Assembly (NCBI GenBank): GCA_003135135.1
Contig: PLDK01000025.1
Coordinates: 106,376 to 170,375 of the forward strand
From: Deltaproteobacteria bacterium
GTDB lineage: Bacteria; Desulfobacterota; Binatia; Binatales; Binataceae
Direction: 5' to 3'
DNA: 64,000 nt
The position numbers were made by a program, and so were the translations under genes. Shown here piece by piece: positions 1 through 64,000 of the stretch. The notes under the pieces are model-generated. The model made no database searches. It saw only the letters and a program-made list of their open reading frames with translations, and was not told where the DNA came from. Numbering within the stretch: the first letter of the stretch is position 1; each line of letters begins with the position of its first letter.

Positions 1-743
1 TCTGCTTTGCGCAGCTCACCCGGTCGCACGAAAACCAGCGGCGCCAATCGCAGAGCACACTTCACGACGAACGTCCCTTGATAGCCGTTGATCGTGCGCA
101 TCAGAGCCGCCACTTCCGTAGGCTTGGTCAGCGAAGCATGGTGCTCTTCGCGTACTGGCGGCAGAGCGCCGCGCAGGTCGGCGCTAGGGTCCCGCGATGC
201 CTTCCCCGTGGCAATCGCGTACCTGAATACCTGCCCGATGATCTGTTTGATGCGATGAGCGGTTTCCAGCGCGCCGCGCGTTTCGACGCGGCGCAACACT
301 TCGAGTAGCTGGACCGCGCTAATCTCCGCGATTGGCTTCGCACCGATCCATGGGAATACGTCGCGCTCCAACCGCCGGATAACCGTCGCTGCGTGAGTCG
401 GCGCCCATCCAGCGGAAAACTTCTCGAACCACACTCGCGACAGCGCCTCGAACAGATCCTTGTCGGCTTTCAGCGCAGCCTTTTGCGCTTGGCGTTCGGC
501 GCTCGGGTCGATTCCCGAGGCCAGAAGCTTGCGCGCCTCATCGCGCCGATCGCGTGCCTGGGCCAAGCTGACATCGGGGTAGATGCCCAAGCTGATTGTT
601 TTCTCCTTCCCCGCGAACCGATATTTGAGCCGCCACCACCTGCCGCCTCTCGCTGTCACGATGATAAAGAGCCCGCGGTTGTCGTGAATCTTGTAAGCCT
701 TCTCTGCCGCTTTCGCGTTCCTGAGCTTCACGTCCTGAAGCAT
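1..743 (-). CDS. Tyrosine integrase, P4/CP4-57-like, N-terminal part only (rest lies left of the window)
   Basis: Absent from the ORF track because it runs off the edge. My minus-strand translation from ATG 743 reads MLQDVKLRNAKAAEKAYKIHDNRGLFIIVTARGGRWWRLKYRFAGKEKTISLGIYPDVSLAQARDRRDEARKLLASGIDPS...FPWIGAKPIAEISAVQLLEVLRRVETRGALETAHRIKQ. This is the typical DUF4102 arm-binding plus SAM-like core N-terminus of P4-type integrases. It lies directly downstream of the ssrA 3' end on the same strand. Confidence 0.85.
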   Translation of the reverse strand, partial: MLQDVKLRNAKAAEKAYKIHDNRGLFIIVTARGGRWWRLKYRFAGKEKTISLGIYPDVSLAQARDRRDEARKLLASGIDPSAERQAQKAALKADKDLFEALSRVWFEKFSAGWAPTHAATVIRRLERDVFPWIGAKPIAEISAVQLLEVLRRVETRGALETAHRIKQIIGQVFRYAIATGKASRDPSADLRGALPPVREEHHASLTKPTEVAALMRTINGYQGTFVVKCALRLAPLVFVRPGELRKA

Positions 744-915
744 TGGGGTAACTCCTTCAAGCGCCTTGGTTTTTAGTCCAGCTACCCCCGTTTTTACCCC
801 GCGGTTACCCCGGATGTCAAGGCACGATACTGGACAATTTTGGATATCGTCTCAACAAAAAGCCTTTAATCTACATGGCTTTCTGCACGCACTTGTACCC
901 GGTGAGACGTAAATG

Positions 916-1273
916 TGGTGGAGGCGGGGGGAATTGAACCCCCGTCCGAAGGCCTTCCGGCGACGGCCACTACACGCTTAGTCTGCGAATTTTAGCTCGC
1001 GTCAGGAACGCCCACAGACGGGCTTTCCTGACGCCAGCCGGCTGAATTTTCGGGACGCCGCCCAGCCGGTGAACTGCGGTTCCCTAGCCCACTAAATGAC
1101 GCCCCGACCCGCTGCCATGGGCGAGCAGCGGCGGGACGCTAGCGGCCCTTAGGCCGCCAGAGCGTAACCGTTATTGTCTGCGGGTAAATTTCGCAGTCTG
1201 CCAGTTTTACGGGTCGACAGCACCCGGCGTGCGACCATGGCCATATTGTCTTCGTCGAATCCAGTTCGCCCCC
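916..1273 (-). ncRNA. ssrA: tmRNA (SsrA), tag peptide ADNNGYALAA
   Basis: The minus strand reads 5'-GGGGGCGAACTGGATTCGACG...GCAGACAATAACGGTTACGCTCTGGCGGCCTAA...TTCGGACGGGGGTTCAATTCCCCCCGCCTCCACCA-3'. It has a canonical tRNA-like acceptor/T-arm, a CCA end and an internal tag ORF ending YALAA-stop. It is adjacent to smpB. Confidence 0.93.
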
Positions 1274-1407
1274 ACGGATCGTGGGTTTTCGATACGAGGC
1301 CAGTCGAAACGGTTACATAATTCAATCTAAGGATGGATCGCCAGGTTCGCAACCATGCCTTCGACCCCCTTATCTGCGTCGCCGCCTGCGGATAAACTCG
1401 CCCTGCG

Positions 1408-1899
1408 ATGGCACGCGACACCCGCAATGGCAAACCATCCGGCGACGGATTCGATCTGGTCGCCGATAACCGCAAGGCGCGGCATGATTTCTTCATCGAG
1501 GAGACGCTCGAGGCCGGCCTCGCGCTCACCGGCACGGAGGTCAAGTCGCTGCGCGCGCATCGCGCAAATCTGCGCGACAGTTACGCGCGCATAAAAAACG
1601 GCGAAGCGTTCCTCGAGAGCGTCCATATCGGCGCCTATGCTCCTGCGGGCCAATTCAGCCACAAGGAAACTCGCGCGCGAAAACTCCTGATGCATCGCCG
1701 CGAGATCGATCGCCTGTGGGGCCGCGTGCGCGAGAAGGGCTATTCGATCGTCCCGCTGAAACTATACTTCAAAAACGGCCGCGCCAAGGTTGAACTGGGG
1801 CTCGCCAAGGGCAAGCACTCCTACGACAAACGCGACGCGATCGCGCGCAAGACCTCCGATCGCGAAATCGAGCGCGCCTTGAAAGGACGCAACCGCTAG
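1408..1899 (+). CDS. smpB: SsrA-binding protein SmpB
   Basis: 163 aa. Contains NRKARHDFFIEETLEAGLALTGTEVKSLR...LLMHRREIDRL...GYSIVPLKLYFKNGRAKVELGLAKGK, the hallmark SmpB sequence. Confidence 0.95.
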   Translation: MARDTRNGKPSGDGFDLVADNRKARHDFFIEETLEAGLALTGTEVKSLRAHRANLRDSYARIKNGEAFLESVHIGAYAPAGQFSHKETRARKLLMHRREIDRLWGRVREKGYSIVPLKLYFKNGRAKVELGLAKGKHSYDKRDAIARKTSDREIERALKGRNR

Positions 1900-2756
1900 C
1901 GCGCCTGCGCGCTCGTCGCGAGTTGACTCAATTCCGCAACCAGGTTCTGGAAGCTATCGAGGCTCGCCGATAGTTCCGCCGGAGTAGCGCCGATGCTTCC
2001 CAGCACGCGCGCGGCGGTATCGTGAAATCGCGCCGGTTTGATCGCGAATCGATGCGACTGGGCGAACGCGCCTTTCTCATTGAGAAAAAATCTGCGATTC
2101 AGCGCATAGAGCACCAGCGTCATGAAGCCCGCCGCGCGAAACAGGCATCCGGCGACGTACATCACGTCTACGCGCTCGGCTGGCTTCGCCGCGATCGAAA
2201 TTTCGAATTCCGCGTCAAAGAGATGCTTGGCTACGGCAGCAGCCCGAAATTTTTCGGGATATTCGCGTACCAGGGACTTGAGTTCGGCGATCGCACCCGC
2301 CGGATCAAAAAGCGGACGGCATACATGAACTTCGCCCGCGTAAATCTGCATGTGAAATCCGAGCGGAGGACCAAGCTGATAAATGCTGCGAGGGCGTCCG
2401 GCGATGCAGTCCTCGATCGCCTCGCGCACCGCGCCAATTTCACGGTAAATGAAATCGACGTGATGGCAGCGAATCTCGAGCCATCCGCCGCCGTTCACCG
2501 CCGCCCCCCATTGGCCAAACGAAGTCACCAATCCATCAAGATGACGATCGTCCAGTTCCTGCGCAGCCGCTCCCAGAGCCGCCGTCGAGAATGGATGGGC
2601 GCCGTCGTAATAGATTCCGAGATCGATATCCGATCGTTCGTCCGCGTTACCGCGTGCGCGTGATCCGCCAAGCACGATCGCGGCTACACCGTCGATCTTC
2701 GCGACGTGGCCCGCGACCAGACTGAGTATTTCTTCGATTTCGCTCCGACTAGCCAC
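1896..2756 (-). CDS. Nucleotidyltransferase (pol-beta fold) domain protein
   Basis: 286 aa with the G-S-x9-D-x-D NTase motif (LGGSRARGNADERSDIDLGIYY). It converges on smpB with a 4-nt stop overlap. Confidence 0.7.
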   Translation of the reverse strand: MASRSEIEEILSLVAGHVAKIDGVAAIVLGGSRARGNADERSDIDLGIYYDGAHPFSTAALGAAAQELDDRHLDGLVTSFGQWGAAVNGGGWLEIRCHHVDFIYREIGAVREAIEDCIAGRPRSIYQLGPPLGFHMQIYAGEVHVCRPLFDPAGAIAELKSLVREYPEKFRAAAVAKHLFDAEFEISIAAKPAERVDVMYVAGCLFRAAGFMTLVLYALNRRFFLNEKGAFAQSHRFAIKPARFHDTAARVLGSIGATPAELSASLDSFQNLVAELSQLATSAQAR

Positions 2757-2823
2757 CCGCCGAGCTTAAGTCGCGCGCCCAACTGGAGCAACGACGAGCG
2801 CCGACGCGGTCTCGAGATCAGTT

Positions 2824-3849
2824 CTAACTGCTGGCGGACGTATCAGCGCCGGCCTGCGCGTCGAGTGGGGCCGCGCCCGCCGCACCCAGCAAAGCCTGCA
2901 GTCTTGCGATACGCCTGCCCAGCGGAGGATGCGTAGAAAACAGGTTGGCAAAGAACCCTTCGCTGTCTTCGCGGATGCCCTCGCGAGGATTGACGATGAA
3001 CAGATGCGCGGTGCCGGCGGTGCCTTGTTTCAGCGGCGACTCAATTTTCGCGATGTGCTCCAACGCGCGCAGCAGCGCTCGCGGGTTGCGTGTGAACTCA
3101 ACCGACGACGCATCCGCAAGATATTCGCGCTGCCTCGACACCGCCATCGCCAGCAACTGCGAAAAGATCGGCGCCACCGCCGCCAGCACGATCACCGCAA
3201 CCGTGATCAGCACCGCCGCTTGATTGTCGCGATCGGAATTACTCCTGCCGCGCGCGCCGAATCCGCCGAAGAACATCCAGCGGTACACGAAATCCGAAAG
3301 CATCGCGATTCCACCGACCATCACCGCGATCATCATCATCGTGCGGATGTCGTAGTCGGCGACGTGCGACATCTCGTGCCCGATCACTCCCTGCAACTCT
3401 TCCCGATCCATCTGATCGACCAGTCCCTGGGTGACGCAAATCACCGAATGGGCCGGGTCGCGTCCCGTCGCGAACGCATTCGGCGACTGATCATCGATGA
3501 GATACGGCTTGGGCGCGGGCATCCGCGCCGCGGTCGCCATTTCGCTGATCACATCGAGCACCATCTGATGTTTCTGCGTGTCAGGCGTAAGTGGGCGCGC
3601 GTGAACCGAGAGCAGCACCAGGGACGCGCCGCTGTAATATGACACGATCGATTCGATGCCGGCGAAGACCAGCGCGGCAATCGTCAGTACCGGGAAGCCG
3701 ATCAGGTGTCCGTCGATGATCGCAATATCGCGCGCCGCAAAATCAAGACCAAGCCCAAGCGCCCCGAGCAGCAGCATGAACGCGACGACCAGCACCGCGG
3801 TCTCGCGGCGATTGGTCGCTTCGAGACTTCTGAAGTTGCTTGATGCCAT
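2824..3849 (-). CDS. M48-family (HtpX-like) zinc metalloprotease, membrane bound
   Basis: 341 aa with N-terminal TM helices and the HEMSHV zinc motif. It lies immediately downstream of lemA. Confidence 0.8.
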   Translation of the reverse strand: MASSNFRSLEATNRRETAVLVVAFMLLLGALGLGLDFAARDIAIIDGHLIGFPVLTIAALVFAGIESIVSYYSGASLVLLSVHARPLTPDTQKHQMVLDVISEMATAARMPAPKPYLIDDQSPNAFATGRDPAHSVICVTQGLVDQMDREELQGVIGHEMSHVADYDIRTMMMIAVMVGGIAMLSDFVYRWMFFGGFGARGRSNSDRDNQAAVLITVAVIVLAAVAPIFSQLLAMAVSRQREYLADASSVEFTRNPRALLRALEHIAKIESPLKQGTAGTAHLFIVNPREGIREDSEGFFANLFSTHPPLGRRIARLQALLGAAGAAPLDAQAGADTSASS

Positions 3850-3877
3850 CGAGGATGCCCGCCGGCGACGCGTGTGC

Positions 3878-4438
3878 TCAGGCGCGCGGCGTGGTCATCG
3901 AAAGGTCAACCTTGGGAACAGCCTGCTCTTCCGGAGCGCCTTTGAAATATTCCGCGGCCTTGAAACCGAAATTGCTGGCGATGAGATTCGTCGGGAAGAT
4001 CTGGATGCGCGTGTTGAGATTGAGCACGACGTCATTGTATGCCTGTCGCGCGAACGCGATTTGATTTTCCGTGGTCGTCAGCTCTTCCTGCAGTTTGAGC
4101 ACGTTCTCGTCGGCCTTTAACTGCGGATAGTTCTCCATCACCGCCATCAGTTTACCCAGCCCGGTAGTGATCTGGCTCTCCGCCGCCATGCGCGAGGCCT
4201 GGTCCGGCGCGCTGACAGCCTTGGCGCGCGCCTCGACGACCTGAGTGAGCGTGTCGCGCTCGAACTGCATGTAGCCTTTGACGGCTTCGATGAGATTTGG
4301 AATCAGATCATGACGGCGCTTCAGTTGTACATCGATCTGCCGCCACGAATTATCTACTTGGTTCCGCAGACTGACTAATCGATTGTATGCAAAGACTACC
4401 CACGCGACGATAGCCACTACAATGATCGGAAACACCAT
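3878..4438 (-). CDS. lemA: LemA family protein
   Basis: 186 aa with a single N-terminal TM. Contains YNRLVSLRNQVDNSWRQIDVQLKRRHDLIPNL, typical of LemA. Confidence 0.85.
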   Translation of the reverse strand: MVFPIIVVAIVAWVVFAYNRLVSLRNQVDNSWRQIDVQLKRRHDLIPNLIEAVKGYMQFERDTLTQVVEARAKAVSAPDQASRMAAESQITTGLGKLMAVMENYPQLKADENVLKLQEELTTTENQIAFARQAYNDVVLNLNTRIQIFPTNLIASNFGFKAAEYFKGAPEEQAVPKVDLSMTTPRA

Positions 4439-4579
4439 CTGCGATTCCTCCGTTGAGAGGTCAGCCCGAGGTGGCTTCGTCGGCTGCGCCCACAGCGCCG
4501 GCGGTATCGATCGTTACGACCCGCCGGCGCCTGGCGCTAAAACTTACCTCGCCGTGGCTCGAAGCGCCCACTGCGCCTG

Positions 4580-4936
4580 CTAGTTTTCGAACTCGACTTT
4601 GATTTTGAACGGTTTGCTCTCGGGCCGCTTTGGCACTGTCACTTCAAGCACGCCATCCTTGTACGCCGCCTTGATTCCATCGTGGCTGGCGTCCTCAGGC
4701 ATCGTGAACGCGCGGCGCATCGTGCCGTACGCCCGCTCGGACAGATGGACTTCGGCGTCCTTCGACCACTCGGGCCGTTTGCGCTCGGCCTCGACGACCA
4801 GATTTCCGTCTTCGACGCGAACATCGACCGACTCGCTCGCGATGCCCGCCATCTCGAAGTAGAAATGATAGCCGTCCGCATCTTCGACGACCTCCGCGGC
4901 GGGCGGGCGCCGCCTTGCGCACGGGTTCGAGCTCAT
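4580..4936 (-). CDS. Hsp20/alpha-crystallin small heat-shock protein (N-terminal arm apparently in another frame up to 5006)
   Basis: Alpha-crystallin domain: VVEDADGYHFYFEMAGIASESVDVRVEDGNLVVEAER...GIKAAYKDGVLEVTVPK. See the finding on the frameshift. Confidence 0.8.
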   Translation of the reverse strand: MSSNPCARRRPPAAEVVEDADGYHFYFEMAGIASESVDVRVEDGNLVVEAERKRPEWSKDAEVHLSERAYGTMRRAFTMPEDASHDGIKAAYKDGVLEVTVPKRPESKPFKIKVEFEN

Positions 4937-5187
4937 TCCACAGCACGTTCCAGCGGCGCAGAAGAGAATCGTTGGGGCTCAGACAGCTATTCATCAGCAC
5001 TTCCATGCAAAAGCCTCCTGCCGGTAATTGTCTCCGGGGTGATTTTTTATTTCGGGGCGCCCGGCGCGGCGAAAACTAAAAACCTCTTTCGCACGTATCG
5101 CCTTGCGTCCCACAATCTCAAGCTAAGTACGAACTCGCGGCCGTCAAGGCCAATCGCCGCGGTGCCGCTGATCGGAGGACTGCGTCA

Positions 5188-6522
5188 TCAATGCGTCAGG
5201 AGCTGATTTTCGGTTACAACAGGTCTCCGGCCCGGCCAATCGCCGCGCGAATGAATCGCGAGCGCACCTGCTCCCGGGCCAGCATCCGCTGCGCCGGCGG
5301 CATCGCGAGGATCGTACGCAAGGCCGCGTTCAAGAAACGCGCGCCGCGCCCGGCCCCCCTCGTCGAAGAGGAGCTGTGCGAGCCGGCCGCGCTCGATCAC
5401 CATGCGCAGCGTGCGCTCGAGCGTGTCGCGCGGGATGTAGGGCGGCTTCCCATCGCGCCGCATGCGCATCGCATGTTTCCGGCAGGCGTCGGCGCACAGA
5501 CCGCAGCCGATACATCGATCCTCGTCGACGAGCGGGTGCAGCTCGTTGGTGCGCCGCGCCTCGCTACGCTCGGGACGCATCGTGATCGCGCCGACCGGGC
5601 ACGCCCGCGCGCACCGCGAGCATCCGGCGCACTTGTCGGGATCGGAGTGCGGCTTGAAGCCGCTCGGGTTTACCCCGTGCAGATCGTACCGGTTGATCGA
5701 CTGAAGCTGGGTGCAGCAGCATGCGCAGCAACTGCAGATGTAGGTCGGCTGCTGGAGGACGTTGTCGGCGATATGGACCAGGCCGCGGGCGCGCCCGACG
5801 GCGAGCAGCTCGAGCGCTTCCGAACGCTCGATGGCGCGGCCGAAGTTGCGGCGGATGACGAAGTCCGCACCGGCGTTGAGCGACATGCAAATCTCCTGCG
5901 GCGCGTCGCAGGCTTTGCCGAGATGCGAGGCCTTGTGGCGGCAGTAGCATAGCGACACGGAGTGGGATTTCGCGTCGCCAACGATCGCGGTCGCGCGCTC
6001 ATAGTCGAGCACCTCGGGCACGTCGTCAGCCAGGGCAGACTCATGCACCAGCGCGCGTCCGATCACGGTTTCTTCGCCAAAGACCTCGCGCACGAACGTG
6101 TCGTCGCCGTGCACGTAGGCGTCGAGCGCCTCAGCCATGCGCTTTTTCGGGATCGAGTCCTTCGCGCGCATCATCGAAAACTCGAAGAACCCGACCACCG
6201 GCGGCGCCAGAACGTACTTGGTATCCCCGGTCTTGGGATGGACCAGGTCGAGTACCAGGCCGCGGTCACAGAGCGCATCCAGGCGCGGCTTGAGCGCCTC
6301 GGGGGCGAGATTTAGGCGACGGGCAATGCCGTCAAGGCCGGTTGGCGCGACCGGCATCCGCGAGGCGAGGTCGGCCTCCTCGGGGGTGTAGAGGATCTCG
6401 AGGATTTCCTTCCAGCCATTCCAGGCGCGCGGGTCGCGGGGTTCCGGGAGCGCGACCTGAGTAGCCTCGAGGCGGCGCACGAACGCGCGGTACTCATCCT
6501 TGAGATGGCCCAGGTGCCCCAT
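5188..6522 (-). CDS. 4Fe-4S dicluster domain protein with a Cys-dense region
   Basis: 444 aa with two ferredoxin motifs (CAGCSRCARACP, CIGCGLCADAC), ICSCCACCC and LCYC...C...C. The N-terminal segment looks winged-helix-like. Confidence 0.7.
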   Translation of the reverse strand: MGHLGHLKDEYRAFVRRLEATQVALPEPRDPRAWNGWKEILEILYTPEEADLASRMPVAPTGLDGIARRLNLAPEALKPRLDALCDRGLVLDLVHPKTGDTKYVLAPPVVGFFEFSMMRAKDSIPKKRMAEALDAYVHGDDTFVREVFGEETVIGRALVHESALADDVPEVLDYERATAIVGDAKSHSVSLCYCRHKASHLGKACDAPQEICMSLNAGADFVIRRNFGRAIERSEALELLAVGRARGLVHIADNVLQQPTYICSCCACCCTQLQSINRYDLHGVNPSGFKPHSDPDKCAGCSRCARACPVGAITMRPERSEARRTNELHPLVDEDRCIGCGLCADACRKHAMRMRRDGKPPYIPRDTLERTLRMVIERGRLAQLLFDEGGRARRAFLERGLAYDPRDAAGAADAGPGAGALAIHSRGDWPGRRPVVTENQLLTH

Positions 6523-6746
6523 CCGAACCTCCCCTAAGACCGCTGAACCGGGATTTGATTTTGACTCTCCGGTTCCAACTCGGCGTATAGACCCAACGGC
6601 CTCCTGCTACAAAGCTCTAGCAGGTTTCGGTCTCCGATGCTTCCAGCGGAGCCGCTATTGCGCAGGTTTGGCGGTCTTCGAGGCGGTCGCAATCTCTTGC
6701 ACGAATGGCCAGGCCATCTTAAAGCTGTGCTTCTTCGGCAGCATTC

Positions 6747-7496
6747 ATGACGGCGAATTCAAGCAACGAAAACGAAACTCGCGACACGATCCTGGACGGG
6801 CGTATCGCGCTGATCCAGCCCAGGCATGGGTACCGCTTCTCGGTCGAGGCGATTTTGCTCGGCCGCTTCGCGCGCGCGAGTACGCGCGAGCGAGTGCTCG
6901 AGTTGGGCGCCGGATGCGGCGTTGTAGCGATCATGATGGCCGCCCTTTATCGACCGCGCGAAGTCGTCGCGATCGAGATCCAGCCGGCGCTGGCGGCCAT
7001 GATTGCCCGCAGCGCCACGCTCAACGGCATCGAGTCTGTGAATGCGGTTTGTGGCGACCTTCGGCAGAGAAAAATCGCGGGAGTCGAGCCTGCAAGTTTC
7101 GACCTGGTCGTCGCGAATCCTCCCTATCGCGCAGCAGCCGCCGGCCGCGAGAATCCCGACCACGGCCGCCGCCTTGCACGCGGCGAAAGCGCTGCCGTTT
7201 CCGTGCTCATGGATTTCGTCGCGGCCGCGCACCGCTACGCGCGCCGCGGCGGGCGGGTTGCATTTGTCTTCACCGCACGCAGAAGCGCCGAGCTGATTTC
7301 CGCGATGCGCTCGAAGCAGCTCGAGCCCAAGCGCATCCGTTTCGTTCATCCGCGGATTGCGATGCCGGCATCGGTGATGTTGATCGAGGCCCGCGCCGGC
7401 GGCGGAATCGAAGTAGCTATCGAGCCGCCGTTGATTCTCTACGAACGTCCGGGGATATACACCAGCGAAGCGCGCGCGATACTCAGTTCGCCCTGA
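6747..7496 (+). CDS. SAM-dependent methyltransferase, tRNA1(Val) (adenine37-N6)-MTase (YfiC/TrmN6)-like
   Basis: 249 aa with the SAM motif LELGAGCGVV and the N6-adenine MTase motif VVANPPY. Confidence 0.75.
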   Translation: MTANSSNENETRDTILDGRIALIQPRHGYRFSVEAILLGRFARASTRERVLELGAGCGVVAIMMAALYRPREVVAIEIQPALAAMIARSATLNGIESVNAVCGDLRQRKIAGVEPASFDLVVANPPYRAAAAGRENPDHGRRLARGESAAVSVLMDFVAAAHRYARRGGRVAFVFTARRSAELISAMRSKQLEPKRIRFVHPRIAMPASVMLIEARAGGGIEVAIEPPLILYERPGIYTSEARAILSSP

Positions 7497-7563
7497 CTGA
7501 GATACCTCGCCCGTTATTTTACGGGAGAGGAGGCCGACCGCCTGGCGGTCGGTAGGTGAGGGT
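7497..7563. repeat. 67-nt structured intergenic repeat, copy 1 (family E)
   Basis: ctgagatacctcgcccgttattttacgggagaggaggccgaccgcctggcggtcggtaggtgagggt. It is near-identical to 32901-32968, has two hairpins, and sits between convergent stops. Confidence 0.8.
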
Positions 7564-7582
7564 TCTGGATCGAGCGCAACTA

Positions 7583-8467
7583 TTACTCAGACGTAAGGAA
7601 TTCGCTCGCTTGATCCGCGACGTAGCCGGGCATTTCCATCGGCATAAAATGGCCCGCGTCGGCCACATCGATCACGCGCCCGTTCTTGAGCTGCTTCGCG
7701 ACTTTTTCGGATAGCACTGCGCCGAGCGAATCCTCGCGCGCGCCGAACATTATCAACAGCGGCGCCGTGCAGCGTAAAATTCGCCCGAGTCCGTCGAAGT
7801 CGCGCGCCGTTTCGTAGAATTTTGCCTCGACCTCGGGCGCGCATTTGAGTTCGCGCCGGCCGTCGCTCGTCGGACGCGTCCCGAACTGGCAATAGTCGCG
7901 GACCATCTGCTTATCCCAGGTGTTATACGGCGGCTTGTTGTGGAAGCTCGAGTACATCGCCTCGACGCTGTCGAAAATGCGCCTGCGCTTCAGCGTCCGC
8001 TTGACGAACGGATCGCGCCATCCGAGTTCCGGCGCGGTCGGCGACTCGAAGATTACCGGCTCGACCAGGACTGCGCGTGAGATCAGATCCGGGCGCTCGC
8101 AAGCAAGGCCGCCGATCGCCGTCGCGCCGGCAGAATGGCCGACCGTCCTGACGCCAGACCATCCCATCGAAGTTATAAACCCTTCGAGGTCCCGCATCGT
8201 CGAGTCCCAGCTATAGTCGCCGTCGGCTGGCGCCGAGCTGTCGCCGTGGCCGCGCTGATCGTAACTGTACACGTGACCGATCGCGCGCAGCGGCTCTGCG
8301 AGCGGCCGATAGATGCGGCCGAGAAATCCGGTCGCGTGCACAATCACGATTGGCGGGCCGTCGCCGCCCCAGTCCAGCGTATGCATCCGGATGCCGTTGA
8401 CGTTCACGAAGCTCGACGCCGGTTCACTGAATTTCGAGCTGCTGTTCCGGGGTTCGATTTTTTCCAT
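7583..8467 (-). CDS. Alpha/beta hydrolase
   Basis: 294 aa with the nucleophile elbow GHSAGA, an HG-type oxyanion region (IVIVHATGF) and a C-terminal GHF. Confidence 0.8.
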   Translation of the reverse strand: MEKIEPRNSSSKFSEPASSFVNVNGIRMHTLDWGGDGPPIVIVHATGFLGRIYRPLAEPLRAIGHVYSYDQRGHGDSSAPADGDYSWDSTMRDLEGFITSMGWSGVRTVGHSAGATAIGGLACERPDLISRAVLVEPVIFESPTAPELGWRDPFVKRTLKRRRIFDSVEAMYSSFHNKPPYNTWDKQMVRDYCQFGTRPTSDGRRELKCAPEVEAKFYETARDFDGLGRILRCTAPLLIMFGAREDSLGAVLSEKVAKQLKNGRVIDVADAGHFMPMEMPGYVADQASEFLTSE

Positions 8468-8511
8468 GTCTCAGGGTTTGCGAGGAACTGCACTCGCGAC
8501 GGATTCAGTAT

Positions 8512-9807
8512 TCACCGGTTGGCTTTGTTCTCGATCGCCGCCGGCTCCCGATCGACAGCTTTGGCCTCGGGAGACCGGATGTCTTCGAGTGTAAGCGTCT
8601 TGAGCAGGTCGTTGCGCAGGGCGCTTATCTTCGCCAGCACGCGGTCGACGCGCGGATCGCCGTCGCTGGCGCCCTGATCGAACTCGACGGATTTGAGCGC
8701 GTCCGCCAGGACGATCGTCGAAGACTGGCGCGCCAGAAACAGCCCCCGGTTCAGCGGACCGGCGCTCGAATCAGCCTCGATTACAAAGCCGCCGGCCTTG
8801 AGTCCCTCTAGAATCGGGAGAATTGCGGCTTCCGCGACGAAGAGTTCGCGGGCGAGCGTCCACGACGTGACTTCGTCACCGCCGTGAAAGGCGCGATCCG
8901 CCAGCCGGATCAGGATGTGCATCGTCGCCGAATACAGAAAATCCGGCGACATTGGCCCCAGCATCGGCGGCACGTCACCGCGCTGTACCGCCGCGGTCAG
9001 TTCGGCGCCGAACAGAATCACCGACCACGCGATGTAGATCCAGACCAGGAAAATCGGCAGCGTCGCCATCGCGCCGTAGATTGCCCGATAGTTGGCGACA
9101 CCCACCTGGAAGCGCACGTATCCCCACTGCGCGAGCTGAAACAGCACCGCGGTCACAAACGAGCCGATCAGCGCAGGAACATATTTGACTTTGGTGTAGG
9201 GGAAAAAGACGAACAGGAAAAAGAATCCGGCCCACACGAACAAGTACGGCAGTAGTTGGGTGATAAATGGAAATTGGGAAATCCGCACCGAGAAAACCGC
9301 GGTCACGCCCAGCGCCGCCACGATCAGGAACGGCACCGTGAACAGCACGCTCAAGTAGTCGGAGAACTTGCGAAAATAGCTGCGGCTCTGCGGCACGCTG
9401 AAGATCGTGTTGAGCGCCTGCTCGACCGTGCCCATCGTGGAAATAACCGTGACGAGCAGGAACGCGCCGCCCGCCGAACCCAGTGCGGCCGCATTCACGT
9501 TCTCGACGTAGCCCATCAGCTGCGACGACGATGGGCCGAGTCCCAGGTATTGCTCGACCAGTGGACGCAATCGTTGCGCGCCGCCGAATCCTTTAACCGC
9601 GGAAAATGCCAGCGCAAGAATTGGTACGATCGACAGCGCGACCGTGAAAGTCAGCGCGGACGCGCGCAGCAGATCGTTGTTGCTGATGAATCCTTCGACC
9701 GTGTGGTTCAGGACGTGCCAGACGTGAAGCGCGGTTGTGTGCCGCGATGCCCTCGCTTTGAGGTCCAGCGTCTTGCTCTCGAGCCAGCCGGGTGTGCGTC
9801 GCGCCAC
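8512..9807 (-). CDS. YihY/BrkB family inner-membrane protein with C-terminal extension
   Basis: 431 aa. Multi-pass membrane core with the typical ASALTFTVALSIVPILA...ANYRAIYGAMATLPIFLVWIY signature. Confidence 0.8.
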   Translation of the reverse strand: MARRTPGWLESKTLDLKARASRHTTALHVWHVLNHTVEGFISNNDLLRASALTFTVALSIVPILALAFSAVKGFGGAQRLRPLVEQYLGLGPSSSQLMGYVENVNAAALGSAGGAFLLVTVISTMGTVEQALNTIFSVPQSRSYFRKFSDYLSVLFTVPFLIVAALGVTAVFSVRISQFPFITQLLPYLFVWAGFFFLFVFFPYTKVKYVPALIGSFVTAVLFQLAQWGYVRFQVGVANYRAIYGAMATLPIFLVWIYIAWSVILFGAELTAAVQRGDVPPMLGPMSPDFLYSATMHILIRLADRAFHGGDEVTSWTLARELFVAEAAILPILEGLKAGGFVIEADSSAGPLNRGLFLARQSSTIVLADALKSVEFDQGASDGDPRVDRVLAKISALRNDLLKTLTLEDIRSPEAKAVDREPAAIENKANR

Positions 9808-9945
9808 GTCAGATTACAGCTGCGATACTCATCCGCGATTCCCACCGCAGGATTGCGCCGCCGCCGATTTGCCCTTCACGAATCGATTGTCAGGGCATGT
9901 CTTGCGCGATGTCAAGCGTGCGGCCGCGCGGCGCGTTGCGCGCCC

Positions 9946-12426
9946 ATGCGCTTTGCGATTAGCTCATCGTTCATGGCTCGGCTGGCAGCGCACGGAAAAT
10001 ACCTCCTCGACGGCGCGCAGAAATTCTATCTTCGCGGCGTTTCGTACGGGCCGTTTGCTGCAAATTCCCGCGGCGAAAGGTATCCCGAGCCCGACCGCGC
10101 CGCCGCCGACTTCGCCCTGATGAGCCGGCTGGGCGCCAATCTGATTCGTCTCTATGTTCCACCGCCGCCGTGGATGGTCGAGGAGGCGCAGAAGGCTGGA
10201 CTGCGCATGATGCTCGGCGTCCCGTGGCCGTTTCACATGGCATTTTTGGATTCACGCGACATGATGCGCGACATCCGCGACGCGATCCGCAAGACGGTTC
10301 TCGAGACGCGCGAATTCGGCGAGACCATCGCAGCCTATAGCATCGGCAATGAGATTCGATCGGACATCGTGCGCTGGCACGGGCCGCGCGCCGTCAGCCG
10401 CTTCCTCGCCGAACTCCGCGACCTCGGAAAACAGATCGATCCGGGCGCGCTGTTCACCTATTCGAACTATCCGTCAGCCGAGTATCTTGATCTGAGTTTT
10501 CTCGATTTCATTTCGTTCAACGTGTATCTGCATCGCGAGGAAGACTTCCGCCGTTACCTGACTCATCTGATGGGACAAGCCGGCGAGCTGCCGCTGGTGC
10601 TCAGCGAAACCGGCATGGATACGGTCCGCGAGGGCGAGCAACATCAGGCCGAACTCCTCTCATGGCAGTGCCGTGCGGCATTCGAACTGGGATTGTCCGG
10701 CTTCATCGTGTTCGCATTCACCGACGAATGGCACACCGGCGGATCCGAGATCACCGACTGGGCATTTGGACTGACCCGCCGCGATCGCTCGCCCAAACTC
10801 GCCTTCGACGCGGTCGCCAAAGTTTTCGGCGACAATCTGCCGCCTCCGCTTGCGGCCGCTCCCAAAGCGACCGTAGTGGTAGCCGCCTACAACGCGGCAT
10901 CGACGCTTGGCGAATGCCTTTCCTCGATTCGCGAGCTCAACTATCCAGACTACGAAACAATCGTCATCGACGACGGATCGACCGATTCGACTTCTGAAAT
11001 CGCCAGCCGCGCCGGAGTCCGCGCGATTCGCATCGAGCACAATGGTCTGGCCGCCGCGCGCAACGCCGGCGTCGGTGCCGCATCCGGCGATATCGTCGCG
11101 TTCATCGACGCCGACGCGCGTGCCGATCGCGATTGGCTGTATCATCTGGTCGAGACGATCGAGCGCCGCGATGCGGCCGCGGCGGCCGGCCCGAATTTCG
11201 CCCCCGCTCCCGGATCTGCTCGCGCCGCCGCGATGGCTGCCGCGCCCGGACTGCCGCGCGAGGTGCGTGCCGGCGACGATCGCCTCGAGCAACTGTGCGG
11301 ATGCAACATGGCGATTACCAAAGCCGCGCTGCTGAAGGTCGGCGGCTTCGATCCGATGTTTGCCACCGCCGGCGACGACGTGGATCTTTCCTGGCGCCTT
11401 GCGGCGTCGGATGAAACGCTTGCGTACGCTCCTGGAGCGGTCGTGATTCACGAACGGCGTGCGACTCTCCCTGCCTACCTCCGCCAGCAGCGCGGCTACG
11501 GCGCCGGCGAGGGCTTGCTGCTGCGCAAATATCCGCTCCGGATCGCTAACCAAGACGGGATCTACGCGGGGCCGTCATGGATCGGCTCGATGTTCGGCGG
11601 CGCGCGCGTCTATTACGGCGCTTTCGGCCGCGGCCTCTTTCAGACCGTCTATTCGACTGGCAACTCGTACGCCGACCTGCCGCTAACCATTCAATGGGTC
11701 GGGTTGTCGCTGATTTTTCTGATCCTTGGCGGGGTCAATCGCTTGCTGGGCGTGCTCGGCGCTGGTGGAATTGCGCTCTCGATGCTGGCCGCTGCGGCGA
11801 GCGCGGCGTCTGCCCCCTTGACGCGCGCGCATCGCGGCCCGGCGGCGCGAATCTATCTCTGGATCGTCACTCTGCTCGGCCCTGCCGTTCGCAGTCTTGC
11901 GCGCGAGCGCGTCAAATGGCGATTCGAGCCCGCGACTGCCGGCGGAGATTACAACGGTCCGCTTAAATTAAACGGCCAGGTCGAGTTCCTCATGTCAGAC
12001 GGCGCCGTGCGAATCGATTCGGCGACGATACTTGCCGCCATCCGCGATGCATTGGTTCGCTGCGGCGTCGCAGTGGCCGAGACCGACGGCTTCCAGTCCT
12101 ACGATCTCGAGATCGTCGTTGCGCCGATGATTCGCGTGCCGATAAATGCGTTGCTCCAGAGCGACGGCAGCATCGCGCTGCTCTGGCGTCTTCGATCGGC
12201 GCCGCGCCGGGCGCTGATCGCCGCGGCAATCACGCTGCTCGTTTTGTTGGCCGCGGGATTCTCAGTGCGTGCGGGAATCGCCGGCGTAGTATGCGCCGCA
12301 ATCGCAGTCGGGCTGTTGGCGATCAATCGCGCGCGGCGTATTCCCGCGATCATCAAAGCTTGCGCCGCCGAAGTAGCTGGATCGCTTGGCATCTCAATGG
12401 CAAAGCGCTCGGAAGGCGACGTCTGA
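9946..12426 (+). CDS. Fusion protein: clan GH-A-type glycoside hydrolase domain + family 2 glycosyltransferase + C-terminal TM region
   Basis: The track ORF starts at 9256, but its first 230 codons shadow yihY on the other strand. A plausible start is ATG 9946 (or 9973). The N-terminal TIM-barrel-like region has IGNEI and LSETG. The GT2 block is VVVAAYNAASTLGECLSSIRELNYPDYETIVIDDGSTDST...FIDADA. Hydrophobic helices lie near the C-terminus. Confidence 0.75.
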   Translation: MRFAISSSFMARLAAHGKYLLDGAQKFYLRGVSYGPFAANSRGERYPEPDRAAADFALMSRLGANLIRLYVPPPPWMVEEAQKAGLRMMLGVPWPFHMAFLDSRDMMRDIRDAIRKTVLETREFGETIAAYSIGNEIRSDIVRWHGPRAVSRFLAELRDLGKQIDPGALFTYSNYPSAEYLDLSFLDFISFNVYLHREEDFRRYLTHLMGQAGELPLVLSETGMDTVREGEQHQAELLSWQCRAAFELGLSGFIVFAFTDEWHTGGSEITDWAFGLTRRDRSPKLAFDAVAKVFGDNLPPPLAAAPKATVVVAAYNAASTLGECLSSIRELNYPDYETIVIDDGSTDSTSEIASRAGVRAIRIEHNGLAAARNAGVGAASGDIVAFIDADARADRDWLYHLVETIERRDAAAAAGPNFAPAPGSARAAAMAAAPGLPREVRAGDDRLEQLCGCNMAITKAALLKVGGFDPMFATAGDDVDLSWRLAASDETLAYAPGAVVIHERRATLPAYLRQQRGYGAGEGLLLRKYPLRIANQDGIYAGPSWIGSMFGGARVYYGAFGRGLFQTVYSTGNSYADLPLTIQWVGLSLIFLILGGVNRLLGVLGAGGIALSMLAAAASAASAPLTRAHRGPAARIYLWIVTLLGPAVRSLARERVKWRFEPATAGGDYNGPLKLNGQVEFLMSDGAVRIDSATILAAIRDALVRCGVAVAETDGFQSYDLEIVVAPMIRVPINALLQSDGSIALLWRLRSAPRRALIAAAITLLVLLAAGFSVRAGIAGVVCAAIAVGLLAINRARRIPAIIKACAAEVAGSLGISMAKRSEGDV

Positions 12427-14204
12427 TGCGCACGCTGGAACTTTACGGCCACGTTATTCGCGGGATGCGTCCGCATCTGGGCCGTCTCGCGATCGCAATC
12501 GGCGGTGTGCTGCTTGCCTCGGCGACCGAGGTGCTCAAGCCGTGGCCGCTCAAGATCGTAATCGACAATGTGCTGCGTGGCGCGCCGATGGTGAGCAAAT
12601 GGATTCCACCGATGCCGCGTGGCGAGCTTCTGGCAGCCGCGTGCATCAGCCTCGTCTTCCTCTACGCGCTGCTCGGCCTGCTCAACGTCATGACGAATTA
12701 CGTCACCGTTTCGATCGGCCAGCGGATGGTCAACGAGTTGCGCGCGCGCCTGTTCGATCATTTGCAGCGCCTCTCGCTGTCATTTCATCGCCGCCGCGAA
12801 ATCGGCGACTTGATGGTGCGCATCACCTACGACACCTACTCGATTCAAACCATCGCCATGAATGGATTCTTCCCGGTGTTGTCGTCGCTGATTCTGCTGG
12901 GTGGGATGTTCGTTGTGATGATCAGGATGGACGCGACGCTGACGCTCGTGGCGCTCGCCATAGTACCGCTCCTGATTGCGCTGATCATGTCGATCAGCGG
13001 TCGAATCGACGCGATCGCCGGCGGCGCGCGAATCAAGGAGAGCCGTCTGTTCACCGTCGCGCACAGCGCGCTCGCCGCGATTCACGTCGTGCAGGCCTTC
13101 ACTCGAGAGGCCGAGTCGTACCGCGAGTTCGTCGAATCGAGCAGTGAAAGTCTGGATGCGACTTTGCGCTTGTACACTCTGCAAACGATTTACGCCGGCG
13201 CGGTCGGCGTGTTGATCGCGTGCGGCACGGCAGTCGTGATTTACCTCGGCGCGCAACACGTCCTTGATGGCCGGCTCACGATCGGCGACCTGATCGTTTT
13301 TACGACTTACCTCGCCTCGCTCTACGCGCCGGTGAACCAGATTTCTCAGACCTACGGACAGATCGAAGGCGCGAAGGCGGGCCTCAGGCGATGCCTCGAG
13401 TTGCTCGCAATAGATCCCGAAATCAAGGATCGTGCGGGCGCGCAGACGCTTGTCCGCCCCCGCGGCGAGATCGAATTCGACAATGTCGTGTTCGGCTACG
13501 AACCGGGCCGCACCGTGCTCAAGGGGATCAGCTTCAAGGCTGCGCCGGGCGAGACCGTCGCGATCGTCGGTCCGAGCGGCTCCGGAAAAACCACGATGGC
13601 CAGTCTGCTCGCGCGCTTTTACGAGCCCCAGCAGGGCGCGATCAAGATTGACGGCAACGATGCCCGCTACCTCACCCTCGATTCGATCCGCGGCAACATC
13701 GCGATGGTCCTGCAGCCGCCGCTCGTGCTCGGCGACACGATGCGCGTAAACGTCGCGTTCGGAAAGCCGGTGGCTGACGACGCGAAAGTGCTCCGCGCGA
13801 TCGAAATGGCGCGGCTCGGACCCGTGCTCGCCAGGTTGCCGGCCGGCCTCAACGAAGTGTTGGGCCAGGGCGGACACAGTCTTTCCGAGGGGGAGGCGCA
13901 GCGCGTCACGATCGCACGCGCGTTGCTGAAGGACGCGCCGATTCTGATCATGGACGAACCGACCAGCGCGCTGGATTCTGAAACCGAATCGATGGTGCTC
14001 GCCGCCGTGGGCGAGGCGATGCGCGGACGGACCACGCTGGTGATCGCGCACCGGCTCTCGACGGTTCAGAACGCCGATCGGATACTCGTGCTGCGCGACG
14101 GCGTAATCGCCGAGCAGGGAACCTTCAGCGAGTTACTGGCTCGAGGCGGCTTCTTCAGCTACCTCTACAGCATTCAGGCGTGGAGCCGCGACGCCGCCGG
14201 CTGA
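12426..14204 (+). CDS. ABC transporter, fused permease/ATPase (MsbA-like exporter)
   Basis: The start ATG overlaps the upstream stop (TGATG). It has a six-TM region, Walker A GPSGSGKTT, signature LSEGEAQR and Walker B ILIMDE. Confidence 0.85.
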   Translation: MRTLELYGHVIRGMRPHLGRLAIAIGGVLLASATEVLKPWPLKIVIDNVLRGAPMVSKWIPPMPRGELLAAACISLVFLYALLGLLNVMTNYVTVSIGQRMVNELRARLFDHLQRLSLSFHRRREIGDLMVRITYDTYSIQTIAMNGFFPVLSSLILLGGMFVVMIRMDATLTLVALAIVPLLIALIMSISGRIDAIAGGARIKESRLFTVAHSALAAIHVVQAFTREAESYREFVESSSESLDATLRLYTLQTIYAGAVGVLIACGTAVVIYLGAQHVLDGRLTIGDLIVFTTYLASLYAPVNQISQTYGQIEGAKAGLRRCLELLAIDPEIKDRAGAQTLVRPRGEIEFDNVVFGYEPGRTVLKGISFKAAPGETVAIVGPSGSGKTTMASLLARFYEPQQGAIKIDGNDARYLTLDSIRGNIAMVLQPPLVLGDTMRVNVAFGKPVADDAKVLRAIEMARLGPVLARLPAGLNEVLGQGGHSLSEGEAQRVTIARALLKDAPILIMDEPTSALDSETESMVLAAVGEAMRGRTTLVIAHRLSTVQNADRILVLRDGVIAEQGTFSELLARGGFFSYLYSIQAWSRDAAG

Positions 14205-14234
14205 AGCCGCCGCGCTCATTTGCCGGGAAGATAG

Positions 14235-14840
14235 ATGCTTACAATTGGTCTCACTGGTGGAATCGGTTCAGGCAAGAGCACCGTCGCGCAGATCCTTGGC
14301 GAATTCGGTGCGCCGATTCTCGACGCCGACAAAATCGCGCACGCCACTTACGCTCCCGGCGGTCCCGCCTACGACGCGGTCGTCGCGGCCTTCGGCGCGG
14401 GTATTGTTGCTCCCGATCGCACGATCGATCGCAAGCAGCTCGGTTCCATCGTGTTTGGAAATCCCGAGCAACTGGGCAGGCTCACGTCGATCGTATGGCC
14501 CGCCACGTTCGAGAGCATCCGCCGCAACGTCGCCGAATTGCGCGCGTGCGGTACCAGGATGCCGATCGTGGTCGAGGCTGCGATTCTCATCGAGGCAAAT
14601 TGGCAGCCGCTGTTCGACGAAATCTGGCTGGTGCGCGCCTCGCGCGAGCAAGTGGTCGCTCGAATCGAGCGCCAACGCGGGCTGAAACCGGCTGAAACCG
14701 AGGCGCGCATCCGCGCGCAGTTGCCCGACGAGCAACGCGCGAAGCATGCCAGCCTCGTGATCGAGAACAATGGATCGCTCGACGAGTTGCGCGACCTGCT
14801 GAAATCGGTTTGGTCCGATGCGCTCAAGCGAAACGGTTAG
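14235..14840 (+). CDS. coaE: Dephospho-CoA kinase
   Basis: 201 aa starting MLTIGLTGGIGSGKSTVAQIL, with CoaE-typical length and P-loop. Confidence 0.9.
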   Translation: MLTIGLTGGIGSGKSTVAQILGEFGAPILDADKIAHATYAPGGPAYDAVVAAFGAGIVAPDRTIDRKQLGSIVFGNPEQLGRLTSIVWPATFESIRRNVAELRACGTRMPIVVEAAILIEANWQPLFDEIWLVRASREQVVARIERQRGLKPAETEARIRAQLPDEQRAKHASLVIENNGSLDELRDLLKSVWSDALKRNG

Positions 14841-15613
14841 GCACGAAGCGCCGCCAGCACCACGAACGTAACGACTTCAACCAGCGCGCATCCCCCCGCC
14901 AGCATGTAACCCGAGGCCCCGCCCATGCGCCGGCTGAGCACCAGCCGCGCCGCAAGAATGGTCAGCGCCAGCGCGACGATCACCGCCAGCCCGACGTTTT
15001 GATACAACCCCATCGTGAGTCCCAGCGCGACCGCGCTGGAGACGGAAAACTCGCGAAACGAAATGCCGCCTTCGTACGGGATACCGAGGCCCCAATGCTC
15101 CAGCGGTTTGAGCCCGTAGCCGATCGGAATGATCGCCCATCGCGACAGCATCATCGCCATCACGATCGCCGCCGCCCGTCCCGCGTCGTCGGTGATTCGC
15201 GACAAGCACCAAATTTCGAATGCGAACGCTGCGATCGCGGCAATCGCGCCGACCGGTCCAATTCGCGCCAGTCCGGTCGAGGCTGGCCGGGTGCCGCGCC
15301 GAAGCACTTCCACCGTGTCCGCCACTCCGCGATTTGCCAGCCCCAGCGACAGCCCCGCTGCTATTATCAGCACGACGAATGAACGTCCGACCGGTCCGGA
15401 TACCAGGCCGGCGGTTCGATCGGCAATCGCGAGAACTGCGCCGAGGACGAATCCGACAATCGGGAAATAGACTGTCGCGCGCGAGCGCTGCGCGGCGGTG
15501 CCCTGCGATCTTTCGTCGAGGATTGGCCACAGTGTCAGCGTCGCGGATGCCAGCACGGCTTCGAACAGCAGTTCGCGCACACTTGGAAAACTCGTATCGC
15601 CCGCCGATTCCAT
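14837..15613 (-). CDS. CobS-like (adenosylcobinamide-GDP ribazoletransferase family) membrane protein, motif divergent
   Basis: 258 aa, polytopic. The YFPIVGFVLGAV and TLTLWP regions resemble CobS. The usual H-x-DG-x-AD motif reads NRGVAD here. Confidence 0.45.
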   Translation of the reverse strand: MESAGDTSFPSVRELLFEAVLASATLTLWPILDERSQGTAAQRSRATVYFPIVGFVLGAVLAIADRTAGLVSGPVGRSFVVLIIAAGLSLGLANRGVADTVEVLRRGTRPASTGLARIGPVGAIAAIAAFAFEIWCLSRITDDAGRAAAIVMAMMLSRWAIIPIGYGLKPLEHWGLGIPYEGGISFREFSVSSAVALGLTMGLYQNVGLAVIVALALTILAARLVLSRRMGGASGYMLAGGCALVEVVTFVVLAALRA

Positions 15614-15711
15614 CGCGACCCCGGTTCAATAGATGAAATTTGACTAATCACTCTCCCCGTAACCAGTTCTAACAGGGACGAAGTCCCGCGTCATTTCTTA
15701 TCTTGATACTG

Positions 15712-15850
15712 GATGCAGGGCTCAGCCCTGCCTATCGCGTAGTCGCGAAAAGATGCGCTGCGCAGATTTTCGCGTCTTCCTACTACCGGGTGCAGGGGTC
15801 ACCCCTGCCCAAGGAAGTGTGAAACCCACGGTGGGTTTCGCATACAATAA
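15712..15850 (-). repeat. Mosaic multi-hairpin intergenic repeat, copy A (modules M1-M2-M3-M4 on +, i.e. inverted relative to copies B/C)
   Basis: Contains tgcagggctcagccctgc, cgcgaaaagatgcgctgcgcagattttcgcg, tgcaggggtcacccctgc and gaaacccacggtgggtttc. The reverse complement aligns with 26936-27075 and 28226-28340. Confidence 0.85.
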
Positions 15851-15856
15851 AATGTA

Positions 15857-16582
15857 TTAGCGCTTCTCGAACTGTTTGTCGCCGAACAGTATCTCCCACG
15901 TTTTTTTGTCATGAGCTGGTTGATTCGCCTGCGTCGCCGCGCGCATCCTTTCCACAACCTCGCTCATCACGGCGAAGCCGCGCTGAGTCGCCGGCCGTGC
16001 GCGCAGCTCGTCGTACCATTTCTTCAGATTCGGAAAATCTTCGAGGTTCTGTCCCTGCATCGAATGCGGCACGAGCCACGGGTAGGTCGCGATATCGGCG
16101 ATCGAGTAATCACCCGCCAGGTACTTCGCTTCGCCCAGGCGCTTGTCGATCACTGCGTAGATGCGCTTCGCTTCGTTGGTGTAACGGTTGATCGCGTACT
16201 CGAGTTTCTCGGGCGCGTAGCGGCGGAAGTGATGCGCTTGGCCGAGCATCGGGCCGACGCTCGCCATCTGAAACATCAGCCACTGGATCACGTTGTACTT
16301 TCCGCGCGTGTCCGACGGCATCAGCTGGCCGGTCTTCTCGGCCAGGTACATCAGGATCGCGCCCGACTCGAAAATCGAAATCGGTTTTCCGCCGGGGCCG
16401 TCGGGATCGGTGATCGCGGGCATTTTGTTGTTCGGGCTGATTTTTAGGAACTCGGGCTTGAACTGATCGCCCGCGCCGATATTGACCGGGATCACATTGT
16501 ACTTGAGGCCGACTTCCTCGAGCATCCAGGTGATCTTGTAGCCGTTGGGCGTTGGCCAGAAATATACGTCGATCATCGGCAA
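15857..16582 (-). CDS. Glutathione S-transferase (Nu-class, YfcG/YghU-like)
   Basis: 241 aa starting MIDVYFWPTPNGYKITWMLEEVGLKYNVIPVNIGAGDQFKPEFLKISPNNKMPAI...ESGAILMYLAEK. Confidence 0.85.
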   Translation of the reverse strand: MPMIDVYFWPTPNGYKITWMLEEVGLKYNVIPVNIGAGDQFKPEFLKISPNNKMPAITDPDGPGGKPISIFESGAILMYLAEKTGQLMPSDTRGKYNVIQWLMFQMASVGPMLGQAHHFRRYAPEKLEYAINRYTNEAKRIYAVIDKRLGEAKYLAGDYSIADIATYPWLVPHSMQGQNLEDFPNLKKWYDELRARPATQRGFAVMSEVVERMRAATQANQPAHDKKTWEILFGDKQFEKR

Positions 16583-16668
16583 CTCCTTGTACGATTAATC
16601 GAAACGAAGCGTCCGTTTCATATTGCAACTTGGATCAGTCCCGCGCGTGACGCAAACGGAATACCTTG

Positions 16669-19122
16669 CTAGCGCGGCATCAGATCCAATTGGGCCTCGG
16701 CCGACGACTGCGCACGGGTAAAACTCGGATCGAGCGCATGATACTCGCCGCGGCTCCAGGGGCCGATCATGTCGTCGTAGTGATGCGACGCCGGATGGTC
16801 CGATTCGCCGCTGTGATTCATTCCGAGCGCGCCTTCGGGATCGGCAAGGTCGGTGATGAACCGGTACGACGAAATCTGCGTCACCTTGAATTGATCCGTC
16901 TCGTCGCCCAAATCGAACCACGAGTTGTTTACCGTATGCCGCCCGCCCTCAGTCGGGTATGGCCCGCGGTTGAAGTACCATCCGAGCACGCCGCCGCGCT
17001 CGCCCAGCGGATGCGCAAACTCGATCGTCTCCATCGCGCCCCATCGCCACTTGTCGCGATCGGTGCCGAGTCTCTGCGCGAGTAGCGCGAGCGAATCTTT
17101 CAGACTCGCGCGCAGCGTCGCATTCGCATTGTCGGCGCCACCCGGCCACAGCGGACTCGCCGGTCGCACGATTATGTCTTCGCTCGCCGGATATGCGCCG
17201 CCGTCCTCGAGCAGCATGAACGATTTGTAGTCGTCGCCGAGCAGAGGCTTGAACACCCGTTGCGCCATCGTCACTTCGGTCGCCGCGACGATCGCAGCCG
17301 GCCTGCTGTTCGCCGTCATTGCACCGTCCCATCCGCGGATTTCGCCAAGCGCCCATCGCACGTCTTCGTCGCCGCCGTCGCCGGCCTGTACGAGTGCGTC
17401 GCGCAGCTTGAGCGCGAAGATCGACACCCGATCTCGTTGGATCAATTTGAAATCGGCCGTGGTCATCTTGTCGCGCGCGCGGATCAAATCCGAGATGCGA
17501 TCGTAGCGCCACGGCGCGATCCAACTTCCATTCCACGGTACGTCGGCCAGGCGATTGTTCGCAGTGACGATGAAATGTGTCGGCGGATTCTCGGTATGCG
17601 GCAAACTGTCGAATGGGATCATTCCGTTCCATTCGAAATTTCCCGTGAATCCCGCGGTCGGGTACTTGCCATCGAAGCCGGCGCGATTCGGTACCGCGCC
17701 GACGATATGCCACCCGATATTTCCCGAATCATCGCCCCAAACGAGATTGAGCGGCGTCGTCGTGAAGGTACGATACGCTTCGACCAGCTCCTTTCCCGTG
17801 CGCGCAGTGGCCGCGCCGAATCCCGACGCTGCCGACGGCCCGGGAGTCAGTCCCGCAAATCGCAGCGACAGCGCGTAATTTCCCCGCAGCTTGACGCCGC
17901 TCAACGGGTTGTCCTCGCGCGCAAGCACGTCGCTGACGATGGGGCCGTGCCGCGTCGAGAGGATCGTCCGCGTCACGTCGCTCGCGTCTCTGACGTGAAT
18001 CGTCACGTCGCGCCGCTCCAGCGGAAGCCATTTTCCCTGGAACTCGTAACTTTTGCCGTCGGCCGAGAGATGCTCGAGGCTGAGATCCATCACATCCGCG
18101 CACACGCTCGTCACGCCCCACGCGACATGCCCGTTGGTGCCGATCGCGACTGCCGGGGAACCCGCCGCCAGCGCGCCCGACGTGAAGCCGTCGGGAGTGA
18201 CCAGCACCGCCTCGTACCAAATCGACGGGATCGATTGCGGCAGATGCGGGTCGCTCGCGAGCATCGGCTTGCCCGACAGCGACTTGGTGCCATCGACCAC
18301 CCAGTTGTTGCTCGCGGGGATGCCCATGTGCCCGATGCGCGCGAAGCCGGGCGCAAGATGAAACGACAACCTTGCGCCGCCGAACACCGCCGTGGTCTCG
18401 GGTGGCGGCGCCTCCAGCGGCAGCGACGGATACACCGGCATCAGCGCGGCGATCTCACTCGGCGCCATCTTCGGCGCAAGGTTGATATACACCGACTCCT
18501 CGGTCGCGTTGTAACCGAGCAACGTCGCAATCGTCAGCGCGCCTGCTTCGAGATCTTCGGCCGTGTAATGCGCCGGCTTGATGCCGAGCAGCCGAAACGC
18601 GGGTTCCAGACTGTTCTGATGCCCGTCGATATAAGCGTTGATTCCGCCGACGAACGCGTCCACTTGCGCGCGCATCTCGGGCGGATAGGTCGCGGCACTG
18701 TCGCGTGCGAATTTTTCAGGATCGAACAGCCGATAGACATAATCGCTTTCGACCAGGTCGGCGCCAAACACTTCAGCCAGACGGCCCTCGGCCAGCCGCC
18801 GGCGCATCTCGAGCTGGAACAGCCTGTCCTGCGCCTGCGTGTAGCCCAACGCCCGCGCGAGGTCGCGCCGGTTCTGTGCATAGATATGCGGCACGCCGGC
18901 CGGGTCGCGAATCACCTTGACCGGAGCAATCAGGCCGGCGAGATGCACGACGCCTGACTCCGGCGCGAGCCCGCTCTGGGTCATTTGGTAGAACAACCCC
19001 GTCATCACGGCGACAAAGACGAACGCGACCACGAGTCCGACCACCGCGCGTCTGCGTGCGCGCGGCAAACGATACCGAGGGCGCCGGGGACCTTCGCTCG
19101 GATGCTCCGCCATCGGGGTCAC
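16669..19122 (-). CDS. Penicillin acylase family Ntn-hydrolase (possible acyl-homoserine-lactone acylase type)
   Basis: 817 aa with an N-terminal anchor. The beta-subunit N-terminal nucleophile context is GIPASNNWVVDG, and the length is typical. Confidence 0.85.
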   Translation of the reverse strand: MTPMAEHPSEGPRRPRYRLPRARRRAVVGLVVAFVFVAVMTGLFYQMTQSGLAPESGVVHLAGLIAPVKVIRDPAGVPHIYAQNRRDLARALGYTQAQDRLFQLEMRRRLAEGRLAEVFGADLVESDYVYRLFDPEKFARDSAATYPPEMRAQVDAFVGGINAYIDGHQNSLEPAFRLLGIKPAHYTAEDLEAGALTIATLLGYNATEESVYINLAPKMAPSEIAALMPVYPSLPLEAPPPETTAVFGGARLSFHLAPGFARIGHMGIPASNNWVVDGTKSLSGKPMLASDPHLPQSIPSIWYEAVLVTPDGFTSGALAAGSPAVAIGTNGHVAWGVTSVCADVMDLSLEHLSADGKSYEFQGKWLPLERRDVTIHVRDASDVTRTILSTRHGPIVSDVLAREDNPLSGVKLRGNYALSLRFAGLTPGPSAASGFGAATARTGKELVEAYRTFTTTPLNLVWGDDSGNIGWHIVGAVPNRAGFDGKYPTAGFTGNFEWNGMIPFDSLPHTENPPTHFIVTANNRLADVPWNGSWIAPWRYDRISDLIRARDKMTTADFKLIQRDRVSIFALKLRDALVQAGDGGDEDVRWALGEIRGWDGAMTANSRPAAIVAATEVTMAQRVFKPLLGDDYKSFMLLEDGGAYPASEDIIVRPASPLWPGGADNANATLRASLKDSLALLAQRLGTDRDKWRWGAMETIEFAHPLGERGGVLGWYFNRGPYPTEGGRHTVNNSWFDLGDETDQFKVTQISSYRFITDLADPEGALGMNHSGESDHPASHHYDDMIGPWSRGEYHALDPSFTRAQSSAEAQLDLMPR

Positions 19123-19152
19123 ACTGGATCAGCGGAGACGGTGCGCGCAAGC

Positions 19153-20281
19153 CTAACTGGGCACCGAGTCGGCGTCGCCCTTGCGCACGCCCATCAAGTA
19201 GGCCTGGATAAACTCGTCGATCGCGCCGTCGAGCACCGCGCCGGTGTTGCCGACTTCGACGCCGGTGCGATGGTCCTTGACCATCTGATAGGGCTGCAGC
19301 ACGTACGAACGAATCTGACTGCCCCAGGCAATTTCCTTTTTGTCCTTGCTGAACTTCTCGAGCGCTTCTTTTTTCTTGCGCTGCTCGAGTTCGAACAGCC
19401 GCGCGCGCAATATCTTCATCGCCATCGCGCGGTTCTTGTGCTGCGAGCGTTCATTCTGGCAGGTCACGACGATATTGGTCGGGAGATGGGTGAATCGTAC
19501 CGCCGAGTCGGTCTTGTTGACGTGCTGGCCGCCCGCACCCGATGCGCGGAACGTATCGATCCTCAAGTCGGCGGGATTGATCGTTATCTCGATCGTATCG
19601 TCAACCGCCGGAAAGACAAAGACCGACGCGAACGAGGTATGGCGCCGCGCGTTGGCGTCGTACGGCGAGATTCGCACCAGCCGATGAATCCCGGCCTCGG
19701 CCTTCAAATATCCGTACGCGAAGTCTCCTTCCACCGTGACGGTTGCGCTCTTGATTCCCGCGCCGTCGCCCGGCTGCAAGTCTGCAATCTCGGTTTTGAA
19801 GCCGCGCCGCTCGGCCCATCGTAGATAAAGGCGCAGCAACATCTCGGCCCAGTCTTGCGCCTCCATGCCGCCGGCGCCGGGATGTATCGAAACGATCGCG
19901 CCGAGGCGATCGTGCTCGCCGCTGAGCATCAGCCGCAGTTCCTGGCGCTCGAGCTCGGCTCGCGACGCCTCCAGGGCGGCTGCGGTCTCGCGCGCCGCTT
20001 CGGAATCGTCGGCGCCTTCTTCTTCGGCCATCTGCAGGAACACGCGCGCCTCGTCCAGCTTGTCGCGGAGCATCTTGTAGCCCGCCAACTGAGCGCGGAT
20101 CTGTTCCTGCTCCTTGAGCGATGCTTGTGCGGTTTCCTGCCGATCCCAGAAATCGGGCTTGGCGGATTGTTCGACGAGTTGGTTCTGGCGGGCGGTCAGT
20201 GCGGGGACGTCAAAGACGCCTCCCGAGCTTTTCGGCGCGGTCGTCGAACTCGGAAAGCTGCTGTCTCATATCGCTGAGCAT
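19153..20281 (-). CDS. prfB: Peptide chain release factor 2, requires programmed +1 frameshift at 20210-20215
   Basis: The track ORF (19153-20088) carries SPYD...RRHTSFASVFV and GGQHVNKTDSAVR (GGQ). Upstream, frame 0 reads MLSDMRQQLSEFDDRAEKLGRRL then CTT TGA C. The +1 frame continues DVPALTARQNQLVEQSAKPDFWD...LAGYKMLRD into the main ORF. Confidence 0.9.
20209..20224 (-). other. RF2 autoregulatory +1 frameshift site (SD-like GGGAGG, then CGT CTT TGA C)
   Basis: The minus strand reads GGGAGGCGTCTTTGAC. This matches the canonical internal SD, CUU slippery codon and in-frame UGA followed by C. Confidence 0.85.
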
Positions 20282-20352
20282 CGAAAATCATACCTCACGC
20301 CGGCGCCGTCCGCCGGCCAACATCAGTATTATGTCACGAAACGCCACTCGCA

Positions 20353-21966
20353 TTAATGGGGCCTGCCATTGGTGGGTAGCCGGCGCGATCGAACCGCCTC
20401 GACCGGCGCGGAGCATGGCCATCGCCACGCGAGGATCAATCCAATCGCCGTCAGCACGCAGCAAATCTCCGCAAACAAATCGCCCACGATCGTGTACACC
20501 GTCCGCACCGGCCGCCACGACACGTCCGCCATCACCGTGCCGCGTGTGAACAACGGCGTGCGATTTGTGATTTGCCCCGACGGCTCGATGAGCGCGCTGA
20601 TGCCCGTGTTCGCCACCCTTACCATCGGGACCTTCGTCTCGACCGAGCGCATCGCCGCCATTGCGAGCACCTGGAATGGCGCCGAACTCTCGCCGTACCA
20701 CGCGTCGTTGGTGATGTTCACGAGCACGTCGGCGCCCTTGTTCACTTCGCGCCGGGTGAAATCGGGAAAGATACTCTCGTAACAGATCAAAATTCCGAGT
20801 CGCGCGCCTTTGAAGTTGAACAGTGTCTGCTCTTTGCCGGGAACCAAATCGCCGAAGCCTTCCACGACCCGGTTGACGAAGTAGCCGAGGATCGAGCGAG
20901 CCGGAACATACTCGCCGAACGGGACCAGCTCGATCTTGTCGTAATGAGCGGCCACTTCGCCCTTGTCCGACACCAGGTACGCGCGATTGTAAAATCCCAG
21001 GCGCCCGTCCGCACGCGCCAGCGCCGGTGCTCCGAACAATACCGGCTCACCGATATTGCGCGCGAGCGTGAGCAGCGCAGTGCGATACGCTGCGTCGTTT
21101 GCGAGCTCGGCGGGATATTGATCGTCGGGCTCGAACAGGAACACCGCCGCTGCCTCGGGCCAGACGATCAGGTCGGCGCCGCGCCTAGCCGCGCTCGCGG
21201 TTTCGTCCTGGTAGACTTTGTAACTCTCGGGCAGGAACTTCGGATCCCACTTGAGCGATTGCGGGATATTCCCCTGCACCATCGCGACCTTGAAACTGCC
21301 CGTGCTCGGCGCGTCCTTCAGATTGCTGATCCGCCACGCGCCAAACCCGACCAGCGTGATCATCATCGCGGTCAACGCGCTCAGGCTGATGGTCTGCAAG
21401 CGATAGACGCCGCGGCGGAAAATCACGACATACACCACGGCGTTGAAGAACACGATCAGCGCCGAAACGCCGTAAACGCCGGTGAATTCGGCGAACTGGA
21501 TCAATTCCAGATTGCGGTAAGCCGTGTAGCCGAGCAGATTCCACGGGAAACCGACCGGGAAGTAGGTGCGAACCCATTCGACCGCCGTCCACGCAACCGG
21601 CATCGTGAGCACGGCCGGAATTCGCGTCCGCCGCGCGACGAATTCACCCGCCCAAATGGCAGCCGCCGTGTCGATCGCGACGATGCCCGCCACCAGCAGC
21701 ATCGGAAGGATCGCGAACTCCATTCGCACGTCGGCGAAGTCGTGCAGCGGAATCGGAATCCAGTAGAGCGATACGACGTAAGAGGCGAAACCTTGCAGGT
21801 ATGCCCACCCGAATACGCGCCGCATGCTTTCGCCTTCGATCACGTAAAAGAGCGGCACGAAGGCCACCCACGCCAGCAGTCCGTAGTCGAACTTCGGGAA
21901 TGCCAGTCCCAGCGCGAGACCGCTGGCTACGGCGAGCGCCGCGCGCGTTGCATTGTTCGACGACAT
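20353..21966 (-). CDS. lnt: Apolipoprotein N-acyltransferase
   Basis: The track ORF extends to 22143, but ATG 21966 (MSSNNATRAALAVASGLALGLAFP...) lies 2 nt after the upstream stop. It has N-terminal TM helices plus a C-N hydrolase domain (VVWPE, ...ICYE...). Confidence 0.85.
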   Translation of the reverse strand: MSSNNATRAALAVASGLALGLAFPKFDYGLLAWVAFVPLFYVIEGESMRRVFGWAYLQGFASYVVSLYWIPIPLHDFADVRMEFAILPMLLVAGIVAIDTAAAIWAGEFVARRTRIPAVLTMPVAWTAVEWVRTYFPVGFPWNLLGYTAYRNLELIQFAEFTGVYGVSALIVFFNAVVYVVIFRRGVYRLQTISLSALTAMMITLVGFGAWRISNLKDAPSTGSFKVAMVQGNIPQSLKWDPKFLPESYKVYQDETASAARRGADLIVWPEAAAVFLFEPDDQYPAELANDAAYRTALLTLARNIGEPVLFGAPALARADGRLGFYNRAYLVSDKGEVAAHYDKIELVPFGEYVPARSILGYFVNRVVEGFGDLVPGKEQTLFNFKGARLGILICYESIFPDFTRREVNKGADVLVNITNDAWYGESSAPFQVLAMAAMRSVETKVPMVRVANTGISALIEPSGQITNRTPLFTRGTVMADVSWRPVRTVYTIVGDLFAEICCVLTAIGLILAWRWPCSAPVEAVRSRRLPTNGRPH

Positions 21967-21968
21967 CG

Positions 21969-22523
21969 TCAGGCGGGGGAGCCAAACATCTCGGCAATCG
22001 GAATCACGCCGGCGCAGGGCGGCCGGCCGTTGAAGCGCTCGAAAATCTCGTCCACGTCCCTCCAGGTTTCGACCAGCGCAGCCGCCAGCGGCGGCTCGAA
22101 CGCGAGATCGCCGGCGGCGCGCCATTCGCGCTCGAAGCTCCAATCGACCGGCGGATCCTTATCGATTTCAAGAGACACCACACGCCAACTCTCTTCCGGA
22201 GCGAGGATTTTTTCCGCCTCGCGCCATGGCAGGTAAATAACCGGCCGCGCACCCATCGTGAAAGCATACCGCTTGTCCACCGCGATCCCGAATGGTTCAT
22301 AACGGCGACGATTGCGCCGATCGAGGATCGTGCGCAGCTCCGCAATCGGCACGTCGAACATGCAAACCGCGGGACGCGCGCCGCGGACCATTCGGCTTCC
22401 GCCGCGAATGACCCCATCCTTGAGAATCGCCACCAGGTTGTCCAGGGCAGACGCGGCCGTCGAGGCGCGCGTGAAATGCGTGAGCATCGCGACCGCGGGA
22501 ATCCTGGCGGGCTCGCGTTTCAT
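21969..22523 (-). CDS. Hypothetical 184-aa protein embedded in the phoH-ybeY-lnt operon
   Basis: Its start overlaps the ybeY stop (ATGA), and its stop is 2 nt before the lnt ATG. No TM is present. Motifs are THFTR...LVAILKDGVIRGG, YEPFGIAV, GARPVIY and DWSFEREWR. The family is not firmly recognised. Confidence 0.6.
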   Translation of the reverse strand: MKREPARIPAVAMLTHFTRASTAASALDNLVAILKDGVIRGGSRMVRGARPAVCMFDVPIAELRTILDRRNRRRYEPFGIAVDKRYAFTMGARPVIYLPWREAEKILAPEESWRVVSLEIDKDPPVDWSFEREWRAAGDLAFEPPLAAALVETWRDVDEIFERFNGRPPCAGVIPIAEMFGSPA

Positions 22524-23067
22524 CGCGACGCTTCGCGCCGGCTGGCGGCTTTGCGTTTGCGTCGATCGCCGGGCGTGCGCCGCGACCCGACGACGCGTCC
22601 TTCGCCGATCTTCACCGCCAGCGTTCGCTCGCGCGCGAACATCCGCCGCGCGTCGGATGCCGAGCGTTCGTGGTCGTAACCGATCAAATGCAAAAATCCG
22701 TGAATCAGAAGCCGGCGCAGTCGCGACGCGGGGCTCACGCGAAATTCGCGCGCATCCCGGATTGCCGTATCGATCGAGATCACCACGTCTCCGACCGGAA
22801 GTCCCGGACTGTTCTTTACGCTGCGGGGATCCAATGGCGCGGCGCCTGCCTGCTCGATCTGCGAGAAGGAAAGAACGTCGGTGGCCGCATCGATTCCCCG
22901 GAAATCACGATTCAGCCTGCGGATCGCGCGATCTGTAGTGAGCATAAGCGACAGCTCGCAGTCCGCAAGCCCCACCGCGCGCATGAGGTGGTCCGCATCG
23001 GCGCGAAGCCCGCGCGCATAGCATCGTCCGCGCGCCGTCGCGCATCGGAACTCCACCGCCACGCGCT

Positions 23068-23071
<4 letters not shown>
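22520..23071 (-). CDS. ybeY: rRNA maturation endoribonuclease YbeY
   Basis: HGFLHLIGYDHE zinc motif and TDVLSF, with a basic C-terminal tail. Confidence 0.9.
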
Positions 23072-24015
<944 letters not shown>

Positions 24016-24204
24016 ATCGGTGAACAGGCGCGGATCGTCGAAATGGAGTTCGAGCGAGTCTTCAGTGGCTAACTGGGAAATCGCCGGGGCCTCTTGAGGT
24101 GCTGATTTCGTTTTCGTTGCTGTCGCCCACCGGCCGCAGTCGTTGAAGCGCTAGCGAAGCTAATCGTAATCATTTCGCCGGTCGTATGAAAGTGGTGCCG
24201 AAAA

Positions 24205-26901
24205 CTACTGCAACAGCGCGGCGACTTTGGATAGCGCCTCGTCGAGTTTCGAGGCGTCGCGGCCGCCCGCCTGCGCGAGATCCGGCCGCCCGCCGCCGGT
24301 GCCGCCGACGATCGGCGCGATATTCTTGATGATGTCGCCCGCTTTGATCTTCCCCGTCAGGTCAGCCGTCACCGCGACCAGGAGCGCCACCTTGCCCTCG
24401 CCGAGGTCGGAGCCGAGCGCGACCACGCAAGAGCCGTGCTTCTGACGCATCCGATCCGCCATCTCGCGCATCGTGCGCGGATCGACGCCGTCGAGCTTGC
24501 GCGTGACGACTTTGACGCCGCCGACCTCGCGCACTTGTTCTTCGGCCTCTGCGCCGCCAGCGCCCCCACCCGCGGCCAGCTTCTGCTCCATCGCGCGGAG
24601 CTTTTTCTCCAGCTCCTTTTCGCGCGCCAGAAGTTTTTCGAGCCGCTCGACCGCCGCGCCGTCGCGTGCGCCGAGCTGCGCGCCGATTTCCTCGAGGATC
24701 TTCTCGCGCTTGCGAATCGCTTCGAGCGCGCCATTCCCCGTCATCGCTTCTATTCGCCGCACTCCCGCCGCGACGCCCGACTCGGCTTCGAGTTTGAAAA
24801 CGCCGACGTCGCCGGTGCGCGAGATGTGGGTGCCGCCGCATAGCTCGACCGAAAAATCGCCCATCCTGACCACGCGGACACGGTCGCCGTACTTTTCGCT
24901 GAAAAATGCGAGCGCGCCCGCCTTGATTGCGTCGTCGTACGCCATCTCCTCGGTCGTCACTTCGGCGTTCTCGCGAATGCGCGCGTTGATCTCTTCCTCG
25001 ATCGTCGCCAGTGCGTCGTCCTTGACCGGCCCGGTGTGCGCGAAGTCAAAGCGCAGCTTGTCGGGATCGACGAGCGAGCCCGCCTGATGCACGGTATTGC
25101 CCAGGATATCGCGCAACGCGTAATGCAGGATGTGCGTCGCAGAATGATTGAGCATCGCGGCGTCGCGCCTGAGGCGATCGATCTTGAGCTTCACGTGCGC
25201 GCCGCGCGCGAAGTCGCCGGCCTCGCCGCGGAGAATCCGCCCGACATGAACGATAGAGCCGTCGGCCTTGCGCGTGTCCGACACTTCGAAAATTGCGCCA
25301 TCCTCGGTTTCTATAACGCCGCGGTCTCCGACCTGGCCGCCGCCCTCAGGATAAAAGGGCGTCTCGGCGACCACAATCGCCGCCTGACGGTCCGCACCTG
25401 GGTTGATTAGCTGAACCTCTGAATTCGCTTCGTACCGGCGATGGCCAACGAACCGAGAAGGGGGAGGCGTATTGCTCGTCAGAATTTGAGCGCTAATCCG
25501 AGTAACGCGTACATTCGTCGCAGAGCGTCCGCGCTCTTTCTGCTCGTCCATCAGCCGGTCGAACTCGTCAAGGTCAACTGCAAAGCCCCTTCGTCGCATT
25601 TCATCTTGCGTGAGGTCGATGGGGAAACCGTAGGTGTCGTAAAGCTTGAAGGCCACCTCCCCAGGAAGCGAAGTTCCGGACGCTTTTTGCAACATCTGCC
25701 CCTGCTCTCTGATGAGCTGCAGGCCGCGTTCAAGGGTTCGCCCGAACTGCTCCTCCTCGACGGTCACCACGTTGTCGATCCGCTCAGCCGTCGCTTCGAG
25801 TTCCGGATACGCCGCGCCCATCGCCTGAACGACCGCTTGCTCAACCCCAGCCAGAAACGGCCGGCGAATCCCTAAGTACCTGCCATGCCGAGCGGCTCGG
25901 CGAATCAATCGCCGAAGTACGTATTCGCGTTCGCCGTTTCCTGGCAGAATTCCTTCCGCGACCAGAAACGCAATCGCGCGTGCGTGATCGGCAATCGCGC
26001 AGAGGGAGACGTCGATTTCCGCTGACACCGCGTCGGCAGCCGGATCTCCGGACCTGTCCTTGTACTTGAAATGCTGTCCGTACTCCGACGAGGCCCTTTC
26101 GATTTCATCAATGATCGCCCGGAACAGATCGATATCGTAGTTTCCGAGCACCTTGCCCTGTTCCAGGCCCTGCAACACCGCTGCGACGCGCTCCAAGCCC
26201 GTGCCCGTATCGACGTGCTTCTTCGCCAGCGGCATCAGCGCGCCCGACGCGTCGCGGTTGTATTGAATGAAGACGAGATTCGCCAGCTCGATGAATCGCT
26301 CGCATCCATCGATGTTAACGCCGCATTTCGTCCCCGGATGGGGCCGGCCGTCGCACGCCGGCGCGCCGCGATCGATGTGAATCTCCGAGCACGGGCCGCA
26401 CGGCCCCGTGTCTCCCATCTGCCAGAAATTTTCCTTGTCGAAGCGCAGGACGGGGTTTAGGAGCACTCCGAGCTTCTTCCAAATCTGCTCGGCCTCGTCG
26501 TCGTCCTTGTAAACGGTGGCATGGAGCAGCTTCGGATCGATTTCCCAATCCCTGGTTATGAGTTCCCAATGCCACCGAATCGCTTCTTCCTTGTAATAGT
26601 CGCCGAACGACCAGTTGCCGAGCATCTCGAAAAAAGTGTGATGGTAAGTGTCGCGGCCGACCGCTTCGAGATCGTTATGCTTGCCCGAGATCCGCAGGCA
26701 TTTCTGACAATCCGCGACGCGCAGGTGCTGGGGCGTGCGCACGCCCAGGAAATAATCCTTGAACTGCACCATCCCGGCGTTGGTGAACAGCAGGCTGGGA
26801 TCGCCCTTGGGAATCAGCGACGCCGACGGCACGATCGTATGACCGCGCGCGGCGAAGAAATCGAGAAACGATTGCCTTACTTTTGCAGTAGTCCAGCGCA
26901 T
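24205..26901 (-). CDS. alaS: Alanine--tRNA ligase
   Basis: 898 aa starting MRWTTAKVRQSFLDFFAARGHTIVPSASLIP...FTNAGMVQFKD, with the editing-domain HSATHIL and a C-terminal DHHA1-like part. Confidence 0.95.
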   Translation of the reverse strand: MRWTTAKVRQSFLDFFAARGHTIVPSASLIPKGDPSLLFTNAGMVQFKDYFLGVRTPQHLRVADCQKCLRISGKHNDLEAVGRDTYHHTFFEMLGNWSFGDYYKEEAIRWHWELITRDWEIDPKLLHATVYKDDDEAEQIWKKLGVLLNPVLRFDKENFWQMGDTGPCGPCSEIHIDRGAPACDGRPHPGTKCGVNIDGCERFIELANLVFIQYNRDASGALMPLAKKHVDTGTGLERVAAVLQGLEQGKVLGNYDIDLFRAIIDEIERASSEYGQHFKYKDRSGDPAADAVSAEIDVSLCAIADHARAIAFLVAEGILPGNGEREYVLRRLIRRAARHGRYLGIRRPFLAGVEQAVVQAMGAAYPELEATAERIDNVVTVEEEQFGRTLERGLQLIREQGQMLQKASGTSLPGEVAFKLYDTYGFPIDLTQDEMRRRGFAVDLDEFDRLMDEQKERGRSATNVRVTRISAQILTSNTPPPSRFVGHRRYEANSEVQLINPGADRQAAIVVAETPFYPEGGGQVGDRGVIETEDGAIFEVSDTRKADGSIVHVGRILRGEAGDFARGAHVKLKIDRLRRDAAMLNHSATHILHYALRDILGNTVHQAGSLVDPDKLRFDFAHTGPVKDDALATIEEEINARIRENAEVTTEEMAYDDAIKAGALAFFSEKYGDRVRVVRMGDFSVELCGGTHISRTGDVGVFKLEAESGVAAGVRRIEAMTGNGALEAIRKREKILEEIGAQLGARDGAAVERLEKLLAREKELEKKLRAMEQKLAAGGGAGGAEAEEQVREVGGVKVVTRKLDGVDPRTMREMADRMRQKHGSCVVALGSDLGEGKVALLVAVTADLTGKIKAGDIIKNIAPIVGGTGGGRPDLAQAGGRDASKLDEALSKVAALLQ

Positions 26902-26935
26902 GAGGAAGTTATTCTAGCCGCGGAAGGGTGAATCA

Positions 26936-27165
26936 CTCAATTGAATGCGGAACCCACCGTGGGTTCCGCACCTCCCTGGGCAGGGGTGACCCCTGCACCC
27001 GCAGTGAGAAGACGCGAAAATCTGCGCAGCGCATCTTTTTGCGACTACGCGATGGGCAGGGCTGAGCCCTGCACTCAGTGTTAAGGCCGCGCTCCGTTGT
27101 CGCGCGCGGCCCCTGCCAACGGCTTAATACTGCCCTGCCCGTCGTGCCAACGACCAGGGGTTGGG
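26936..27165 (+). repeat. Mosaic multi-hairpin intergenic repeat, copy B (M4-M3-M2-M1-M5)
   Basis: ttgaatgcggaacccaccgtgggttccgc / ggcaggggtgacccctgc / gacgcgaaaatctgcgcagcgcatctttttgcg / gcagggctgagccctgc / ttaaggccgcgctccgttgtcgcgcgcggcccctgccaacggcttaata. Confidence 0.85.
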
Positions 27166-27214
27166 GGTGCGGCGAGCGGTTGGCGCGGCGCGAAAGGTCG
27201 GCCACACTGGAGCC

Positions 27215-28195
27215 ATGGATATCAGCATCGACGCGGCCACCCGCACCGGCGAGCATTTCTCCTTCACCAATTTTTTATTTTCCCACAAAGGCGATCTGAC
27301 GCTGGCTTTTTCGGCGTTCGTTTACCTGGTGAGCCTGGTCGCCCTGATGTTCACGCATTGGAGAACCTCGTCGGAGATTGCGGTCTCGATAGCGGAGGCG
27401 GCGCTCATCGGCGGTCTATGCGACTATATCGCGCTCAAGATGATCTTCGAGCGGCGATGGTACCTGCCCAACTCCGGCGTGCTGCCGCGTAATCGCGCGA
27501 AGCTGATCGACGGAATCGCCGCCACTATCGAGAACGAATGGCTCACGCCACAGATGATCGGGCGCAAGCTGAGCGATATGGATCTCGTCGGCCGCCTCGG
27601 TTCGTATCTCCAGGAGCTCAAGCTGCACGACGTGCTGGGACAGGCCGGTCTCGAGCGGATACTGAGCAATGCGATCGAATACCTGGAATCGCCGGAGAAA
27701 CGCGACCGCCTCGAAGCCGTCCTCAAGCGGATGCTTCCGAAGACGGTCACGCGAATCTACGCGGTGATGAATCGGCTCGGCGCGGATTCGATTGGCGCGC
27801 GTATCGCGGCGAATTTGCGCAAACGGCTGCCCGAGCTGCAAAACGATCCCGAGCTTCGCGACACGCTCGAAAGCGCAATTCACGAGTTTGGGCTTCAGCT
27901 CCACGATCCCGAGAGCTACGCGAATCAGTTTGCGCAGCGATTGATCGACAACATGGTGCGCAGGACCGTCGAATCAAGCCGCGGTCAGATAACGCAGATG
28001 GTCCGTGAGAATCTGGCGCGGCTCTCTGACGACCAGATCAGAATTCAGATTGAATCGAAGACGCGCACGCATCTGGACTGGATTCGCGTCAACGGCGGCC
28101 TGTTCGGCGCGTTCTTCGGGCTGCTCTTCGCGCTATCGCGAATCCTTTCGCACAACGGCCCCGCAATCCTCGCCCATTTTCATATTGGGATGTGA
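27215..28195 (+). CDS. DUF445 family membrane protein
   Basis: The track ORF starts at 27161, inside repeat B, so ATG 27215 (MDISIDAATR) is preferred. Contains GGLCDYIALKMIFERRWYLPNSGVLPRNRAKL...IRVNGGLFGAFFGLL, typical of DUF445. Confidence 0.75.
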   Translation: MDISIDAATRTGEHFSFTNFLFSHKGDLTLAFSAFVYLVSLVALMFTHWRTSSEIAVSIAEAALIGGLCDYIALKMIFERRWYLPNSGVLPRNRAKLIDGIAATIENEWLTPQMIGRKLSDMDLVGRLGSYLQELKLHDVLGQAGLERILSNAIEYLESPEKRDRLEAVLKRMLPKTVTRIYAVMNRLGADSIGARIAANLRKRLPELQNDPELRDTLESAIHEFGLQLHDPESYANQFAQRLIDNMVRRTVESSRGQITQMVRENLARLSDDQIRIQIESKTRTHLDWIRVNGGLFGAFFGLLFALSRILSHNGPAILAHFHIGM

Positions 28196-28225
28196 GCAGA
28201 GGGGGCGGGAGAGCAAAGGGGAGAA

Positions 28226-28479
28226 CTCGATTGAATGCGGAACCCACCATGGGTTCCGCGCCTCCTTGGGCAGGGGTGCCCCCTGCACCCAACGTTAAGA
28301 AGACGCGAAAATCTGCGCAGCGCATCTTTTCGCGACTACGCCATGGAAGAGCCCGCGGGCATCTGTGACCCCTGGCCGTGGCGACGGCAGCGCAGTATTA
28401 AGCCGTTGGCAGGGGCCGCGCGCGACAACGGAGCGTGGCCTTAATACCGGGTGCAGGGGTCACCCCTGCTCAGCCCTGC
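28226..28479. repeat. Mosaic repeat, copy C (M4-M3-M2 in + orientation, then inverted M5 and M3/M1 fragment); ends at the recA stop
   Basis: 28226-28340 aligns nearly base for base with 26936-27050. 28395-28445 is the reverse complement of 27080-27132. tgcaggggtcacccctgc occurs at 28452. Confidence 0.85.
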
Positions 28480-29550
28480 TCAGCCTTTTTTCTTGGGCGG
28501 CGGCGCAGGCGTCTCCGCCGGCTCCTCGACCGCGGCATCGGGCGGAAGCGCGACCGGCTTGGCCGCCAGCTTTTCGCGTACCTTCGCTTCGATCTCGTCG
28601 GCCAGCTTCGGATTGGCCTTGAGCAGATCGCGCGCGTTCTCGCGTCCCTGCCCGATTCGTTCGCCGTTGTAGGAGTACCAGGCGCCGAGCTTCTCGATGA
28701 TATTGTGCTCGCTGGCCATATCGACCAGCTCGCCCTCCTTCGAAATGCCGGTGCCGTACAGGATGTCGAACTCGGCCTCGCGAAACGGCGGCGCGACCTT
28801 GTTCTTCACCACTTTGACTTTGGTCCGCGAGCCGATCACTTCGGTCGCGTTCTTGATCGTGCCGATTCGCCGGATATCGATTCTCACCGACGAATAAAAC
28901 TTGAGCGCGTTGCCGCCACTGGTGGTCTCCGGATTCCCGAACATCACGCCAATCTTCATTCGGATCTGGTTGATGAAGATGACGATGGTGCGCGAGCGCG
29001 ATATGATCGAGGTAAGCTTGCGCAGCGCCTGCGACATCAGGCGCGCCTGCAGGCCCATCTGCGGCTCGCCCATCTCGCCTTCGATTTCCGCGCGCGGCAC
29101 CAGCGCCGCCACCGAGTCTATGACCAGCACGTCGATCGCGCCCGATTGCACCAGCGTCTCCGTGATCTCCAGCGCCTGCTCGCCGTTGTCGGGCTGCGAG
29201 ATGAGCAGGTCCTCGACCTTGACGCCGAGTTTGCGCGCGTAAGCCGCGTCGAGCGCGTGTTCCGCGTCGATAAACGCGCAGGTGCCGCCCGTCTTCTGCG
29301 CTTCCGCGATACATTCCAGCGCCAGCGTCGTCTTGCCCGACGATTCCGGGCCGTAGATTTCGACCACGCGCCCGCGCGGCAATCCGCCCACGCCCAGTGC
29401 GAGGTCGAGTCCGAGCGAGCCGGTCGATACGACCGCGATATCGGCCGAAATCGCCTGCTCGCCGAGCTTCATGATCGAGCCCTTGCCGAACTGTTTCTCG
29501 ATTTGGCTCAACGCCAGGTCGAGCGCTTTACTTTTGATCTCTATCGCCAT
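28480..29550 (-). CDS. recA: Recombinase A
   Basis: 356 aa with [22 protein letters not shown], Walker [10 protein letters not shown] and [28 protein letters not shown]. Confidence 0.97.
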
Positions 29551-29698
29551 CGATTATGCCCATGCGGGATTTGTTTATCGCGATGCGAATCTTGCCACAA
29601 ACTCGCGCCGATAGCTCTATCCGCACCGGCGCTGGTGTCCACAGGGGTGTTGAGAAGCTGACGGCGGTGTTACGAAAAGAACAAAACGTGACACCCGG

Positions 29699-30340
29699 TT
29701 AGCGCGACTGGAAGAGGAACGTCGCGAGTGCTTCGTAGCTCGATCCGTCGGGCCCGAGATGGCTGCGGTAGAGGGTGATCGATTCGATCCTCGAGACGCC
29801 GAACTCGCGGTCCCGCGCCGCGTGTAGTGCCTGGCGAATTTTGCCCGCGATCGGCTGATCGCCAACCCGCCCGATCGTCAGATGCCCGCTCCAGCGCCGC
29901 TTCTCGCGCTCGAATCCATAGTCAGCCGCGACCGTCTCCACCCGCGCGGCGAGCGCGGCAAGCACCCCCGATTCAACGCTATGCAATCCCACCCAAACCG
30001 TGCGCGGATGCTCGAGGTCGGGGAACGCGCCGACTGCCGCCGCGGCGACCTCGAATGGCGCCGTCCTGGCCGCGAGCTGATGAAGCCCGGCGGTGAGCCG
30101 CTGCAATCGATGCGAATCCACCGCCGGTCCCAGAAACTTGAGCGTGATATGTAGATTTGCCCGCGGCACCCATCGGACACCGTCGCGTGGACGCTTCAGC
30201 TCGTCGATCGTCTCCGCCACCGACTCCTCGACCTGCTCGTTCATCCGGACTGCGACGAACGCGCGCACTCCCCCGGCTTCGCGATCCCCGAGGTCGTCGC
30301 GCAGATGCGCTGGTGCCTGATCTTCCGCCCAATGCGTCAT
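29699..30340 (-). CDS. thpR: RNA 2',3'-cyclic phosphodiesterase (2H phosphoesterase, ThpR/LigT)
   Basis: Two H-x-T/S-x motifs, HITLKFLG and HLTIGRV, at the spacing typical of LigT. Confidence 0.8.
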   Translation of the reverse strand: MTHWAEDQAPAHLRDDLGDREAGGVRAFVAVRMNEQVEESVAETIDELKRPRDGVRWVPRANLHITLKFLGPAVDSHRLQRLTAGLHQLAARTAPFEVAAAAVGAFPDLEHPRTVWVGLHSVESGVLAALAARVETVAADYGFEREKRRWSGHLTIGRVGDQPIAGKIRQALHAARDREFGVSRIESITLYRSHLGPDGSSYEALATFLFQSR

Positions 30341-30356
30341 TCGATCCCGCTTGAAA

Positions 30357-30998
30357 TCAAGTTGAGCCGCCCGATCCTGCGTCCAGGGCCCCGCCGACTC
30401 CTACCGCCAGTTCATGCTCGACCAGCGGCAGCCGATCGTTGCCGAAGAACATCGACCCCTCGACGAACATCGTTGGCGATCCAAAACCGCCGCGCGCGAT
30501 CAGTTCCTCGACGTTCTCGCGCAGCTTGGCCTTGTACTCATCGGATGCGATCTTGGTGAAAAATTCTTTTTCGTCGAGGCCCGTTTCGCGCACGATTTCG
30601 CGCAGCACATCGTCCTTGCTGATGTCCTTGTCGTCCGTCCAATAGCTCTCGAACACGCGCCGGGAGTAACGCGAGATCACCCGATGCTCGTCGGCGACGA
30701 ACGCACCACGCATCGCCTTGACTGAATTGACCGGGAACACCGTAGGGCTGCCGATTTTGAGGCCGTAGAATCGCGCCCAATCGGCCAGATCCTTGACGTA
30801 GTACCGGGCCTTGACCGGGACCGGCTTGGCGCGGCTTTCGTACACCGAAGGATTGACCGTGTTGAACAGGCCGCCCACCAGGATCGGCCGCCAGATCAGT
30901 TCCGCATCGTGGCGTCCCGCGAGGTCCTCGATCTTGGTGAACGCCAGGTATGTCCACGGGCTGGAGCAGTCGTAAAAAAATTCGAGCTTCTTAGGCAT
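30357..30998 (-). CDS. 2-hydroxychromene-2-carboxylate isomerase / DsbA-like thioredoxin-fold protein
   Basis: 213 aa starting LEFFYDCSSPWTYLAF and ending ...GGFGSPTMFVEGSMFFGNDRL. Confidence 0.8.
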   Translation of the reverse strand: MPKKLEFFYDCSSPWTYLAFTKIEDLAGRHDAELIWRPILVGGLFNTVNPSVYESRAKPVPVKARYYVKDLADWARFYGLKIGSPTVFPVNSVKAMRGAFVADEHRVISRYSRRVFESYWTDDKDISKDDVLREIVRETGLDEKEFFTKIASDEYKAKLRENVEELIARGGFGSPTMFVEGSMFFGNDRLPLVEHELAVGVGGALDAGSGGST

Positions 30999-31046
30999 CG
31001 TCCGATTCCCCCCACCTCATAGTAGCTCAGTCAACCGGCGGAACCA

Positions 31047-32048
31047 TCACTTCTGCGCACTCTCGACTCCATCCTTGCCATCGATCTTGATCAAATCCGC
31101 CCGCACGTACCCGATGAACGCCTGCGCCTCGATCCGCAGCGGCAGATGGCGCTCATCCGCCGATATCCACAACACCGTCCCGTGCGCCTGGCTGCGCAGC
31201 AAGCCGTCGCTGACGTACCAGACGTCGGGCACGATGCGCCACGCGTCGAAGTCGCCGAGTGCGAGGTGAATCTTCTCCCGCTTTTCGACCTCGAATGCGA
31301 AAACATAGCGCTGGCTACCGCTGAACACGTCGAACGCGTAGGTCTTGCCCGGCTCGAGGTTCTGCGTCAGCGCCATCATCGCGCCCGATATCGGTCCCCA
31401 CGGATCTGACGCGATGAATTCCTTGCTCTGCGTTCCCTTGTGATTCTTCTTGGTCATCGTGACCATCTGCGCGGGCCGATCGATGGTCACGTCGTAGTAA
31501 TTGAGCCGCGATTTTTCGTGCTGGACCAAATAAACACCGCTGGTGTGGAGCGTGTCATCGGCCATGCTCTCGCGCATGTAGTCGCGCATCTTGTAGAACA
31601 GATCCGCAAACGGGTTGGTCTCGATCCAGATTTCCCCGGTCCATCGCGAAGGATCTTTTGGCGGTTTGTGGAACTCGAGACGTGCCTGCGCCGCCGGAAT
31701 CCCGACCCACGACGCTTGATAGATCAGCTGCTCGCCGTTGTGAAACGGTATCGGCCCCGGTTTGTACGCCGGGACCTTCGCCTTGACCTCGGGCGGCAGC
31801 GCCATCGGGGTCGGCGTCGGGGTCGGCAGATGGCGATGCTTGTGAAAAGGCGCCGGCTGAGGCTCTGCCGGCGGATCCGAATCGGATGGGCCGGATGCCA
31901 GTATCGGCCCCGCGACAGCGCCCGCGCCGGTGGCGCCTATCATGAGCATGAACGCGGCGACGATAATGCTCGCCAGCGCACCGGCACGAGTGTTTGCGCG
32001 CCGCGGCCCGGCGACATGCTTCCTTGCAATACCTTTCATAATCACCAA
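31047..32048 (-). CDS. Secreted DUF3108-like protein
   Basis: 333 aa with a signal/anchor, a Pro-rich linker, then beta-rich YQASWVGIPAAQARLEF...YVFAFEV. The assignment is from memory of the family pattern. Confidence 0.55.
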   Translation of the reverse strand: MVIMKGIARKHVAGPRRANTRAGALASIIVAAFMLMIGATGAGAVAGPILASGPSDSDPPAEPQPAPFHKHRHLPTPTPTPMALPPEVKAKVPAYKPGPIPFHNGEQLIYQASWVGIPAAQARLEFHKPPKDPSRWTGEIWIETNPFADLFYKMRDYMRESMADDTLHTSGVYLVQHEKSRLNYYDVTIDRPAQMVTMTKKNHKGTQSKEFIASDPWGPISGAMMALTQNLEPGKTYAFDVFSGSQRYVFAFEVEKREKIHLALGDFDAWRIVPDVWYVSDGLLRSQAHGTVLWISADERHLPLRIEAQAFIGYVRADLIKIDGKDGVESAQK

Positions 32049-32069
32049 TAATTCTGGCCGATTGCAGAG

Positions 32070-32867
32070 GTGCGGGAAATGACTATCACGCGAAATTTAT
32101 TTGCTGTCTTCGCGCTTGGCGTCGCTCTTGCCGTACCACACCTCGCCTTTGCGCAGTATGGCGGACAGGGATTGGGCAGCGCTCTCAGTTCCAGTCCAAT
32201 GTCGCATCAGGGGCAAGTGAAACCCGGCGTTGACGATATGCAGAATCGCGCGGCCGAGGAAACGCCGTTCAAGATCATCAAGGACGTAAAGCTGGGCCTC
32301 AAGGACGCCGACCCCGCCGTGCGCGTCTCCGAACTGTTGAAACTCCGCTATCTGAAGGATCCGGAAGTCAACCAGATCCTGATGACCTCGCTGTCCGACC
32401 CGGACGCGCGCGTCAAGATCAAGGCCGTCGACATCCTCGGCGCGCGTGAAGCCAATGAGTCCGTGCCGCCGATGTCCTCGATGCTCTTCCTGCGTTCCAC
32501 CGAGCCCATCGTCAAGCTGCATCTGGTGGCGGCGCTTGGCAGGATCGGTGATGCGCAAGGCGTGATGCCCGTCATGCAGTATCTCGGCCAGGATCAGGAC
32601 GAGCGCGCCCGCGGCACCGCCGTCTTCGCCCTTGGCGAGATCGGAAGCGACAAGGCCGTCTCGCTGCTGAACACGGTCGCAGCCGAGGATCAAAGCCCGA
32701 TGGTCCGTCGCCTCGCGAAGGAAGCGCTGCAAAAGGTCAGCGGCCAGTTGCCGACCGAGCGCGCCAAGACTGTGGCTTCCGATTCGAGCAAGCAGAACGA
32801 GCCGACCGACCAGAAGCTCGCCAAACTGCGCGAGATGGACAAGAAGATGCAGGACTCGGAGCGCTGA
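32070..32867 (+). CDS. Secreted HEAT-repeat protein
   Basis: Signal peptide ...AVPHLAFA, then repeated D(P/A)xVR...A(V/L)xxLG units (DPAVRVSELLKL, DPDARVKIKAVDILG, ...ERARGTAVFALGEIG, SPMVRRLAKEAL). Confidence 0.75.
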   Translation: MREMTITRNLFAVFALGVALAVPHLAFAQYGGQGLGSALSSSPMSHQGQVKPGVDDMQNRAAEETPFKIIKDVKLGLKDADPAVRVSELLKLRYLKDPEVNQILMTSLSDPDARVKIKAVDILGAREANESVPPMSSMLFLRSTEPIVKLHLVAALGRIGDAQGVMPVMQYLGQDQDERARGTAVFALGEIGSDKAVSLLNTVAAEDQSPMVRRLAKEALQKVSGQLPTERAKTVASDSSKQNEPTDQKLAKLREMDKKMQDSER

Positions 32868-32900
32868 CCGCGCCCCTGCTCACCCGCGATTGTTCCCCTT

Positions 32901-32968
32901 CTGAGATTACCTCGCCCGTTATTTTACGGGAGAGGAGGCCGGCCGCTTGGCGGCCGGTAGGTGAGGGT
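32901..32968. repeat. 67/68-nt structured intergenic repeat, copy 2 (family E), bracketed by 17-bp direct repeats 32886-32902 / 32986-33002
   Basis: ctgagattacctcgcccgttattttacgggagaggaggccggccgcttggcggccggtaggtgagggt. gcgattgttccccttct occurs exactly twice, 100 bp apart. Confidence 0.8.
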
Positions 32969-33020
32969 GCAGCGCCATCACGTTTGCGATTGTTCCCCTT
33001 CTCGCAGCGCGCCGGCGCGT

Positions 33021-34652
33021 CTATCCCCTGCCGATCCACTCGCCGGCCATCACGCCGTCGCCGCACCACTTGCCGTCCGCGACCACCGCGCTTCCATTGA
33101 CCATCACATGCTCGATTCCAACCGGCGCGGCCGTCGGCGTTCTGGAATCCGCGGCGCATCCGATCGTTTCCGGATTGAATATCACCAGGTCCGCGGCGTA
33201 TCCCGGACGCACCAGACCGCGACCGCCCAGCCGCATCCGCTGGGCCGCCATCCCGGTCGCCTTGTGAACCGCGTCTTCGAGCGTCAGCAGTTTCAACTCG
33301 CGCACGTAATGCCCGAGGATTCGCGGGTAGGTGCCGAAGCTGGCGGGATTGTGATGTCCGTACGAAGTCAGAATCGTGTCCATCTCGAACATGTTCAGCG
33401 GATGCTTCATCGCTTCCCGCAGCGCACGCTCGTCGCCGTAGTCGTCGCCGCTGTATAGATGGTTCAGCACGCGCGCGCGCGTCCCGCTCTCACGCGTGAT
33501 CGTCAGGTACGCGTCGATCGGATCGAGCTTCAGTTCATCGGCGATCTGGCCGAAGAACTTGCCCTCGAGATGACTGAGTTCGGGCTTGACCGCCCACATG
33601 AGCTGAACCGCGTCGGCGATGAACGGCGCGAGCGGCCGGAATCCGGCGCGCAATTTCGCCCAACCCTCCGATGAATCGAGCAAGCCCTCGAGTCCCGTTT
33701 GCGCCCACGCCGGAAAAATGACGCGAATCGTCGTGTTGCCGCAGGTGTAAGGAAAAGTGTCGAACGCGATATCGATCCCGTCGCTCTTGTGACGCTCGAC
33801 TTCGGCAATCGTGTCATCGACAGTCGCCCAGGTTTGCGGGCCAACGAAAATCAGATGCGAAACTTGCAGCGGTACGCCCGCCTCGCGCGCGACGTTGGCC
33901 ATCTCGCGCACGGCCAGGATGTTGTGCGGAACCGCCCTGCTGTCGAAGAACAACGAGCGCTCCGTGTATGCGCGCAGATGCGAGGTCAGCACGCCGCCAG
34001 CCGCCGCAGCCACCCGCGCCAGCGCTGCCAGCTCGGCCGGCTTCGCGATCATCCCCGGAAAATAGCCAAGCCCGCAGGAAAGCCCGACCGCGCCATCGGC
34101 CATCGCGCCCTCGACCATCGCCTGCATTGCGCGCAACTGCTCCGGCGACGGCTCTCCGGCGTCCGAGCCCATCACGCTCAGGCGGATACTGCCATGGCCG
34201 GCGAGATGCGCGACGTTGAGCGCGAGCCCGCGGCGCTTCAGAAACGCGGCGAAGCCCGCCACGTCGTCCCATTCCCAATCGAACTTCCGCTCGGCGCATA
34301 GGCGGCCCGACTCGTCGAGCATCCGCTGCCGCTCGCGCATCACCGGCGCCACCGAGAAGCCGCAATTGCCGCCGACAAACGTGGTCACGCCTTGCAGCAG
34401 AAATGGCTTCAGGATTTTCCCGTGATCGGCAACCGGCACAACCCAGTCGGAGTGCGAATGCATATCGATGAAGCCCGGCGCGATCGCGAGTCCGGTCGCA
34501 TCGATTTCGCGCGCCGCGGAGGCGCTCGCGGCGTCGCCCGGATCGATCAGCGCGGCTATTTTGCGATCCTTGATTGCCACGTCGCCGCGGTAGCGCGGCG
34601 CGCCGCTACCATCGACCACGACGCCGTTGCGGACGACTACGTCATATTCCAT
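33021..34652 (-). CDS. N-acyl-D-amino-acid deacylase (D-aminoacylase) family amidohydrolase
   Basis: 543 aa starting YDVVVRNGVVVDGSGAPRYRGDVAIKDRKIAAL...GFIDMHSHSD. Confidence 0.8.
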   Translation of the reverse strand: MEYDVVVRNGVVVDGSGAPRYRGDVAIKDRKIAALIDPGDAASASAAREIDATGLAIAPGFIDMHSHSDWVVPVADHGKILKPFLLQGVTTFVGGNCGFSVAPVMRERQRMLDESGRLCAERKFDWEWDDVAGFAAFLKRRGLALNVAHLAGHGSIRLSVMGSDAGEPSPEQLRAMQAMVEGAMADGAVGLSCGLGYFPGMIAKPAELAALARVAAAAGGVLTSHLRAYTERSLFFDSRAVPHNILAVREMANVAREAGVPLQVSHLIFVGPQTWATVDDTIAEVERHKSDGIDIAFDTFPYTCGNTTIRVIFPAWAQTGLEGLLDSSEGWAKLRAGFRPLAPFIADAVQLMWAVKPELSHLEGKFFGQIADELKLDPIDAYLTITRESGTRARVLNHLYSGDDYGDERALREAMKHPLNMFEMDTILTSYGHHNPASFGTYPRILGHYVRELKLLTLEDAVHKATGMAAQRMRLGGRGLVRPGYAADLVIFNPETIGCAADSRTPTAAPVGIEHVMVNGSAVVADGKWCGDGVMAGEWIGRG

Positions 34653-34706
34653 GAACGGGATTATTCGCGAATCGTGGCGCGCAGCGCAAACCCGCGCCCG
34701 CGCGGA

Positions 34707-35816
34707 TTACACCTTGATCAATCCATCGACGTTGCCGGTGGAACGTGGACGTCCTGGGAACACTCGATCGATCTGCGCATCCGAAAACTGCATGTGCGAT
34801 CGCAAGACGGCCGCGATCGGCTCGCGGAAGTCGGTCGTGATCGCCAGGTCGCGCTCCTGGTATAGGCTCCCCGGCGACAGACCCGGCCACTTTCCATAAA
34901 CTTTTCCGCCCTTCACCGGCCCGCCCATCACCCACATCACGTTGCCGTGCCCGTGATCGGTTCCGCCGTTGCCGTTCTCGTGCATGGTGCGGCCGAAGTC
35001 CGAAATCACCAGGATGACGGTGTCCTGGTAGCTCGGCCCAAGCTGCTTGGCCAGGCTCGCCAGTCCTTCGCCGAGCGGCTTGAGATGTCCCGCGAGCTGG
35101 CCGTTGGCGGCGCCTTCGCTGACATGCGTATCCCAGCCGCCAAGGGCCATGAATGCGACGCGAATCGTGGGATCGCGGCCAATCAGACGCGCCAGTCTGT
35201 CGGTGTCGTCGGAGAAACCCTGCGGCGAGGGCGCGCCGCCATTGGCCTGCGCCATGTCTTGCGTCAGTTCGCTCATCAGGCGCATCCGTGCCTCGCGTCC
35301 ATCGCGATAGGCGCGGCTGATCGAATCGTTGCCTGCGTACAGCCGATCGAAGGCCGCTTCGATCACCGGCCGGTCCATCGGCATCGGCCGCTCCGCCGCC
35401 CGACCGAGTGCGATATTCGCGACAGGAGCCTTGCCGCTTAGAATCCGCGGCAGCGTCGGACCGAGACTTAACGCCTCGGTCGGTCCATGCGTACCCGGAA
35501 TCGCCGCCAGCGCTCGATTCAGCCATCCATCCTGCGTCGACTTGATGCCCGGCGTACCACTCTCCATGAAATCCTGCGCGTCGAAATGCGATCGCGTCGG
35601 ATCCGGCGAGCCGCATGCATGCACGAACGCCAGCGTGCCGTCGCGCCATTGGCTCTCCAGCGGCGCGAGCGCGGGATGCAACCCGAAATGGCCGTCGAGA
35701 TCGATCAACCCGCCGTCCGCGCCCATGCGTCCGATCGCGATTGTCGGGCGCGCGTCGTAGTACGCCGGCTCGCCATGCGGCACGACCACGTTCAGGCCGT
35801 CAACCGCGCCGCCCAT
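34707..35816 (-). CDS. DUF1501 (sulfatase-fold) protein; its Tat signal peptide is encoded out of frame upstream (35792-35953)
   Basis: GGAVDGLNVVVPHGEP...GWDTH...SDFGRT...GTDHGHG are typical of DUF1501. See the finding. Confidence 0.8.
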   Translation of the reverse strand: MGGAVDGLNVVVPHGEPAYYDARPTIAIGRMGADGGLIDLDGHFGLHPALAPLESQWRDGTLAFVHACGSPDPTRSHFDAQDFMESGTPGIKSTQDGWLNRALAAIPGTHGPTEALSLGPTLPRILSGKAPVANIALGRAAERPMPMDRPVIEAAFDRLYAGNDSISRAYRDGREARMRLMSELTQDMAQANGGAPSPQGFSDDTDRLARLIGRDPTIRVAFMALGGWDTHVSEGAANGQLAGHLKPLGEGLASLAKQLGPSYQDTVILVISDFGRTMHENGNGGTDHGHGNVMWVMGGPVKGGKVYGKWPGLSPGSLYQERDLAITTDFREPIAAVLRSHMQFSDAQIDRVFPGRPRSTGNVDGLIKV

Positions 35817-35962
35817 GCGTGCGGGCTCAGCAGCACGATTCCCGACGCCGACAGAATCGCCGCGCGGCGGATGAACGCCCGCCTGCTAAAAGAAGTCGCC
35901 GGGCCGGGACTGCACGCCGCGCATCCATCGATAGGTTGGAGTTTTTTTCCCATTTTAAACTC

Positions 35963-37636
35963 TCAGCGCTTCATGAACTCGGGACTGCCGAGAATCAGCG
36001 GCGCGCGAAGTTGCGTCGGCGACGCCTCCACGGCGCTGGCCGTTGACGGTGAAAAATAATCGCCGAGTGTAGCCGCAAGCTGCGCGGGATCGGGTGGTGT
36101 CATCTTGGGTCCGTGCGGCCCGGTGTCGAACTTGATGTTCACTTTGCCGCCACCATTCCTGGGGACCGCCGCCGGCTCGCGGCGCATCGCACCGCCGCCC
36201 GCGTCTTCCTCGAACGGCGGATTTTCCAGCGGCAGATTGCCCGAGCCGAGCGCCGTGGCAAAGCTGAGCCGCGTCATCATCGCGCCGGGATTGAGCCACG
36301 CGTCCTGCGTGTTGGCGTAGCCGTTGGGCGTCTGACATCCGTACAGCGGCATCCCGAGAATCTGCATCGTGCCGTACAGTGGCCGGTAGTTGCGGATCGG
36401 CACGCCCGTCGCGCGCACGCACGAGACCACGTACTCGTAGGGCGTTTTAAATTTGGCGCCGTAGTATCGGGGGTCCCGGAATTCCGCGCTCGTGAGCATC
36501 GTCTCGAGCACCGCACGAATCTCGCCGTCGGTCGCGAGGTACCGATCCGCAATCCGGCTCACCAGCGCTTTGGGTGGATCGTCGGCGACGAAGTACTGCG
36601 CAAGCTTGAAGCTCAGATGCTTCGCCGTGGCGGCACTGGTCGCCAGGATGTCCAGCGCATGCTCGCCTTCGGCGATTCCGCCGCCTTCGATTTCGTGCCC
36701 CAAAAAATTCTTGCTCGAGAAATCATGGCGCTGGGCGTCGAAGTTAAAGCCGCTCGGATCGACCGGCGCCGCGCCCGGCCGCCTGAAGTTTTGCCGACGC
36801 CGCATGAATGGAAAAAATCCGGCCATCCCGGCGCCTTGCATGCCCGCGGCGCCGGGCCTGCGATGTCCGCCGCCACCACCACCGCCGCCCCTGGGAAGTC
36901 CCGATCCCGTCAGAATATGCGCGAGCGCGATTACGTCGGCCTGCGAGTAGCCGCCGTTGACGCCCAGCGTATGCAGTTCCATCAACTCGCGCGCGTAGTT
37001 CTCGTTTATTCCTTCGAACTTGCCCTTCGAGCCGGCGCTGCCGGGCGCAGTGTTCTGCCAGTTGTCGAGGTAGAAAAGCATCGCCGGATGATGCGCGATC
37101 GCGCCCAGGAGCGTGCGGAACTTGCCCATCGTATGCGGCCGAATCGCAGTCTCCTCGAACACACCCGTCCAGATGTTGTCCAGCCCCTTGCCGGCGAAGA
37201 TGTTGAAGTGGTTGAACCAGAACGCGGTCATCACTTCCTGCAATTGCCGCGGCCCTTCGATCGCGCGCATCATCCGCGCCTCGACCGCCTCGCGCATCAC
37301 GATCCGCTGCTGGATTCTTAAGTCTTTGGTCGCGTCCTTTATCGCCACCTTGTCGCCGCCGCTCTCGGCCCTGGCGTCCCGGCGCGCCTCCATGATCGGC
37401 CGCTGATATTCGACGAACAACGCGATCGGAGACATGTGGATCGTGCGATATTGGTTGACGCGCTCGGTCAGATCGCCTGGAATCGCTATCGACTCGGGAT
37501 GCAGTTGCTCCTGCACGTAGCGTTCAGGTCCCATCGCGCTCACGCGCTCGAAGTCGCCCGGCCGCGGACCGAACCCGAGCCGGTTCAGGACGTGCAGAAT
37601 CCGGTCCCGTTTTGATTCTTCGGCTGATTCCACCAC
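35963..37636 (-). CDS. DUF1800 protein
   Basis: 557 aa. HVLNRLGFGPRPGD...FWFNHFN...NENYARELMELHTLGV are hallmarks of DUF1800. This is the classic pairing with DUF1501 downstream. Confidence 0.8.
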   Translation of the reverse strand: MVESAEESKRDRILHVLNRLGFGPRPGDFERVSAMGPERYVQEQLHPESIAIPGDLTERVNQYRTIHMSPIALFVEYQRPIMEARRDARAESGGDKVAIKDATKDLRIQQRIVMREAVEARMMRAIEGPRQLQEVMTAFWFNHFNIFAGKGLDNIWTGVFEETAIRPHTMGKFRTLLGAIAHHPAMLFYLDNWQNTAPGSAGSKGKFEGINENYARELMELHTLGVNGGYSQADVIALAHILTGSGLPRGGGGGGGGHRRPGAAGMQGAGMAGFFPFMRRRQNFRRPGAAPVDPSGFNFDAQRHDFSSKNFLGHEIEGGGIAEGEHALDILATSAATAKHLSFKLAQYFVADDPPKALVSRIADRYLATDGEIRAVLETMLTSAEFRDPRYYGAKFKTPYEYVVSCVRATGVPIRNYRPLYGTMQILGMPLYGCQTPNGYANTQDAWLNPGAMMTRLSFATALGSGNLPLENPPFEEDAGGGAMRREPAAVPRNGGGKVNIKFDTGPHGPKMTPPDPAQLAATLGDYFSPSTASAVEASPTQLRAPLILGSPEFMKR

Positions 37637-37684
37637 GACCTGCCTCTCTCGACGACGGCGTGTTTGTCTCGATTATTTAGTACG

Positions 37685-37866
37685 AACCCGCGCCCGCGCG
37701 GATTCAAGCAGGGGTGACCCCTGGCCGTTGGCACGGCTGGCCGGTATTAAGAAATCGCGGGCCCGCAGCAGTGGCCGCGCGCGACAACGGAGCGCAGCCT
37801 TAACATTGGGTGCAGGGGTCACCCCTGCTGAAACCCACGGCGGGTTTCACATTCAATTAAGTGTAT
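37685..37866 (-). repeat. Mosaic repeat, copy D (20-nt hairpin motif + M3 variant + M5 variant + M3 + M4; lacks M2/M1)
   Basis: aacccgcgcccgcgcggatt / gcaggggtgacccctgg / ...gccgcgcgcgacaacggagcgcagccttaac / tgcaggggtcacccctgc / gaaacccacggcgggtttc / attcaattaag. Confidence 0.8.
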
Positions 37867-37875
37867 TTTTCCCCA

Positions 37876-38394
37876 TCACCTGGACGCTCGGCCCCACGCC
37901 TCGATCAGCCGCTCGAACGCCTTGCGCAACTCGGGATCCTTCAACTCCGGCAGCTCGATCGATTTCCGCGTCGCGCGCGGCACCGTGCGCAATTTCGGCC
38001 GCTCGCGCCTGCTGAGCCGTCCCTGCACAAATCGCAGCTCACGCACGACGTCGTCGCCCAACCTCTGTGTCACGCGCGCGAGAATTTGCGACTTCATCAG
38101 GTTCAGTTCTTGTATCCACATCGCACCCGACACTTTCACCACTGCGGTGTGGAATTTCAGCGAGACGATTTCGGTGCGCCGCGCGATCGCCTCGCCGACG
38201 ATCTCCGGCCATGCTTTTGCCAGCCGCACGATCGCGAAATGACCTTCGCGGTCGATGCGATCGAGGAGCGGCTGCATCGCGGCGCCGATCTGTTCGGGAG
38301 CCCTGTGGCGTCGAGTCGGCATGAGCGCCCCACGATAGCGCCCCACGCATCGCACGCATACCAAGGCGCTTGGCGGGAGACTTTCGGCGCGCAC
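37876..38394 (-). CDS. dciA: DUF721 / DciA-like protein
   Basis: The WPEIVGEAIARRTEIVSLKFHTAVVKVSGAMWIQELNLMKSQILARV pattern is typical of DUF721. The true start is possibly ATG 38322 (MPTRRH...). Confidence 0.65.
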   Translation of the reverse strand: MRAESLPPSALVCVRCVGRYRGALMPTRRHRAPEQIGAAMQPLLDRIDREGHFAIVRLAKAWPEIVGEAIARRTEIVSLKFHTAVVKVSGAMWIQELNLMKSQILARVTQRLGDDVVRELRFVQGRLSRRERPKLRTVPRATRKSIELPELKDPELRKAFERLIEAWGRASR

Positions 38395-38500
38395 CTGAGT
38401 CGCCGGATTGGAGCATGATTTCTATTAGCAGGGCTGATTTCGGATCATCGGTCGCTCATAAATTTCAAATAGAAGCGAACATTTACCAAAAGTTATCAAC

Positions 38501-38587
38501 AACCTAATATATGGTTTATGAACAGATTGTCCTACACTACCTGTAGCGGTTCGGGGCTTGACAGGCCGTATGGGTCGCGCGCATATT
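38501..38587 (+). promoter_or_regulatory. Putative nrdJ promoter (TTGACA 38558-38563, N18, CATATT 38582-38587) with an upstream AT-rich palindrome resembling an NrdR box (38501-38516)
   Basis: AACCTAATATATGGTT has palindromic outer arms around an AT core. A second imperfect palindrome, GCGCATATTGTCGC, overlaps the -10. This is pattern matching only. Confidence 0.3.
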
Positions 38588-38676
38588 GTCGCCCACGAGC
38601 CACTCACGAGTCACTTAGCGACTTCTAGATTGAGTGCGGGCTTAACGCGTATGTAACCGGGGTTGGGGAGGATGCG

Positions 38677-41505
38677 GTGATGGGCGGGGGAGCGATAGAT
38701 CTGGAAATGGGTTCGAAGTCAAAAATAACCGACCGCGCACCAGCCGCCAACGCCGCGCCCGCCGACTCTGCCACGCCCGGCCGCGGTATCGTGCTCGAGC
38801 GTTTCTTCACCACCGCCGGCGTCGATCCATATTCCGAGGTCGAATGGGATCTCCGCAGCGCCGTCATCTCGGGCGAAGACGGCCGCGTAGTCTTCGAGCA
38901 GAAAGACGTCGAGGTGCCGCGCGGATGGTCGCAGACTGCGACCAACGTCGTGGTCTCGAAATATTTCCGCGGCCCGCTCGGAACGCCCCGGCGCGAGACC
39001 AGCGTCCGCCAGCTCATCTCCCGCGTCGTCGATACCATCACCGGATGGGGCGAAAAGCAGGGCTACTTTGCCGGCGCCGACGCACGCGAGACCTTCCACG
39101 CCGAGCTCAAGTACCTGCTCCTCAATCAGAAGGCCTCGTTCAACAGCCCGGTCTATTTCAACGTCGGCATCGAGGCCAAGCCGCAGTGCTCTGCATGCTT
39201 CATCCTCAAGGTCGATGACAGCATGGACTCGATCCTGAGCTGGTACCGCAACGAAGGCATGATCTTCAAAGGCGGCTCCGGCGCGGGCGTGAACCTGTCC
39301 GCACTGCGCTCGTGCCGCGAGAAACTCTCGTCGGGCGGCACCGCGTCGGGACCGTTGTCGTTCATGAAGGCCGCCGACGCGAGCGCCGGCGTCATCAAGT
39401 CGGGCGGCAAGACGCGGCGCGCGGCCAAGATGGTGGTGCTCAACGCCGATCATCCCGACATCGTCGATTTCATCAAGTGCAAGGTCGAAGAGGAAAAGAA
39501 GGCCTGGGCGCTCATCGAAGCCGGCTACGACTCCTCGCTCGACGGCCCGGCTTACGGCTCCGTGTTCTTCCAGAACGCGAACAATTCCGTGCGCGCCACC
39601 GATGGATTCATGCAGGCGGTTCTCGATGACGCCGAATGGCAGACCCACTTCGTCAGGTCCAGCGAGGTCGCCGAGACCCGTCCCGCGCGCAAGGTGCTCC
39701 ACATGATCGCCGAGGCCGCCCACGCATGCGGCGACCCCGGGATGCAATTCGACACGACGATCAACCTCTGGCACACCTGCCCGGCCAGCGGACGAATCAA
39801 CGCGTCCAATCCGTGCAGCGAGTACATGCATCTCGACAATTCGGCCTGCAATCTCGCCTCGCTCAACCTGATGAAGTTCATCGACGATCGCGGCGAGTTC
39901 GACGTGCGCGCATTCCGCCACGCGGTGATCGTAATGATCACGGCGCAGGACATTATCGTCGATAATTCCTCGTATCCGACCGACGAGATCGCCAGGAACG
40001 CCAGCGCGTACCGCGAACTCGGGCTCGGCTACGCAAACCTGGGCGCGCTGCTGATGGCGCTCGGGATGCCCTATGACTCCGACCAGGGCCGCAGCTACGC
40101 CGCCGCGATTACCGCGCTGATGACCGGCGAGGCCTATCTCCAGTCGGCGCATATCGCCGAACAAATGGGTCCGTTCGCCGGCTACGCGCCCAATCGCGAG
40201 CCGATGCTGAAAGTGATCGAGCGCCACAAAGCCGCCGCCTACAAGCTCGATTCTTCCTACGTTCCGCTCGACCTGCTTCGCGCCGCGCGCGAGTCATGGG
40301 ACGACGCGCTCAAGCTCGGCACTTCCGCCGGCTATCGCAATTCGCAGGCCACGGTGATCGCGCCGACCGGCACCATCGCGTTCATGATGGATTGCGACAC
40401 CACCGGCATCGAGCCCGACATCGCGCTCATCAAGTACAAAAAGCTGGTCGGCGGCGGGATGCTGAAAATCGTCAACAACACCGTCCCGCGCGCGCTCAAG
40501 CGCCTGGGCTACGACTCGAAGGAAGTCCAGGAAATCGTCGAATACCTCGACGAGAACGAGACTATCGAAGGCGCGCCGCAGCTCGCCGACGCGCATCTCG
40601 CCGTCTTCGATTGCGCCTTCAAGCCGCGCGCCGGCGCCCGCACGATTCATTACAACGGGCACCTCAAGATGATGGGTGCGGTGCAGCCGTTCATCTCGGG
40701 CGCGATTTCCAAGACCATCAACATGCCCGCAGAAGCGACCGTGGACGAAGTCGCCGAGGCTTACGTCACCGCGTGGAAGCTCGGCCTCAAGTCGGTCGCG
40801 ATTTACCGCGACGGATCCAAGCGCGTGCAGCCGCTCAACACGGGCAGGAAAGAAATAGAGAAAGCGGTGGACGCGGTGGCGTCGATCGCGCCGTCCGACG
40901 ATCGCATGCAGCGGCGCAAGCTGCCCGACGAGCGCAAATCGATCACCCACAAATTCGATATCGCCGGCCACGAAGGTTACATCACCGTCGGCATGTACGA
41001 GGACGGCACCCCGGGCGAAATCTTCGTCACGATGTCCAAGCAGGGCTCGACGATCTCGGGCCTGATGGACTCGTTTGCGACCGCGATTTCGTTCGCGCTC
41101 CAGTACGGCGTTCCGCTGCAGTTCCTGGTGGACAAATTCTCGCACATGCGCTTCGAGCCCTCGGGCTTCACCAAGAATCCGCAAATCCCGTACGCCAAGT
41201 CGATCGTCGATTACCTGTTCCGGTGGATGGCGTCGAAGTTCCTCGACGAGGAAGCAAAGCGCGAGGTCGGGATTATCGAGTCGGAGAAAACGCTGACGGC
41301 AAAATCCGAAGCAGCGCACGCGCCGGTGGCGACTGTAGCGATGGCTCCTGTAGCCAGTCTGCGCGACGGCAAGGACGGCGGCATTCGCCAGGCCTTCATC
41401 AATCAGGCCGACGCGCCTCCGTGCCCCGACTGCGGCAGCATCATGGTGCGCAACGGCGCCTGCTACAAGTGCATGAACTGCGGCACCACCAGCGGGTGCT
41501 CATAA
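38677..41505 (+). CDS. nrdJ: Adenosylcobalamin-dependent (class II) ribonucleotide reductase
   Basis: 942 aa with FFQNANNSVR, NPCSEYMHLDNSACNLASLNL, TVIAPTGTIAFMMDCDTTGIEPD and the C-terminal zinc ribbon CPDCGSIMVRNGACYKCMNCG. SD GGGGAGG sits 8 nt before ATG 38680, which is the likely true start. Confidence 0.93.
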   Translation: MMGGGAIDLEMGSKSKITDRAPAANAAPADSATPGRGIVLERFFTTAGVDPYSEVEWDLRSAVISGEDGRVVFEQKDVEVPRGWSQTATNVVVSKYFRGPLGTPRRETSVRQLISRVVDTITGWGEKQGYFAGADARETFHAELKYLLLNQKASFNSPVYFNVGIEAKPQCSACFILKVDDSMDSILSWYRNEGMIFKGGSGAGVNLSALRSCREKLSSGGTASGPLSFMKAADASAGVIKSGGKTRRAAKMVVLNADHPDIVDFIKCKVEEEKKAWALIEAGYDSSLDGPAYGSVFFQNANNSVRATDGFMQAVLDDAEWQTHFVRSSEVAETRPARKVLHMIAEAAHACGDPGMQFDTTINLWHTCPASGRINASNPCSEYMHLDNSACNLASLNLMKFIDDRGEFDVRAFRHAVIVMITAQDIIVDNSSYPTDEIARNASAYRELGLGYANLGALLMALGMPYDSDQGRSYAAAITALMTGEAYLQSAHIAEQMGPFAGYAPNREPMLKVIERHKAAAYKLDSSYVPLDLLRAARESWDDALKLGTSAGYRNSQATVIAPTGTIAFMMDCDTTGIEPDIALIKYKKLVGGGMLKIVNNTVPRALKRLGYDSKEVQEIVEYLDENETIEGAPQLADAHLAVFDCAFKPRAGARTIHYNGHLKMMGAVQPFISGAISKTINMPAEATVDEVAEAYVTAWKLGLKSVAIYRDGSKRVQPLNTGRKEIEKAVDAVASIAPSDDRMQRRKLPDERKSITHKFDIAGHEGYITVGMYEDGTPGEIFVTMSKQGSTISGLMDSFATAISFALQYGVPLQFLVDKFSHMRFEPSGFTKNPQIPYAKSIVDYLFRWMASKFLDEEAKREVGIIESEKTLTAKSEAAHAPVATVAMAPVASLRDGKDGGIRQAFINQADAPPCPDCGSIMVRNGACYKCMNCGTTSGCS

Positions 41506-41738
41506 AGAAGGAGTTTCAGGGGTCCCGGAGAATTGGCGGGGAAGGTTTTCGAGAGACTGGCGATGAGAATGAGGTGGATGGGGACGGGTAGGTAGGTACA
41601 AGCGGCGGCGGCGAAAAGTATTAGCCAGTCCTCGGAGAAATTGTGGATGACGAATTCTCCGGGACCCACCTTAAATACAGGCGCGGCAGGGGCTGCGCCC
41701 TTAAAGGTTGTGGTGGGGCGGCGGATGTGGTGACGGCA

Positions 41739-41773
41739 GGGGGCTGGGAGCAATCCCAGCCCCCAAATTTTTT
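41739..41773 (+). terminator. Rho-independent terminator
   Basis: GGGGGCTGGGA-gcaa-TCCCAGCCCCC (perfect 11-bp stem) followed by AAATTTTTT. Confidence 0.75.
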
Positions 41774-41989
41774 AGCATCGATTGTTACCCATGCTCCTGA
41801 AGTCATATTCGCCGATCACTGGGAAGGGATTTTGCCGGTTGATGCGGCTTCATCAAGCAACCGCTGCAAATGACCGGCAGGAGAATCGCGCCCCGCGTGG
41901 CCATCGTGGCCGGTATTCAAAGCGCAGGCTGGCGCAACGCTCGTATGCGGCGGCTTGAACTCCGAGGGGAACAAACGCTCGCCAGCCGC

Positions 41990-42463
41990 TCACTGATCGA
42001 AGCTGCCGGGACTGCTCGCCAGCACGCGAAATCGCATGCAGACGGTTGCACAACCACACCTCGAGTCGCAATTTCCGTAGATCTCGCCCGGTGACTTGAC
42101 GACCAGATCGAGCGGGCGCGTCTTGCCGGGCACGAGTTCTACGGCGTCCTTCATCCCAAGAATCCAGAAGCTGTGGAGCACGTCGGCGGAAGCAAGCTCG
42201 AGCCGAACGTTGGTAGCGCTTGGAACGCGCAAAACATCGCTGGTCTTGACGCCCACAGAGGGATAATCGAATTCCCACCACCACTGATGCGCGACCACTC
42301 GGACCGTAAGCGTAGGCCCAGTCACGCCAGCACCGAGGGTTCGACCTAGAAGGATCGCTCCGGCACAGATGCATGCCAGACCTATCATGGCTCCGACCAA
42401 TGGCCTCGACGATTTCACGCGTTCACTTCTTAAAGCGTACTGCCTGGTTGCCGCTGTCGCCAC
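41990..42463 (-). CDS. Orphan cytochrome-oxidase-subunit-II-type cupredoxin with modified CuA-like site, single TM anchor
   Basis: 157 aa with HQWWWEFDYP, DVLHSFWILG and GNCDSRCGCATVCM. There are exactly 34 residues between the His and the first Cys, and Met at +7 after the second Cys, as in CuA. Confidence 0.7.
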   Translation of the reverse strand: MATAATRQYALRSERVKSSRPLVGAMIGLACICAGAILLGRTLGAGVTGPTLTVRVVAHQWWWEFDYPSVGVKTSDVLRVPSATNVRLELASADVLHSFWILGMKDAVELVPGKTRPLDLVVKSPGEIYGNCDSRCGCATVCMRFRVLASSPGSFDQ

Positions 42464-43118
42464 GCGTCACCGGCTCGCGCGCCGCGGTTCGCTCCACGTC
42501 ACTCACGACCCGATCCGGCTCGGCCTTTTGACCTAAGTACTGAAGCAAGGCACGACCGTTCGCATCGACCAGGAAGAATTCGAGAACGTGATCGACCGTT
42601 CCATCGGGCTCACGCTGTCGAATCACGTTGAATCGCGCCATCTCGTCGTCGACCTGTTTGGGCGTTCCAGTCAGGAACAGCCAGCCGCTAACGTCGGCGC
42701 CCTGCTTGTTCGCATAGGCGAGAAGCTGCGCCGGATGATCGTGTTCGGGATCGACCGTGATCGACACGATGCGGGCCTCGGTTCCGAGCTTGGGTCCGAG
42801 TCGATTCGCGATCTGTTTCATCTGGGCCGTGAGCAGAAGACACGGTCCGGGACAGTTGGTGTAAATGAAATCGAACAGCACCGGTTTCCCCTTCAGCGAG
42901 GCCAGCGAAACGTTGCGGCCATGCTGATCGACCAACGTGATGTCGGGTAAGCAGTCGGAGGTATTGATGACCGCAAATCCTCCGCGCTCCCCGATATCTT
43001 CGGCCGGCCGGCGGCAACCAATCAGAGTCACCACGCCCACCAAAACAACCAGCATCGTCAGGCAAAGGCTTCTACTGAGACTCTGCTTCTTGAGATTAAG
43101 GCTTAGCGTTGGGGTCAC
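42423..43118 (-). CDS. SCO1/SenC family copper chaperone (lipoprotein)
   Basis: Lipobox LIGC, CxxxC motif YTNCPGPC, DPEHD and the conserved VDH. Confidence 0.85.
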   Translation of the reverse strand: MTPTLSLNLKKQSLSRSLCLTMLVVLVGVVTLIGCRRPAEDIGERGGFAVINTSDCLPDITLVDQHGRNVSLASLKGKPVLFDFIYTNCPGPCLLLTAQMKQIANRLGPKLGTEARIVSITVDPEHDHPAQLLAYANKQGADVSGWLFLTGTPKQVDDEMARFNVIRQREPDGTVDHVLEFFLVDANGRALLQYLGQKAEPDRVVSDVERTAAREPVTRGDSGNQAVRFKK

Positions 43119-43656
43119 CTGGATTCCCTGAAGTCTGCGTCGCGGGTTTCTCCGTGAGCAGCGGCAGCACCACGTCCGATAGACTCTTCTCGGTAACCGG
43201 CGTTTGGTCGGGTGTCAGCTTCGCGCGGATGACTCCGCTGCGATCTACAACGAATGTGACGGGCAGAACGTCGGGCGAACCGAAATCGTTGACTTTGGCG
43301 TCATCCAGCACCGCCGCCGGATAGCTGTATGATTGCATGACCTTGGTCACATCGGACCGATCGTGCGGGCGGTCGGTGCTGAGACCTATCATCTCGAGTC
43401 CCTGGGCGTGATACCGCCGATAGAACGTGTCGAGAGCTGGCATTTCCTCGCGGCAGGGCGGACACCAAGTGGCCCAGAAGTTGACGATTACGACTTTCCC
43501 GTGCTGCGCACTTAGATCGAATGCCTGACCATCCAGTTCGGGCACCTCCAGCGCCGGCGCCGCGTTACCAACACTCGCGGAGGCAAACGCCATTGCAGCC
43601 ACACATAGGATCATGCCGACTCCTGCTGCAGCAGGCCACAATGTCGTTCGCCTCAC
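43096..43656 (-). CDS. TlpA-family periplasmic thiol:disulfide oxidoreductase
   Basis: Signal peptide and the redox motif NFWATWCPPCREEMP. Confidence 0.85.
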   Translation of the reverse strand: MRRTTLWPAAAGVGMILCVAAMAFASASVGNAAPALEVPELDGQAFDLSAQHGKVVIVNFWATWCPPCREEMPALDTFYRRYHAQGLEMIGLSTDRPHDRSDVTKVMQSYSYPAAVLDDAKVNDFGSPDVLPVTFVVDRSGVIRAKLTPDQTPVTEKSLSDVVLPLLTEKPATQTSGNPGDPNAKP

Positions 43657-43672
43657 GATTGCTTTCCTCGCT

Positions 43673-44782
43673 TCAGAAGCTGTAACTCAGAATCAGCTTG
43701 GCTGCATAGGATGCGGTCAGCTGATAACCCCTCATGTTTTGAAAAAATGGGACTTCAACGTCTGCGTAAGCCCGGACGACCCCGACTTTGGTCTCGATTC
43801 CCGGAGCAACGATAAAACGGGTGTAGCCGCTGTCGGCGGGATCTGCGGCCGTCCCTGTATCCCGCGTCCGATCAGAGGCAAGAAAGGTGAGCATAGGAGC
43901 GAGTTCCTTGAGAAAACCAACTTTGCCGAAGTTGTAGAAGCTTCCCACTGCACCATCGACTTCCCTGCCGGGCGTGTAGTGGTCCTGTTCCAAGAGCGGC
44001 AAATTGTAGTTGACCTGCACAAAGTAGTTGAAGGGGCGCTCCCCGAACGTCAACGGCAACGTCCCCAACTGCTTCGGTATTGTTCCCAGGTGGTAAACCC
44101 CCATAAGCAGATCAGTGCTTCCCGTGCCAATCTGCGTGTCGCGATCGAAGTTTGGATAATGCCAATCGCCGCTCGGGACCTTGACCCCCATCAGGAGTCC
44201 GGTCGACATGTCCTCCGACAGACCCGTATACATCCCCTGGATCCGGATATCGCCTATGGAGTTGTTCTGGTACCAATTGATGTCGGCGTTGTTGCCCTCA
44301 TAAGCACCCTTGTATTGGCGCACCCAATAGGGCACCTCGAGCATCGCTCCCCAGTTCCGATTGAACATGTACTGTGCGCCAAATTCCATGAAGTCTGTTC
44401 GGATGTACTTGTCGTTGTTGTAGGAGCCGGAGGCTGGCTGGGTCGCGTGGTAGTTTATGTACTGATCCATGAATTCATATTGTGTCCACACTTGGCCTCC
44501 GGACCCCTCAGGAAACAGTGCTGCGGTATCTACCTCGAAGACACCGCACCCGCATGCACAGGCCCAGCTCAGACCGGGCGTTAGACCTACGAGCAGAAGG
44601 GCAGGTAGCAAAAAGAGTCGGGTAACTTTGGCGGCGCCGGGCAGAGAGATAGCCACTCCCGCCAAAGGGCCAAGCTCAGAAATCCGTCGCATAGAACATC
44701 TCCCAGCGGACATCTTGCGATGCGCCGCTTGCCTGAAAGAGAGACCATCGCGCCGCGACATTTTGCGGCGCCGGGAACCCAT
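43673..44782 (-). CDS. Outer-membrane beta-barrel protein (transporter/MetA-phenol-pathway-like), mature N-terminus CACGCG
   Basis: Signal peptide ...LLLVGLTPGLSWA, then CACGCGVFEV. It has alternating beta-strand patterns, is rich in aromatics and ends in SYSF. The likely start is an internal Met (e.g. 44692). Confidence 0.6.
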   Translation of the reverse strand: MGSRRRKMSRRDGLSFRQAAHRKMSAGRCSMRRISELGPLAGVAISLPGAAKVTRLFLLPALLLVGLTPGLSWACACGCGVFEVDTAALFPEGSGGQVWTQYEFMDQYINYHATQPASGSYNNDKYIRTDFMEFGAQYMFNRNWGAMLEVPYWVRQYKGAYEGNNADINWYQNNSIGDIRIQGMYTGLSEDMSTGLLMGVKVPSGDWHYPNFDRDTQIGTGSTDLLMGVYHLGTIPKQLGTLPLTFGERPFNYFVQVNYNLPLLEQDHYTPGREVDGAVGSFYNFGKVGFLKELAPMLTFLASDRTRDTGTAADPADSGYTRFIVAPGIETKVGVVRAYADVEVPFFQNMRGYQLTASYAAKLILSYSF

Positions 44783-44809
44783 ATCGGGAACGCCGTCGAA
44801 CGAAGGTTC

Positions 44810-45166
44810 TTAGGCGGAGCGCTTTGGCGGCGGAGTGTCGGGAGCGACCTTAACATCGACTAGTCGCACTGCGTTCTTCACGGCAGTCGAGCCCAGAGCG
44901 CGGAGAACAAACTCCGGCAAGACCATCGCGGGGCGTGCGAGCAAGGTGTTCGACACGCGGTCGAACATTTGAATCGGCTGGCAAATGTTGATGGTCAATT
45001 CCGGCCGGCTCGGTCCGGAGACGACGACCAGGCCGGGATTCGAGGGAGCGCTGGCCAACAACATGACGATGGCCACGATTAGACTCAGGTCCCGCAAGTC
45101 CGCCTTTGAAAACAACTGCCTCATGCCGCAGCGACCAGTTCTAAAGCAATCCCCGCTCGCGTTCAA
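44810..45166 (-). CDS. Hypothetical small membrane-anchored protein
   Basis: 118 aa (or about 104 aa from MRQLFS) with one hydrophobic helix, LSLIVAIVMLLASA. No family was recognised. It is called only because it fits tightly between zip and the OMP gene on the same strand. Confidence 0.4.
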   Translation of the reverse strand: MNASGDCFRTGRCGMRQLFSKADLRDLSLIVAIVMLLASAPSNPGLVVVSGPSRPELTINICQPIQMFDRVSNTLLARPAMVLPEFVLRALGSTAVKNAVRLVDVKVAPDTPPPKRSA

Positions 45167-45189
45167 GATCCACCGGCTTTATGTTCATT

Positions 45190-45936
45190 TCATCCGCGTA
45201 GCAAGCGGGTAATCAGAAAAATTATGAGCATCCCCATACAGGTGGCGACGCCAACCAATGGAGAGTCATGTTCGCGAGCTTCCGGCAGCAGATCCGAGGC
45301 GCCGATGTAAAGAAAAGAACCGGCGAAAAACGCAAGCAGCCACGGCAGGAGTCCCGCCCTCAAATTGAACATCAGCGTCGAGGCCGCACCGAGGACCGGC
45401 GTCAACATATCCACTATCAGCCAGAAAATGGCGCGTCTGGGCGAATTTCCATGCGCAAGAACGACCGTCACGGTGTTCAGTCCGTCGCTGAAATCATGCG
45501 CGATTATGCCAAATGCAATTAAGAGTCCCATCTCGACGCTCGTCTGGAAGCCGACACCGATTGCAACGCCGTCCAGAAAACTGTGAAACGCCAGGCCGGC
45601 CGCGGACATCGCGCCAAGCTCCATCTCATGAGATGGCGCCAAGTGAGGATGTTCGCGAGCACGGTGCATCGCCGTGTAACGTTCAAGTCCGAAGAAGGCA
45701 AGGAATCCAAGCGCAGTGATCGGCATGTACGATGCGCCGTGAGGAAAAGCGAAGACTTCCGGCAGTATGTCGAACAGCGCCACCGCCAACACCGCGCCGG
45801 AACTGAAGCCGAGCAGCAAATGAAGCCGGTCGCGCAAGCGCATGGCCGCCATGCCGCCCAACCCGGTGGAGAAGAGCGTGACTAGAGCAAGCAGTATTGG
45901 CGCGAATCGCATCGGTGGATTTTGCCCGGAGTTCAA
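45190..45936 (-). CDS. ZIP family divalent-metal transporter (ZupT-like)
   Basis: 248 aa, polytopic, with HSFLDGVAIG and IIAHDFSDGLN motifs. Confidence 0.85.
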   Translation of the reverse strand: MNSGQNPPMRFAPILLALVTLFSTGLGGMAAMRLRDRLHLLLGFSSGAVLAVALFDILPEVFAFPHGASYMPITALGFLAFFGLERYTAMHRAREHPHLAPSHEMELGAMSAAGLAFHSFLDGVAIGVGFQTSVEMGLLIAFGIIAHDFSDGLNTVTVVLAHGNSPRRAIFWLIVDMLTPVLGAASTLMFNLRAGLLPWLLAFFAGSFLYIGASDLLPEAREHDSPLVGVATCMGMLIIFLITRLLRG

Positions 45937-46002
45937 TACCGGCGGTCAAAACGCCAGTCGCGGTACGCCGCGTTCCTCGAGAATTCCTGGATGCTAGTAT
46001 GA

Positions 46003-46686
46003 ATGAAGACGGGGAAACATACGCGCCATGCACCCGGAGAAACCACACCGATGACGTCACGAACGAAGTGGATGCTAACGCTCTTGCTTGCCGGCGGCGT
46101 TTTATTCGCTCTGACGCCGATCGGCGTTTCGGCCGAGGTCGAGGGCAACGACCGCGCCACTGCGGTGTTTTCGGGCGGCTGTTTCTGGGGCGTGGACGGC
46201 GTTTTCAAGCATGTGAAGGGGGTGTCCAAAGTTGTTTCCGGATACGCGGGAGGAGCTGCCGACACCGCGAACTACGAAACCGTCAGCACGGGAACAACGG
46301 GGCATGCTGAGTCGGTGCAGGTCACTTACGATCCTTCGAAGGTTTCGTACGACGATCTGTTGAAAGTATTTTTTTTCGTCGCTCACGATCCGACCGAGTT
46401 GAATCGACAGGGCCCGGATTCAGGAACTCAATATCGGTCCTCGATTTTCTATGAGAACGGCGGTCAAAAGAAGATGGCCGATGATTACATCGCCCAACTC
46501 GAACGGAAACATTCATTCCTCAAGCCAATCGTAACCAAGGTAGCTCCGCTCACCGCTTTCTATCCGGCCGAAGACTATCATCAAAACTATCTGGCTCTGC
46601 ACCCGGATAATCCCTACATCGTCGTCAACGATATGCCGAAACTCGAACGGCTCCGGCAAGACTTCCCCGGCCTGTATCAGCCATAA
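46003..46686 (+). CDS. msrA: Peptide-methionine (S)-S-oxide reductase with N-terminal signal peptide
   Basis: GGCFWG active site and ...GHAESVQVTYDP...QGPDSGTQYRS. MTSRTKWMLTLLLAGGVLFALTPIGVSA looks like a Sec signal, so the start is possibly 46051. Confidence 0.9.
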   Translation: MKTGKHTRHAPGETTPMTSRTKWMLTLLLAGGVLFALTPIGVSAEVEGNDRATAVFSGGCFWGVDGVFKHVKGVSKVVSGYAGGAADTANYETVSTGTTGHAESVQVTYDPSKVSYDDLLKVFFFVAHDPTELNRQGPDSGTQYRSSIFYENGGQKKMADDYIAQLERKHSFLKPIVTKVAPLTAFYPAEDYHQNYLALHPDNPYIVVNDMPKLERLRQDFPGLYQP

Positions 46687-46758
46687 TCCCGAAGGCGGAG
46701 AAGCACACTACTTAGCGTGGAGCAGGCCAGCGTGCGATGCAAAACGATCGCGGCGCGA

Positions 46759-48594
46759 TCATGCAGCTGCGTCGCCGCGACTCTCGATTTGACACATCTC
46801 CTCGGCGCGCGTGCGGGCCTGATCGGCGGCACGGCGCGCTGAATCCGTTGTCTGGTAGAGCTCGAGCTCGGGGCCGAATTCACCATCAGCAACCGGGCTG
46901 AGCGCGGCATCGGTATAATGCTTCGACGCCGGATCGTTCTCGATCTTGCGTCGCAGCCGCTCCAGCCGCCAGAAAAACCACAGACCGGGCACATAGGTCG
47001 CTGACATCTCTCGCGCGCGCCGCAGAAAAAACCTGAGCGCGTTCTCGCGCGGAAAACCAGGACGGCGCTGTGTGCGGGGCTTGCGGCGAATGACGCCGCC
47101 TTGCAGCGGATGCACCCGCTCGTAGGCGTGACTCCCATAAAAATAGAAAATCATCGAGGCGATCCGCCGCGTGCGCATTCCGCTGGCGGCGGCCCGCTTG
47201 ATCAGCGTCTCGATGTGCGCCGGCGAATAGTACAGGTGCCATGCCCGCTGGTAGATATCCTGCCACTCGGCGGCGCTCATCCGCGGATGATCGGCGGTCG
47301 CGTGCTCGGCGTCATACTTGTTGGTATCCGCTTCCATTCGCTCGCCGCGCAGGTACTTCTCCTGGTGATCCTTGGAGCCGGGCAGCGGCGTCAGCATGAA
47401 GAACTCCATGATGTCGATCGGGAGTTCGCGCTGGATGATCCGGATGTCGCGCTCGATGCTCTCGGGGGTGTCGGACGGGAAGCCGAGGATGTAGCCGGCG
47501 TAGGTCAGGACCTTGGCGCGCTTCCACGCCTGGAGCATCCTGCGGTATTCGGTGATGCGATTCTGACCCTTCGATGCGCCCTTGAGGCTGTCGGGATTGA
47601 TGTTCTCGAGCCCGATAAAGACTTTCTTGCACCCTGCGCGCACCGACTTCTCCACGAAGTTCGGGATTTTGTGGCACATGGTGTCGACCTGCATGATGAT
47701 GTTTATCTTCAGCCGGTCACGGCGCTTGAGCAGGATGATGCGGTCGAGGATGGGTTCCCAGTTCCGATTGCGCGCGAAATTGTCGTCGGTAATGAAAAAG
47801 CTCCGCACGCCTTGCGCCGCGTGCGCGCGAATCAACTGCTCGATGTCGTCGGCGCTGCGATACCGCGACTTGCGCCCCTGCACATTTATGATCGTGCAGA
47901 AGCTGCAGCTGAACGGGCATCCGCGCCCCGCGTCGAAGCATCCGAGCGCCCCGGCGTAGCGCTTGACGTATTTAATCGGAAGGAACGGCAGCGGCTCGCC
48001 GTCCATCGCCGGCAAATCGGCCATGAAGTTGTAAACCGGCGGGAGACGATCCTCGAACGCAGCGACGAGCAGCTCGTCGAGCCGGTGCTCGGCCTCGCCC
48101 GCGAACAGGGTGATTCCGAGCGCGAGCGCGTGCTTCATCTCGGGCGGCATCTCGGGAAGCATCGCGAGACATCCGCTGACGTGGAATCCGCCGATCGCGA
48201 CCTGGATTCCGGCGGCGCGCAGTTCGCGCGCGATATCAACCGCGCGGGCAAACTGGTTGGTTTGCACTCCGATCAGCAGCACGACGCCGCGGTTCGAGTT
48301 GCGCTTGAACCGGCGAATTATCGAACGCACCGGGACTTTCGCGTTAGTTTCGTCGTGCGCCACGATCTCGAGATCAACTCCCTCGCCGAGGATGGACCGC
48401 GCCTGCGCGTCGAGCGCGAGGCCGTAGATACTCGACAGCGAGCTCGACGGCACGAAGCCGCGCCACCATTGGATGAGATAGCCGTCGTCGTCGTAATGCG
48501 ACGGCTTGATCAGCTCGACAAGAAACCCGGTGCGACCCGCTTCATTCATTTTTTTTCCAAAGCATGAGCCATTCATTCTATTGGTTATCCACAA
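46759..48594 (-). CDS. B12-binding-domain radical SAM protein
   Basis: N-terminal Rossmann-like B12 domain (VVLLIGVQTNQF...AIGGFH) and radical SAM cluster GCPFSCSFC. The start is possibly 48549 (MNEAGRTG). Confidence 0.85.
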   Translation of the reverse strand: MWITNRMNGSCFGKKMNEAGRTGFLVELIKPSHYDDDGYLIQWWRGFVPSSSLSSIYGLALDAQARSILGEGVDLEIVAHDETNAKVPVRSIIRRFKRNSNRGVVLLIGVQTNQFARAVDIARELRAAGIQVAIGGFHVSGCLAMLPEMPPEMKHALALGITLFAGEAEHRLDELLVAAFEDRLPPVYNFMADLPAMDGEPLPFLPIKYVKRYAGALGCFDAGRGCPFSCSFCTIINVQGRKSRYRSADDIEQLIRAHAAQGVRSFFITDDNFARNRNWEPILDRIILLKRRDRLKINIIMQVDTMCHKIPNFVEKSVRAGCKKVFIGLENINPDSLKGASKGQNRITEYRRMLQAWKRAKVLTYAGYILGFPSDTPESIERDIRIIQRELPIDIMEFFMLTPLPGSKDHQEKYLRGERMEADTNKYDAEHATADHPRMSAAEWQDIYQRAWHLYYSPAHIETLIKRAAASGMRTRRIASMIFYFYGSHAYERVHPLQGGVIRRKPRTQRRPGFPRENALRFFLRRAREMSATYVPGLWFFWRLERLRRKIENDPASKHYTDAALSPVADGEFGPELELYQTTDSARRAADQARTRAEEMCQIESRGDAAA

Positions 48595-48800
48595 TTCTGG
48601 CTACCTGCGGCATTGTTCTCTGCTCGCGCGGAGGATCCTCGATATTCTGCGTGATTGGATCGAGCCGAGAGAAAGAGTAGGTATTGCGCTGGTACAAGTT
48701 GGCATACACTCCTATCCGGGTATTGATAGGACGCGAATCATAACGAGCGGTTACACAACGGCGCGAGCTGCATGTAGCAAGCGCGTCAAAGGAGCGAATC

Positions 48801-49037
48801 TTGGACCTGGATAAATTAGTGGCAGAGTTGAAGGAGGAGGCCGACAGGCTCGGTCGAGCTATTGCGGCGCTCGTGGGCTCGGCCTTGTCAGGGGGCGGCA
48901 AGAAGACGCGCGCCGGCAGGCCAAAAGGGACCACGCCGAAGAGGCGCAAGCGCGGAGGCCTGACGCCGGAAGGCAGAAAGCGGTTGTCGATCGCGATGAA
49001 GAAGCGTTGGGCAGAGCGCAGGAAGAAGGGTTTGTAG
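48801..49037 (+). CDS. Small basic protein with coiled-coil N-terminus and AT-hook-like GRPKG
   Basis: 78 aa with a TTG start preceded by AAGGAG at -6. The C-terminal half is about half Lys/Arg. Confidence 0.5.
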   Translation: MDLDKLVAELKEEADRLGRAIAALVGSALSGGGKKTRAGRPKGTTPKRRKRGGLTPEGRKRLSIAMKKRWAERRKKGL

Positions 49038-49180
49038 CGCACCGCTCGAATCGACGCGAAGACATAAGCTTGCGCCGTGCGCGCGAGTTGGCAGCGCCAA
49101 TCGGCGGGAGGCGATTGCAGCCGCCCGCCAGTTGATGCGCAACTTGTTTACTCAAACCAGGTAATCAAGGAGAGATCAGG

Positions 49181-49762
49181 ATGGCTTTACTTGTATCGCA
49201 GTTGGGAATCGAAGAAGTAAGGGCGCATCGTAGCTGGTTTCTCTGCCTGGGAGCGGTGCTGATCGTCATAGGCACCATCGCGATAGGCAGCACCGAGCTC
49301 ATGACGATGGTTTCCGTGATGCTCCTCGGATGGCTGCTGATCTTCGGCGGCCTGTTCGAAATCGTTCACGGATTCGCGCGACGCGCCTGGGGCGGCTTCT
49401 TCATTAATCTCATGGGCGGCGCGCTATACGCAGTGACCGGCATCCTGATGATCACGCATCCGGGGGTGGCTGCCGTGACGCTGACCTTGATGATCGCGAT
49501 GCTGCTGATCGTCGCCGGCACTTTTAGAATTTTCGTAGCCTTTTCGACTCCAATCCATCATCGGGGATGGCTGATCTTGAACGGCGCAATTTCGCTGTTC
49601 CTCGGATTTTCGATCATGAGTTGGTGGCCGAGTTCAGGACTGTGGGTCATCGGACTATTCATCGGCATCGATATGATTTTCGACGGCTGGACTGAAGTGA
49701 TGCTTGCATTGAGCAGCGGAAGCAGCGGAGGATCGGCAACCGCTCAAACCGCGGGTCCGTGA
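49181..49762 (+). CDS. HdeD/DUF308 family membrane protein
   Basis: 193 aa with six hydrophobic helices and repeated GxxxIxxG patterns typical of DUF308. Good SD (AAGGAGAG). Confidence 0.7.
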   Translation: MALLVSQLGIEEVRAHRSWFLCLGAVLIVIGTIAIGSTELMTMVSVMLLGWLLIFGGLFEIVHGFARRAWGGFFINLMGGALYAVTGILMITHPGVAAVTLTLMIAMLLIVAGTFRIFVAFSTPIHHRGWLILNGAISLFLGFSIMSWWPSSGLWVIGLFIGIDMIFDGWTEVMLALSSGSSGGSATAQTAGP

Positions 49763-49774
49763 TCCTGCCGCAGA

Positions 49775-50164
49775 TCACCGCTCAGGGCCGTGCATATGGT
49801 TGGATCGATAAGCTTCCAGCGCGGCGCGGACCCGTTGCGCTTCCGCGACCATGGAATCGATCGCCGTTTGAAGGCCGTCAGTTTGTTCGTGCCTGAGCCG
49901 GCCTTCGATCTGATGCGACAACTCCATCAGGCGCACCGCGCCAAAATGACCGCAACTGCCCTTGACCGCGTGTGCGGTCGCCGCAATTCCGGCGCGGTCG
50001 TCGTGGCTCATCTGCAAGCCGATTGCGTGTACCCGTTCGGTTAGATCGGTAAGGAACACGCCGATGATTTCGGCGACAAATTGCTCGCCCAGTTCATCGC
50101 TTTCGGCGAGCTGAGTAATCGCGCGCATGTCGATCGCCGGAACGCTTGCGGTTTCAATGCTCAC
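49775..50164 (-). CDS. Hpt (histidine phosphotransfer) domain protein
   Basis: 129 aa with the HAVKGSCGHFGA motif. Confidence 0.75.
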   Translation of the reverse strand: MSIETASVPAIDMRAITQLAESDELGEQFVAEIIGVFLTDLTERVHAIGLQMSHDDRAGIAATAHAVKGSCGHFGAVRLMELSHQIEGRLRHEQTDGLQTAIDSMVAEAQRVRAALEAYRSNHMHGPER

Positions 50165-50434
50165 TCTCTTTCATCCGGTGCCTAGTTCGCTCAATCCCAC
50201 CAACCGCGCACAGCATGCCTTCGCGCCTAATCGATCCAAGTTGCGTGCCGAGGCAACGCAACCGCCTGCGAAGCGTGACCGACATCGCCAATAATTGGCT
50301 GTGGCGGGCAGCCTAACGCCTGATGAACTCCTGGGAGCTTTGAGCGTCGATAAACTGGTCGATCCGCCAGTCTCGACCCTCGTCAGAATCGCACCCCAGT
50401 GTCATTTGTTTGCCGCTTCGGAATTCGGCCATGC

Positions 50435-51484
50435 TCAGTTTGCCCGTGCGACTCCGCGCGCCTCGATCAGCGCCATCAGCCGGCTTGGCATAGCGCTGCG
50501 GAAATCCATTGAGGCACCCGACTCCGGATGGCAAAACTTCAGCTCGCACGAATGGAGCGCCAGCCGGCGGGCAGGATCGATCGTCGCGCCATATTTACGA
50601 TCACCGACGATAGGATGACCCAGGCCAGCCATCTGCACGCGAATCTGGTTTTTGCGGCCGGTTTCGAGGGTTAGTTCGACCAGCGACCTGTCTTGACCTG
50701 TTCGTAAAACGCGATAGTGCGTGATTGCCGGCTCCCCACCCCGCTCGACACGATGCATCTTGAATGACTTGCTCTCTACAAGATTGTCCCGAATCGTGCC
50801 ATTGGCCTTCGAGGGCGTACCCTCCACGACGGCAAGGTATTTTTTGGTGACGTCCTTCCAGTTCTGCTGAAGGACCGCCTGGATCGGGCGGCTTCTTGCG
50901 AACATCATCAAGCCGGAGGTCTCGCGGTCGAGTCGATGCACGATGAAGGCCTGTTGCGCCGGCGATTTTGTGAGCGCCTTAAGATGTTCGTTAAGGATCC
51001 GATGCGCAGTTCTCTCTTTCTCGCCTTCCGATCCCATCGAAAGCAGCCCCGCTCGTTTGTCGACCACGACGATATCATCGTCGAGATAAATGATTTTCAG
51101 GCCTTGGCGCTCGATCGACGCGGCGGGGATTTGCTTGCCCGCGGCGATAGTCACAACGTCGCCCGGCTCCAACTGGGTATCATGCCTGACGGCGGTCATT
51201 CGCTTTACGGTCACCGCCCGGAAGCGCAGAAGACCCTTCGCCTGTTTGCGCGACAGTCCCAGTGGCAGGCCGATCAGATACGGCAGCAGTTCGCATCGCG
51301 ACGAGACGCTAAACTGATGGTCATGCGTAGGCATTGCGCTAACATGGTTGCCCACTATCGATGAAGCGGCAAGATGAGTAGCCCGAGTCAATATATCGCC
51401 GACAGGTTTCCGTGGCTTACGCCCGCGCGCGCGCTGGCCGGCGCCTTTGGAATCGCGCTGCTGGTTGTTTTCATCTGGCCGCAT
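50435..51484 (-). CDS. RluA-family pseudouridine synthase with S4 domain
   Basis: HRLDRETSGLMMFA catalytic motif and ...KNQIRVQMAGLGHPIVGDRKYG. The start is possibly the internal ATG 51334, which avoids overlap with the divergent TPR gene. Confidence 0.85.
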   Translation of the reverse strand: MRPDENNQQRDSKGAGQRARGRKPRKPVGDILTRATHLAASSIVGNHVSAMPTHDHQFSVSSRCELLPYLIGLPLGLSRKQAKGLLRFRAVTVKRMTAVRHDTQLEPGDVVTIAAGKQIPAASIERQGLKIIYLDDDIVVVDKRAGLLSMGSEGEKERTAHRILNEHLKALTKSPAQQAFIVHRLDRETSGLMMFARSRPIQAVLQQNWKDVTKKYLAVVEGTPSKANGTIRDNLVESKSFKMHRVERGGEPAITHYRVLRTGQDRSLVELTLETGRKNQIRVQMAGLGHPIVGDRKYGATIDPARRLALHSCELKFCHPESGASMDFRSAMPSRLMALIEARGVARAN

Positions 51485-53458
51485 GCTCGGCTGGTGACCG
51501 ATTTGGTTATCGTCACGGCTATTCCGGGGACGATCGGCGCGATTGTGTTCGGCTTGACGTTCTGGTCGAAGGCTCGGGTTCAGATTGGGCGGCGACGGCT
51601 TCGATATAAGGCGGTGCGACGAATCGCGGGCATCGTCGCCCTGGCCTGCCTGCCGTTCCTACTGATGCAGCGTGCCTCGATCTATCTTCGCAGTCCGCGC
51701 GAGGCGGTCTCCAAGGTTTCGGAAGCTTACCCGGACGTGAAGCACTGGCGAATCCAGGTCGTCGTCGCGATCGCGCACCTCGAGGGAGACGACAGCAAGC
51801 AACTCGAAGGGCGGTTGCGCGACGCGCTTGATAACTTCGACCGCCGCTTGCACATCACGCCAGTCATCTTGAATCGCACGATTGCGGTTTCGGGCCGTCC
51901 GCAAGGTATCGCGCATCTCGAGGCGCTCGGATCGGTAACCGATGCACGCGTCGCAGCGTTGATCTGGGGCGGCGCGAAGGGCGCCGCTCAGCCGGCTGTC
52001 GGCCCACTCTACGAAACTAGGTTCGGCAACGATGCGCAATTCGGCGGGGCGTATCTTCCGGCCGACTTCAAGCTGCCGGAACTGCCGATGGACGATCTGT
52101 GCACGGTGCTGCGCTTGATCGTCGCGACGCAAAGCGCCGAGTTGATGCAGCAGTGGAGTTTCAAATTTGGCGACGCGCTCGAGCCTTTGATCAAGCAGGT
52201 CCGCGCAATGGCCGACGATCCGCGCAAGACCGCGGGCTGGAGCGCCGATGCGCGAGCGCGAGTGAACCTGGCGGTCGGCATCGCGAGCAGCATCTCAGGT
52301 CTCGAACTCGACTCCGAGGATTCTTTACATACGGCAATCGTTTCCTTTCAGCGGACGCAAGCCGATTGGACGCGCGAACACGATCCGCTCGAATGGGCAA
52401 TGGCGCAGCAAAATCTTGGTATGGCACAGAGATCGCTGGCCGAGCAGAATCTGCAGGTTGCGCCTCTGCAGGCGGCGGCTACGGCTTACCAGAACGCGCT
52501 GGCGGTATACCAGTCGCGTACCGATCGGCTTGATTCGGCGAATATGCAATACGCGCTCGGACTTACGTTCGAAAGAATCGGGCGCAATGAGGTGGGCCCG
52601 GAGAGCATGCGTAAGGCGGCGGATTATTATCGCGCAGCGGTGAACGGATTTAACGCGCGCTACTACCCGACTAGCTGGGGAGAAGCTCAACACAACCTTG
52701 GCAATACGCTCAGGGTGCTGGCCCACCGGGATGGGAACCCGAAAGAATTGGAGGAGGCGATCGCGGCCGACCGAGAAGAATTAAAGGTCTTTGACAAGCG
52801 GTCACAGCCACTATCGTGGGCGGCGGCCGAAGGCCAAATAGCGCAGAGCCTCGCCCAGCTAGGCGGGGCGACCTCGAATCGCGGCGATTTCAAGCAATCG
52901 ATCGCATTGTCCCGGCAAATTCTCGAAGGATACCCGCGCGAGCGCGATCCGGTGGAATGGGCGAATATCCAGATTATTCTCGGCGGTGCGCTGATGGGGC
53001 TGTATGACCTTGACCACGATTCAGGGCGCCAGTGCCTGGAGCCAGCCGCGAAAGCATTTCGCGCCAGCCTGGAGGAGCTATCGCTCGAGCATCAACCGAT
53101 GGATTGGGCATCCGCAAAAAATGGGCTCGGAACCGCTCTGGGAGAATTGGGCAGGAGCACGTCGGACACCTATTACCTCGAGCAGGCGGTCGACGCGTTC
53201 AAAGACACGCTCAAGGTCTATAAGCCGGATCGGCAACCGATAGAATGGGCAACGGCAAAGTACGACGTGGGCTACGCGCTGCTTGATCTCGGCGAGCGGA
53301 GCGCTGGAGTCAGGTATTTGGAGGAAGCAGTCGATACCTATCGTGAAGCGCTGACGGTGTTGTCGAAAGATAAGTCGCCGGAACTGTGGGGCAATATACA
53401 GGACGGCCTCAAGATTGCGCTCGACGACCTGCATCAGCGCGGCTGGAAGGGCAGTTGA
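51374..53458 (+). CDS. Membrane-anchored tetratricopeptide-repeat protein
   Basis: 694 aa with 3-4 N-terminal TM helices and a roughly 150-aa unknown domain. It then has at least 8 repeats of the type (D/Q)P(L/I)(E/D)WA..Q.NLG.AL..LG. Confidence 0.75.
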   Translation: MSSPSQYIADRFPWLTPARALAGAFGIALLVVFIWPHARLVTDLVIVTAIPGTIGAIVFGLTFWSKARVQIGRRRLRYKAVRRIAGIVALACLPFLLMQRASIYLRSPREAVSKVSEAYPDVKHWRIQVVVAIAHLEGDDSKQLEGRLRDALDNFDRRLHITPVILNRTIAVSGRPQGIAHLEALGSVTDARVAALIWGGAKGAAQPAVGPLYETRFGNDAQFGGAYLPADFKLPELPMDDLCTVLRLIVATQSAELMQQWSFKFGDALEPLIKQVRAMADDPRKTAGWSADARARVNLAVGIASSISGLELDSEDSLHTAIVSFQRTQADWTREHDPLEWAMAQQNLGMAQRSLAEQNLQVAPLQAAATAYQNALAVYQSRTDRLDSANMQYALGLTFERIGRNEVGPESMRKAADYYRAAVNGFNARYYPTSWGEAQHNLGNTLRVLAHRDGNPKELEEAIAADREELKVFDKRSQPLSWAAAEGQIAQSLAQLGGATSNRGDFKQSIALSRQILEGYPRERDPVEWANIQIILGGALMGLYDLDHDSGRQCLEPAAKAFRASLEELSLEHQPMDWASAKNGLGTALGELGRSTSDTYYLEQAVDAFKDTLKVYKPDRQPIEWATAKYDVGYALLDLGERSAGVRYLEEAVDTYREALTVLSKDKSPELWGNIQDGLKIALDDLHQRGWKGS

Positions 53459-53462
53459 AAAA

Positions 53463-54284
53463 CTACTCGCGGCTCGGAGTGGCCCCGCCCAGCGCGGGCG
53501 CCTCTTCGTATTCGTCGAGAACGACCCTCTTGTAGGCAAGCGCGGGCCCCGCGAGCGCAGTCGTCGCCATCGCGATCAGCAGCATATCCAGACATCCCCT
53601 GGCGGCCGCCGCAAGGCCGGGCGGGTGATATCCGATAAGCGAGTCGAGAATTTGGCGGATGACGTAGTATGGAGCGGAAGAGAGAACGATGATCGCGGCG
53701 AGCCGCTCGATATTTCCCCTGGTTTGCTTCCATGCGGCCGATATTCCCGCATACTTCCGGATGGCGATCGCCGGAAAAACGAAGGCGAGCCGGACGAATC
53801 CGATCGCGAACAGAATAAGTCCTGCGACCATCAGCATTCCCGCCCACATCACGACCTCGTGGTCAAAGTTTCGCTGCCCATAGCGCACGAGTGCGACCGC
53901 GGGGCCGGCAATGATCACGAGCGAGATCACCATCACGGTAGTCGCCAGCAGGTATAGCCATTGAGTCCGCGAGTAGGCGAACGGAGGGTCGGTTGCGATA
54001 GCCGGACGGCCAAAGATCGCCAGCTTCGACCAGGTTACGGAAAACGGCGTGAACAGAACAAAATGCGCAACCATCAAGACGCCCGCTGCATACCTTGAAA
54101 CATCCTCGCGCACCAGCAGAAAGCTGATCGCACTTACCACAAGCATCAGCAGAAATGGTACGCCGCCATACTTTACGAGTTCCGGCAGATACTTGAACGG
54201 CAACCCCAATGAATCCGCCACGATGGGGAAGACGGGCAGCTCGATCGCCGTGAATCGCCGCTGACTGTTTGTTTGCTTATTCAC
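53463..54284 (-). CDS. Hypothetical polytopic membrane protein
   Basis: 273 aa with about 6 hydrophobic helices and a GTG start inside a heptamer repeat. No family was recognised. Confidence 0.55.
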   Translation of the reverse strand: MNKQTNSQRRFTAIELPVFPIVADSLGLPFKYLPELVKYGGVPFLLMLVVSAISFLLVREDVSRYAAGVLMVAHFVLFTPFSVTWSKLAIFGRPAIATDPPFAYSRTQWLYLLATTVMVISLVIIAGPAVALVRYGQRNFDHEVVMWAGMLMVAGLILFAIGFVRLAFVFPAIAIRKYAGISAAWKQTRGNIERLAAIIVLSSAPYYVIRQILDSLIGYHPPGLAAAARGCLDMLLIAMATTALAGPALAYKRVVLDEYEEAPALGGATPSRE

Positions 54285-54302
54285 TTTTCACTTTTCACTT
54301 TT
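54282..54302. repeat. Perfect tandem heptamer (CACTTTT)x3 covering the GTG start and leader of the 53463-54284 gene
   Basis: Read directly: cacttttcacttttcactttt. Confidence 0.9.
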
Positions 54303-54603
54303 CGCTGTTCGCCAACGCATGACCAATCGATTCGATCGTGCACGAGTCTGGCAACGGGATCACGCACTGGCAAGCGAGCCCTTGCGATCGCCGATCGGCG
54401 GCGGCCCGGATACCTCTTGTCGATCAAGTGCGTGATCGGGCATTGCCCCCATGCCCTAACCGAGACATCGCCGCACCATCCATTCTCGCCGGTCGCATTC
54501 GATCCGTTGCATTGAGGCGTAGTACAATTGCCTGATGCCTAATTCACCTGGGCCGAGACTGGCTGGCGACGCGCAACTCTGCCGAACCTGAGGAACTTCT
54601 CGA

Positions 54604-55917
54604 ATGACGCGACGACCGCCGAGCGGCACAGGGTCCGGGGCAGACGATGGGCCAACTGTCGTTACTCGCGACTCAGACTTGGACAGGCAGCCTTCCGCCC
54701 AGAGCTTGCGCGGACTCGACTGGCTCAACTTCCTGCTCGCCGACGTGCAAAGCGGCGTGGGGCCGTTCCTTGCGATCTACCTTGCCGGCTATGGCTGGAA
54801 CGAGCAGCGCGTGGGCCTTGCACTGACGATCGGCGCAGTCGCCGGTATCGCATCACAAACGCCGGCGGGCGCTTTGGTGGACCGGCTCAAGTCGAAGAGA
54901 GCGCTGATTGCGGCGGGAGTGGTCGCTTTGGCTATCGGAGCTCTCTTCATTGCGTTCTTTCCGTCGTTCTGGCCGGTCGTGACAGCGCAAGCGCTTATCG
55001 GCGCAATGTCCAGTTTCTTCATGCCTGCCATCGCCGCCATCTCCCTGGGGATTGTGGGCCATAGACTCTTCAATCTCCGCCAAGGACGAAACCAGGCATT
55101 CAACTCGGCCGGCAACGTAGTCGCCGCCGTAGCGATGGGCGTGATCGGATATTTCATTTCGAACCGCGGCGTCTTTTTCTTTGTCGCGGCTCTCGCAGTC
55201 CCGACGATCCTGTCGCTATTGCTCATCCGCCCCGACGAGATCGATTACGAACTGGCCAGGGGAGCCAGGGACGGCGAGGATGATCGAACTCCGGCAAGTG
55301 TTTTGGATCTGATCGAGGATCGCCCGCTGATGATCTTCCTGTGCTGCGCGGTCATGTTTCATTTCGCCAACGCAGCGATGCTTCCGCTGCTCGGCGAGAT
55401 GCTGGCGAAAGGCAAGGGTCGCACCTCGATGATGTTCATGTCCGCCTGTGTCGTGACTACCCAGTTCACGATCACACTTCTGGCGGCCTGGGCGGGCCGC
55501 GCGGCCGGCTCATGGGGCAGAAAGCCTATGCTGCTCATAGGATTCGCGGTGCTGCCGATCCGCGGCGTCCTTTACACCCTCACCCACAACCTCTACCTGC
55601 TGGTCGGCATCCAGCTGCTCGACGGCATCGGCGCCGGCATTTTCGGCGTCGTTTCCGTATTGGTGATCGCCGACCTGACGCGTGGCACCGGGCGGTTTAA
55701 TCTTACGCTGGGCGCGATCGCGACGGCTGTGGGAATCGGCGCGGCTCTCAGTCAAACGATCGCCGGATCCATTGTTCACCACTTCAGTGACCGAGCCGGG
55801 TTTCTGTTTCTGGCGTCCGTGGCAGCTGCGGCCTTTCTGATCCTGTGGCTCTTCATGCCCGAAACCCTCGACTGGAAAGTCGGTGCTCACGCGCCGGCGT
55901 CGGTGGCGAAGCGTTGA
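54604..55917 (+). CDS. MFS transporter
   Basis: 437 aa, 12 predicted helices, with an LVDRLKSKR-type loop 2-3 motif. Confidence 0.85.
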   Translation: MTRRPPSGTGSGADDGPTVVTRDSDLDRQPSAQSLRGLDWLNFLLADVQSGVGPFLAIYLAGYGWNEQRVGLALTIGAVAGIASQTPAGALVDRLKSKRALIAAGVVALAIGALFIAFFPSFWPVVTAQALIGAMSSFFMPAIAAISLGIVGHRLFNLRQGRNQAFNSAGNVVAAVAMGVIGYFISNRGVFFFVAALAVPTILSLLLIRPDEIDYELARGARDGEDDRTPASVLDLIEDRPLMIFLCCAVMFHFANAAMLPLLGEMLAKGKGRTSMMFMSACVVTTQFTITLLAAWAGRAAGSWGRKPMLLIGFAVLPIRGVLYTLTHNLYLLVGIQLLDGIGAGIFGVVSVLVIADLTRGTGRFNLTLGAIATAVGIGAALSQTIAGSIVHHFSDRAGFLFLASVAAAAFLILWLFMPETLDWKVGAHAPASVAKR

Positions 55918-57182
55918 CGATTGCGAATGCCACTATCTGGGCAATCGCCGCGCTGAGCACTCTTGGCGTGATCGCGCGCCCTTGGAAGCTACCTGAGGCG
56001 ACCTGGGCCGTGACCGGCGCGGTCATGCTGGTCGTGTTCGGTCTGCTGCCATGGAGCGACGCGCTGAAGGCGGTCGCTAAGGGGACCGATGTGTACCTGT
56101 TTCTGAGCGGCATGATGCTGCTGGCGGAGTTGGCGCGCAAAGAGGGTTTGTTCGACTTTCTGGCCGGGCGAGCCGCGCGCTTGGCGGGCGGCTCCGCGAT
56201 AAAGCTGTTCACGCTGGTTTATGGCGTCGGCACATTGGTTACAGTTTTTATGTCGAACGACGCTAGTGCGGTCGTCCTCACGCCAGCCGTGTTCGCCGCG
56301 ACCAAGGCCGCCAAGGTGAAGGACCCGCTGCCCTACCTGTTGATCTGCGCGTTCATAGCAAACGCGGCAAGCTTCGTCCTGCCGATCTCAAATCCAGCGA
56401 ACCTGATCATCTTCCGCGACCACATGCCGCCGCTGCTGCAATGGCTCGGGCGGTTCGCGTTGCCATCGATCCTGTCGATCGCGGTTACCTATGCTGTCCT
56501 GCGGTTCACGCAGCGCGATTCGCTGCGGCAGGAGGTAATGGCCGCTGAGGTCGATGTACCTAATCTGTCCAGCGGCGGCCGCATGACCGCCGGCGGCATC
56601 GTGGGCACGGGAATCGTGCTGCTGCTTGTCTCCGGCTTCGGCGTTGACCTTGGACTGCCGACATTTGTCGCCGCTGTCGCGACTGCCGCGGTAGTGCTTT
56701 TTCTGGCGCGCGAGTCACCGTGGACCATTATGAAGGACGCTCCCTGGGAAATCTTGCCGCTGGTGGCCGGTCTGTTCGTGCTGGTAGAGGCGCTTGACCG
56801 CAGCGGCGTGCTCAAGGCGCTCATTCATGTTCTGCAGATGGGAGCAGATCGCTCCGTGACGGTGACGACTTGGGTATCGGGCGTGAGTCTGGCCCTGATT
56901 TGCAACCTGGTCAACAACCTGCCGGCCGGTCTGCTGGCAGGCTCCGTTGTGTCTGCTTCGCATGTACCGCGGCAGGTCGCCAGCGCAGTGCTCATCGGCG
57001 TGGACCTCGGACCGAATCTGTCCGTTACCGGATCGCTGGCAACCATCCTGTGGCTGACCGCCCTGCGGCGGGAAAATCAGAATGTGAGCGCCTGGAGCTT
57101 TCTGAAACTTGGCGCATTGGTGATGCCGCCGGCTTTGCTCCTCGCGATTGCGGGCCTGCTGGTCACCGGCTCCGTTCGTTAG
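55914..57182 (+). CDS. ArsB/NhaD-superfamily (SLC13-like) anion permease
   Basis: The likely TTG start overlaps the MFS stop (TTGA). Contains GTDVYLFLSGMMLLAELARKEGLFD...FMSNDASAVVLTP...PISNPANLIIF. Confidence 0.8.
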   Translation: MTIANATIWAIAALSTLGVIARPWKLPEATWAVTGAVMLVVFGLLPWSDALKAVAKGTDVYLFLSGMMLLAELARKEGLFDFLAGRAARLAGGSAIKLFTLVYGVGTLVTVFMSNDASAVVLTPAVFAATKAAKVKDPLPYLLICAFIANAASFVLPISNPANLIIFRDHMPPLLQWLGRFALPSILSIAVTYAVLRFTQRDSLRQEVMAAEVDVPNLSSGGRMTAGGIVGTGIVLLLVSGFGVDLGLPTFVAAVATAAVVLFLARESPWTIMKDAPWEILPLVAGLFVLVEALDRSGVLKALIHVLQMGADRSVTVTTWVSGVSLALICNLVNNLPAGLLAGSVVSASHVPRQVASAVLIGVDLGPNLSVTGSLATILWLTALRRENQNVSAWSFLKLGALVMPPALLLAIAGLLVTGSVR

Positions 57183-57316
57183 TCCGTCTAACTGTGTCGA
57201 TACGCATCAGCAGAGCAAGTCGGTGGTGCCATGAGCGACAGCGTCGGATCTAAGCGAATGACATTTTAAATTAACGAATCTAATAACTTTGCCATGGCTT
57301 CCACGAAGCCGCGCAG

Positions 57317-59269
57317 ATGTTCACTTTGTTACGAAAGATGAACTCGAACCGGCACGTCGATTGCACGAATTCTTTTGCCGCCGTGAAAGATGAATTCGAA
57401 TCGCCTTTAGCAAGCCCGGATTCGTTCGAAGCTCTAATCTCGAGGCTTGGTGAAATCCGCCGGTCGCTGATCGGGCACGAAAGCGAACTTCACAAGCGCG
57501 CATCGACTGTCCATCCCGCATATCGAAAAAGCGCGATCAATTTGATCCATTATCTCGCGCTTAGACGCCAGGATATTCGGACACTCCAAGACGAACTCGC
57601 GGCTCTCGGTCTCTCATCGCTCGGCAGGACAGAAGCTCATGTGATGAGCACGCTGGATGCCGTGCTCGTAGCTCTCCATCATATGGCAGGGCGGAAGATT
57701 GAAGCGCCGGCGCCATCGGAATGTCCGGGCTTTCGCGAGGGCAGGTCGATCCTCGCGGCGAATACCGAGGCGCTACTCGGTCCTGCGCCGGAGCATCGCG
57801 CGGTCCGCATCATGGTGACGATGTCGGCGGAGGCTGCAGATGACTATTCGTTGGTGCGCGAGCTCGTTTCCCACGGAATGAACTGCATGAGGATAAACTG
57901 CGCGCATGATACCCCGGAAATCTGGGGCCGAATGGTCAATCATTTGGAGCGCGCGCGGCAGGAATTGGGTTTGCCCTGCCGTATTCTAATGGATATTGCC
58001 GGGCCGAAGCTCCGAACCGGGCCGACAGAACCGGGCCCCCAGGTGGTCGTGTGGCATCCCAGGCGCGAGAGTTTTGGACGCGTGACGGAATCCGCGCGAA
58101 TCTGGCTTACTCATGCGCAGCCGGGCCATCCTACTCCCCCAGGTGCCGACGCCGCATTGCCCGTGCCAGAGCAATGGCTTGATGAGCTCAAACCAGGAGA
58201 ACGCATTCACTTCAAAGATGCACGCGGGAAACGACGAGTTCTCGAAGTGGTCGGCACCGGCGAGGCGGGGCGATGGGCTCAATGCAGCCAAACCTCATAC
58301 GTGACTCCGGGAACAGTTTTGCTGCGCGTCGACGTGGGCAGCGACGCAAGGCGCGAAGCGCAGGTCGGAGATCTACCGCGCCGCGAGCAAGGAATCCTGC
58401 TTCGCAAAGGCGACTTCCTGCTGCTCACGAGTGAACCCATCGTGGGCAAGAGCGCTTCGATCGATTCGGACGGACGGACGCTCAGCCCGGCGACGATCTC
58501 GTGCACGCTGCCGGAGGTTTTCCCGATGGTTCGCGCGGGCGAGAAAGTTTGGTTCGACGACGGCAAGATAGGTGGAATCGTGAGCGAGGTCGAGCCTGGC
58601 GCGGTCCACATCGAGATTACCGAGGCCAAAGCAAGCGGGAGTCGCCTCGGCGTCGACAAGGGAATTAATCTGCCCGATACGAGCATCAACCTGCCCGCAC
58701 TTACGCCGAAAGATCTCGAAGACCTTGAGTTTATCGTTCGACACGCGGACCTGGTCGGGATGTCATTCGTGCGCCATGAGCGCGACATCGTTCAACTTCA
58801 ATCGCGACTGCGGGAGCTTGGCGGCGGTCATTTGGGAATCGTGCTGAAAATCGAGACGCGCCAAGCCTTCGAGCGTTTGCCTAACCTCATGCTCGCTGCG
58901 ATGCGGCAGCAACCAGTGGGTATCATGATCGCACGCGGAGATCTGGCGGTAGAGTGCGGCTATGAACGGCTGGCGGAAGTTCAGGAGGAAATTCTTTGGA
59001 TCTGCGAGGCGGCGCATTTGCCCGTCGTATGGGCAACGCAGGTGCTCGAGTCTCTCGCCAAAAAAGGTCAGGCATCTCGCGCGGAAATCACTGACGCGGC
59101 GATGGGAGAACGTGCGGAATGCGTGATGTTGAACAAGGGACCTCACATTGTCGCGGCGGTCAGCGCGCTCGACGACATCCTGCGCCGCATGCAGGACCAC
59201 CAGTCCAAGAAGTCGTCGCGCCTGCGCTCGCTGCATTTGAGAGCGACGGAAGAATCCGAGAAATTGTAG
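57317..59269 (+). CDS. Pyruvate-kinase-family protein, atypical (N-terminal extension, enlarged B domain, no C-terminal domain)
   Basis: 650 aa with GMNCMRINCAHD, DIAGPKLRTG, KGINLPDT..LPALTPKDLEDLEF...MSFVR, KIETRQA, IMIARGDLAVEC and ATQVLESL...SRAEITDAA...VMLNKG. Confidence 0.75.
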   Translation: MFTLLRKMNSNRHVDCTNSFAAVKDEFESPLASPDSFEALISRLGEIRRSLIGHESELHKRASTVHPAYRKSAINLIHYLALRRQDIRTLQDELAALGLSSLGRTEAHVMSTLDAVLVALHHMAGRKIEAPAPSECPGFREGRSILAANTEALLGPAPEHRAVRIMVTMSAEAADDYSLVRELVSHGMNCMRINCAHDTPEIWGRMVNHLERARQELGLPCRILMDIAGPKLRTGPTEPGPQVVVWHPRRESFGRVTESARIWLTHAQPGHPTPPGADAALPVPEQWLDELKPGERIHFKDARGKRRVLEVVGTGEAGRWAQCSQTSYVTPGTVLLRVDVGSDARREAQVGDLPRREQGILLRKGDFLLLTSEPIVGKSASIDSDGRTLSPATISCTLPEVFPMVRAGEKVWFDDGKIGGIVSEVEPGAVHIEITEAKASGSRLGVDKGINLPDTSINLPALTPKDLEDLEFIVRHADLVGMSFVRHERDIVQLQSRLRELGGGHLGIVLKIETRQAFERLPNLMLAAMRQQPVGIMIARGDLAVECGYERLAEVQEEILWICEAAHLPVVWATQVLESLAKKGQASRAEITDAAMGERAECVMLNKGPHIVAAVSALDDILRRMQDHQSKKSSRLRSLHLRATEESEKL

Positions 59270-59467
59270 CCTGACTCGGGCCAGGTAAATTGGCGAGCTT
59301 CATGTCGAGGCTCGCGGCCCGCGTTCTGATATTCTAAGCGACGGGGCGACGCACGAACGCGGTTGTTCGTCGTCCGCTTTTCGTTGCATCGCGTGCGCAT
59401 TTTTATTGCGTAGCTTGCGCATCAGTCAGCCCGTGGCCGGGTCGTCCGGATCGAGAGGCAAGTTTTT

Positions 59468-62400
59468 TTGAACTTCGTATTTTTTCGCGCGCCTAAGAAG
59501 CCGGCAGCCTCTTTCGCGCATATCGACGAACCGATCCGTGCGGAACTGTTCAGTGTCGAGCGCCTGGAACAGCATGGTGAGACGCTGGCGGTTGCGCAGC
59601 GCGTCACGGCCTACCCCGGCCGTGGACGGCCGATGGCGGCGCGCGTGCGCGACAACGCACGAGTATTGCTCGCGGCGTATCGCGGCATCGCGGCCGCAAT
59701 CCGCGAGGAACGCGCGATCACGCCCGGCGCGGAGTGGCTGGTCGATAACTTTCATGTCGTCGAAGAGCAGATTCGCGAAATTCGCGATGACCTGCCGCGC
59801 GGATTCTATCGGCAACTGCCCAAGCTCGCCGATGGCCCGCTGGAAGGCTATCCGCGCGTTTTCGGGATCGCGTGGGCCTACGTCGCGCATACCGACAGCC
59901 ACTTCGATCCGCAGACGCTCGCCAAGTTCGTGCAGGCTTACCAGCGGGTGCAGCCGCTGACGATCGGCGAGCTATGGGCGGTCGCGATTACGCTTCGGAT
60001 CGTGCTCGTCGAAAACCTGCGGCGCCTGGCTGAACAGATGGGCCACAGCCGTGCCGAACGCCGGCATGCCGACCTGCTGGCGAACAGGCTGCTGGGATCC
60101 AACGGCCGCGACGCGGAGCCTGTCGAGGCAGTGTTCAAAGATTTGGATAAGTCGCCGCTGTCGGCGGCCTTCGCGGTGGAGATGGTTCAGCGCCTGCGCG
60201 ATCAGGATCCCAAGGTGACGCCGGCGCTGCGGTGGCTGGACCAGCGGCTGCTGGCGCAAGGAACCACGGCAGACGAGATCGTCCGTCAAGTGCATCAGGG
60301 GCAGGGCGCGATGAACGTTACCGTCCGCAACGTCATCACGAGCATGCGCCTGATGTCCGCGGTTGACTGGGCGGATTTTTTCGAGAGCGTGAGCGCGGTC
60401 GATGCGGTGCTGCGCGCTGCCAGCGACTTTGCCGCGATGGACTTTGCCACGCGCGATCGCTACCGGCACGCGATCGAAGAACTTGCACGAGGTTCGGGGC
60501 ACACCGAAATCGAGGTTGCTCAAAGTGCGATTGATTCTGCGCGGGGTGCGGCGTCCGAAGTGCCAAACGGCGACGGCGCGAGGGCGCGTCGCGAGCACCA
60601 TCCGGGCTACTACCTGATTTCAGAGGGGCGTCACTCTCTGGAAGCGCAACTGGGATTTCGCGCCCCGGTCCGCGACTGGGTAGCTCGCGCCAATGCGGCC
60701 GCCGGAATCGCGGGCTATCTCGGCACGATCGCGGTGGTTACCACGATCATCGTCGCAGGCGCCATGCTTGCCATTGCGGACGCGCAAATCGGTGAATGGA
60801 CCCGGTTGATTCTCGCGATGCTCGCGATAATCCCCGCCACCGATGCGGCGGTCGCGATCGTCAATCGGGGAGTCACGACTTTCATCGGTCCAGCTATCAT
60901 TCCCGCCCTCGAGCTTCACGATGGTGTGCCGCCGAGCCTGCGCACGATGGTCGTGATGCCGACTTTGTTGACCACGCGCGACGAGATCGACGAGCAGATC
61001 GAGCGTCTCGAGGTTCATTACCTGGCCAGTTCGGACGGCGAGCTGTACTTCGCGATCCTCTCGGACTGGACCGACTCCGCGACCGAAACCGCTCCCGGCG
61101 ACGACGACCTGCTCGGCGCAGCCACTGCCGGGATTGCGCGCCTGAACCAACGTCACGGACCGGGGCCGGGCGGCAAGCGATTTCTATTGCTCCATCGCCG
61201 CCGCATCTGGGACGAAGCCGAAGGCGTATGGATGGGGTGGGAGCGCAAGCGCGGCAAGCTGCACGAGCTGAATCGGCTGCTGCGCGGCGCGACGGATACG
61301 ACGTTTATCGCATCGGATCGACATCCGCCGGCGGTTCCCGACGGCGTCCGCTACGTGATCACGGTCGACGCCGACACCCGTATCCCGCGCGGCGCCGCCA
61401 AGCGGATGGTCGGCAAAATGGCGCATCCGCTGAACGCTCCACGATTCGACAAGCAATCCGGCCGCGTGGTCGAAGGTCACGCGGTTCTGCAGCCGCGAAT
61501 CACGGCTGCATTGCCGACCCGCCGCGAGGGATCGGTTTTCCAGCGCGTCTTTTCCAGCACCAGGGGCATGGATCCGTACGCGTTCGCAGTTTCCGACGTT
61601 TACCAGGATCTTCTGGATGAAGGCTCTTACAGCGGCAAAGGAATTTACGATGTGGACATGTTCGAAGACGCGATGGCGGGGCGCGTCCCGGACAATACGC
61701 TTCTGAGCCACGATCTTTTCGAAGGAACTTTCGCGCGCTCGGGATTGGTGTCTGACATTGAACTGGTCGAGGAGTTTCCATCGCGCTACGACGTTGCTGC
61801 CGCAAGGCAGCATCGATGGGCTCGCGGCGACTGGCAATTGATCCCGTGGATTCTCGGCCATGGTTCCAGCGCCGCCGCGGCATCGACGGCCCCGCGCGAC
61901 GCCCGGTCTTCGATCCCGCCGCTCGGGCGCTGGAAAATGATCGACAACCTGCGCCGCACGCTGTCGGCGCCGACGTTGTTGCTGGCATTGATGGCGGGAT
62001 GGCGGCTCCCCGAATCCGCCGCTTTGATTTGGACCGGGTTCATTGTCGCGACCATCGCGACTGCGCCGATGCTTCCGTTCCTGACCGGAATTATCCCGCG
62101 GCGGCGCGATATCTCCAAGCGCAGCCATATCCGCGCGGTCGTCACCGATCTGGCGGTCGGGCTCGCGCAGCTCGCGATGATGCTGACCTTGCTCGCGCAT
62201 CAGGCGTGGCTGATGAGCGACGCAATTTCGCGAACGCTCTACCGTTTGTACGTGAGTCATCGGTTGATGCTCGAGTGGACCACCGCGGCGCAGGCCAAGC
62301 GGACGAGTCGTCTCGACGTTCGCGGCTTTTACGCCATGATGGCCGGCGGCGCGGTGCTCGGCGCGGCGGCGGCTATCTTCGTCGCATTGGCAGGCCGGGG

Positions 62401-64000
62401 CGGCGGATTAATCGCTATTTCCTTCGTGATCCTGTGGATGCTGTCGCCGGCCGTCGCGCGATGGGCAAGCCTTCCGCCGCGAATCGAGGGCACCAAGCCG
62501 CTCTCGCTCGCCGACACGAAGGCGCTTCGACTGAGCGCGCGGCGCACGTGGCGTTTTTTCGAGAAGTTCGTGACGGCGGAAGACAACATGCTGCCGCCCG
62601 ACAATTTTCAGGAAGACCCCAAGCCCGTGCTGGCTCATCGGACTTCGCCCACCAACCTTGGACTGTATCTGCTCTCGGTCATCGCGGCTCACGATTTCGG
62701 CTGGATCGGAACCCATGAAGCCGTCGACCGGCTGGGCACGACGCTCGACACGATGAAGCGCCTGGAGCAGTTCCGCGGGCATTTCTACAACTGGTACGCC
62801 ACGCGCGATCTGCGGCCGCTGGACCCAAGGTACGTATCGTCGGTGGACAGCGGCAATCTCGCGGGGCATCTGATCGCGCTGGGCAACGCATGCCGCGAGA
62901 TAATCGCGCGGCCGGTTGTGGGCAGGCAATGGCTCAAGGGAATCGAAGACTCGATCGCACTCGTTCGCGAGGCGCTTGGCCCGCTGGCCGCCGACCGGCG
63001 AAGCCTCACTGTCACTCCAAAGCAGCTCGAGGAAGCGCTCGACGCCATGGCGCCGCTTATCCTGTCGGAACCGCAATCCGTGGTGGAACTCACCGCGTGG
63101 CTGGCGGAACTCGAGATTCAGAGCGATTCGATCAGTGACATTGCGCGCGCGTTGACCTTGGAGCGCGCCGACTCCGCCGCCGCCGACGTGCTCGCATGGG
63201 CTGAAGCACTCCGAGCATCCATCCGCAGTCATCGACGCGACGTCGAATTGCTCAAGCCGTGGCCAACTCGCGGTGCTCACGACGCGACTTTCGACGATCC
63301 CGCATCCCAACTCCATTCGATACCGGCTTTGGGCGATCTGCCGGACCTGTACGATGAGGCGATCGGCGGCCTGAAGCGCCGGATCGACGAGCGCCCGGCT
63401 GATGCCGGCGCCGGCGCGATTGGCGCCGTGCCGGGATCAGCCGACCCGGCGCTCGATGCGCTTGCCAACGCCCGCGATTCGGCCAAATCGCTCGAGCGGC
63501 GACTGACCGGCATGGCCGCAACCGCGGGCAAGATGCTCGACGCGATGAAGTTCGACTTCCTGTTCGATCCCGCGCGCCAACTGCTGTCGATTGGCTACCG
63601 GGTCACGGACGGGAGCCTCGATCCCAACTGCTACGACTTGCTTGCTTCCGAGGCGCGGCTGGCGAGTTTTGTCGCAATCGCAAAGGGGGAAGTACCCGTC
63701 AAGCACTGGTTTCGGCTGGGGCGCGCCATGACACCGGTCGATCGCGGCTCGGCGTTGATTTCGTGGTCGGGATCGATGTTCGAGTACCTGATGCCGTCGC
63801 TGGTGATGCGCGCGCCGCCCGGGAGCCTGCTCGAGCAAACCAGTCGGCTGATTGTTCGCCGGCAGATGAAGTACGGCGCCGAGCTTGGAATGCCGTGGGG
63901 TATCTCGGAATCCGCGTACAACGCGCGCGACCTCGAGCTCACCTATCAGTACTCGAATTTCGGGGTGCCCGGACTCGGGCTGAAGCGCGGGCTTAGCGAG
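59468..64000 (+). CDS. Cyclic beta-1,2-glucan synthase (NdvB/Cgs-like, GT84 + downstream domains), 5' 4.5 kb only
   Basis: Absent from the track because there is no stop before the window end. I translated three stretches of the frame containing 59468: the 5' end (PIRAELFSVERLEQHGETLA, EWLVDNFHVVEEQIREIRDDLP); about 60.6-61.9 kb (VMPTLLTTRDEIDEQIERLEVHYL, YVITVDADTRIP, LQPRI, GKGIYDVDMF, LSHDLFEG, QHRWARGDWQL); and the last 40 nt (FGVPGLGLKRGLSE). The first canonical start after the in-frame TAG at 59411 is TTG 59468. The rest of the frame is inferred open because no plus-strand track ORF in this region lies in it. Confidence 0.88.
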   Translation, partial: MNFVFFRAPKKPAASFAHIDEPIRAELFSVERLEQHGETLAVAQRVTAYPGRGRPMAARVRDNARVLLAAYRGIAAAIREERAITPGAEWLVDNFHVVEEQIREIRDDLPRGFYRQLPKLADGPLEGYPRVFGIAWAYVAHTDSHFDPQTLAKFVQAYQRVQPLTIGELWAVAITLRIVLVENLRRLAEQMGHSRAERRHADLLANRLLGSNGRDAEPVEAVFKDLDKSPLSAAFAVEMVQRLRDQDPKVTPALRWLDQRLLAQGTTADEIVRQVHQGQGAMNVTVRNVITSMRLMSAVDWADFFESVSAVDAVLRAASDFAAMDFATRDRYRHAIEELARGSGHTEIEVAQSAIDSARGAASEVPNGDGARARREHHPGYYLISEGRHSLEAQLGFRAPVRDWVARANAAAGIAGYLGTIAVVTTIIVAGAMLAIADAQIGEWTRLILAMLAIIPATDAAVAIVNRGVTTFIGPAIIPALELHDGVPPSLRTMVVMPTLLTTRDEIDEQIERLEVHYLASSDGELYFAILSDWTDSATETAPGDDDLLGAATAGIARLNQRHGPGPGGKRFLLLHRRRIWDEAEGVWMGWERKRGKLHELNRLLRGATDTTFIASDRHPPAVPDGVRYVITVDADTRIPRGAAKRMVGKMAHPLNAPRFDKQSGRVVEGHAVLQPRITAALPTRREGSVFQRVFSSTRGMDPYAFAVSDVYQDLLDEGSYSGKGIYDVDMFEDAMAGRVPDNTLLSHDLFEGTFARSGLVSDIELVEEFPSRYDVAAARQHRWARGDWQLIPWILGHGSSAAAASTAPRDARSSIPPLGRWKMIDNLRRTLSAPTLLLALMAGWRLPESAALIWTGFIVATIATAPMLPFLTGIIPRRRDISKRSHIRAVVTDLAVGLAQLAMMLTLLAHQAWLMSDAISRTLYRLYVSHRLMLEWTTAAQAKRTSRLDVRGFYAMMAGGAVLGAAAAIFVALAGRGGGLIAISFVILWMLSPAVARWASLPPRIEGTKPLSLADTKALRLSARRTWRFFEKFVTAEDNMLPPDNFQEDPKPVLAHRTSPTNLGLYLLSVIAAHDFGWIGTHEAVDRLGTTLDTMKRLEQFRGHFYNWYATRDLRPLDPRYVSSVDSGNLAGHLIALGNACREIIARPVVGRQWLKGIEDSIALVREALGPLAADRRSLTVTPKQLEEALDAMAPLILSEPQSVVELTAWLAELEIQSDSISDIARALTLERADSAAADVLAWAEALRASIRSHRRDVELLKPWPTRGAHDATFDDPASQLHSIPALGDLPDLYDEAIGGLKRRIDERPADAGAGAIGAVPGSADPALDALANARDSAKSLERRLTGMAATAGKMLDAMKFDFLFDPARQLLSIGYRVTDGSLDPNCYDLLASEARLASFVAIAKGEVPVKHWFRLGRAMTPVDRGSALISWSGSMFEYLMPSLVMRAPPGSLLEQTSRLIVRRQMKYGAELGMPWGISESAYNARDLELTYQYSNFGVPGLGLKRGLSE

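Follow-up and report, generated by a model that had tools for sequence, protein, structure and literature searches.

The TlpA–ScoI–(PcuC)–CoxB pathway of Bradyrhizobium diazoefficiens, with its four-cysteine ScoI–Cu–CoxB intermediate (PMC6669012), is among the described systems closest to the gene cluster reported here, which belongs to an uncultured soil bacterium of the Binataceae. Like that pathway, the cluster encodes a WCxxC thioredoxin-like reductase, a Sco protein with CxxxC and His, and as putative client a membrane-anchored COX2-type cupredoxin in which the bridging cysteines, the first His and the Met are kept. Unlike CoxB, this client is not an oxidase subunit, has one transmembrane helix and no subunit I nearby, lacks the Mg-site Glu and the second His, and carries two extra cysteines and a novel Cys/His tail; the module also combines an outer-membrane barrel and a putative leader ORF in one gene cluster. 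It lacks PcuC/PCuAC, which the canonical pathway needs to resolve ScoI–Cu–CoxB, and this counts against a copper model.

CutF (Rhodobacter capsulatus cutFOG) and CruR/Bp2923 (Bordetella pertussis) are DUF2946 copper-sensing nascent peptides/uORFs (PMC9973294, PMC9426467). The small ORF of the module shares with them a long structured spacer before the regulated gene (117 nt, compared to 162 nt for cruR) and the lack of a predicted stable fold, and in Ralstonia a true DUF2946 precedes a homologous barrel at the corresponding place. It differs in having one Cys (C-x-P-x-Q) where these have CXXC or CxxxC, PPPK where these have RAPP, and a COG4313-type barrel as putative regulated gene, not a TonB receptor or multicopper oxidase. 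The barrel, predicted to have 12 strands, resembles the COG4313/PF13557 (Phenol_MetA_deg) channels, with a TM score of 0.74 on target for Pput2725 (4rl8), in which an N-terminal segment before strand 1 occludes the lumen (PMC4493636). A short segment precedes strand 1 here as well; unlike in characterised COG4313 members it opens with an invariant Cys cluster (CxCxC or CxxCxC), and the genes around the barrel relate to Sco, CusF, redoxin and copper uptake, not to aromatic catabolism. Finally, PmoD (PMC6189053) and AcoP (PMC10804444) are likewise membrane-anchored cupredoxin folds found with copper-handling genes outside heme-copper oxidase and N2O reductase. PmoD is not COX2-derived and has its CuA-like site at a homodimer interface (PMC6189053), whereas the protein studied here is clearly paralogous to CoxB, and its Cys4-His-Met loop has not been described for PmoD or AcoP. 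We found no published description of the gene combination, which the initial annotation had likewise taken to be undescribed.

Anatomy of the locus

The window, that is, the whole stretch of 64,000 nucleotides that was analysed, contains the six co-directional minus-strand ORFs that had been claimed at 41990–45936. The features assigned are:

41739..41764, no strand assigned: strong GC hairpin of 11 bp with T/A runs on both flanks, a bidirectional terminator
41816..41989, minus: in-frame tail of 57 codons plus stop, cut off by a TGA (family alignment, DNA reading)
41990..42418, minus: CoxB-derived cupredoxin, truncated allele (Pfam COX2, 3.9e-12)
42423..43118, minus: Sco copper chaperone, 231 aa, or 210 aa from an internal start (Pfam SCO1-SenC, 6.3e-28)
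43096..43656, minus: TlpA/ResA-like periplasmic thioredoxin-fold reductase, 186 aa, WCPPC (Pfam AhpC-TSA 1e-24, Redoxin 5e-22)
43673..44692, minus: outer-membrane beta-barrel precursor, 339 aa (AF2 model, motif conservation)
44699..44771, minus: spacer elements, with a GC hairpin at 44771–44750 (GCGCCGC / GCGGCGC)
44810..45124, minus: small ORF, 104 aa (252 homologues, nearly all 104 aa)
45138..45166, minus: promoter-like block, –35 TTGAAC 45166–45161, 17-nt spacer, –10 TAGAAC 45143–45138
45190..45936, minus: ZIP-family permease (Pfam Zip, 8.6e-19)

As can be seen, Pfam matches all four HMM identities proposed at the outset (ZIP, TlpA-like redoxin, Sco and COX2 cupredoxin). The gaps and overlaps first reported (23/27/16/–23/–41 nt) hold for the longest ORFs but not for the homology-supported starts (small ORF ATG 45124, 104 aa; barrel ATG 44692, RBS GGGAG; cupredoxin GTG 42418), which give spacings of 65, 117, 16, ~–23 and 4 nt, the 117 nt between small ORF and barrel being a conserved, hairpin-containing spacer. 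The terminator hairpin lies between the cupredoxin tail and a convergent class II ribonucleotide reductase gene and follows the stop of the tail (41816), not the premature TGA. No COX1 was found in the window by tblastn with native Binatus COX1 as query, and the gene calls of the source contig, which tile the whole window, include no member of the COX1, COX3, PCuAC or Nos Pfam families, in agreement with the earlier statement that the window holds no oxidase, PCuAC or nos gene.

The ZIP permease (longest ORF 248 aa; 240 aa from ATG 45912 in the source-contig call; score 55 against the ZupT equivalog, cutoff 252) is under purifying selection (dN/dS 0.12–0.26) and occurs at 7 of 34 loci, these being the window and its closest relatives L004–L009 only, with the gene on the other side and strand in L007. 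Between it and the small ORF, which has no SD, lies the promoter-like block, ending ~14 nt before the small ORF ATG. Thirteen loci, some with ZIP and others lacking it, share its CTTGAAC-N17-TAGAA pattern, and upstream of the block similarity is lost. This suggests that the block acts as promoter for the module. From its distribution we regard ZIP as a lineage-specific neighbour outside the conserved module and no longer as an operon member; the single transcript that had been proposed is not supported for this gene, nor is the claim that the system spans all envelope compartments, which depended on ZIP.

The conserved five-gene unit

The unit that is conserved comprises the small ORF, barrel, TlpA-like, Sco and cupredoxin genes, in this order in ~30 species-level genomes. 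COX1 is adjacent at none of the 36 loci carrying the CD[SA]xCGC motif and lies 300–700 nt downstream at all canonical-motif loci, a dichotomy also seen within a single MAG (L004, orphan; L078, canonical). Gene order is thus conserved independently of COX1, which speaks against the objection that such clusters might always adjoin a heme-copper oxidase: the module never adjoins COX1, and canonical CoxB in the same genomes always does. In the Binataceae the module has as neighbours two to three Sco paralogues, CopC–CopD and a YHS-like gene; in a distant second clade CusF–Sco fusions follow homologous barrels at 25 of 42 loci; and in Ralstonia, within a cluster annotated for copper uptake, the order is a "copper uptake system-associated protein" (NF033672, 128 bits), a TonB receptor, DUF2946, the barrel homologue and a redoxin. 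These independent copper contexts back, at the level of gene neighbourhood, the proposed role in handling copper or another thiophilic metal. Other neighbours of module loci are rhodanese (16/34), MauE/DoxX (15), an FtrD-like Cys4 protein (14) and a CYCXC (seleno)protein (9), which fit thiol/sulfur chemistry as well as copper.

The barrel has a signal peptide (residues 1–44), ~12 strands over residues 65–338 and a C-terminal Phe. Its mature N-terminus, CACGCGVFEV (nt 44560–44531), follows an AxA-type cleavage site and bears out the Cys triplet noted earlier; A|CACGC[GS][VI]F[ED]V is invariant in 25 species. The AF2 model (pTM 0.70) has the 4rl8 channel as best PDB match, followed by FapF, and the predicted fold is COG4313-type and 12-stranded. 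No Pfam family reaches threshold with the window barrel, and a distant family member (P0365) passes PF13557. The family forms 951 clusters at 50% identity, with CxCxC in 29 of 48 full-length representatives, so that by sequence the N-terminal Cys cluster marks a wide unnamed barrel family. Its genes often adjoin Sco, CusF–Sco or redoxin genes; in clade 2 about one barrel in three lacks a chaperone gene beside it, and at least one CxCxC barrel (P0382) lies beside a sodium:solute symporter with no copper genes.

The small ORF, which immediately precedes the barrel gene in 27 loci, has no Pfam match and encodes an N-terminal signal-anchor (~residues 13–27), an invariant Cys48 in C-x-P-x-Q and an invariant P-D-T-P-P-P-K (residues 95–101). 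AF2 gives no fold (pLDDT 46.6), and no homology to DUF2946 was detected (no PF11162 match, hhalign probability <2%). In the spacer, mostly 104–120 nt long across loci, a pyrimidine tract UCUCUU (44742–44737) can pair with the barrel SD GGGAGA (44704–44699), whose unpaired probability is 0.00 in the window (median ~0.24); 84.8% of cells pair, compared to 44–58% when slid. The spacer fold has z = –2.5 in the window, stability z-scores being weak in most loci, and no covariation beyond shuffles was found in the structure. By analogy of architecture with CutF/CruR, the small ORF is a candidate copper-sensing arrest/leader peptide, and what had been listed as an unrecognised anchored protein looks like a regulatory leader of this type instead of a structural relay component. 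Its single Cys, in place of CXXC or CxxxC, counts against the leader reading.

The TlpA-like protein scores below cutoff against both NCBIfam ResA (92.5) and TlpA (71.4), has an N-terminal signal or anchor and a WCPPC motif invariant in 28 loci, and directly follows the barrel in Binataceae and in Ralstonia. Sco has a lipobox-like LIGC, CPGPC, DPEHD and the VDH histidine, conserved over ~45 Sco copies, and in 33 of 34 loci its gene immediately precedes that of the cupredoxin. The linkage of TlpA-like and Sco genes to the cupredoxin, put forward at the outset, is conserved; since the TlpA-like gene is paired as tightly with the barrel as with the cupredoxin, however, the latter need not be its only client.

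The cupredoxin family and its truncated allele

The cupredoxin family of the Binataceae is ~200 aa long by family alignment, and the 157-aa stand-alone protein of the initial annotation, COX2-type and oxidase-independent as stated, was mis-modelled in length. The window protein (score 92.7 against TIGR02866, cutoff 147.7) has a GTG start, where orthologues have ATG, a single TM anchor, AHQWWWEFDYP, HSFW and the loop CDSRCGCATVCM, to be compared to CAELCGASHARM in the nearest solved structure (2yev_B), and is ~45% identical to the host's own CoxB domain. In the family the CuA loop CxExCGxxHxxM has become CD[SA]xCGCxxVCM, strictly invariant over ~170 proteins: the first His, both bridging Cys and Met are retained, the second His is Thr and the Mg-site Glu is Ser or Ala, and two invariant Cys are gained, giving H, C, C, C, C, M plus a tail Cys as family-invariant residues, the last in a C-terminal Cys/His-bearing extension. 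The altered ligand set suspected earlier is thus a family trait. With the loop Cys invariant, the sequences support, at family level, an oxidase-independent CoxB paralogue and not a randomly decaying coxB fragment.

In this genome the reading frame runs for 142 codons to an in-frame TGA (41992–41990) that replaces the near-invariant Trp143. Downstream, the tail is intact, in frame and free of further lesions, and encodes the conserved C-terminal extension (FPSEFKPP...APACALN...GHDGHAG...LQRLLD). The TGA is present in 21 contigs from at least 8 samples and is a real, population-wide allele. dN/dS is 0.69 for the cupredoxin body and 0.16–0.33 for the other genes, and the tail differs from its nearest relative by 5 non-synonymous and 1 synonymous changes, counts too small to reach significance. 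In the sister lineage L009 the loop is degenerate (CDSGCACATGSM) and the tail Cys has become Trp, and the window subclade has lost the c8 lipoprotein, rhodanese and MauE genes. These comparisons suggest that the proposed client is under relaxed constraint and decaying in this genome.

Rival readings and proposed mechanism

The reading we prefer, at about even odds, is that the five genes form a conserved Binataceae envelope module in which copper, most likely Cu(I), would be handled via cysteine thiolates, independent of a heme-copper oxidase locus. A serious alternative, although we lean against it, is that the cluster is largely a relic in this genome, with the cupredoxin a pseudogene or hypomorph, the remainder functioning, if at all, without it, and the "six-gene system" an artefact of adjacency. 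The widespread TGA, the GTG start, the substitution pattern of body and tail, the state of L009 and the gene losses of the subclade all speak for decay; the full cupredoxin domain and all loop ligands are nevertheless encoded upstream of the TGA, the undamaged tail could be reached by low-level UGA read-through by tRNA-Trp, the substitution counts are small and the other five genes are clearly maintained. That the cupredoxin decays in the window and L009 but purifying selection still acts on TlpA-like and Sco would also suit an ordinary oxidase copper-assembly locus acting in trans, in which these two mature a canonical caa3 CoxB encoded elsewhere and the orphan cupredoxin is an accessory (assembly decoy, copper reservoir for CuA, or dispensable paralogue). 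We think this unlikely. It does account for canonical Binataceae caa3 operons (L056–L083) lacking any Sco or TlpA-like gene in the 10 kb on each flank and for orphan and canonical CoxB sharing genomes (L004/L078, L005/L071, L006/L070, L009/L063, L010/L083, L012/L065); in other bacteria sco and tlpA commonly lie apart from the cox genes (PMC6669012). Cupredoxin–Sco adjacency and loop invariance, however, point to dedicated partners, the barrel and redoxin of the module are also found in Ralstonia and clade 2, where no aa3-type oxidase accompanies them, other Sco paralogues are present in the same genomes, and without its second His and Mg-site Glu the cupredoxin could not faithfully mimic the CuA substrate.

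Quite improbable, in our estimate, is a thiol, persulfide or other-metal module, in which the Cys4 loop would bind Zn, Fe or Fe–S, or form redox disulfides or persulfides, serviced by the TlpA-like protein, rhodanese, MauE/DoxX and CYCXC, with ZIP supplying Zn or Fe in the window lineage. The recurrence of these neighbours and of the FtrD-like Cys4 protein, the exchange of one His ligand for two Cys, the adjoining ZIP, the divergent exported MsrA and the copper-unlinked barrel P0382 are in its favour. Yet Sco is the tightest-linked partner, CusF, CopC, CopD, YHS and the curated copper uptake-associated family are repeatedly found near homologous barrels, ZIP was added late and at the periphery, and a predicted Sec-exported, membrane-anchored cupredoxin with no Tat motif argues against a pre-assembled Fe–S cluster.

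For the copper–thiolate module we propose an order of events in which every functional step is inferred. Its own promoter would drive the 104-aa exported leader-like ORF, which, by analogy with CutF and CruR, may couple periplasmic or nascent-chain copper sensing to downstream expression via ribosome pausing, with the invariant PPPK at the C-terminus ~50 residues after the invariant Cys, and via the structured 117-nt spacer with its GC hairpin and SD-masking pyrimidine tract. In the outer membrane, the CACGC segment before strand 1 of the COG4313-type barrel would form a thiolate-lined gate or binding site. The TlpA/ResA-like protein would keep the thiols of barrel triplet, Sco and cupredoxin loop reduced, and lipoprotein Sco would bind copper and deliver it to, or exchange it with, the membrane-anchored CoxB paralogue. 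The latter, keeping His/Cys/Cys/Met and gaining two Cys and a Cys/His tail, may therefore be a copper–thiolate acceptor (redox centre, buffer or relay) instead of an oxidase subunit. The window lineage has gained ZIP as a neighbour and lost the genes for the c8 lipoprotein, rhodanese and MauE, and its cupredoxin has acquired the premature TGA; that the proposed client is truncated and relaxing counts against the model, since the remaining genes are evidently independent of an intact full-length cupredoxin.

Gene content and the conserved unit

All six co-directional minus-strand ORFs that the initial annotation placed at 41990–45936 are present, and the domain assignments made there hold in a Pfam HMM scan for a ZIP transporter (PF02535, 8.6e-19, 68.3 bits), a thioredoxin-fold reductase (AhpC-TSA 1e-24, Redoxin 5e-22, with a match to Thioredoxin too), a Sco protein (PF02630, 6e-28, 97.8 bits) and a COX2-type cupredoxin (PF00116, 3.9e-12, 46.6 bits against a cutoff of 22). 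The remaining two, 118 and 369 aa long as longest-ORF models, returned zero Pfam or NCBIfam family matches. Curated equivalog cutoffs were passed by none of the CoxB, TlpA or ZupT candidates. Near-identical homologues and loci carry names that assign the organism to Candidatus Binatus / Binataceae.

Scores against curated models
CoxB, TIGR02866: 92.7 bits, cutoff 147.7
TlpA, NF047696: 71.4 bits, cutoff 230
ResA subfamily, NF002854, against the TlpA-like protein: 92.5 bits, cutoff 170
ZupT: 55 bits, cutoff 252

With both of its curated scores below cutoff, the predicted reductase is best named TlpA/ResA-like; WCPPC is invariant in 28 loci and follows a hydrophobic N-terminus, as in an anchored thioredoxin-fold protein. 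The corrected gene models and the sites discussed below, all on the minus strand apart from the terminator, are as follows.

45166–45138: promoter-like block
45124: ATG of the small ORF (the "small anchor protein" of the initial annotation), 104 aa, the exact length of nearly all of its 252 homologues
44771–44750: GC hairpin in the spacer between small ORF and barrel gene
44742–44737: pyrimidine tract in the same spacer
44704–44699: Shine–Dalgarno sequence (SD) of the barrel gene
44692: ATG of the gene for the CxCxC outer-membrane barrel, with a GGGAG ribosome-binding site upstream
42418: GTG of the cupredoxin gene, the true start by alignment (MKSSR; ATG in orthologues), 4 nt past the Sco stop
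41992–41990: in-frame TGA in the cupredoxin gene
41816: stop of the cupredoxin tail beyond this TGA
41739–41764: strong hairpin terminator after the tail

The corrected starts give true intergenic spacings, from ZIP to cupredoxin, of 65, 117, 16, about −23 and 4 nt. That no oxidase, PCuAC or nos gene lies in the window, as first annotated, also holds: an 825-aa subunit I/III fusion native to Binatus, taken from the oxidase locus L078, had zero matches in the window, and COX1, COX3, PCuAC and Nos families are absent from the precomputed Pfam calls of the source contig, tiled over the entire window.

Gene order was followed by tblastn and ORF clustering through 34 non-redundant orthologous loci. 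As can be seen, the module recurs independently of ctaD/coxA, COX1 never being adjacent, and its order is invariably small ORF, barrel, TlpA-like, (extra genes), Sco, cupredoxin. None of the five accessory same-strand genes listed is present in the window. CopC-CopD occurs in a few loci, and the fullest version, L092, has about 17 such genes in a row, including three Sco, a YHS-like protein and CopCD.

Occurrence of module and accessory genes in the 34 loci
Cupredoxin: 34
Sco: 33, frequently as 2–3 paralogues
Barrel: 28
TlpA-like: 28
Small ORF: 27
129-aa lipoprotein, no family: 20
Rhodanese: 16
MauE/DoxX: 15
FtrD-like Cys4 protein, PF10080: 14
CYCXC (seleno)protein, NF041379, above cutoff: 9

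Alignment shows conservation of the Sco motifs CPGPC, DPEHD and VDH, which provide CxxxC and a downstream His, and a protein of this sequence may bind Cu and metallate a cupredoxin client. The ZIP transporter, counted as a module member in the initial annotation, keeps its domain and loses its membership: it is found in 7 of 34 loci, is confined to the closest relatives of the window (L004–L009) and in one of these (L007) flanks the module from its other end and is encoded on the opposite strand. Thirteen aligned loci share a block, CTTGAAC-N17-TAGAA, with sigma-70-like −35/−10 geometry immediately before the ATG of the small ORF; it is kept with and without ZIP, similarity stops upstream of it, and in the window it lies inside the 65-nt spacer between ZIP and small ORF. 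From this distribution and the position of the putative promoter we take ZIP to be a lineage-specific neighbor outside the conserved unit, from which transcriptional read-through into the module may occur. A sigma-54 (−24/−12) scan upstream of the small ORF, motivated by a GAF-sigma54 activator in some loci, gave no convincing conserved site, and it was here that the sigma-70-like block surfaced. Apart from the terminator at the module end, a generic scan for promoters and terminators gave no signal exceeding shuffle expectation. The activator (about 550 aa) is found with a stand-alone response regulator some 1–3 kb upstream of the small ORF in one subclade, in L001, L016, L020 and L021.

Several further features of the window were recorded alongside the module. 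In the Rfam scan of the window, tmRNA was the sole match.

916–1273: tmRNA gene (Rfam 197 bits), with smpB adjacent
From near 743 off the window start (on the source contig): phage-type integrase; the layout of 1–1273 is classic for a genomic island or prophage at ssrA
1822–1919, minus strand: 98-nt "tRNA-Glu" called by ARAGORN, overlapping the smpB/nucleotidyltransferase coding region and probably a false positive, with no Rfam match
34707–37636, minus strand: DUF1800/DUF1501 gene pair and then an Amidohydro_3 gene, a conserved pair unrelated to the module
46003–46686, plus strand: MsrA (PF01625, 8e-60), divergent from ZIP, with an apparent signal peptide and probably exported; it would then need a periplasmic thioredoxin-like reductant, for example the adjacent TlpA-like protein
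Between ZIP and MsrA (66 nt between longest ORFs): conserved palindrome CGCGGCGTACCGCG
59468–64000, plus strand: giant ORF running past the window end, 2,933 aa on the source contig, with Glycoamylase, GH94 and cyclic beta-1,2-glucan synthase-type domains

A CoxB paralogue with a rewritten metal loop

The closest PDB sequence to the cupredoxin is subunit II of the Thermus caa3 oxidase (2yev_B, 1e-23), and alignment of the CuA loops sets CAELCGASHARM in this protein against CDSRCGCATVCM in the window. The full CuA ligand set, H...C-x-E-x-C-G-x-x-H-x-x-M, is thus incomplete in the window loop, with the second His changed to Thr, Glu changed to Ser and two additional Cys. Across the family the loop consensus is CD[SA]xCGCxxVCM, the position of the second CuA His being taken by Thr, Ala, Lys or Asn and that of the Glu by Ser or Ala; the remaining His (HSFW), four Cys, Met and an AHQWWWEFDYP stretch are invariant in the alignment. 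In aa3 oxidases the side chain of the loop Glu ligates the Mg site at the interface of subunits I and II, and its replacement by Ser or Ala fits a lost partnership with subunit I. Family members further share a conserved tail, about 58 aa long, at the C-terminus (W-AARERL-x-P-x-EFKPP ... P-A-C-A-L-N ... LQRLLD). An Fe–S cluster is an unlikely occupant of the site, the protein being by its sequence Sec-exported and anchored and having no twin-arginine motif.

The initial annotation had set its proposal against two alternatives, an ordinary assembly operon beside an oxidase and a decaying coxB fragment with non-conserved Cys positions. At the family level neither holds: COX1 adjoins 0 of 36 orthologous loci and the loop Cys are invariant. 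A scan taking one genome per species returned 80 loci, in which no gene with the rewritten loop has COX1 adjacent and all genes with the canonical CxxxCGxxHxxM loop have COX1 300–700 nt downstream; in L014 an unrelated COX1 (43% identical) lies about 7 kb from the rewritten-loop gene. Both kinds of CoxB are present in several MAGs. Candidatus Binatus sp. SPRUCE 224, for instance, has the orphan cupredoxin in L004, the nearest relative of the window locus, and in L078 a caa3-type CoxB-cytochrome c whose downstream neighbor is a fused CtaD/E. The orphan shares about 45% identity with the CoxB domain of its own host, and we take it to be the product of a duplication inside this lineage.

The short cupredoxin model of the initial annotation does not survive comparison with the family, whose members are about 200 aa long (168 matches): the window copy is interrupted by the TGA, which stands where the family has Trp (in all 36 orthologous loci), and the tail beyond it is in frame and undamaged. 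The truncated product is encoded on 21 contigs, which come from at least 8 independent JGI samples and always show the ZIP...RNR context, so the TGA is a genuine allele rather than an assembly error, and one that is fixed or common in the natural population. SPRUCE and Danish peat samples are among those in which this population occurs. Recoding of the TGA, as selenocysteine or otherwise, was rejected, the homologues having Trp and other genes of the operon stopping at TGA. Substitutions were then counted against L004; the counts are small.

dN/dS of window genes against L004
Cupredoxin body: 0.69 (Sd 6.5, Nd 13.5)
Small ORF: 0.33
Sco: 0.33
Barrel: 0.20
TlpA-like: 0.19
ZIP: 0.16

The tail behind the TGA differs from L004 by 5 non-synonymous and 1 synonymous substitutions, in the direction of relaxation though too few to decide. 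In the sister species Candidatus Binatus soli (L009) the loop is degenerate, CDSGCACATGSM, and the tail Cys has become Trp; the lipoprotein, rhodanese and MauE genes are also gone from the subclade that carries ZIP. These small counts suggest that the cupredoxin is relaxing or decaying in the window lineage with the other genes maintained, which argues against it being the sole client of the TlpA-like protein and Sco. The window copy is a damaged exemplar, and the better experimental entry is through intact orthologues, such as P0001 or that in L004, and the Ralstonia cluster described below.

Cysteine-cluster barrels and their putative leader ORF

The mature N-terminus of the barrel reads A|CACGC[GS][VI]F[ED]V without exception in 25 species; the protein ends, as is usual, in an aromatic residue. 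An alignment-based AlphaFold2 model (pTM 0.70) predicts an all-beta barrel over residues 65–338, for which the top Foldseek match is the COG4313 channel Pput2725 (4rl8_A, E 2.9e-8, TM 0.74 on target) and the next is FapF, both 12-stranded; the model would thus place the protein in the 12-stranded COG4313/PF13557 fold. In Pput2725 about 14 residues before strand 1 fold into the lumen and occlude it (PMC4493636). The corresponding stretch of the window barrel, residues 45–64, begins with the Cys triplet and is modeled at pLDDT <55. The window sequence has no PF13557 match and merely a weak one to OMP_b-brl (0.073); its homologue P0365 scores 23.4 on PF13557 against a cutoff of 22. An exhaustive profile search collected 951 clusters at 50% identity, and among 48 full-length representatives CxCxC follows directly after the signal peptide in 29 and CxC, including a CS[ST]CGC subgroup, in a further 9. 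A cluster look-up of diverse barrels returned neither names nor taxa. Given the size of the family, the spread of the motif and the PF13557 score of P0365, the Cys cluster sets off a broad branch within the COG4313 superfamily that has no name.

Two observations on individual barrels stand apart from this. The window gene (43673–44692) is only about 70% identical to its L004 counterpart (7700–8791; dS about 1.15), with all flanking genes at 91–97% (dS about 0.1), a pattern suggestive of allelic replacement, or of exchange with a paralogous barrel, in one lineage. Upstream of CopC-CopD in L002 (10947–11855; also in L010, L011 and L092) lies a secreted protein of about 302 aa that matches no Pfam family, resembles an outer-membrane barrel in sequence and has a predicted mature N-terminus starting with His (ARA|HGVVGDY); barrels of a second type, with His in place of Cys at the N-terminus, may thus exist.

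Barrels of this branch recur beside copper chaperones. In clade 2 (P0365-like barrels from peat and soil metagenomes, 80 loci) a 126-aa TM protein with PCxxC and a C-terminal PPxPPPR lies directly upstream in 38 of the 53 loci with enough sequence on that side, and Sco, a CusF-Sco fusion (CusF_Ec 3e-16), a TlpA-like protein, CopCD or a small CxxC protein lies directly downstream in 28 of the 42 with enough sequence on the other; a few loci have cytochrome bd genes, and in the remaining ones the operon ends at the barrel. The CusF-Sco fusion (317 aa) was seen downstream of Cys-cluster barrels in L095/L096 and about 25 metagenomic loci (L098–L175), in some of which it is joined by genes for cytochrome bd oxidase and by one or two more Sco genes; we know of no description of such a fusion. 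All 129 plasmid-collection matches to the barrel are Ralstonia megaplasmids with a homologue (Ralstonia solanacearum). In CP047137.1, the sole one inspected, the homologue has the mature N-terminus CATCGC, and the gene order is "copper uptake system-associated protein" (NF033672, 128 bits), TonB-dependent receptor, DUF2946 (PF11162, 51 bits), barrel and redoxin (active site FWATWCEPC), so that small protein, barrel and redoxin stand in the order of the window; the stretch from DUF2946 to redoxin occupies 1061047–1063190.

Experiments have established that proteins of the DUF2946 family act as nascent peptides with a regulatory role (PMC9973294, PMC9426467). CutF has a Sec signal, CxxxC and a proline-rich C-terminus, and in the presence of copper it opens the stem-loop in the intergenic region by which the cutO SD is masked (PMC9973294); CruR, with CXXC and a RAPP arrest motif 45 residues on, governs Rho-dependent termination in a 162-nt spacer before a copper-uptake TonB receptor (PMC9426467). 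The small ORF is alike in its N-terminal signal-anchor (residues 13–27), its Cys48 (C-x-P-x-Q) and its C-terminal P-D-T-P-P-P-K (95–101 of 104; P95, T97, P98, P99 and P100 invariant), all conserved in the family, with Cys48 and PPP98–100 separated by 50 aa, a distance similar to that in CruR. It likewise heads its operon and precedes a long spacer (117 nt; 104–120 nt in most loci). Unlike CutF and CruR it has one invariant Cys in place of CXXC or CxxxC, and unlike the clade-2 126-aa protein in the analogous position it has no PCxxC. The small ORF has no Pfam match to PF11162 at E ≤ 0.1; hhalign of its family with Ralstonia DUF2946 gave a probability of 0.1%, profile–profile comparison of either it or the clade-2 family with Ralstonia DUF2946 gave <1%, and comparison of the two families aligned only the C-terminal PxPPP[KR], at 1.6%. 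At such values homology of the small ORF to DUF2946 or to the clade-2 family is not claimed. An AlphaFold2 model showed no fold (pLDDT 46.6, unusable). In the spacer, the pyrimidine tract downstream of the hairpin is able to pair with the barrel SD, whose unpaired probability in the window is 0.00. Over a 15-sequence alignment the two spacer helices have 84.8% of cells pairing, as compared with 44–58% with partners slid, and a covariation test found the pairing in register and no covariation beyond shuffles. By analogy we propose that the small ORF works like CutF or CruR in copper-dependent control of the downstream gene; with one Cys and no detectable DUF2946 homology, only the mode of working is proposed, and family membership is withheld.

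A possible copper-thiolate route and its alternatives

That the module serves copper-thiolate trafficking is the best-supported reading, to which we give an even chance. Behind it stand the observed domain identities, invariant motifs, synteny, separation from COX1 and recurring copper-chaperone neighbors; the metal, the thiol clients, the plug role of the Cys triplet, regulation by the leader peptide and the function of the promoter are what we infer. In it, an operon under leader-ORF control would express an outer-membrane channel with a thiolate-lined N-terminal plug, a TlpA/ResA-like reductase would keep envelope thiols in the reduced state, a lipoprotein Sco would handle copper beside the cupredoxin, and the CoxB-derived Cys4-His-Met cupredoxin would be a copper acceptor, buffer or redox center.

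An ordinary oxidase-assembly locus could instead work in trans on the caa3 CoxB, and the canonical cox operons of the same genomes indeed have no Sco or TlpA-like gene nearby; we consider this unlikely. The independent contexts of the barrel point to copper, though not universally: the gene for the low-GC barrel P0382 stands behind one for a sodium:solute symporter in a neighborhood free of copper genes, which limits any claim of a universal copper link. A module for thiols, sulfur or another metal appears to us quite improbable. It is well possible, if short of an even chance, that in this genome the cupredoxin is a pseudogene or hypomorph, as the TGA and the elevated dN/dS would have it and the undamaged tail and still complete metal loop would not; such a state is compatible with the other readings.

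Copper-thiolate trafficking can be extended to a joint reading, a copper-regulated class of Cys-cluster barrels together with a new copper-thiolate center in a CuA scaffold, which we put forward tentatively and as unlikely in its entirety. Cys-cluster COG4313-type barrels headed by a Cys and polyproline leader would be widespread, unnamed outer-membrane copper channels feeding periplasmic Sco/CusF chaperones, the barrels themselves being held reduced by a dedicated TlpA-like reductase, and the Binataceae CoxB paralogue would have a previously unseen Cys4-His-Met center and a Cys/His tail. The building blocks (Sco, TlpA-like protein, cupredoxin, COG4313 barrel and CutF/CruR-style leader peptide) are all of known kinds. 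Neither the CoxB paralogue with its rewritten loop nor COG4313 barrels with a Cys cluster nor the combination of genes is described in the literature that we found, and searches on PCYCGC/CYCXC, Binatota and copper, MauE with rhodanese and copper, and PF13557 and copper did not turn up the module.

It is still poorly understood how copper gets across the outer membrane of Gram-negative bacteria and how the periplasm routes it to clients other than respiratory oxidases. If true, the joint reading would provide a TonB-independent copper route across the outer membrane, through barrels of a large family, as yet unnamed, whose N-terminus is lined with thiolates, and homologues in cultivable Ralstonia solanacearum would open it to genetics. 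There would further be a second class of Cys-plus-polyproline leader peptides, similar to CutF and CruR but unrelated in sequence, and a natural redesign of the CuA site (His to Thr, two Cys added) relevant to cupredoxin-loop engineering. For the reading of genomes, it means that Sco/TlpA pairs are not automatically oxidase-assembly factors.

Follow-up and report, generated by a model that had tools for sequence, protein, structure and literature searches.

CuA is one of the few classical copper centres of biology; its ligand set is regarded as essentially fixed, and changes to these ligands have been studied mostly in engineered proteins. In the window considered here, a 64,000-nt stretch of contig PLDK01000025.1 from a Binatia bacterium, a gene related to cytochrome oxidase subunit II (COX2) keeps the spacing of this site with one histidine missing and additional cysteines close by. 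This raises the question of whether the altered motif is real, what kind of site it might form and whether its bearer still serves an oxidase. A literature search on the COX2-like family, on PCYCGC proteins and on Binatia copper systems found no description. Because the change is conserved family-wide, and because the genes lie beside those for copper chaperones and not beside oxidase genes, the family is probably an undescribed copper-handling protein. In our main reading, to which we assign a probability of about 0.55, the protein is a CuA-derived, sulfur-rich periplasmic copper protein, which would be matured by its own TlpA and Sco1 and act as a copper acceptor or buffer, not in respiration.

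The COX2-like gene lies on the minus strand of the window (41990-42418, within an ORF at 41990..42463) and comprises the following features:

41993..42418, minus strand: COX2-like cupredoxin, translated part, 142 aa (Pfam COX2 and TIGR02866 matches; homologs start MKSSR; AlphaFold2 core and Foldseek)
42035..42175, minus strand: metal-site segment with H97, C132, C136, C138, T140, C142 and M143, in the numbering of the 157-aa ORF (direct reading; gap-free CuA alignment; family conservation)
41990..41992, minus strand: in-frame TGA replacing an invariant Trp, W143 of the 200-aa homologs (TGG in the nearest relative; homolog comparison)
41819..41989, minus strand: C-terminal tail lost to the stop, 57 codons still in frame (read-through translation; tail conservation in homologs)

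Translation most likely starts at the GTG at 42418, since homologs have the equivalent start MKSSR and the nearest relative has an ATG at this very position. The product would then be 142 aa long rather than the 157 aa assumed in the original prediction, in which the truncation by the in-frame TGA had also gone unnoticed; nearly all homologs are 200 aa long, and one full-length homolog, the P0001/L023 protein, is 92% identical. The ORF matches Pfam COX2 (PF00116) with 46.6 bits against a cut-off of 22 (E = 3.9e-12) and the CoxB model TIGR02866 with E = 2.2e-26, the score of 92.7 bits in the latter case falling below the equivalog cut-off of 147.7. An AlphaFold2 model has a single N-terminal helix preceding a cupredoxin core with pLDDT >90, the Cys loop (~67) and the C-terminal tail (<56) being poorly modelled, and a single-helix membrane anchor is predicted at residues 5-29 (200-aa numbering). 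With this model, Foldseek returned solely subunit II chains (E = 1e-13; TM 0.76 to Bradyrhizobium CoxB, 4w9z), including PDB 4txv, the TlpA–CoxB mixed disulfide. The HSFW and QWxWxF motifs of subunit II are kept as well, the latter with its Trp as HQWWWEF. We rejected a lipoprotein, as the Cys in the N-terminal helix is unconserved and has no lipobox, and judged an Fe–S cluster unlikely, as the N-terminus carries no twin-arginine signal and resembles a Sec-type anchor.

Read directly, the metal-site segment is H97-x34-C132-DSR-C136-G-C138-AT-V-C142-M143 (local sequence GNC132DSRC136GC138AT140VC142M143RFRV), with the codons of H97 at 42173-42175, of C132 at 42068-42070 and of M143 at 42035-42037 on the minus strand. 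The canonical CuA motif of Bradyrhizobium CoxB is H-X34-CXEXCX3HX2M, in which the first His and the Met are assigned to one copper and the second His to the other (PMC6669012). The family profile aligned to Thermus caa3 subunit II (2yev_B) without gaps (E = 2e-31), with H97, C132, C136 and M143 falling on CuA ligands, T140 over the second His, C138 over an Ala and C142 over an Arg. In addition, the Glu between the bridging Cys is Ser in the window protein, which lacks the complete ligand motif H-x34-C-x-E-x-C-x3-H-x2-M. The original prediction, drawn from this one sequence, had placed the motif in register with CuA, with the first His, both bridging Cys and the Met kept, the second His replaced and two additional Cys near the lost His. 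Each of these points is borne out: the alignment confirms the register, the four kept residues are invariant family-wide, the position of the second His is never His, and the two additional Cys are conserved across the family.

Among 5.8 billion proteins searched, ~168 clusters belonged to the family, the annotated ones being nearly all from Binatia, and a scan of one genome per species gave 32 further Binatia carriers. In an exhaustive search of 1.8 billion representatives, ~15 clusters (50% identity) had the Cys-rich loop, and no intermediates were seen between them and the next-ranked CoxB sequences with CxExCx3Hx2M. Of the ~160 distinct full-length family sequences, 144 combine the complete set of four loop Cys with the Met and with one more conserved Cys, the fifth, which stands in an A-P-x-C context in the C-terminal tail; the loop consensus is C-[DG]-x-x-C-[GS]-C-x3-C-M, and the first His and the Met are likewise conserved. 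The extra Cys and the loss of the His are thus not unique to one genome, the case in which the original prediction would have suspected a sequencing or decay artefact; with the loop invariant and the extra Cys conserved across the family, we reject such an origin of the motif. Of the His/Cys4/Met ligand set that had been proposed, the four loop Cys, the His and the Met stand as conserved positions, but the tail Cys had been omitted. The suggestion that Thr140 might co-vary with the extra Cys found no support: the position is T in 136 of the ~160 sequences and otherwise A, K, G, S or N, never His, so that small or polar residues alternate at what is simply a non-ligand.

The tail Cys is coupled to the extra loop Cys. 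Three independent lineages have lost one of the latter, and in all three the tail Cys is gone too (C142 and the tail Cys in the L027/P0009 lineage and in P0129, C138 and the tail Cys in P0134), whereas only 4 of the 148 sequences with all four loop Cys are without it. The joint losses argue for a functional link and, since paired loss is typical of disulfide partners, some of the extra Cys may be structural residues and not ligands. The L027 copy (10001-10600, Ca. Binatus soli UBA7539) reads CDSGCACATGSM, with Trp in place of the tail Cys and other changes at conserved sites; it is either decaying or a variant without the C142/tail-Cys pair. Two metagenome proteins, P0128 and P0130, continue after an N-terminal COX2-like half either with a MauE-like segment (LDCGCFG) or with sequence that is out of frame, and are probably frameshifted or chimeric assemblies.

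In a maximum-likelihood tree, the COX2-like family forms one clade (100/99 support), with Binatia caa3-type CoxB beside it and a stem 1.21 substitutions per site long; the nearest canonical relatives of the family end in a cytochrome c domain. The family thus has a single origin within the Binatia, which would have been a duplication of a caa3-type cytochrome oxidase subunit II followed by loss of the first transmembrane helix, of the partnership with subunit I and of the cytochrome c domain. That the 57-aa tail is a remnant of that domain is a weak idea suggested by sequence: the nearest canonical CoxB has an ..APCAICH.. segment at a distance similar to that of the family's tail Cys. The tail Cys may accordingly be a vestige of the caa3 CxxCH haem motif, an idea that is likewise weak, since hhalign places this Cys one column off and draws its score from the RFRV..W segment. 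The family was present in 11 of 251 sampled Binatia genomes and in 5 of 12 in the window's own genus. This patchy distribution, combined with several decaying copies (the TGA in the window, two stops in G246 and several changes at conserved sites in L027), indicates that its function is dispensable.

The window copy is itself cut short. Its TGA stands in a column where Trp is invariant in the 110-sequence family alignment and in 32/32 other species-level genomic copies. The ancestral stop lies at 41816-41818 on the minus strand, and read-through of the TGA would give a tail with ..FPSEFKPP..VAPACAL..HLQRLLD.., the fifth conserved Cys being that of VAPACAL. An assembly error was rejected, as 21 contigs, drawn from six or more metagenomes, carry the identical allele and a base-by-base check in the independent metagenome assemblies L001, L003 and L006 gave the same codon. 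Selenocysteine was also rejected: Aragorn found no tRNA-Sec in the genome, no SelB was found there either (the best match to the model scored 110 bits, short of the cut-off of 242), and the aligned residue of the homologs is Trp and not Cys. A 17-bp hairpin starts 5 nt past the TGA (window 41925-41995, minus strand; -32.2 kcal/mol, z -2.8), and a lineage-specific Arg-to-Gly change (CGC to GGC) takes one mismatch out of it; the structure is not conserved in relatives with TGG, and we did not retain it as a conserved recoding element.

The window copy therefore carries a nonsense mutation that removes the tail and represents either a shortened variant or the first stage of gene decay. The position of the nonsense codon on an invariant Trp, the GTG start where the nearest relative has ATG, lineage-specific replacements of near-invariant residues (V for L in PSLG, I for L in GELxG, R for G/S in the interval of the bridging Cys, G for R in the tail) and a terminal branch that exceeds the sister copy's threefold in length suggest that a 142-aa, tail-less form is tolerated or is beginning to decay. 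That the window gene is a pseudogene in the making, its function gone here irrespective of the family elsewhere, is a serious contender that we place somewhat short of even odds. Against it, the truncated allele is fixed in contigs of at least six metagenomes, the 142-aa product still includes the cupredoxin domain in full with its four loop Cys, and dN/dS of this lineage is not clearly raised, a value that comes from very few substitutions. Moreover, the tail is still intact and in frame in the window copy, which implies either a recent mutation or partial readthrough of UGA.

The neighbourhood of the gene bears on what the family does. Upstream of it, on the same strand, lie:

42423..43118, minus strand: Sco1/SenC copper chaperone with CPGPC and a downstream His in ..VDHV.. 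(Pfam SCO1-SenC, E = 6e-28; synteny)
43096..43656, minus strand: TlpA/ResA-like periplasmic thioredoxin with WATWCPPC (Pfam AhpC-TSA, Redoxin and Thioredoxin_8; NCBIfam ResA/TlpA below cut-offs)
43676..44692, minus strand: outer-membrane 12-stranded beta-barrel channel, mature N-terminus CACGCG (homologs, AlphaFold2 and Foldseek, synteny)
44813..45124, minus strand: 104-aa protein with one hydrophobic segment, conserved first gene of the core cluster (synteny)
45190..45912, minus strand: ZIP-family metal permease, head of the cluster (Pfam Zip on identical contigs; coordinates mapped from L001)

The Sco1 gene, with its CxxxC and His intact, ends 4 nt before the COX2-like start and is preceded by the gene for the TlpA-like WCPPC thioredoxin, an arrangement conserved in synteny: of the 31 family loci with flanking DNA, 30 have Sco1 and the COX2-like gene side by side and ~25 have the TlpA-like gene in the cluster. 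The 104-aa protein, which has no Pfam match, and the barrel channel are syntenic in most family loci, while the ZIP permease is confined to Ca. Binatus-type loci, an FtrD-like gene lying upstream of the cluster elsewhere. The conserved order is 104-aa protein, barrel, TlpA-like protein, a protein of 128-140 aa (some loci), Sco1, PCYCGC (some loci) and COX2-like protein, after which some loci have a second Sco1, a rhodanese with MauE/DoxX, or a 302-aa protein with CopC-CopD. Rhodanese and MauE/DoxX directly follow the COX2-like gene in about half of the loci, and the window locus has neither.

Subunit I is rarely near. COX1 occurs within 10 kb in 3 of 32 family loci, never adjacent, compared with 47 of 48 canonical CoxB loci, and the genome of the window has three complete COX2+COX1 operons on other contigs, which leaves the window COX2 as an orphan fourth. 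A fourth, divergent COX1-like gene (181 bits) lies in the same genome at C38:61916-63268, outside the window and ~85 kb away, with no COX2 match beside it; it may encode a nitric-oxide-reductase-type or other member of the heme-copper family. The sole locus with a same-strand oxidase close by is L061, a divergent member, in which a COX2-COX1 operon (5656-10552, COX1 split over frames) lies just upstream of Sco-Sco-COX2-like.

The barrel channel carries CACGC directly after its signal peptide, invariant in 39 homologs, and its AlphaFold2 model (pLDDT 74) is matched by FapF (5o65) and the COG4313 channel (4rl8) with TM 0.6-0.7 in Foldseek. Its family, with >2000 clusters, is far larger than the COX2-like family, so the barrel must also occur without a COX2-like gene. 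C-x-C motifs recur in otherwise unrelated proteins of the cassette, namely LDCGCFG in MauE/DoxX (L021 9209-9676), HCYCRC in PCYCGC (L021 7511-7972), CACGCG in the barrel (window 44546-44560) and CGC in the COX2-like protein. Some loci further encode a 119-aa protein with a twin-arginine signal, HCCTCEFWGG...GWC and no Pfam match (L021 5415-5774), which might be a small periplasmic Fe–S or metal protein. Recurrent Sco1-PCYCGC pairs (L028, L031, L040, L048, L050 and L051, with up to four Sco1 genes in L031) suggest that PCYCGC proteins work with Sco paralogs.

Set beside CoxB/CtaC of the caa3 type (Thermus 2yev_B; Bradyrhizobium 4w9z and 4txv), the COX2-like protein shares the cupredoxin fold, the H-x34-C-x3-C-x6-M register, a predicted periplasmic domain on a membrane helix and the co-encoded Sco1 and TlpA, which mature CoxB. 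It differs in having no second His, a Ser in place of the Glu, two extra Cys in the loop and one in the tail, a single transmembrane helix where CoxB has two, and a 57-aa tail instead of the cytochrome c domain, and in never adjoining subunit I. Failing the ligand motif, the equivalog score, the linkage to subunit I and the two-helix anchor, it does not qualify as a functional CoxB. Subunit II of quinol oxidases (CyoA/QoxA) likewise combines the COX2 fold with a CuA site that has departed from the canon, and the CyoA structures 1cyw and 1cyx, the latter with an engineered CuA site, are among the sequence and fold matches of our protein. However, CyoA has lost the copper ligands wholly and stays with subunit I in an oxidase operon, whereas in the orphan COX2-like protein four of the six canonical ligand positions persist and thiols have been added.

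Two other groups of copper proteins invite comparison. PmoD/AmoD-type cupredoxins of methane and ammonia oxidisers have a CuA-like site outside any oxidase, in a stand-alone, membrane-tethered protein encoded with copper-handling genes. In PmoD, the site spans a homodimer and consists of Cys, Met and His, and the protein has neither a Cys-rich loop nor a linkage to Sco or TlpA. These proteins form a different family outside Pfam COX2, and no sequence match to them was seen. Carriers of Cu(I) with CXC or Cys-rich motifs, such as CCS domain III, Cox17 and metallothionein-like proteins, have the clustered thiolates typical of Cu(I) transfer or storage. The C-G-C triplet of the COX2-like loop and the C-x-C motifs of the neighbouring proteins recall them, but their folds are unrelated, and in the COX2-like protein the thiolates sit on a CuA loop together with a His and a Met.

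That the protein holds a metal site at all is suggested above all by the His, the Met and the bridging Cys, which have stayed invariant and exactly spaced over a very long stem; by CyoA, a copper-free subunit II that has not kept the site; and by constant neighbours of the kind that prepare and load CuA. From this conservation and gene context we infer copper as the metal. In the remodelled site, the copper position formed by the first His, the two bridging Cys and the Met would be retained, the terminal His of the other copper position would have given way to a small non-ligand, and three thiols (C138, C142 and the tail Cys) would have been gained around the lost His. After Sec export, the loop Cys would be kept reduced by the co-encoded TlpA-like reductase and copper would be handed over by the co-encoded Sco1, as for CoxB in Bradyrhizobium, where TlpA is established as the reductant and ScoI as the copper donor (PMC6669012). 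The Bradyrhizobium route is not simply transferable, because PCuAC, which is needed there for CuA assembly, is absent from all 25 Binatia genomes tested, including that of the window.

The filled site could take one of two forms: a binuclear, CuA-like core in which the thiolate of C138 or C142 caps the copper in place of the His, the other extra Cys being bonded to the tail Cys, or a small Cu(I)-thiolate cluster that uses all five Cys. More tentatively, and below the main reading in likelihood, we can picture a novel copper centre at the inner end of a Cys-lined route from the CxCxC channel, loaded by Sco1 and TlpA and either binuclear (His/Cys3/Met, with a tail disulfide) or tri- to tetranuclear (Cu(I)-thiolate with five Cys, His and Met), the tri- to tetranuclear form possibly being a Cu-sulfide given the adjacent rhodanese. 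As to its role, the protein would accept or buffer copper in the periplasm as part of an accessory cassette for copper handling. We prefer this, with weak support, to electron transfer or respiration because its partners are trafficking proteins (the CxCxC outer-membrane channel, extra Sco paralogs, PCYCGC, CopC/CopD and ZIP) and no enzyme is among them.

Electron transfer is one alternative. The protein would carry a modified mixed-valence binuclear copper site, a CuA with its terminal His replaced by Cys, on a tethered cupredoxin serving a non-oxidase partner, which could be the rhodanese and MauE/DoxX module. One copper has its full ligand set and neither bridging Cys is lost; the Trp of QWxW, the point of electron entry in canonical subunit II, is retained; about half of the loci have the rhodanese and MauE/DoxX genes in the directly following position; and one locus encodes a Cys-rich protein with a Tat signal. 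Yet the cassette encodes no redox enzyme consistently, the window version has neither rhodanese nor MauE, the neighbours mostly belong to trafficking, and three extra thiols near a redox-cycling copper would be prone to oxidation, so we hold this reading to be unlikely, at about one chance in five. The thiols themselves could instead point to a metal-free thiol-disulfide protein, a client or partner of TlpA and MauE/DoxX, in which the loop and tail Cys form structural or relay disulfides and the His and Met are structural. The joint loss of loop and tail Cys does resemble the covariation of a disulfide pair, genes for TlpA, MauE/DoxX and rhodanese recur, and C-x-C motifs occur in several proteins of the cluster; a pure thiol-disulfide role for the extra Cys is possible. 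For the protein as a whole we regard it as improbable: His97 and Met143 would hardly be expected to stay invariant across so long a stem with exact CuA spacing, the most constant neighbour is Sco1, several loci include CopC/CopD, and we know of no thiol oxidoreductase built on the cupredoxin fold.

Metallochaperones often look like their targets (CCS is similar to SOD1, Atx1 to ATPase domains), and the COX2-like protein could by the same logic be an assembly factor that mimics its target, passing copper from Sco1 on to the CuA or CuB site of canonical oxidases in place of the absent PCuAC. The lack of PCuAC in the window's own genome and the Sco-Sco-COX2-like arrangement downstream of the oxidase operon in L061 would fit. 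But PCuAC is equally absent from 14 Binatia genomes that have canonical CoxB and not the family, and the family is therefore not what compensates for PCuAC; we rejected it as a replacement, since PCuAC is absent with or without it. Its presence in so few of the 251 genomes and a linkage to an oxidase operon in 1 of 32 loci weigh further against this role, which we consider the least probable of those discussed.

A conserved natural family that keeps the CuA scaffold minus one His and plus three thiols would offer a ready test of how far the site can be retuned, and, because it brings its own chaperone genes, its assembly could be reconstituted. Even if the protein binds no metal, it clearly shows how an oxidase subunit has been taken over for a different function. 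For the Binatia, which are abundant and uncultured inhabitants of soil and peat, the cassette points to an undescribed copper route in the cell envelope, which would run from an outer-membrane channel tipped with a Cys triad through TlpA and the Sco paralogs to the COX2-like acceptor.
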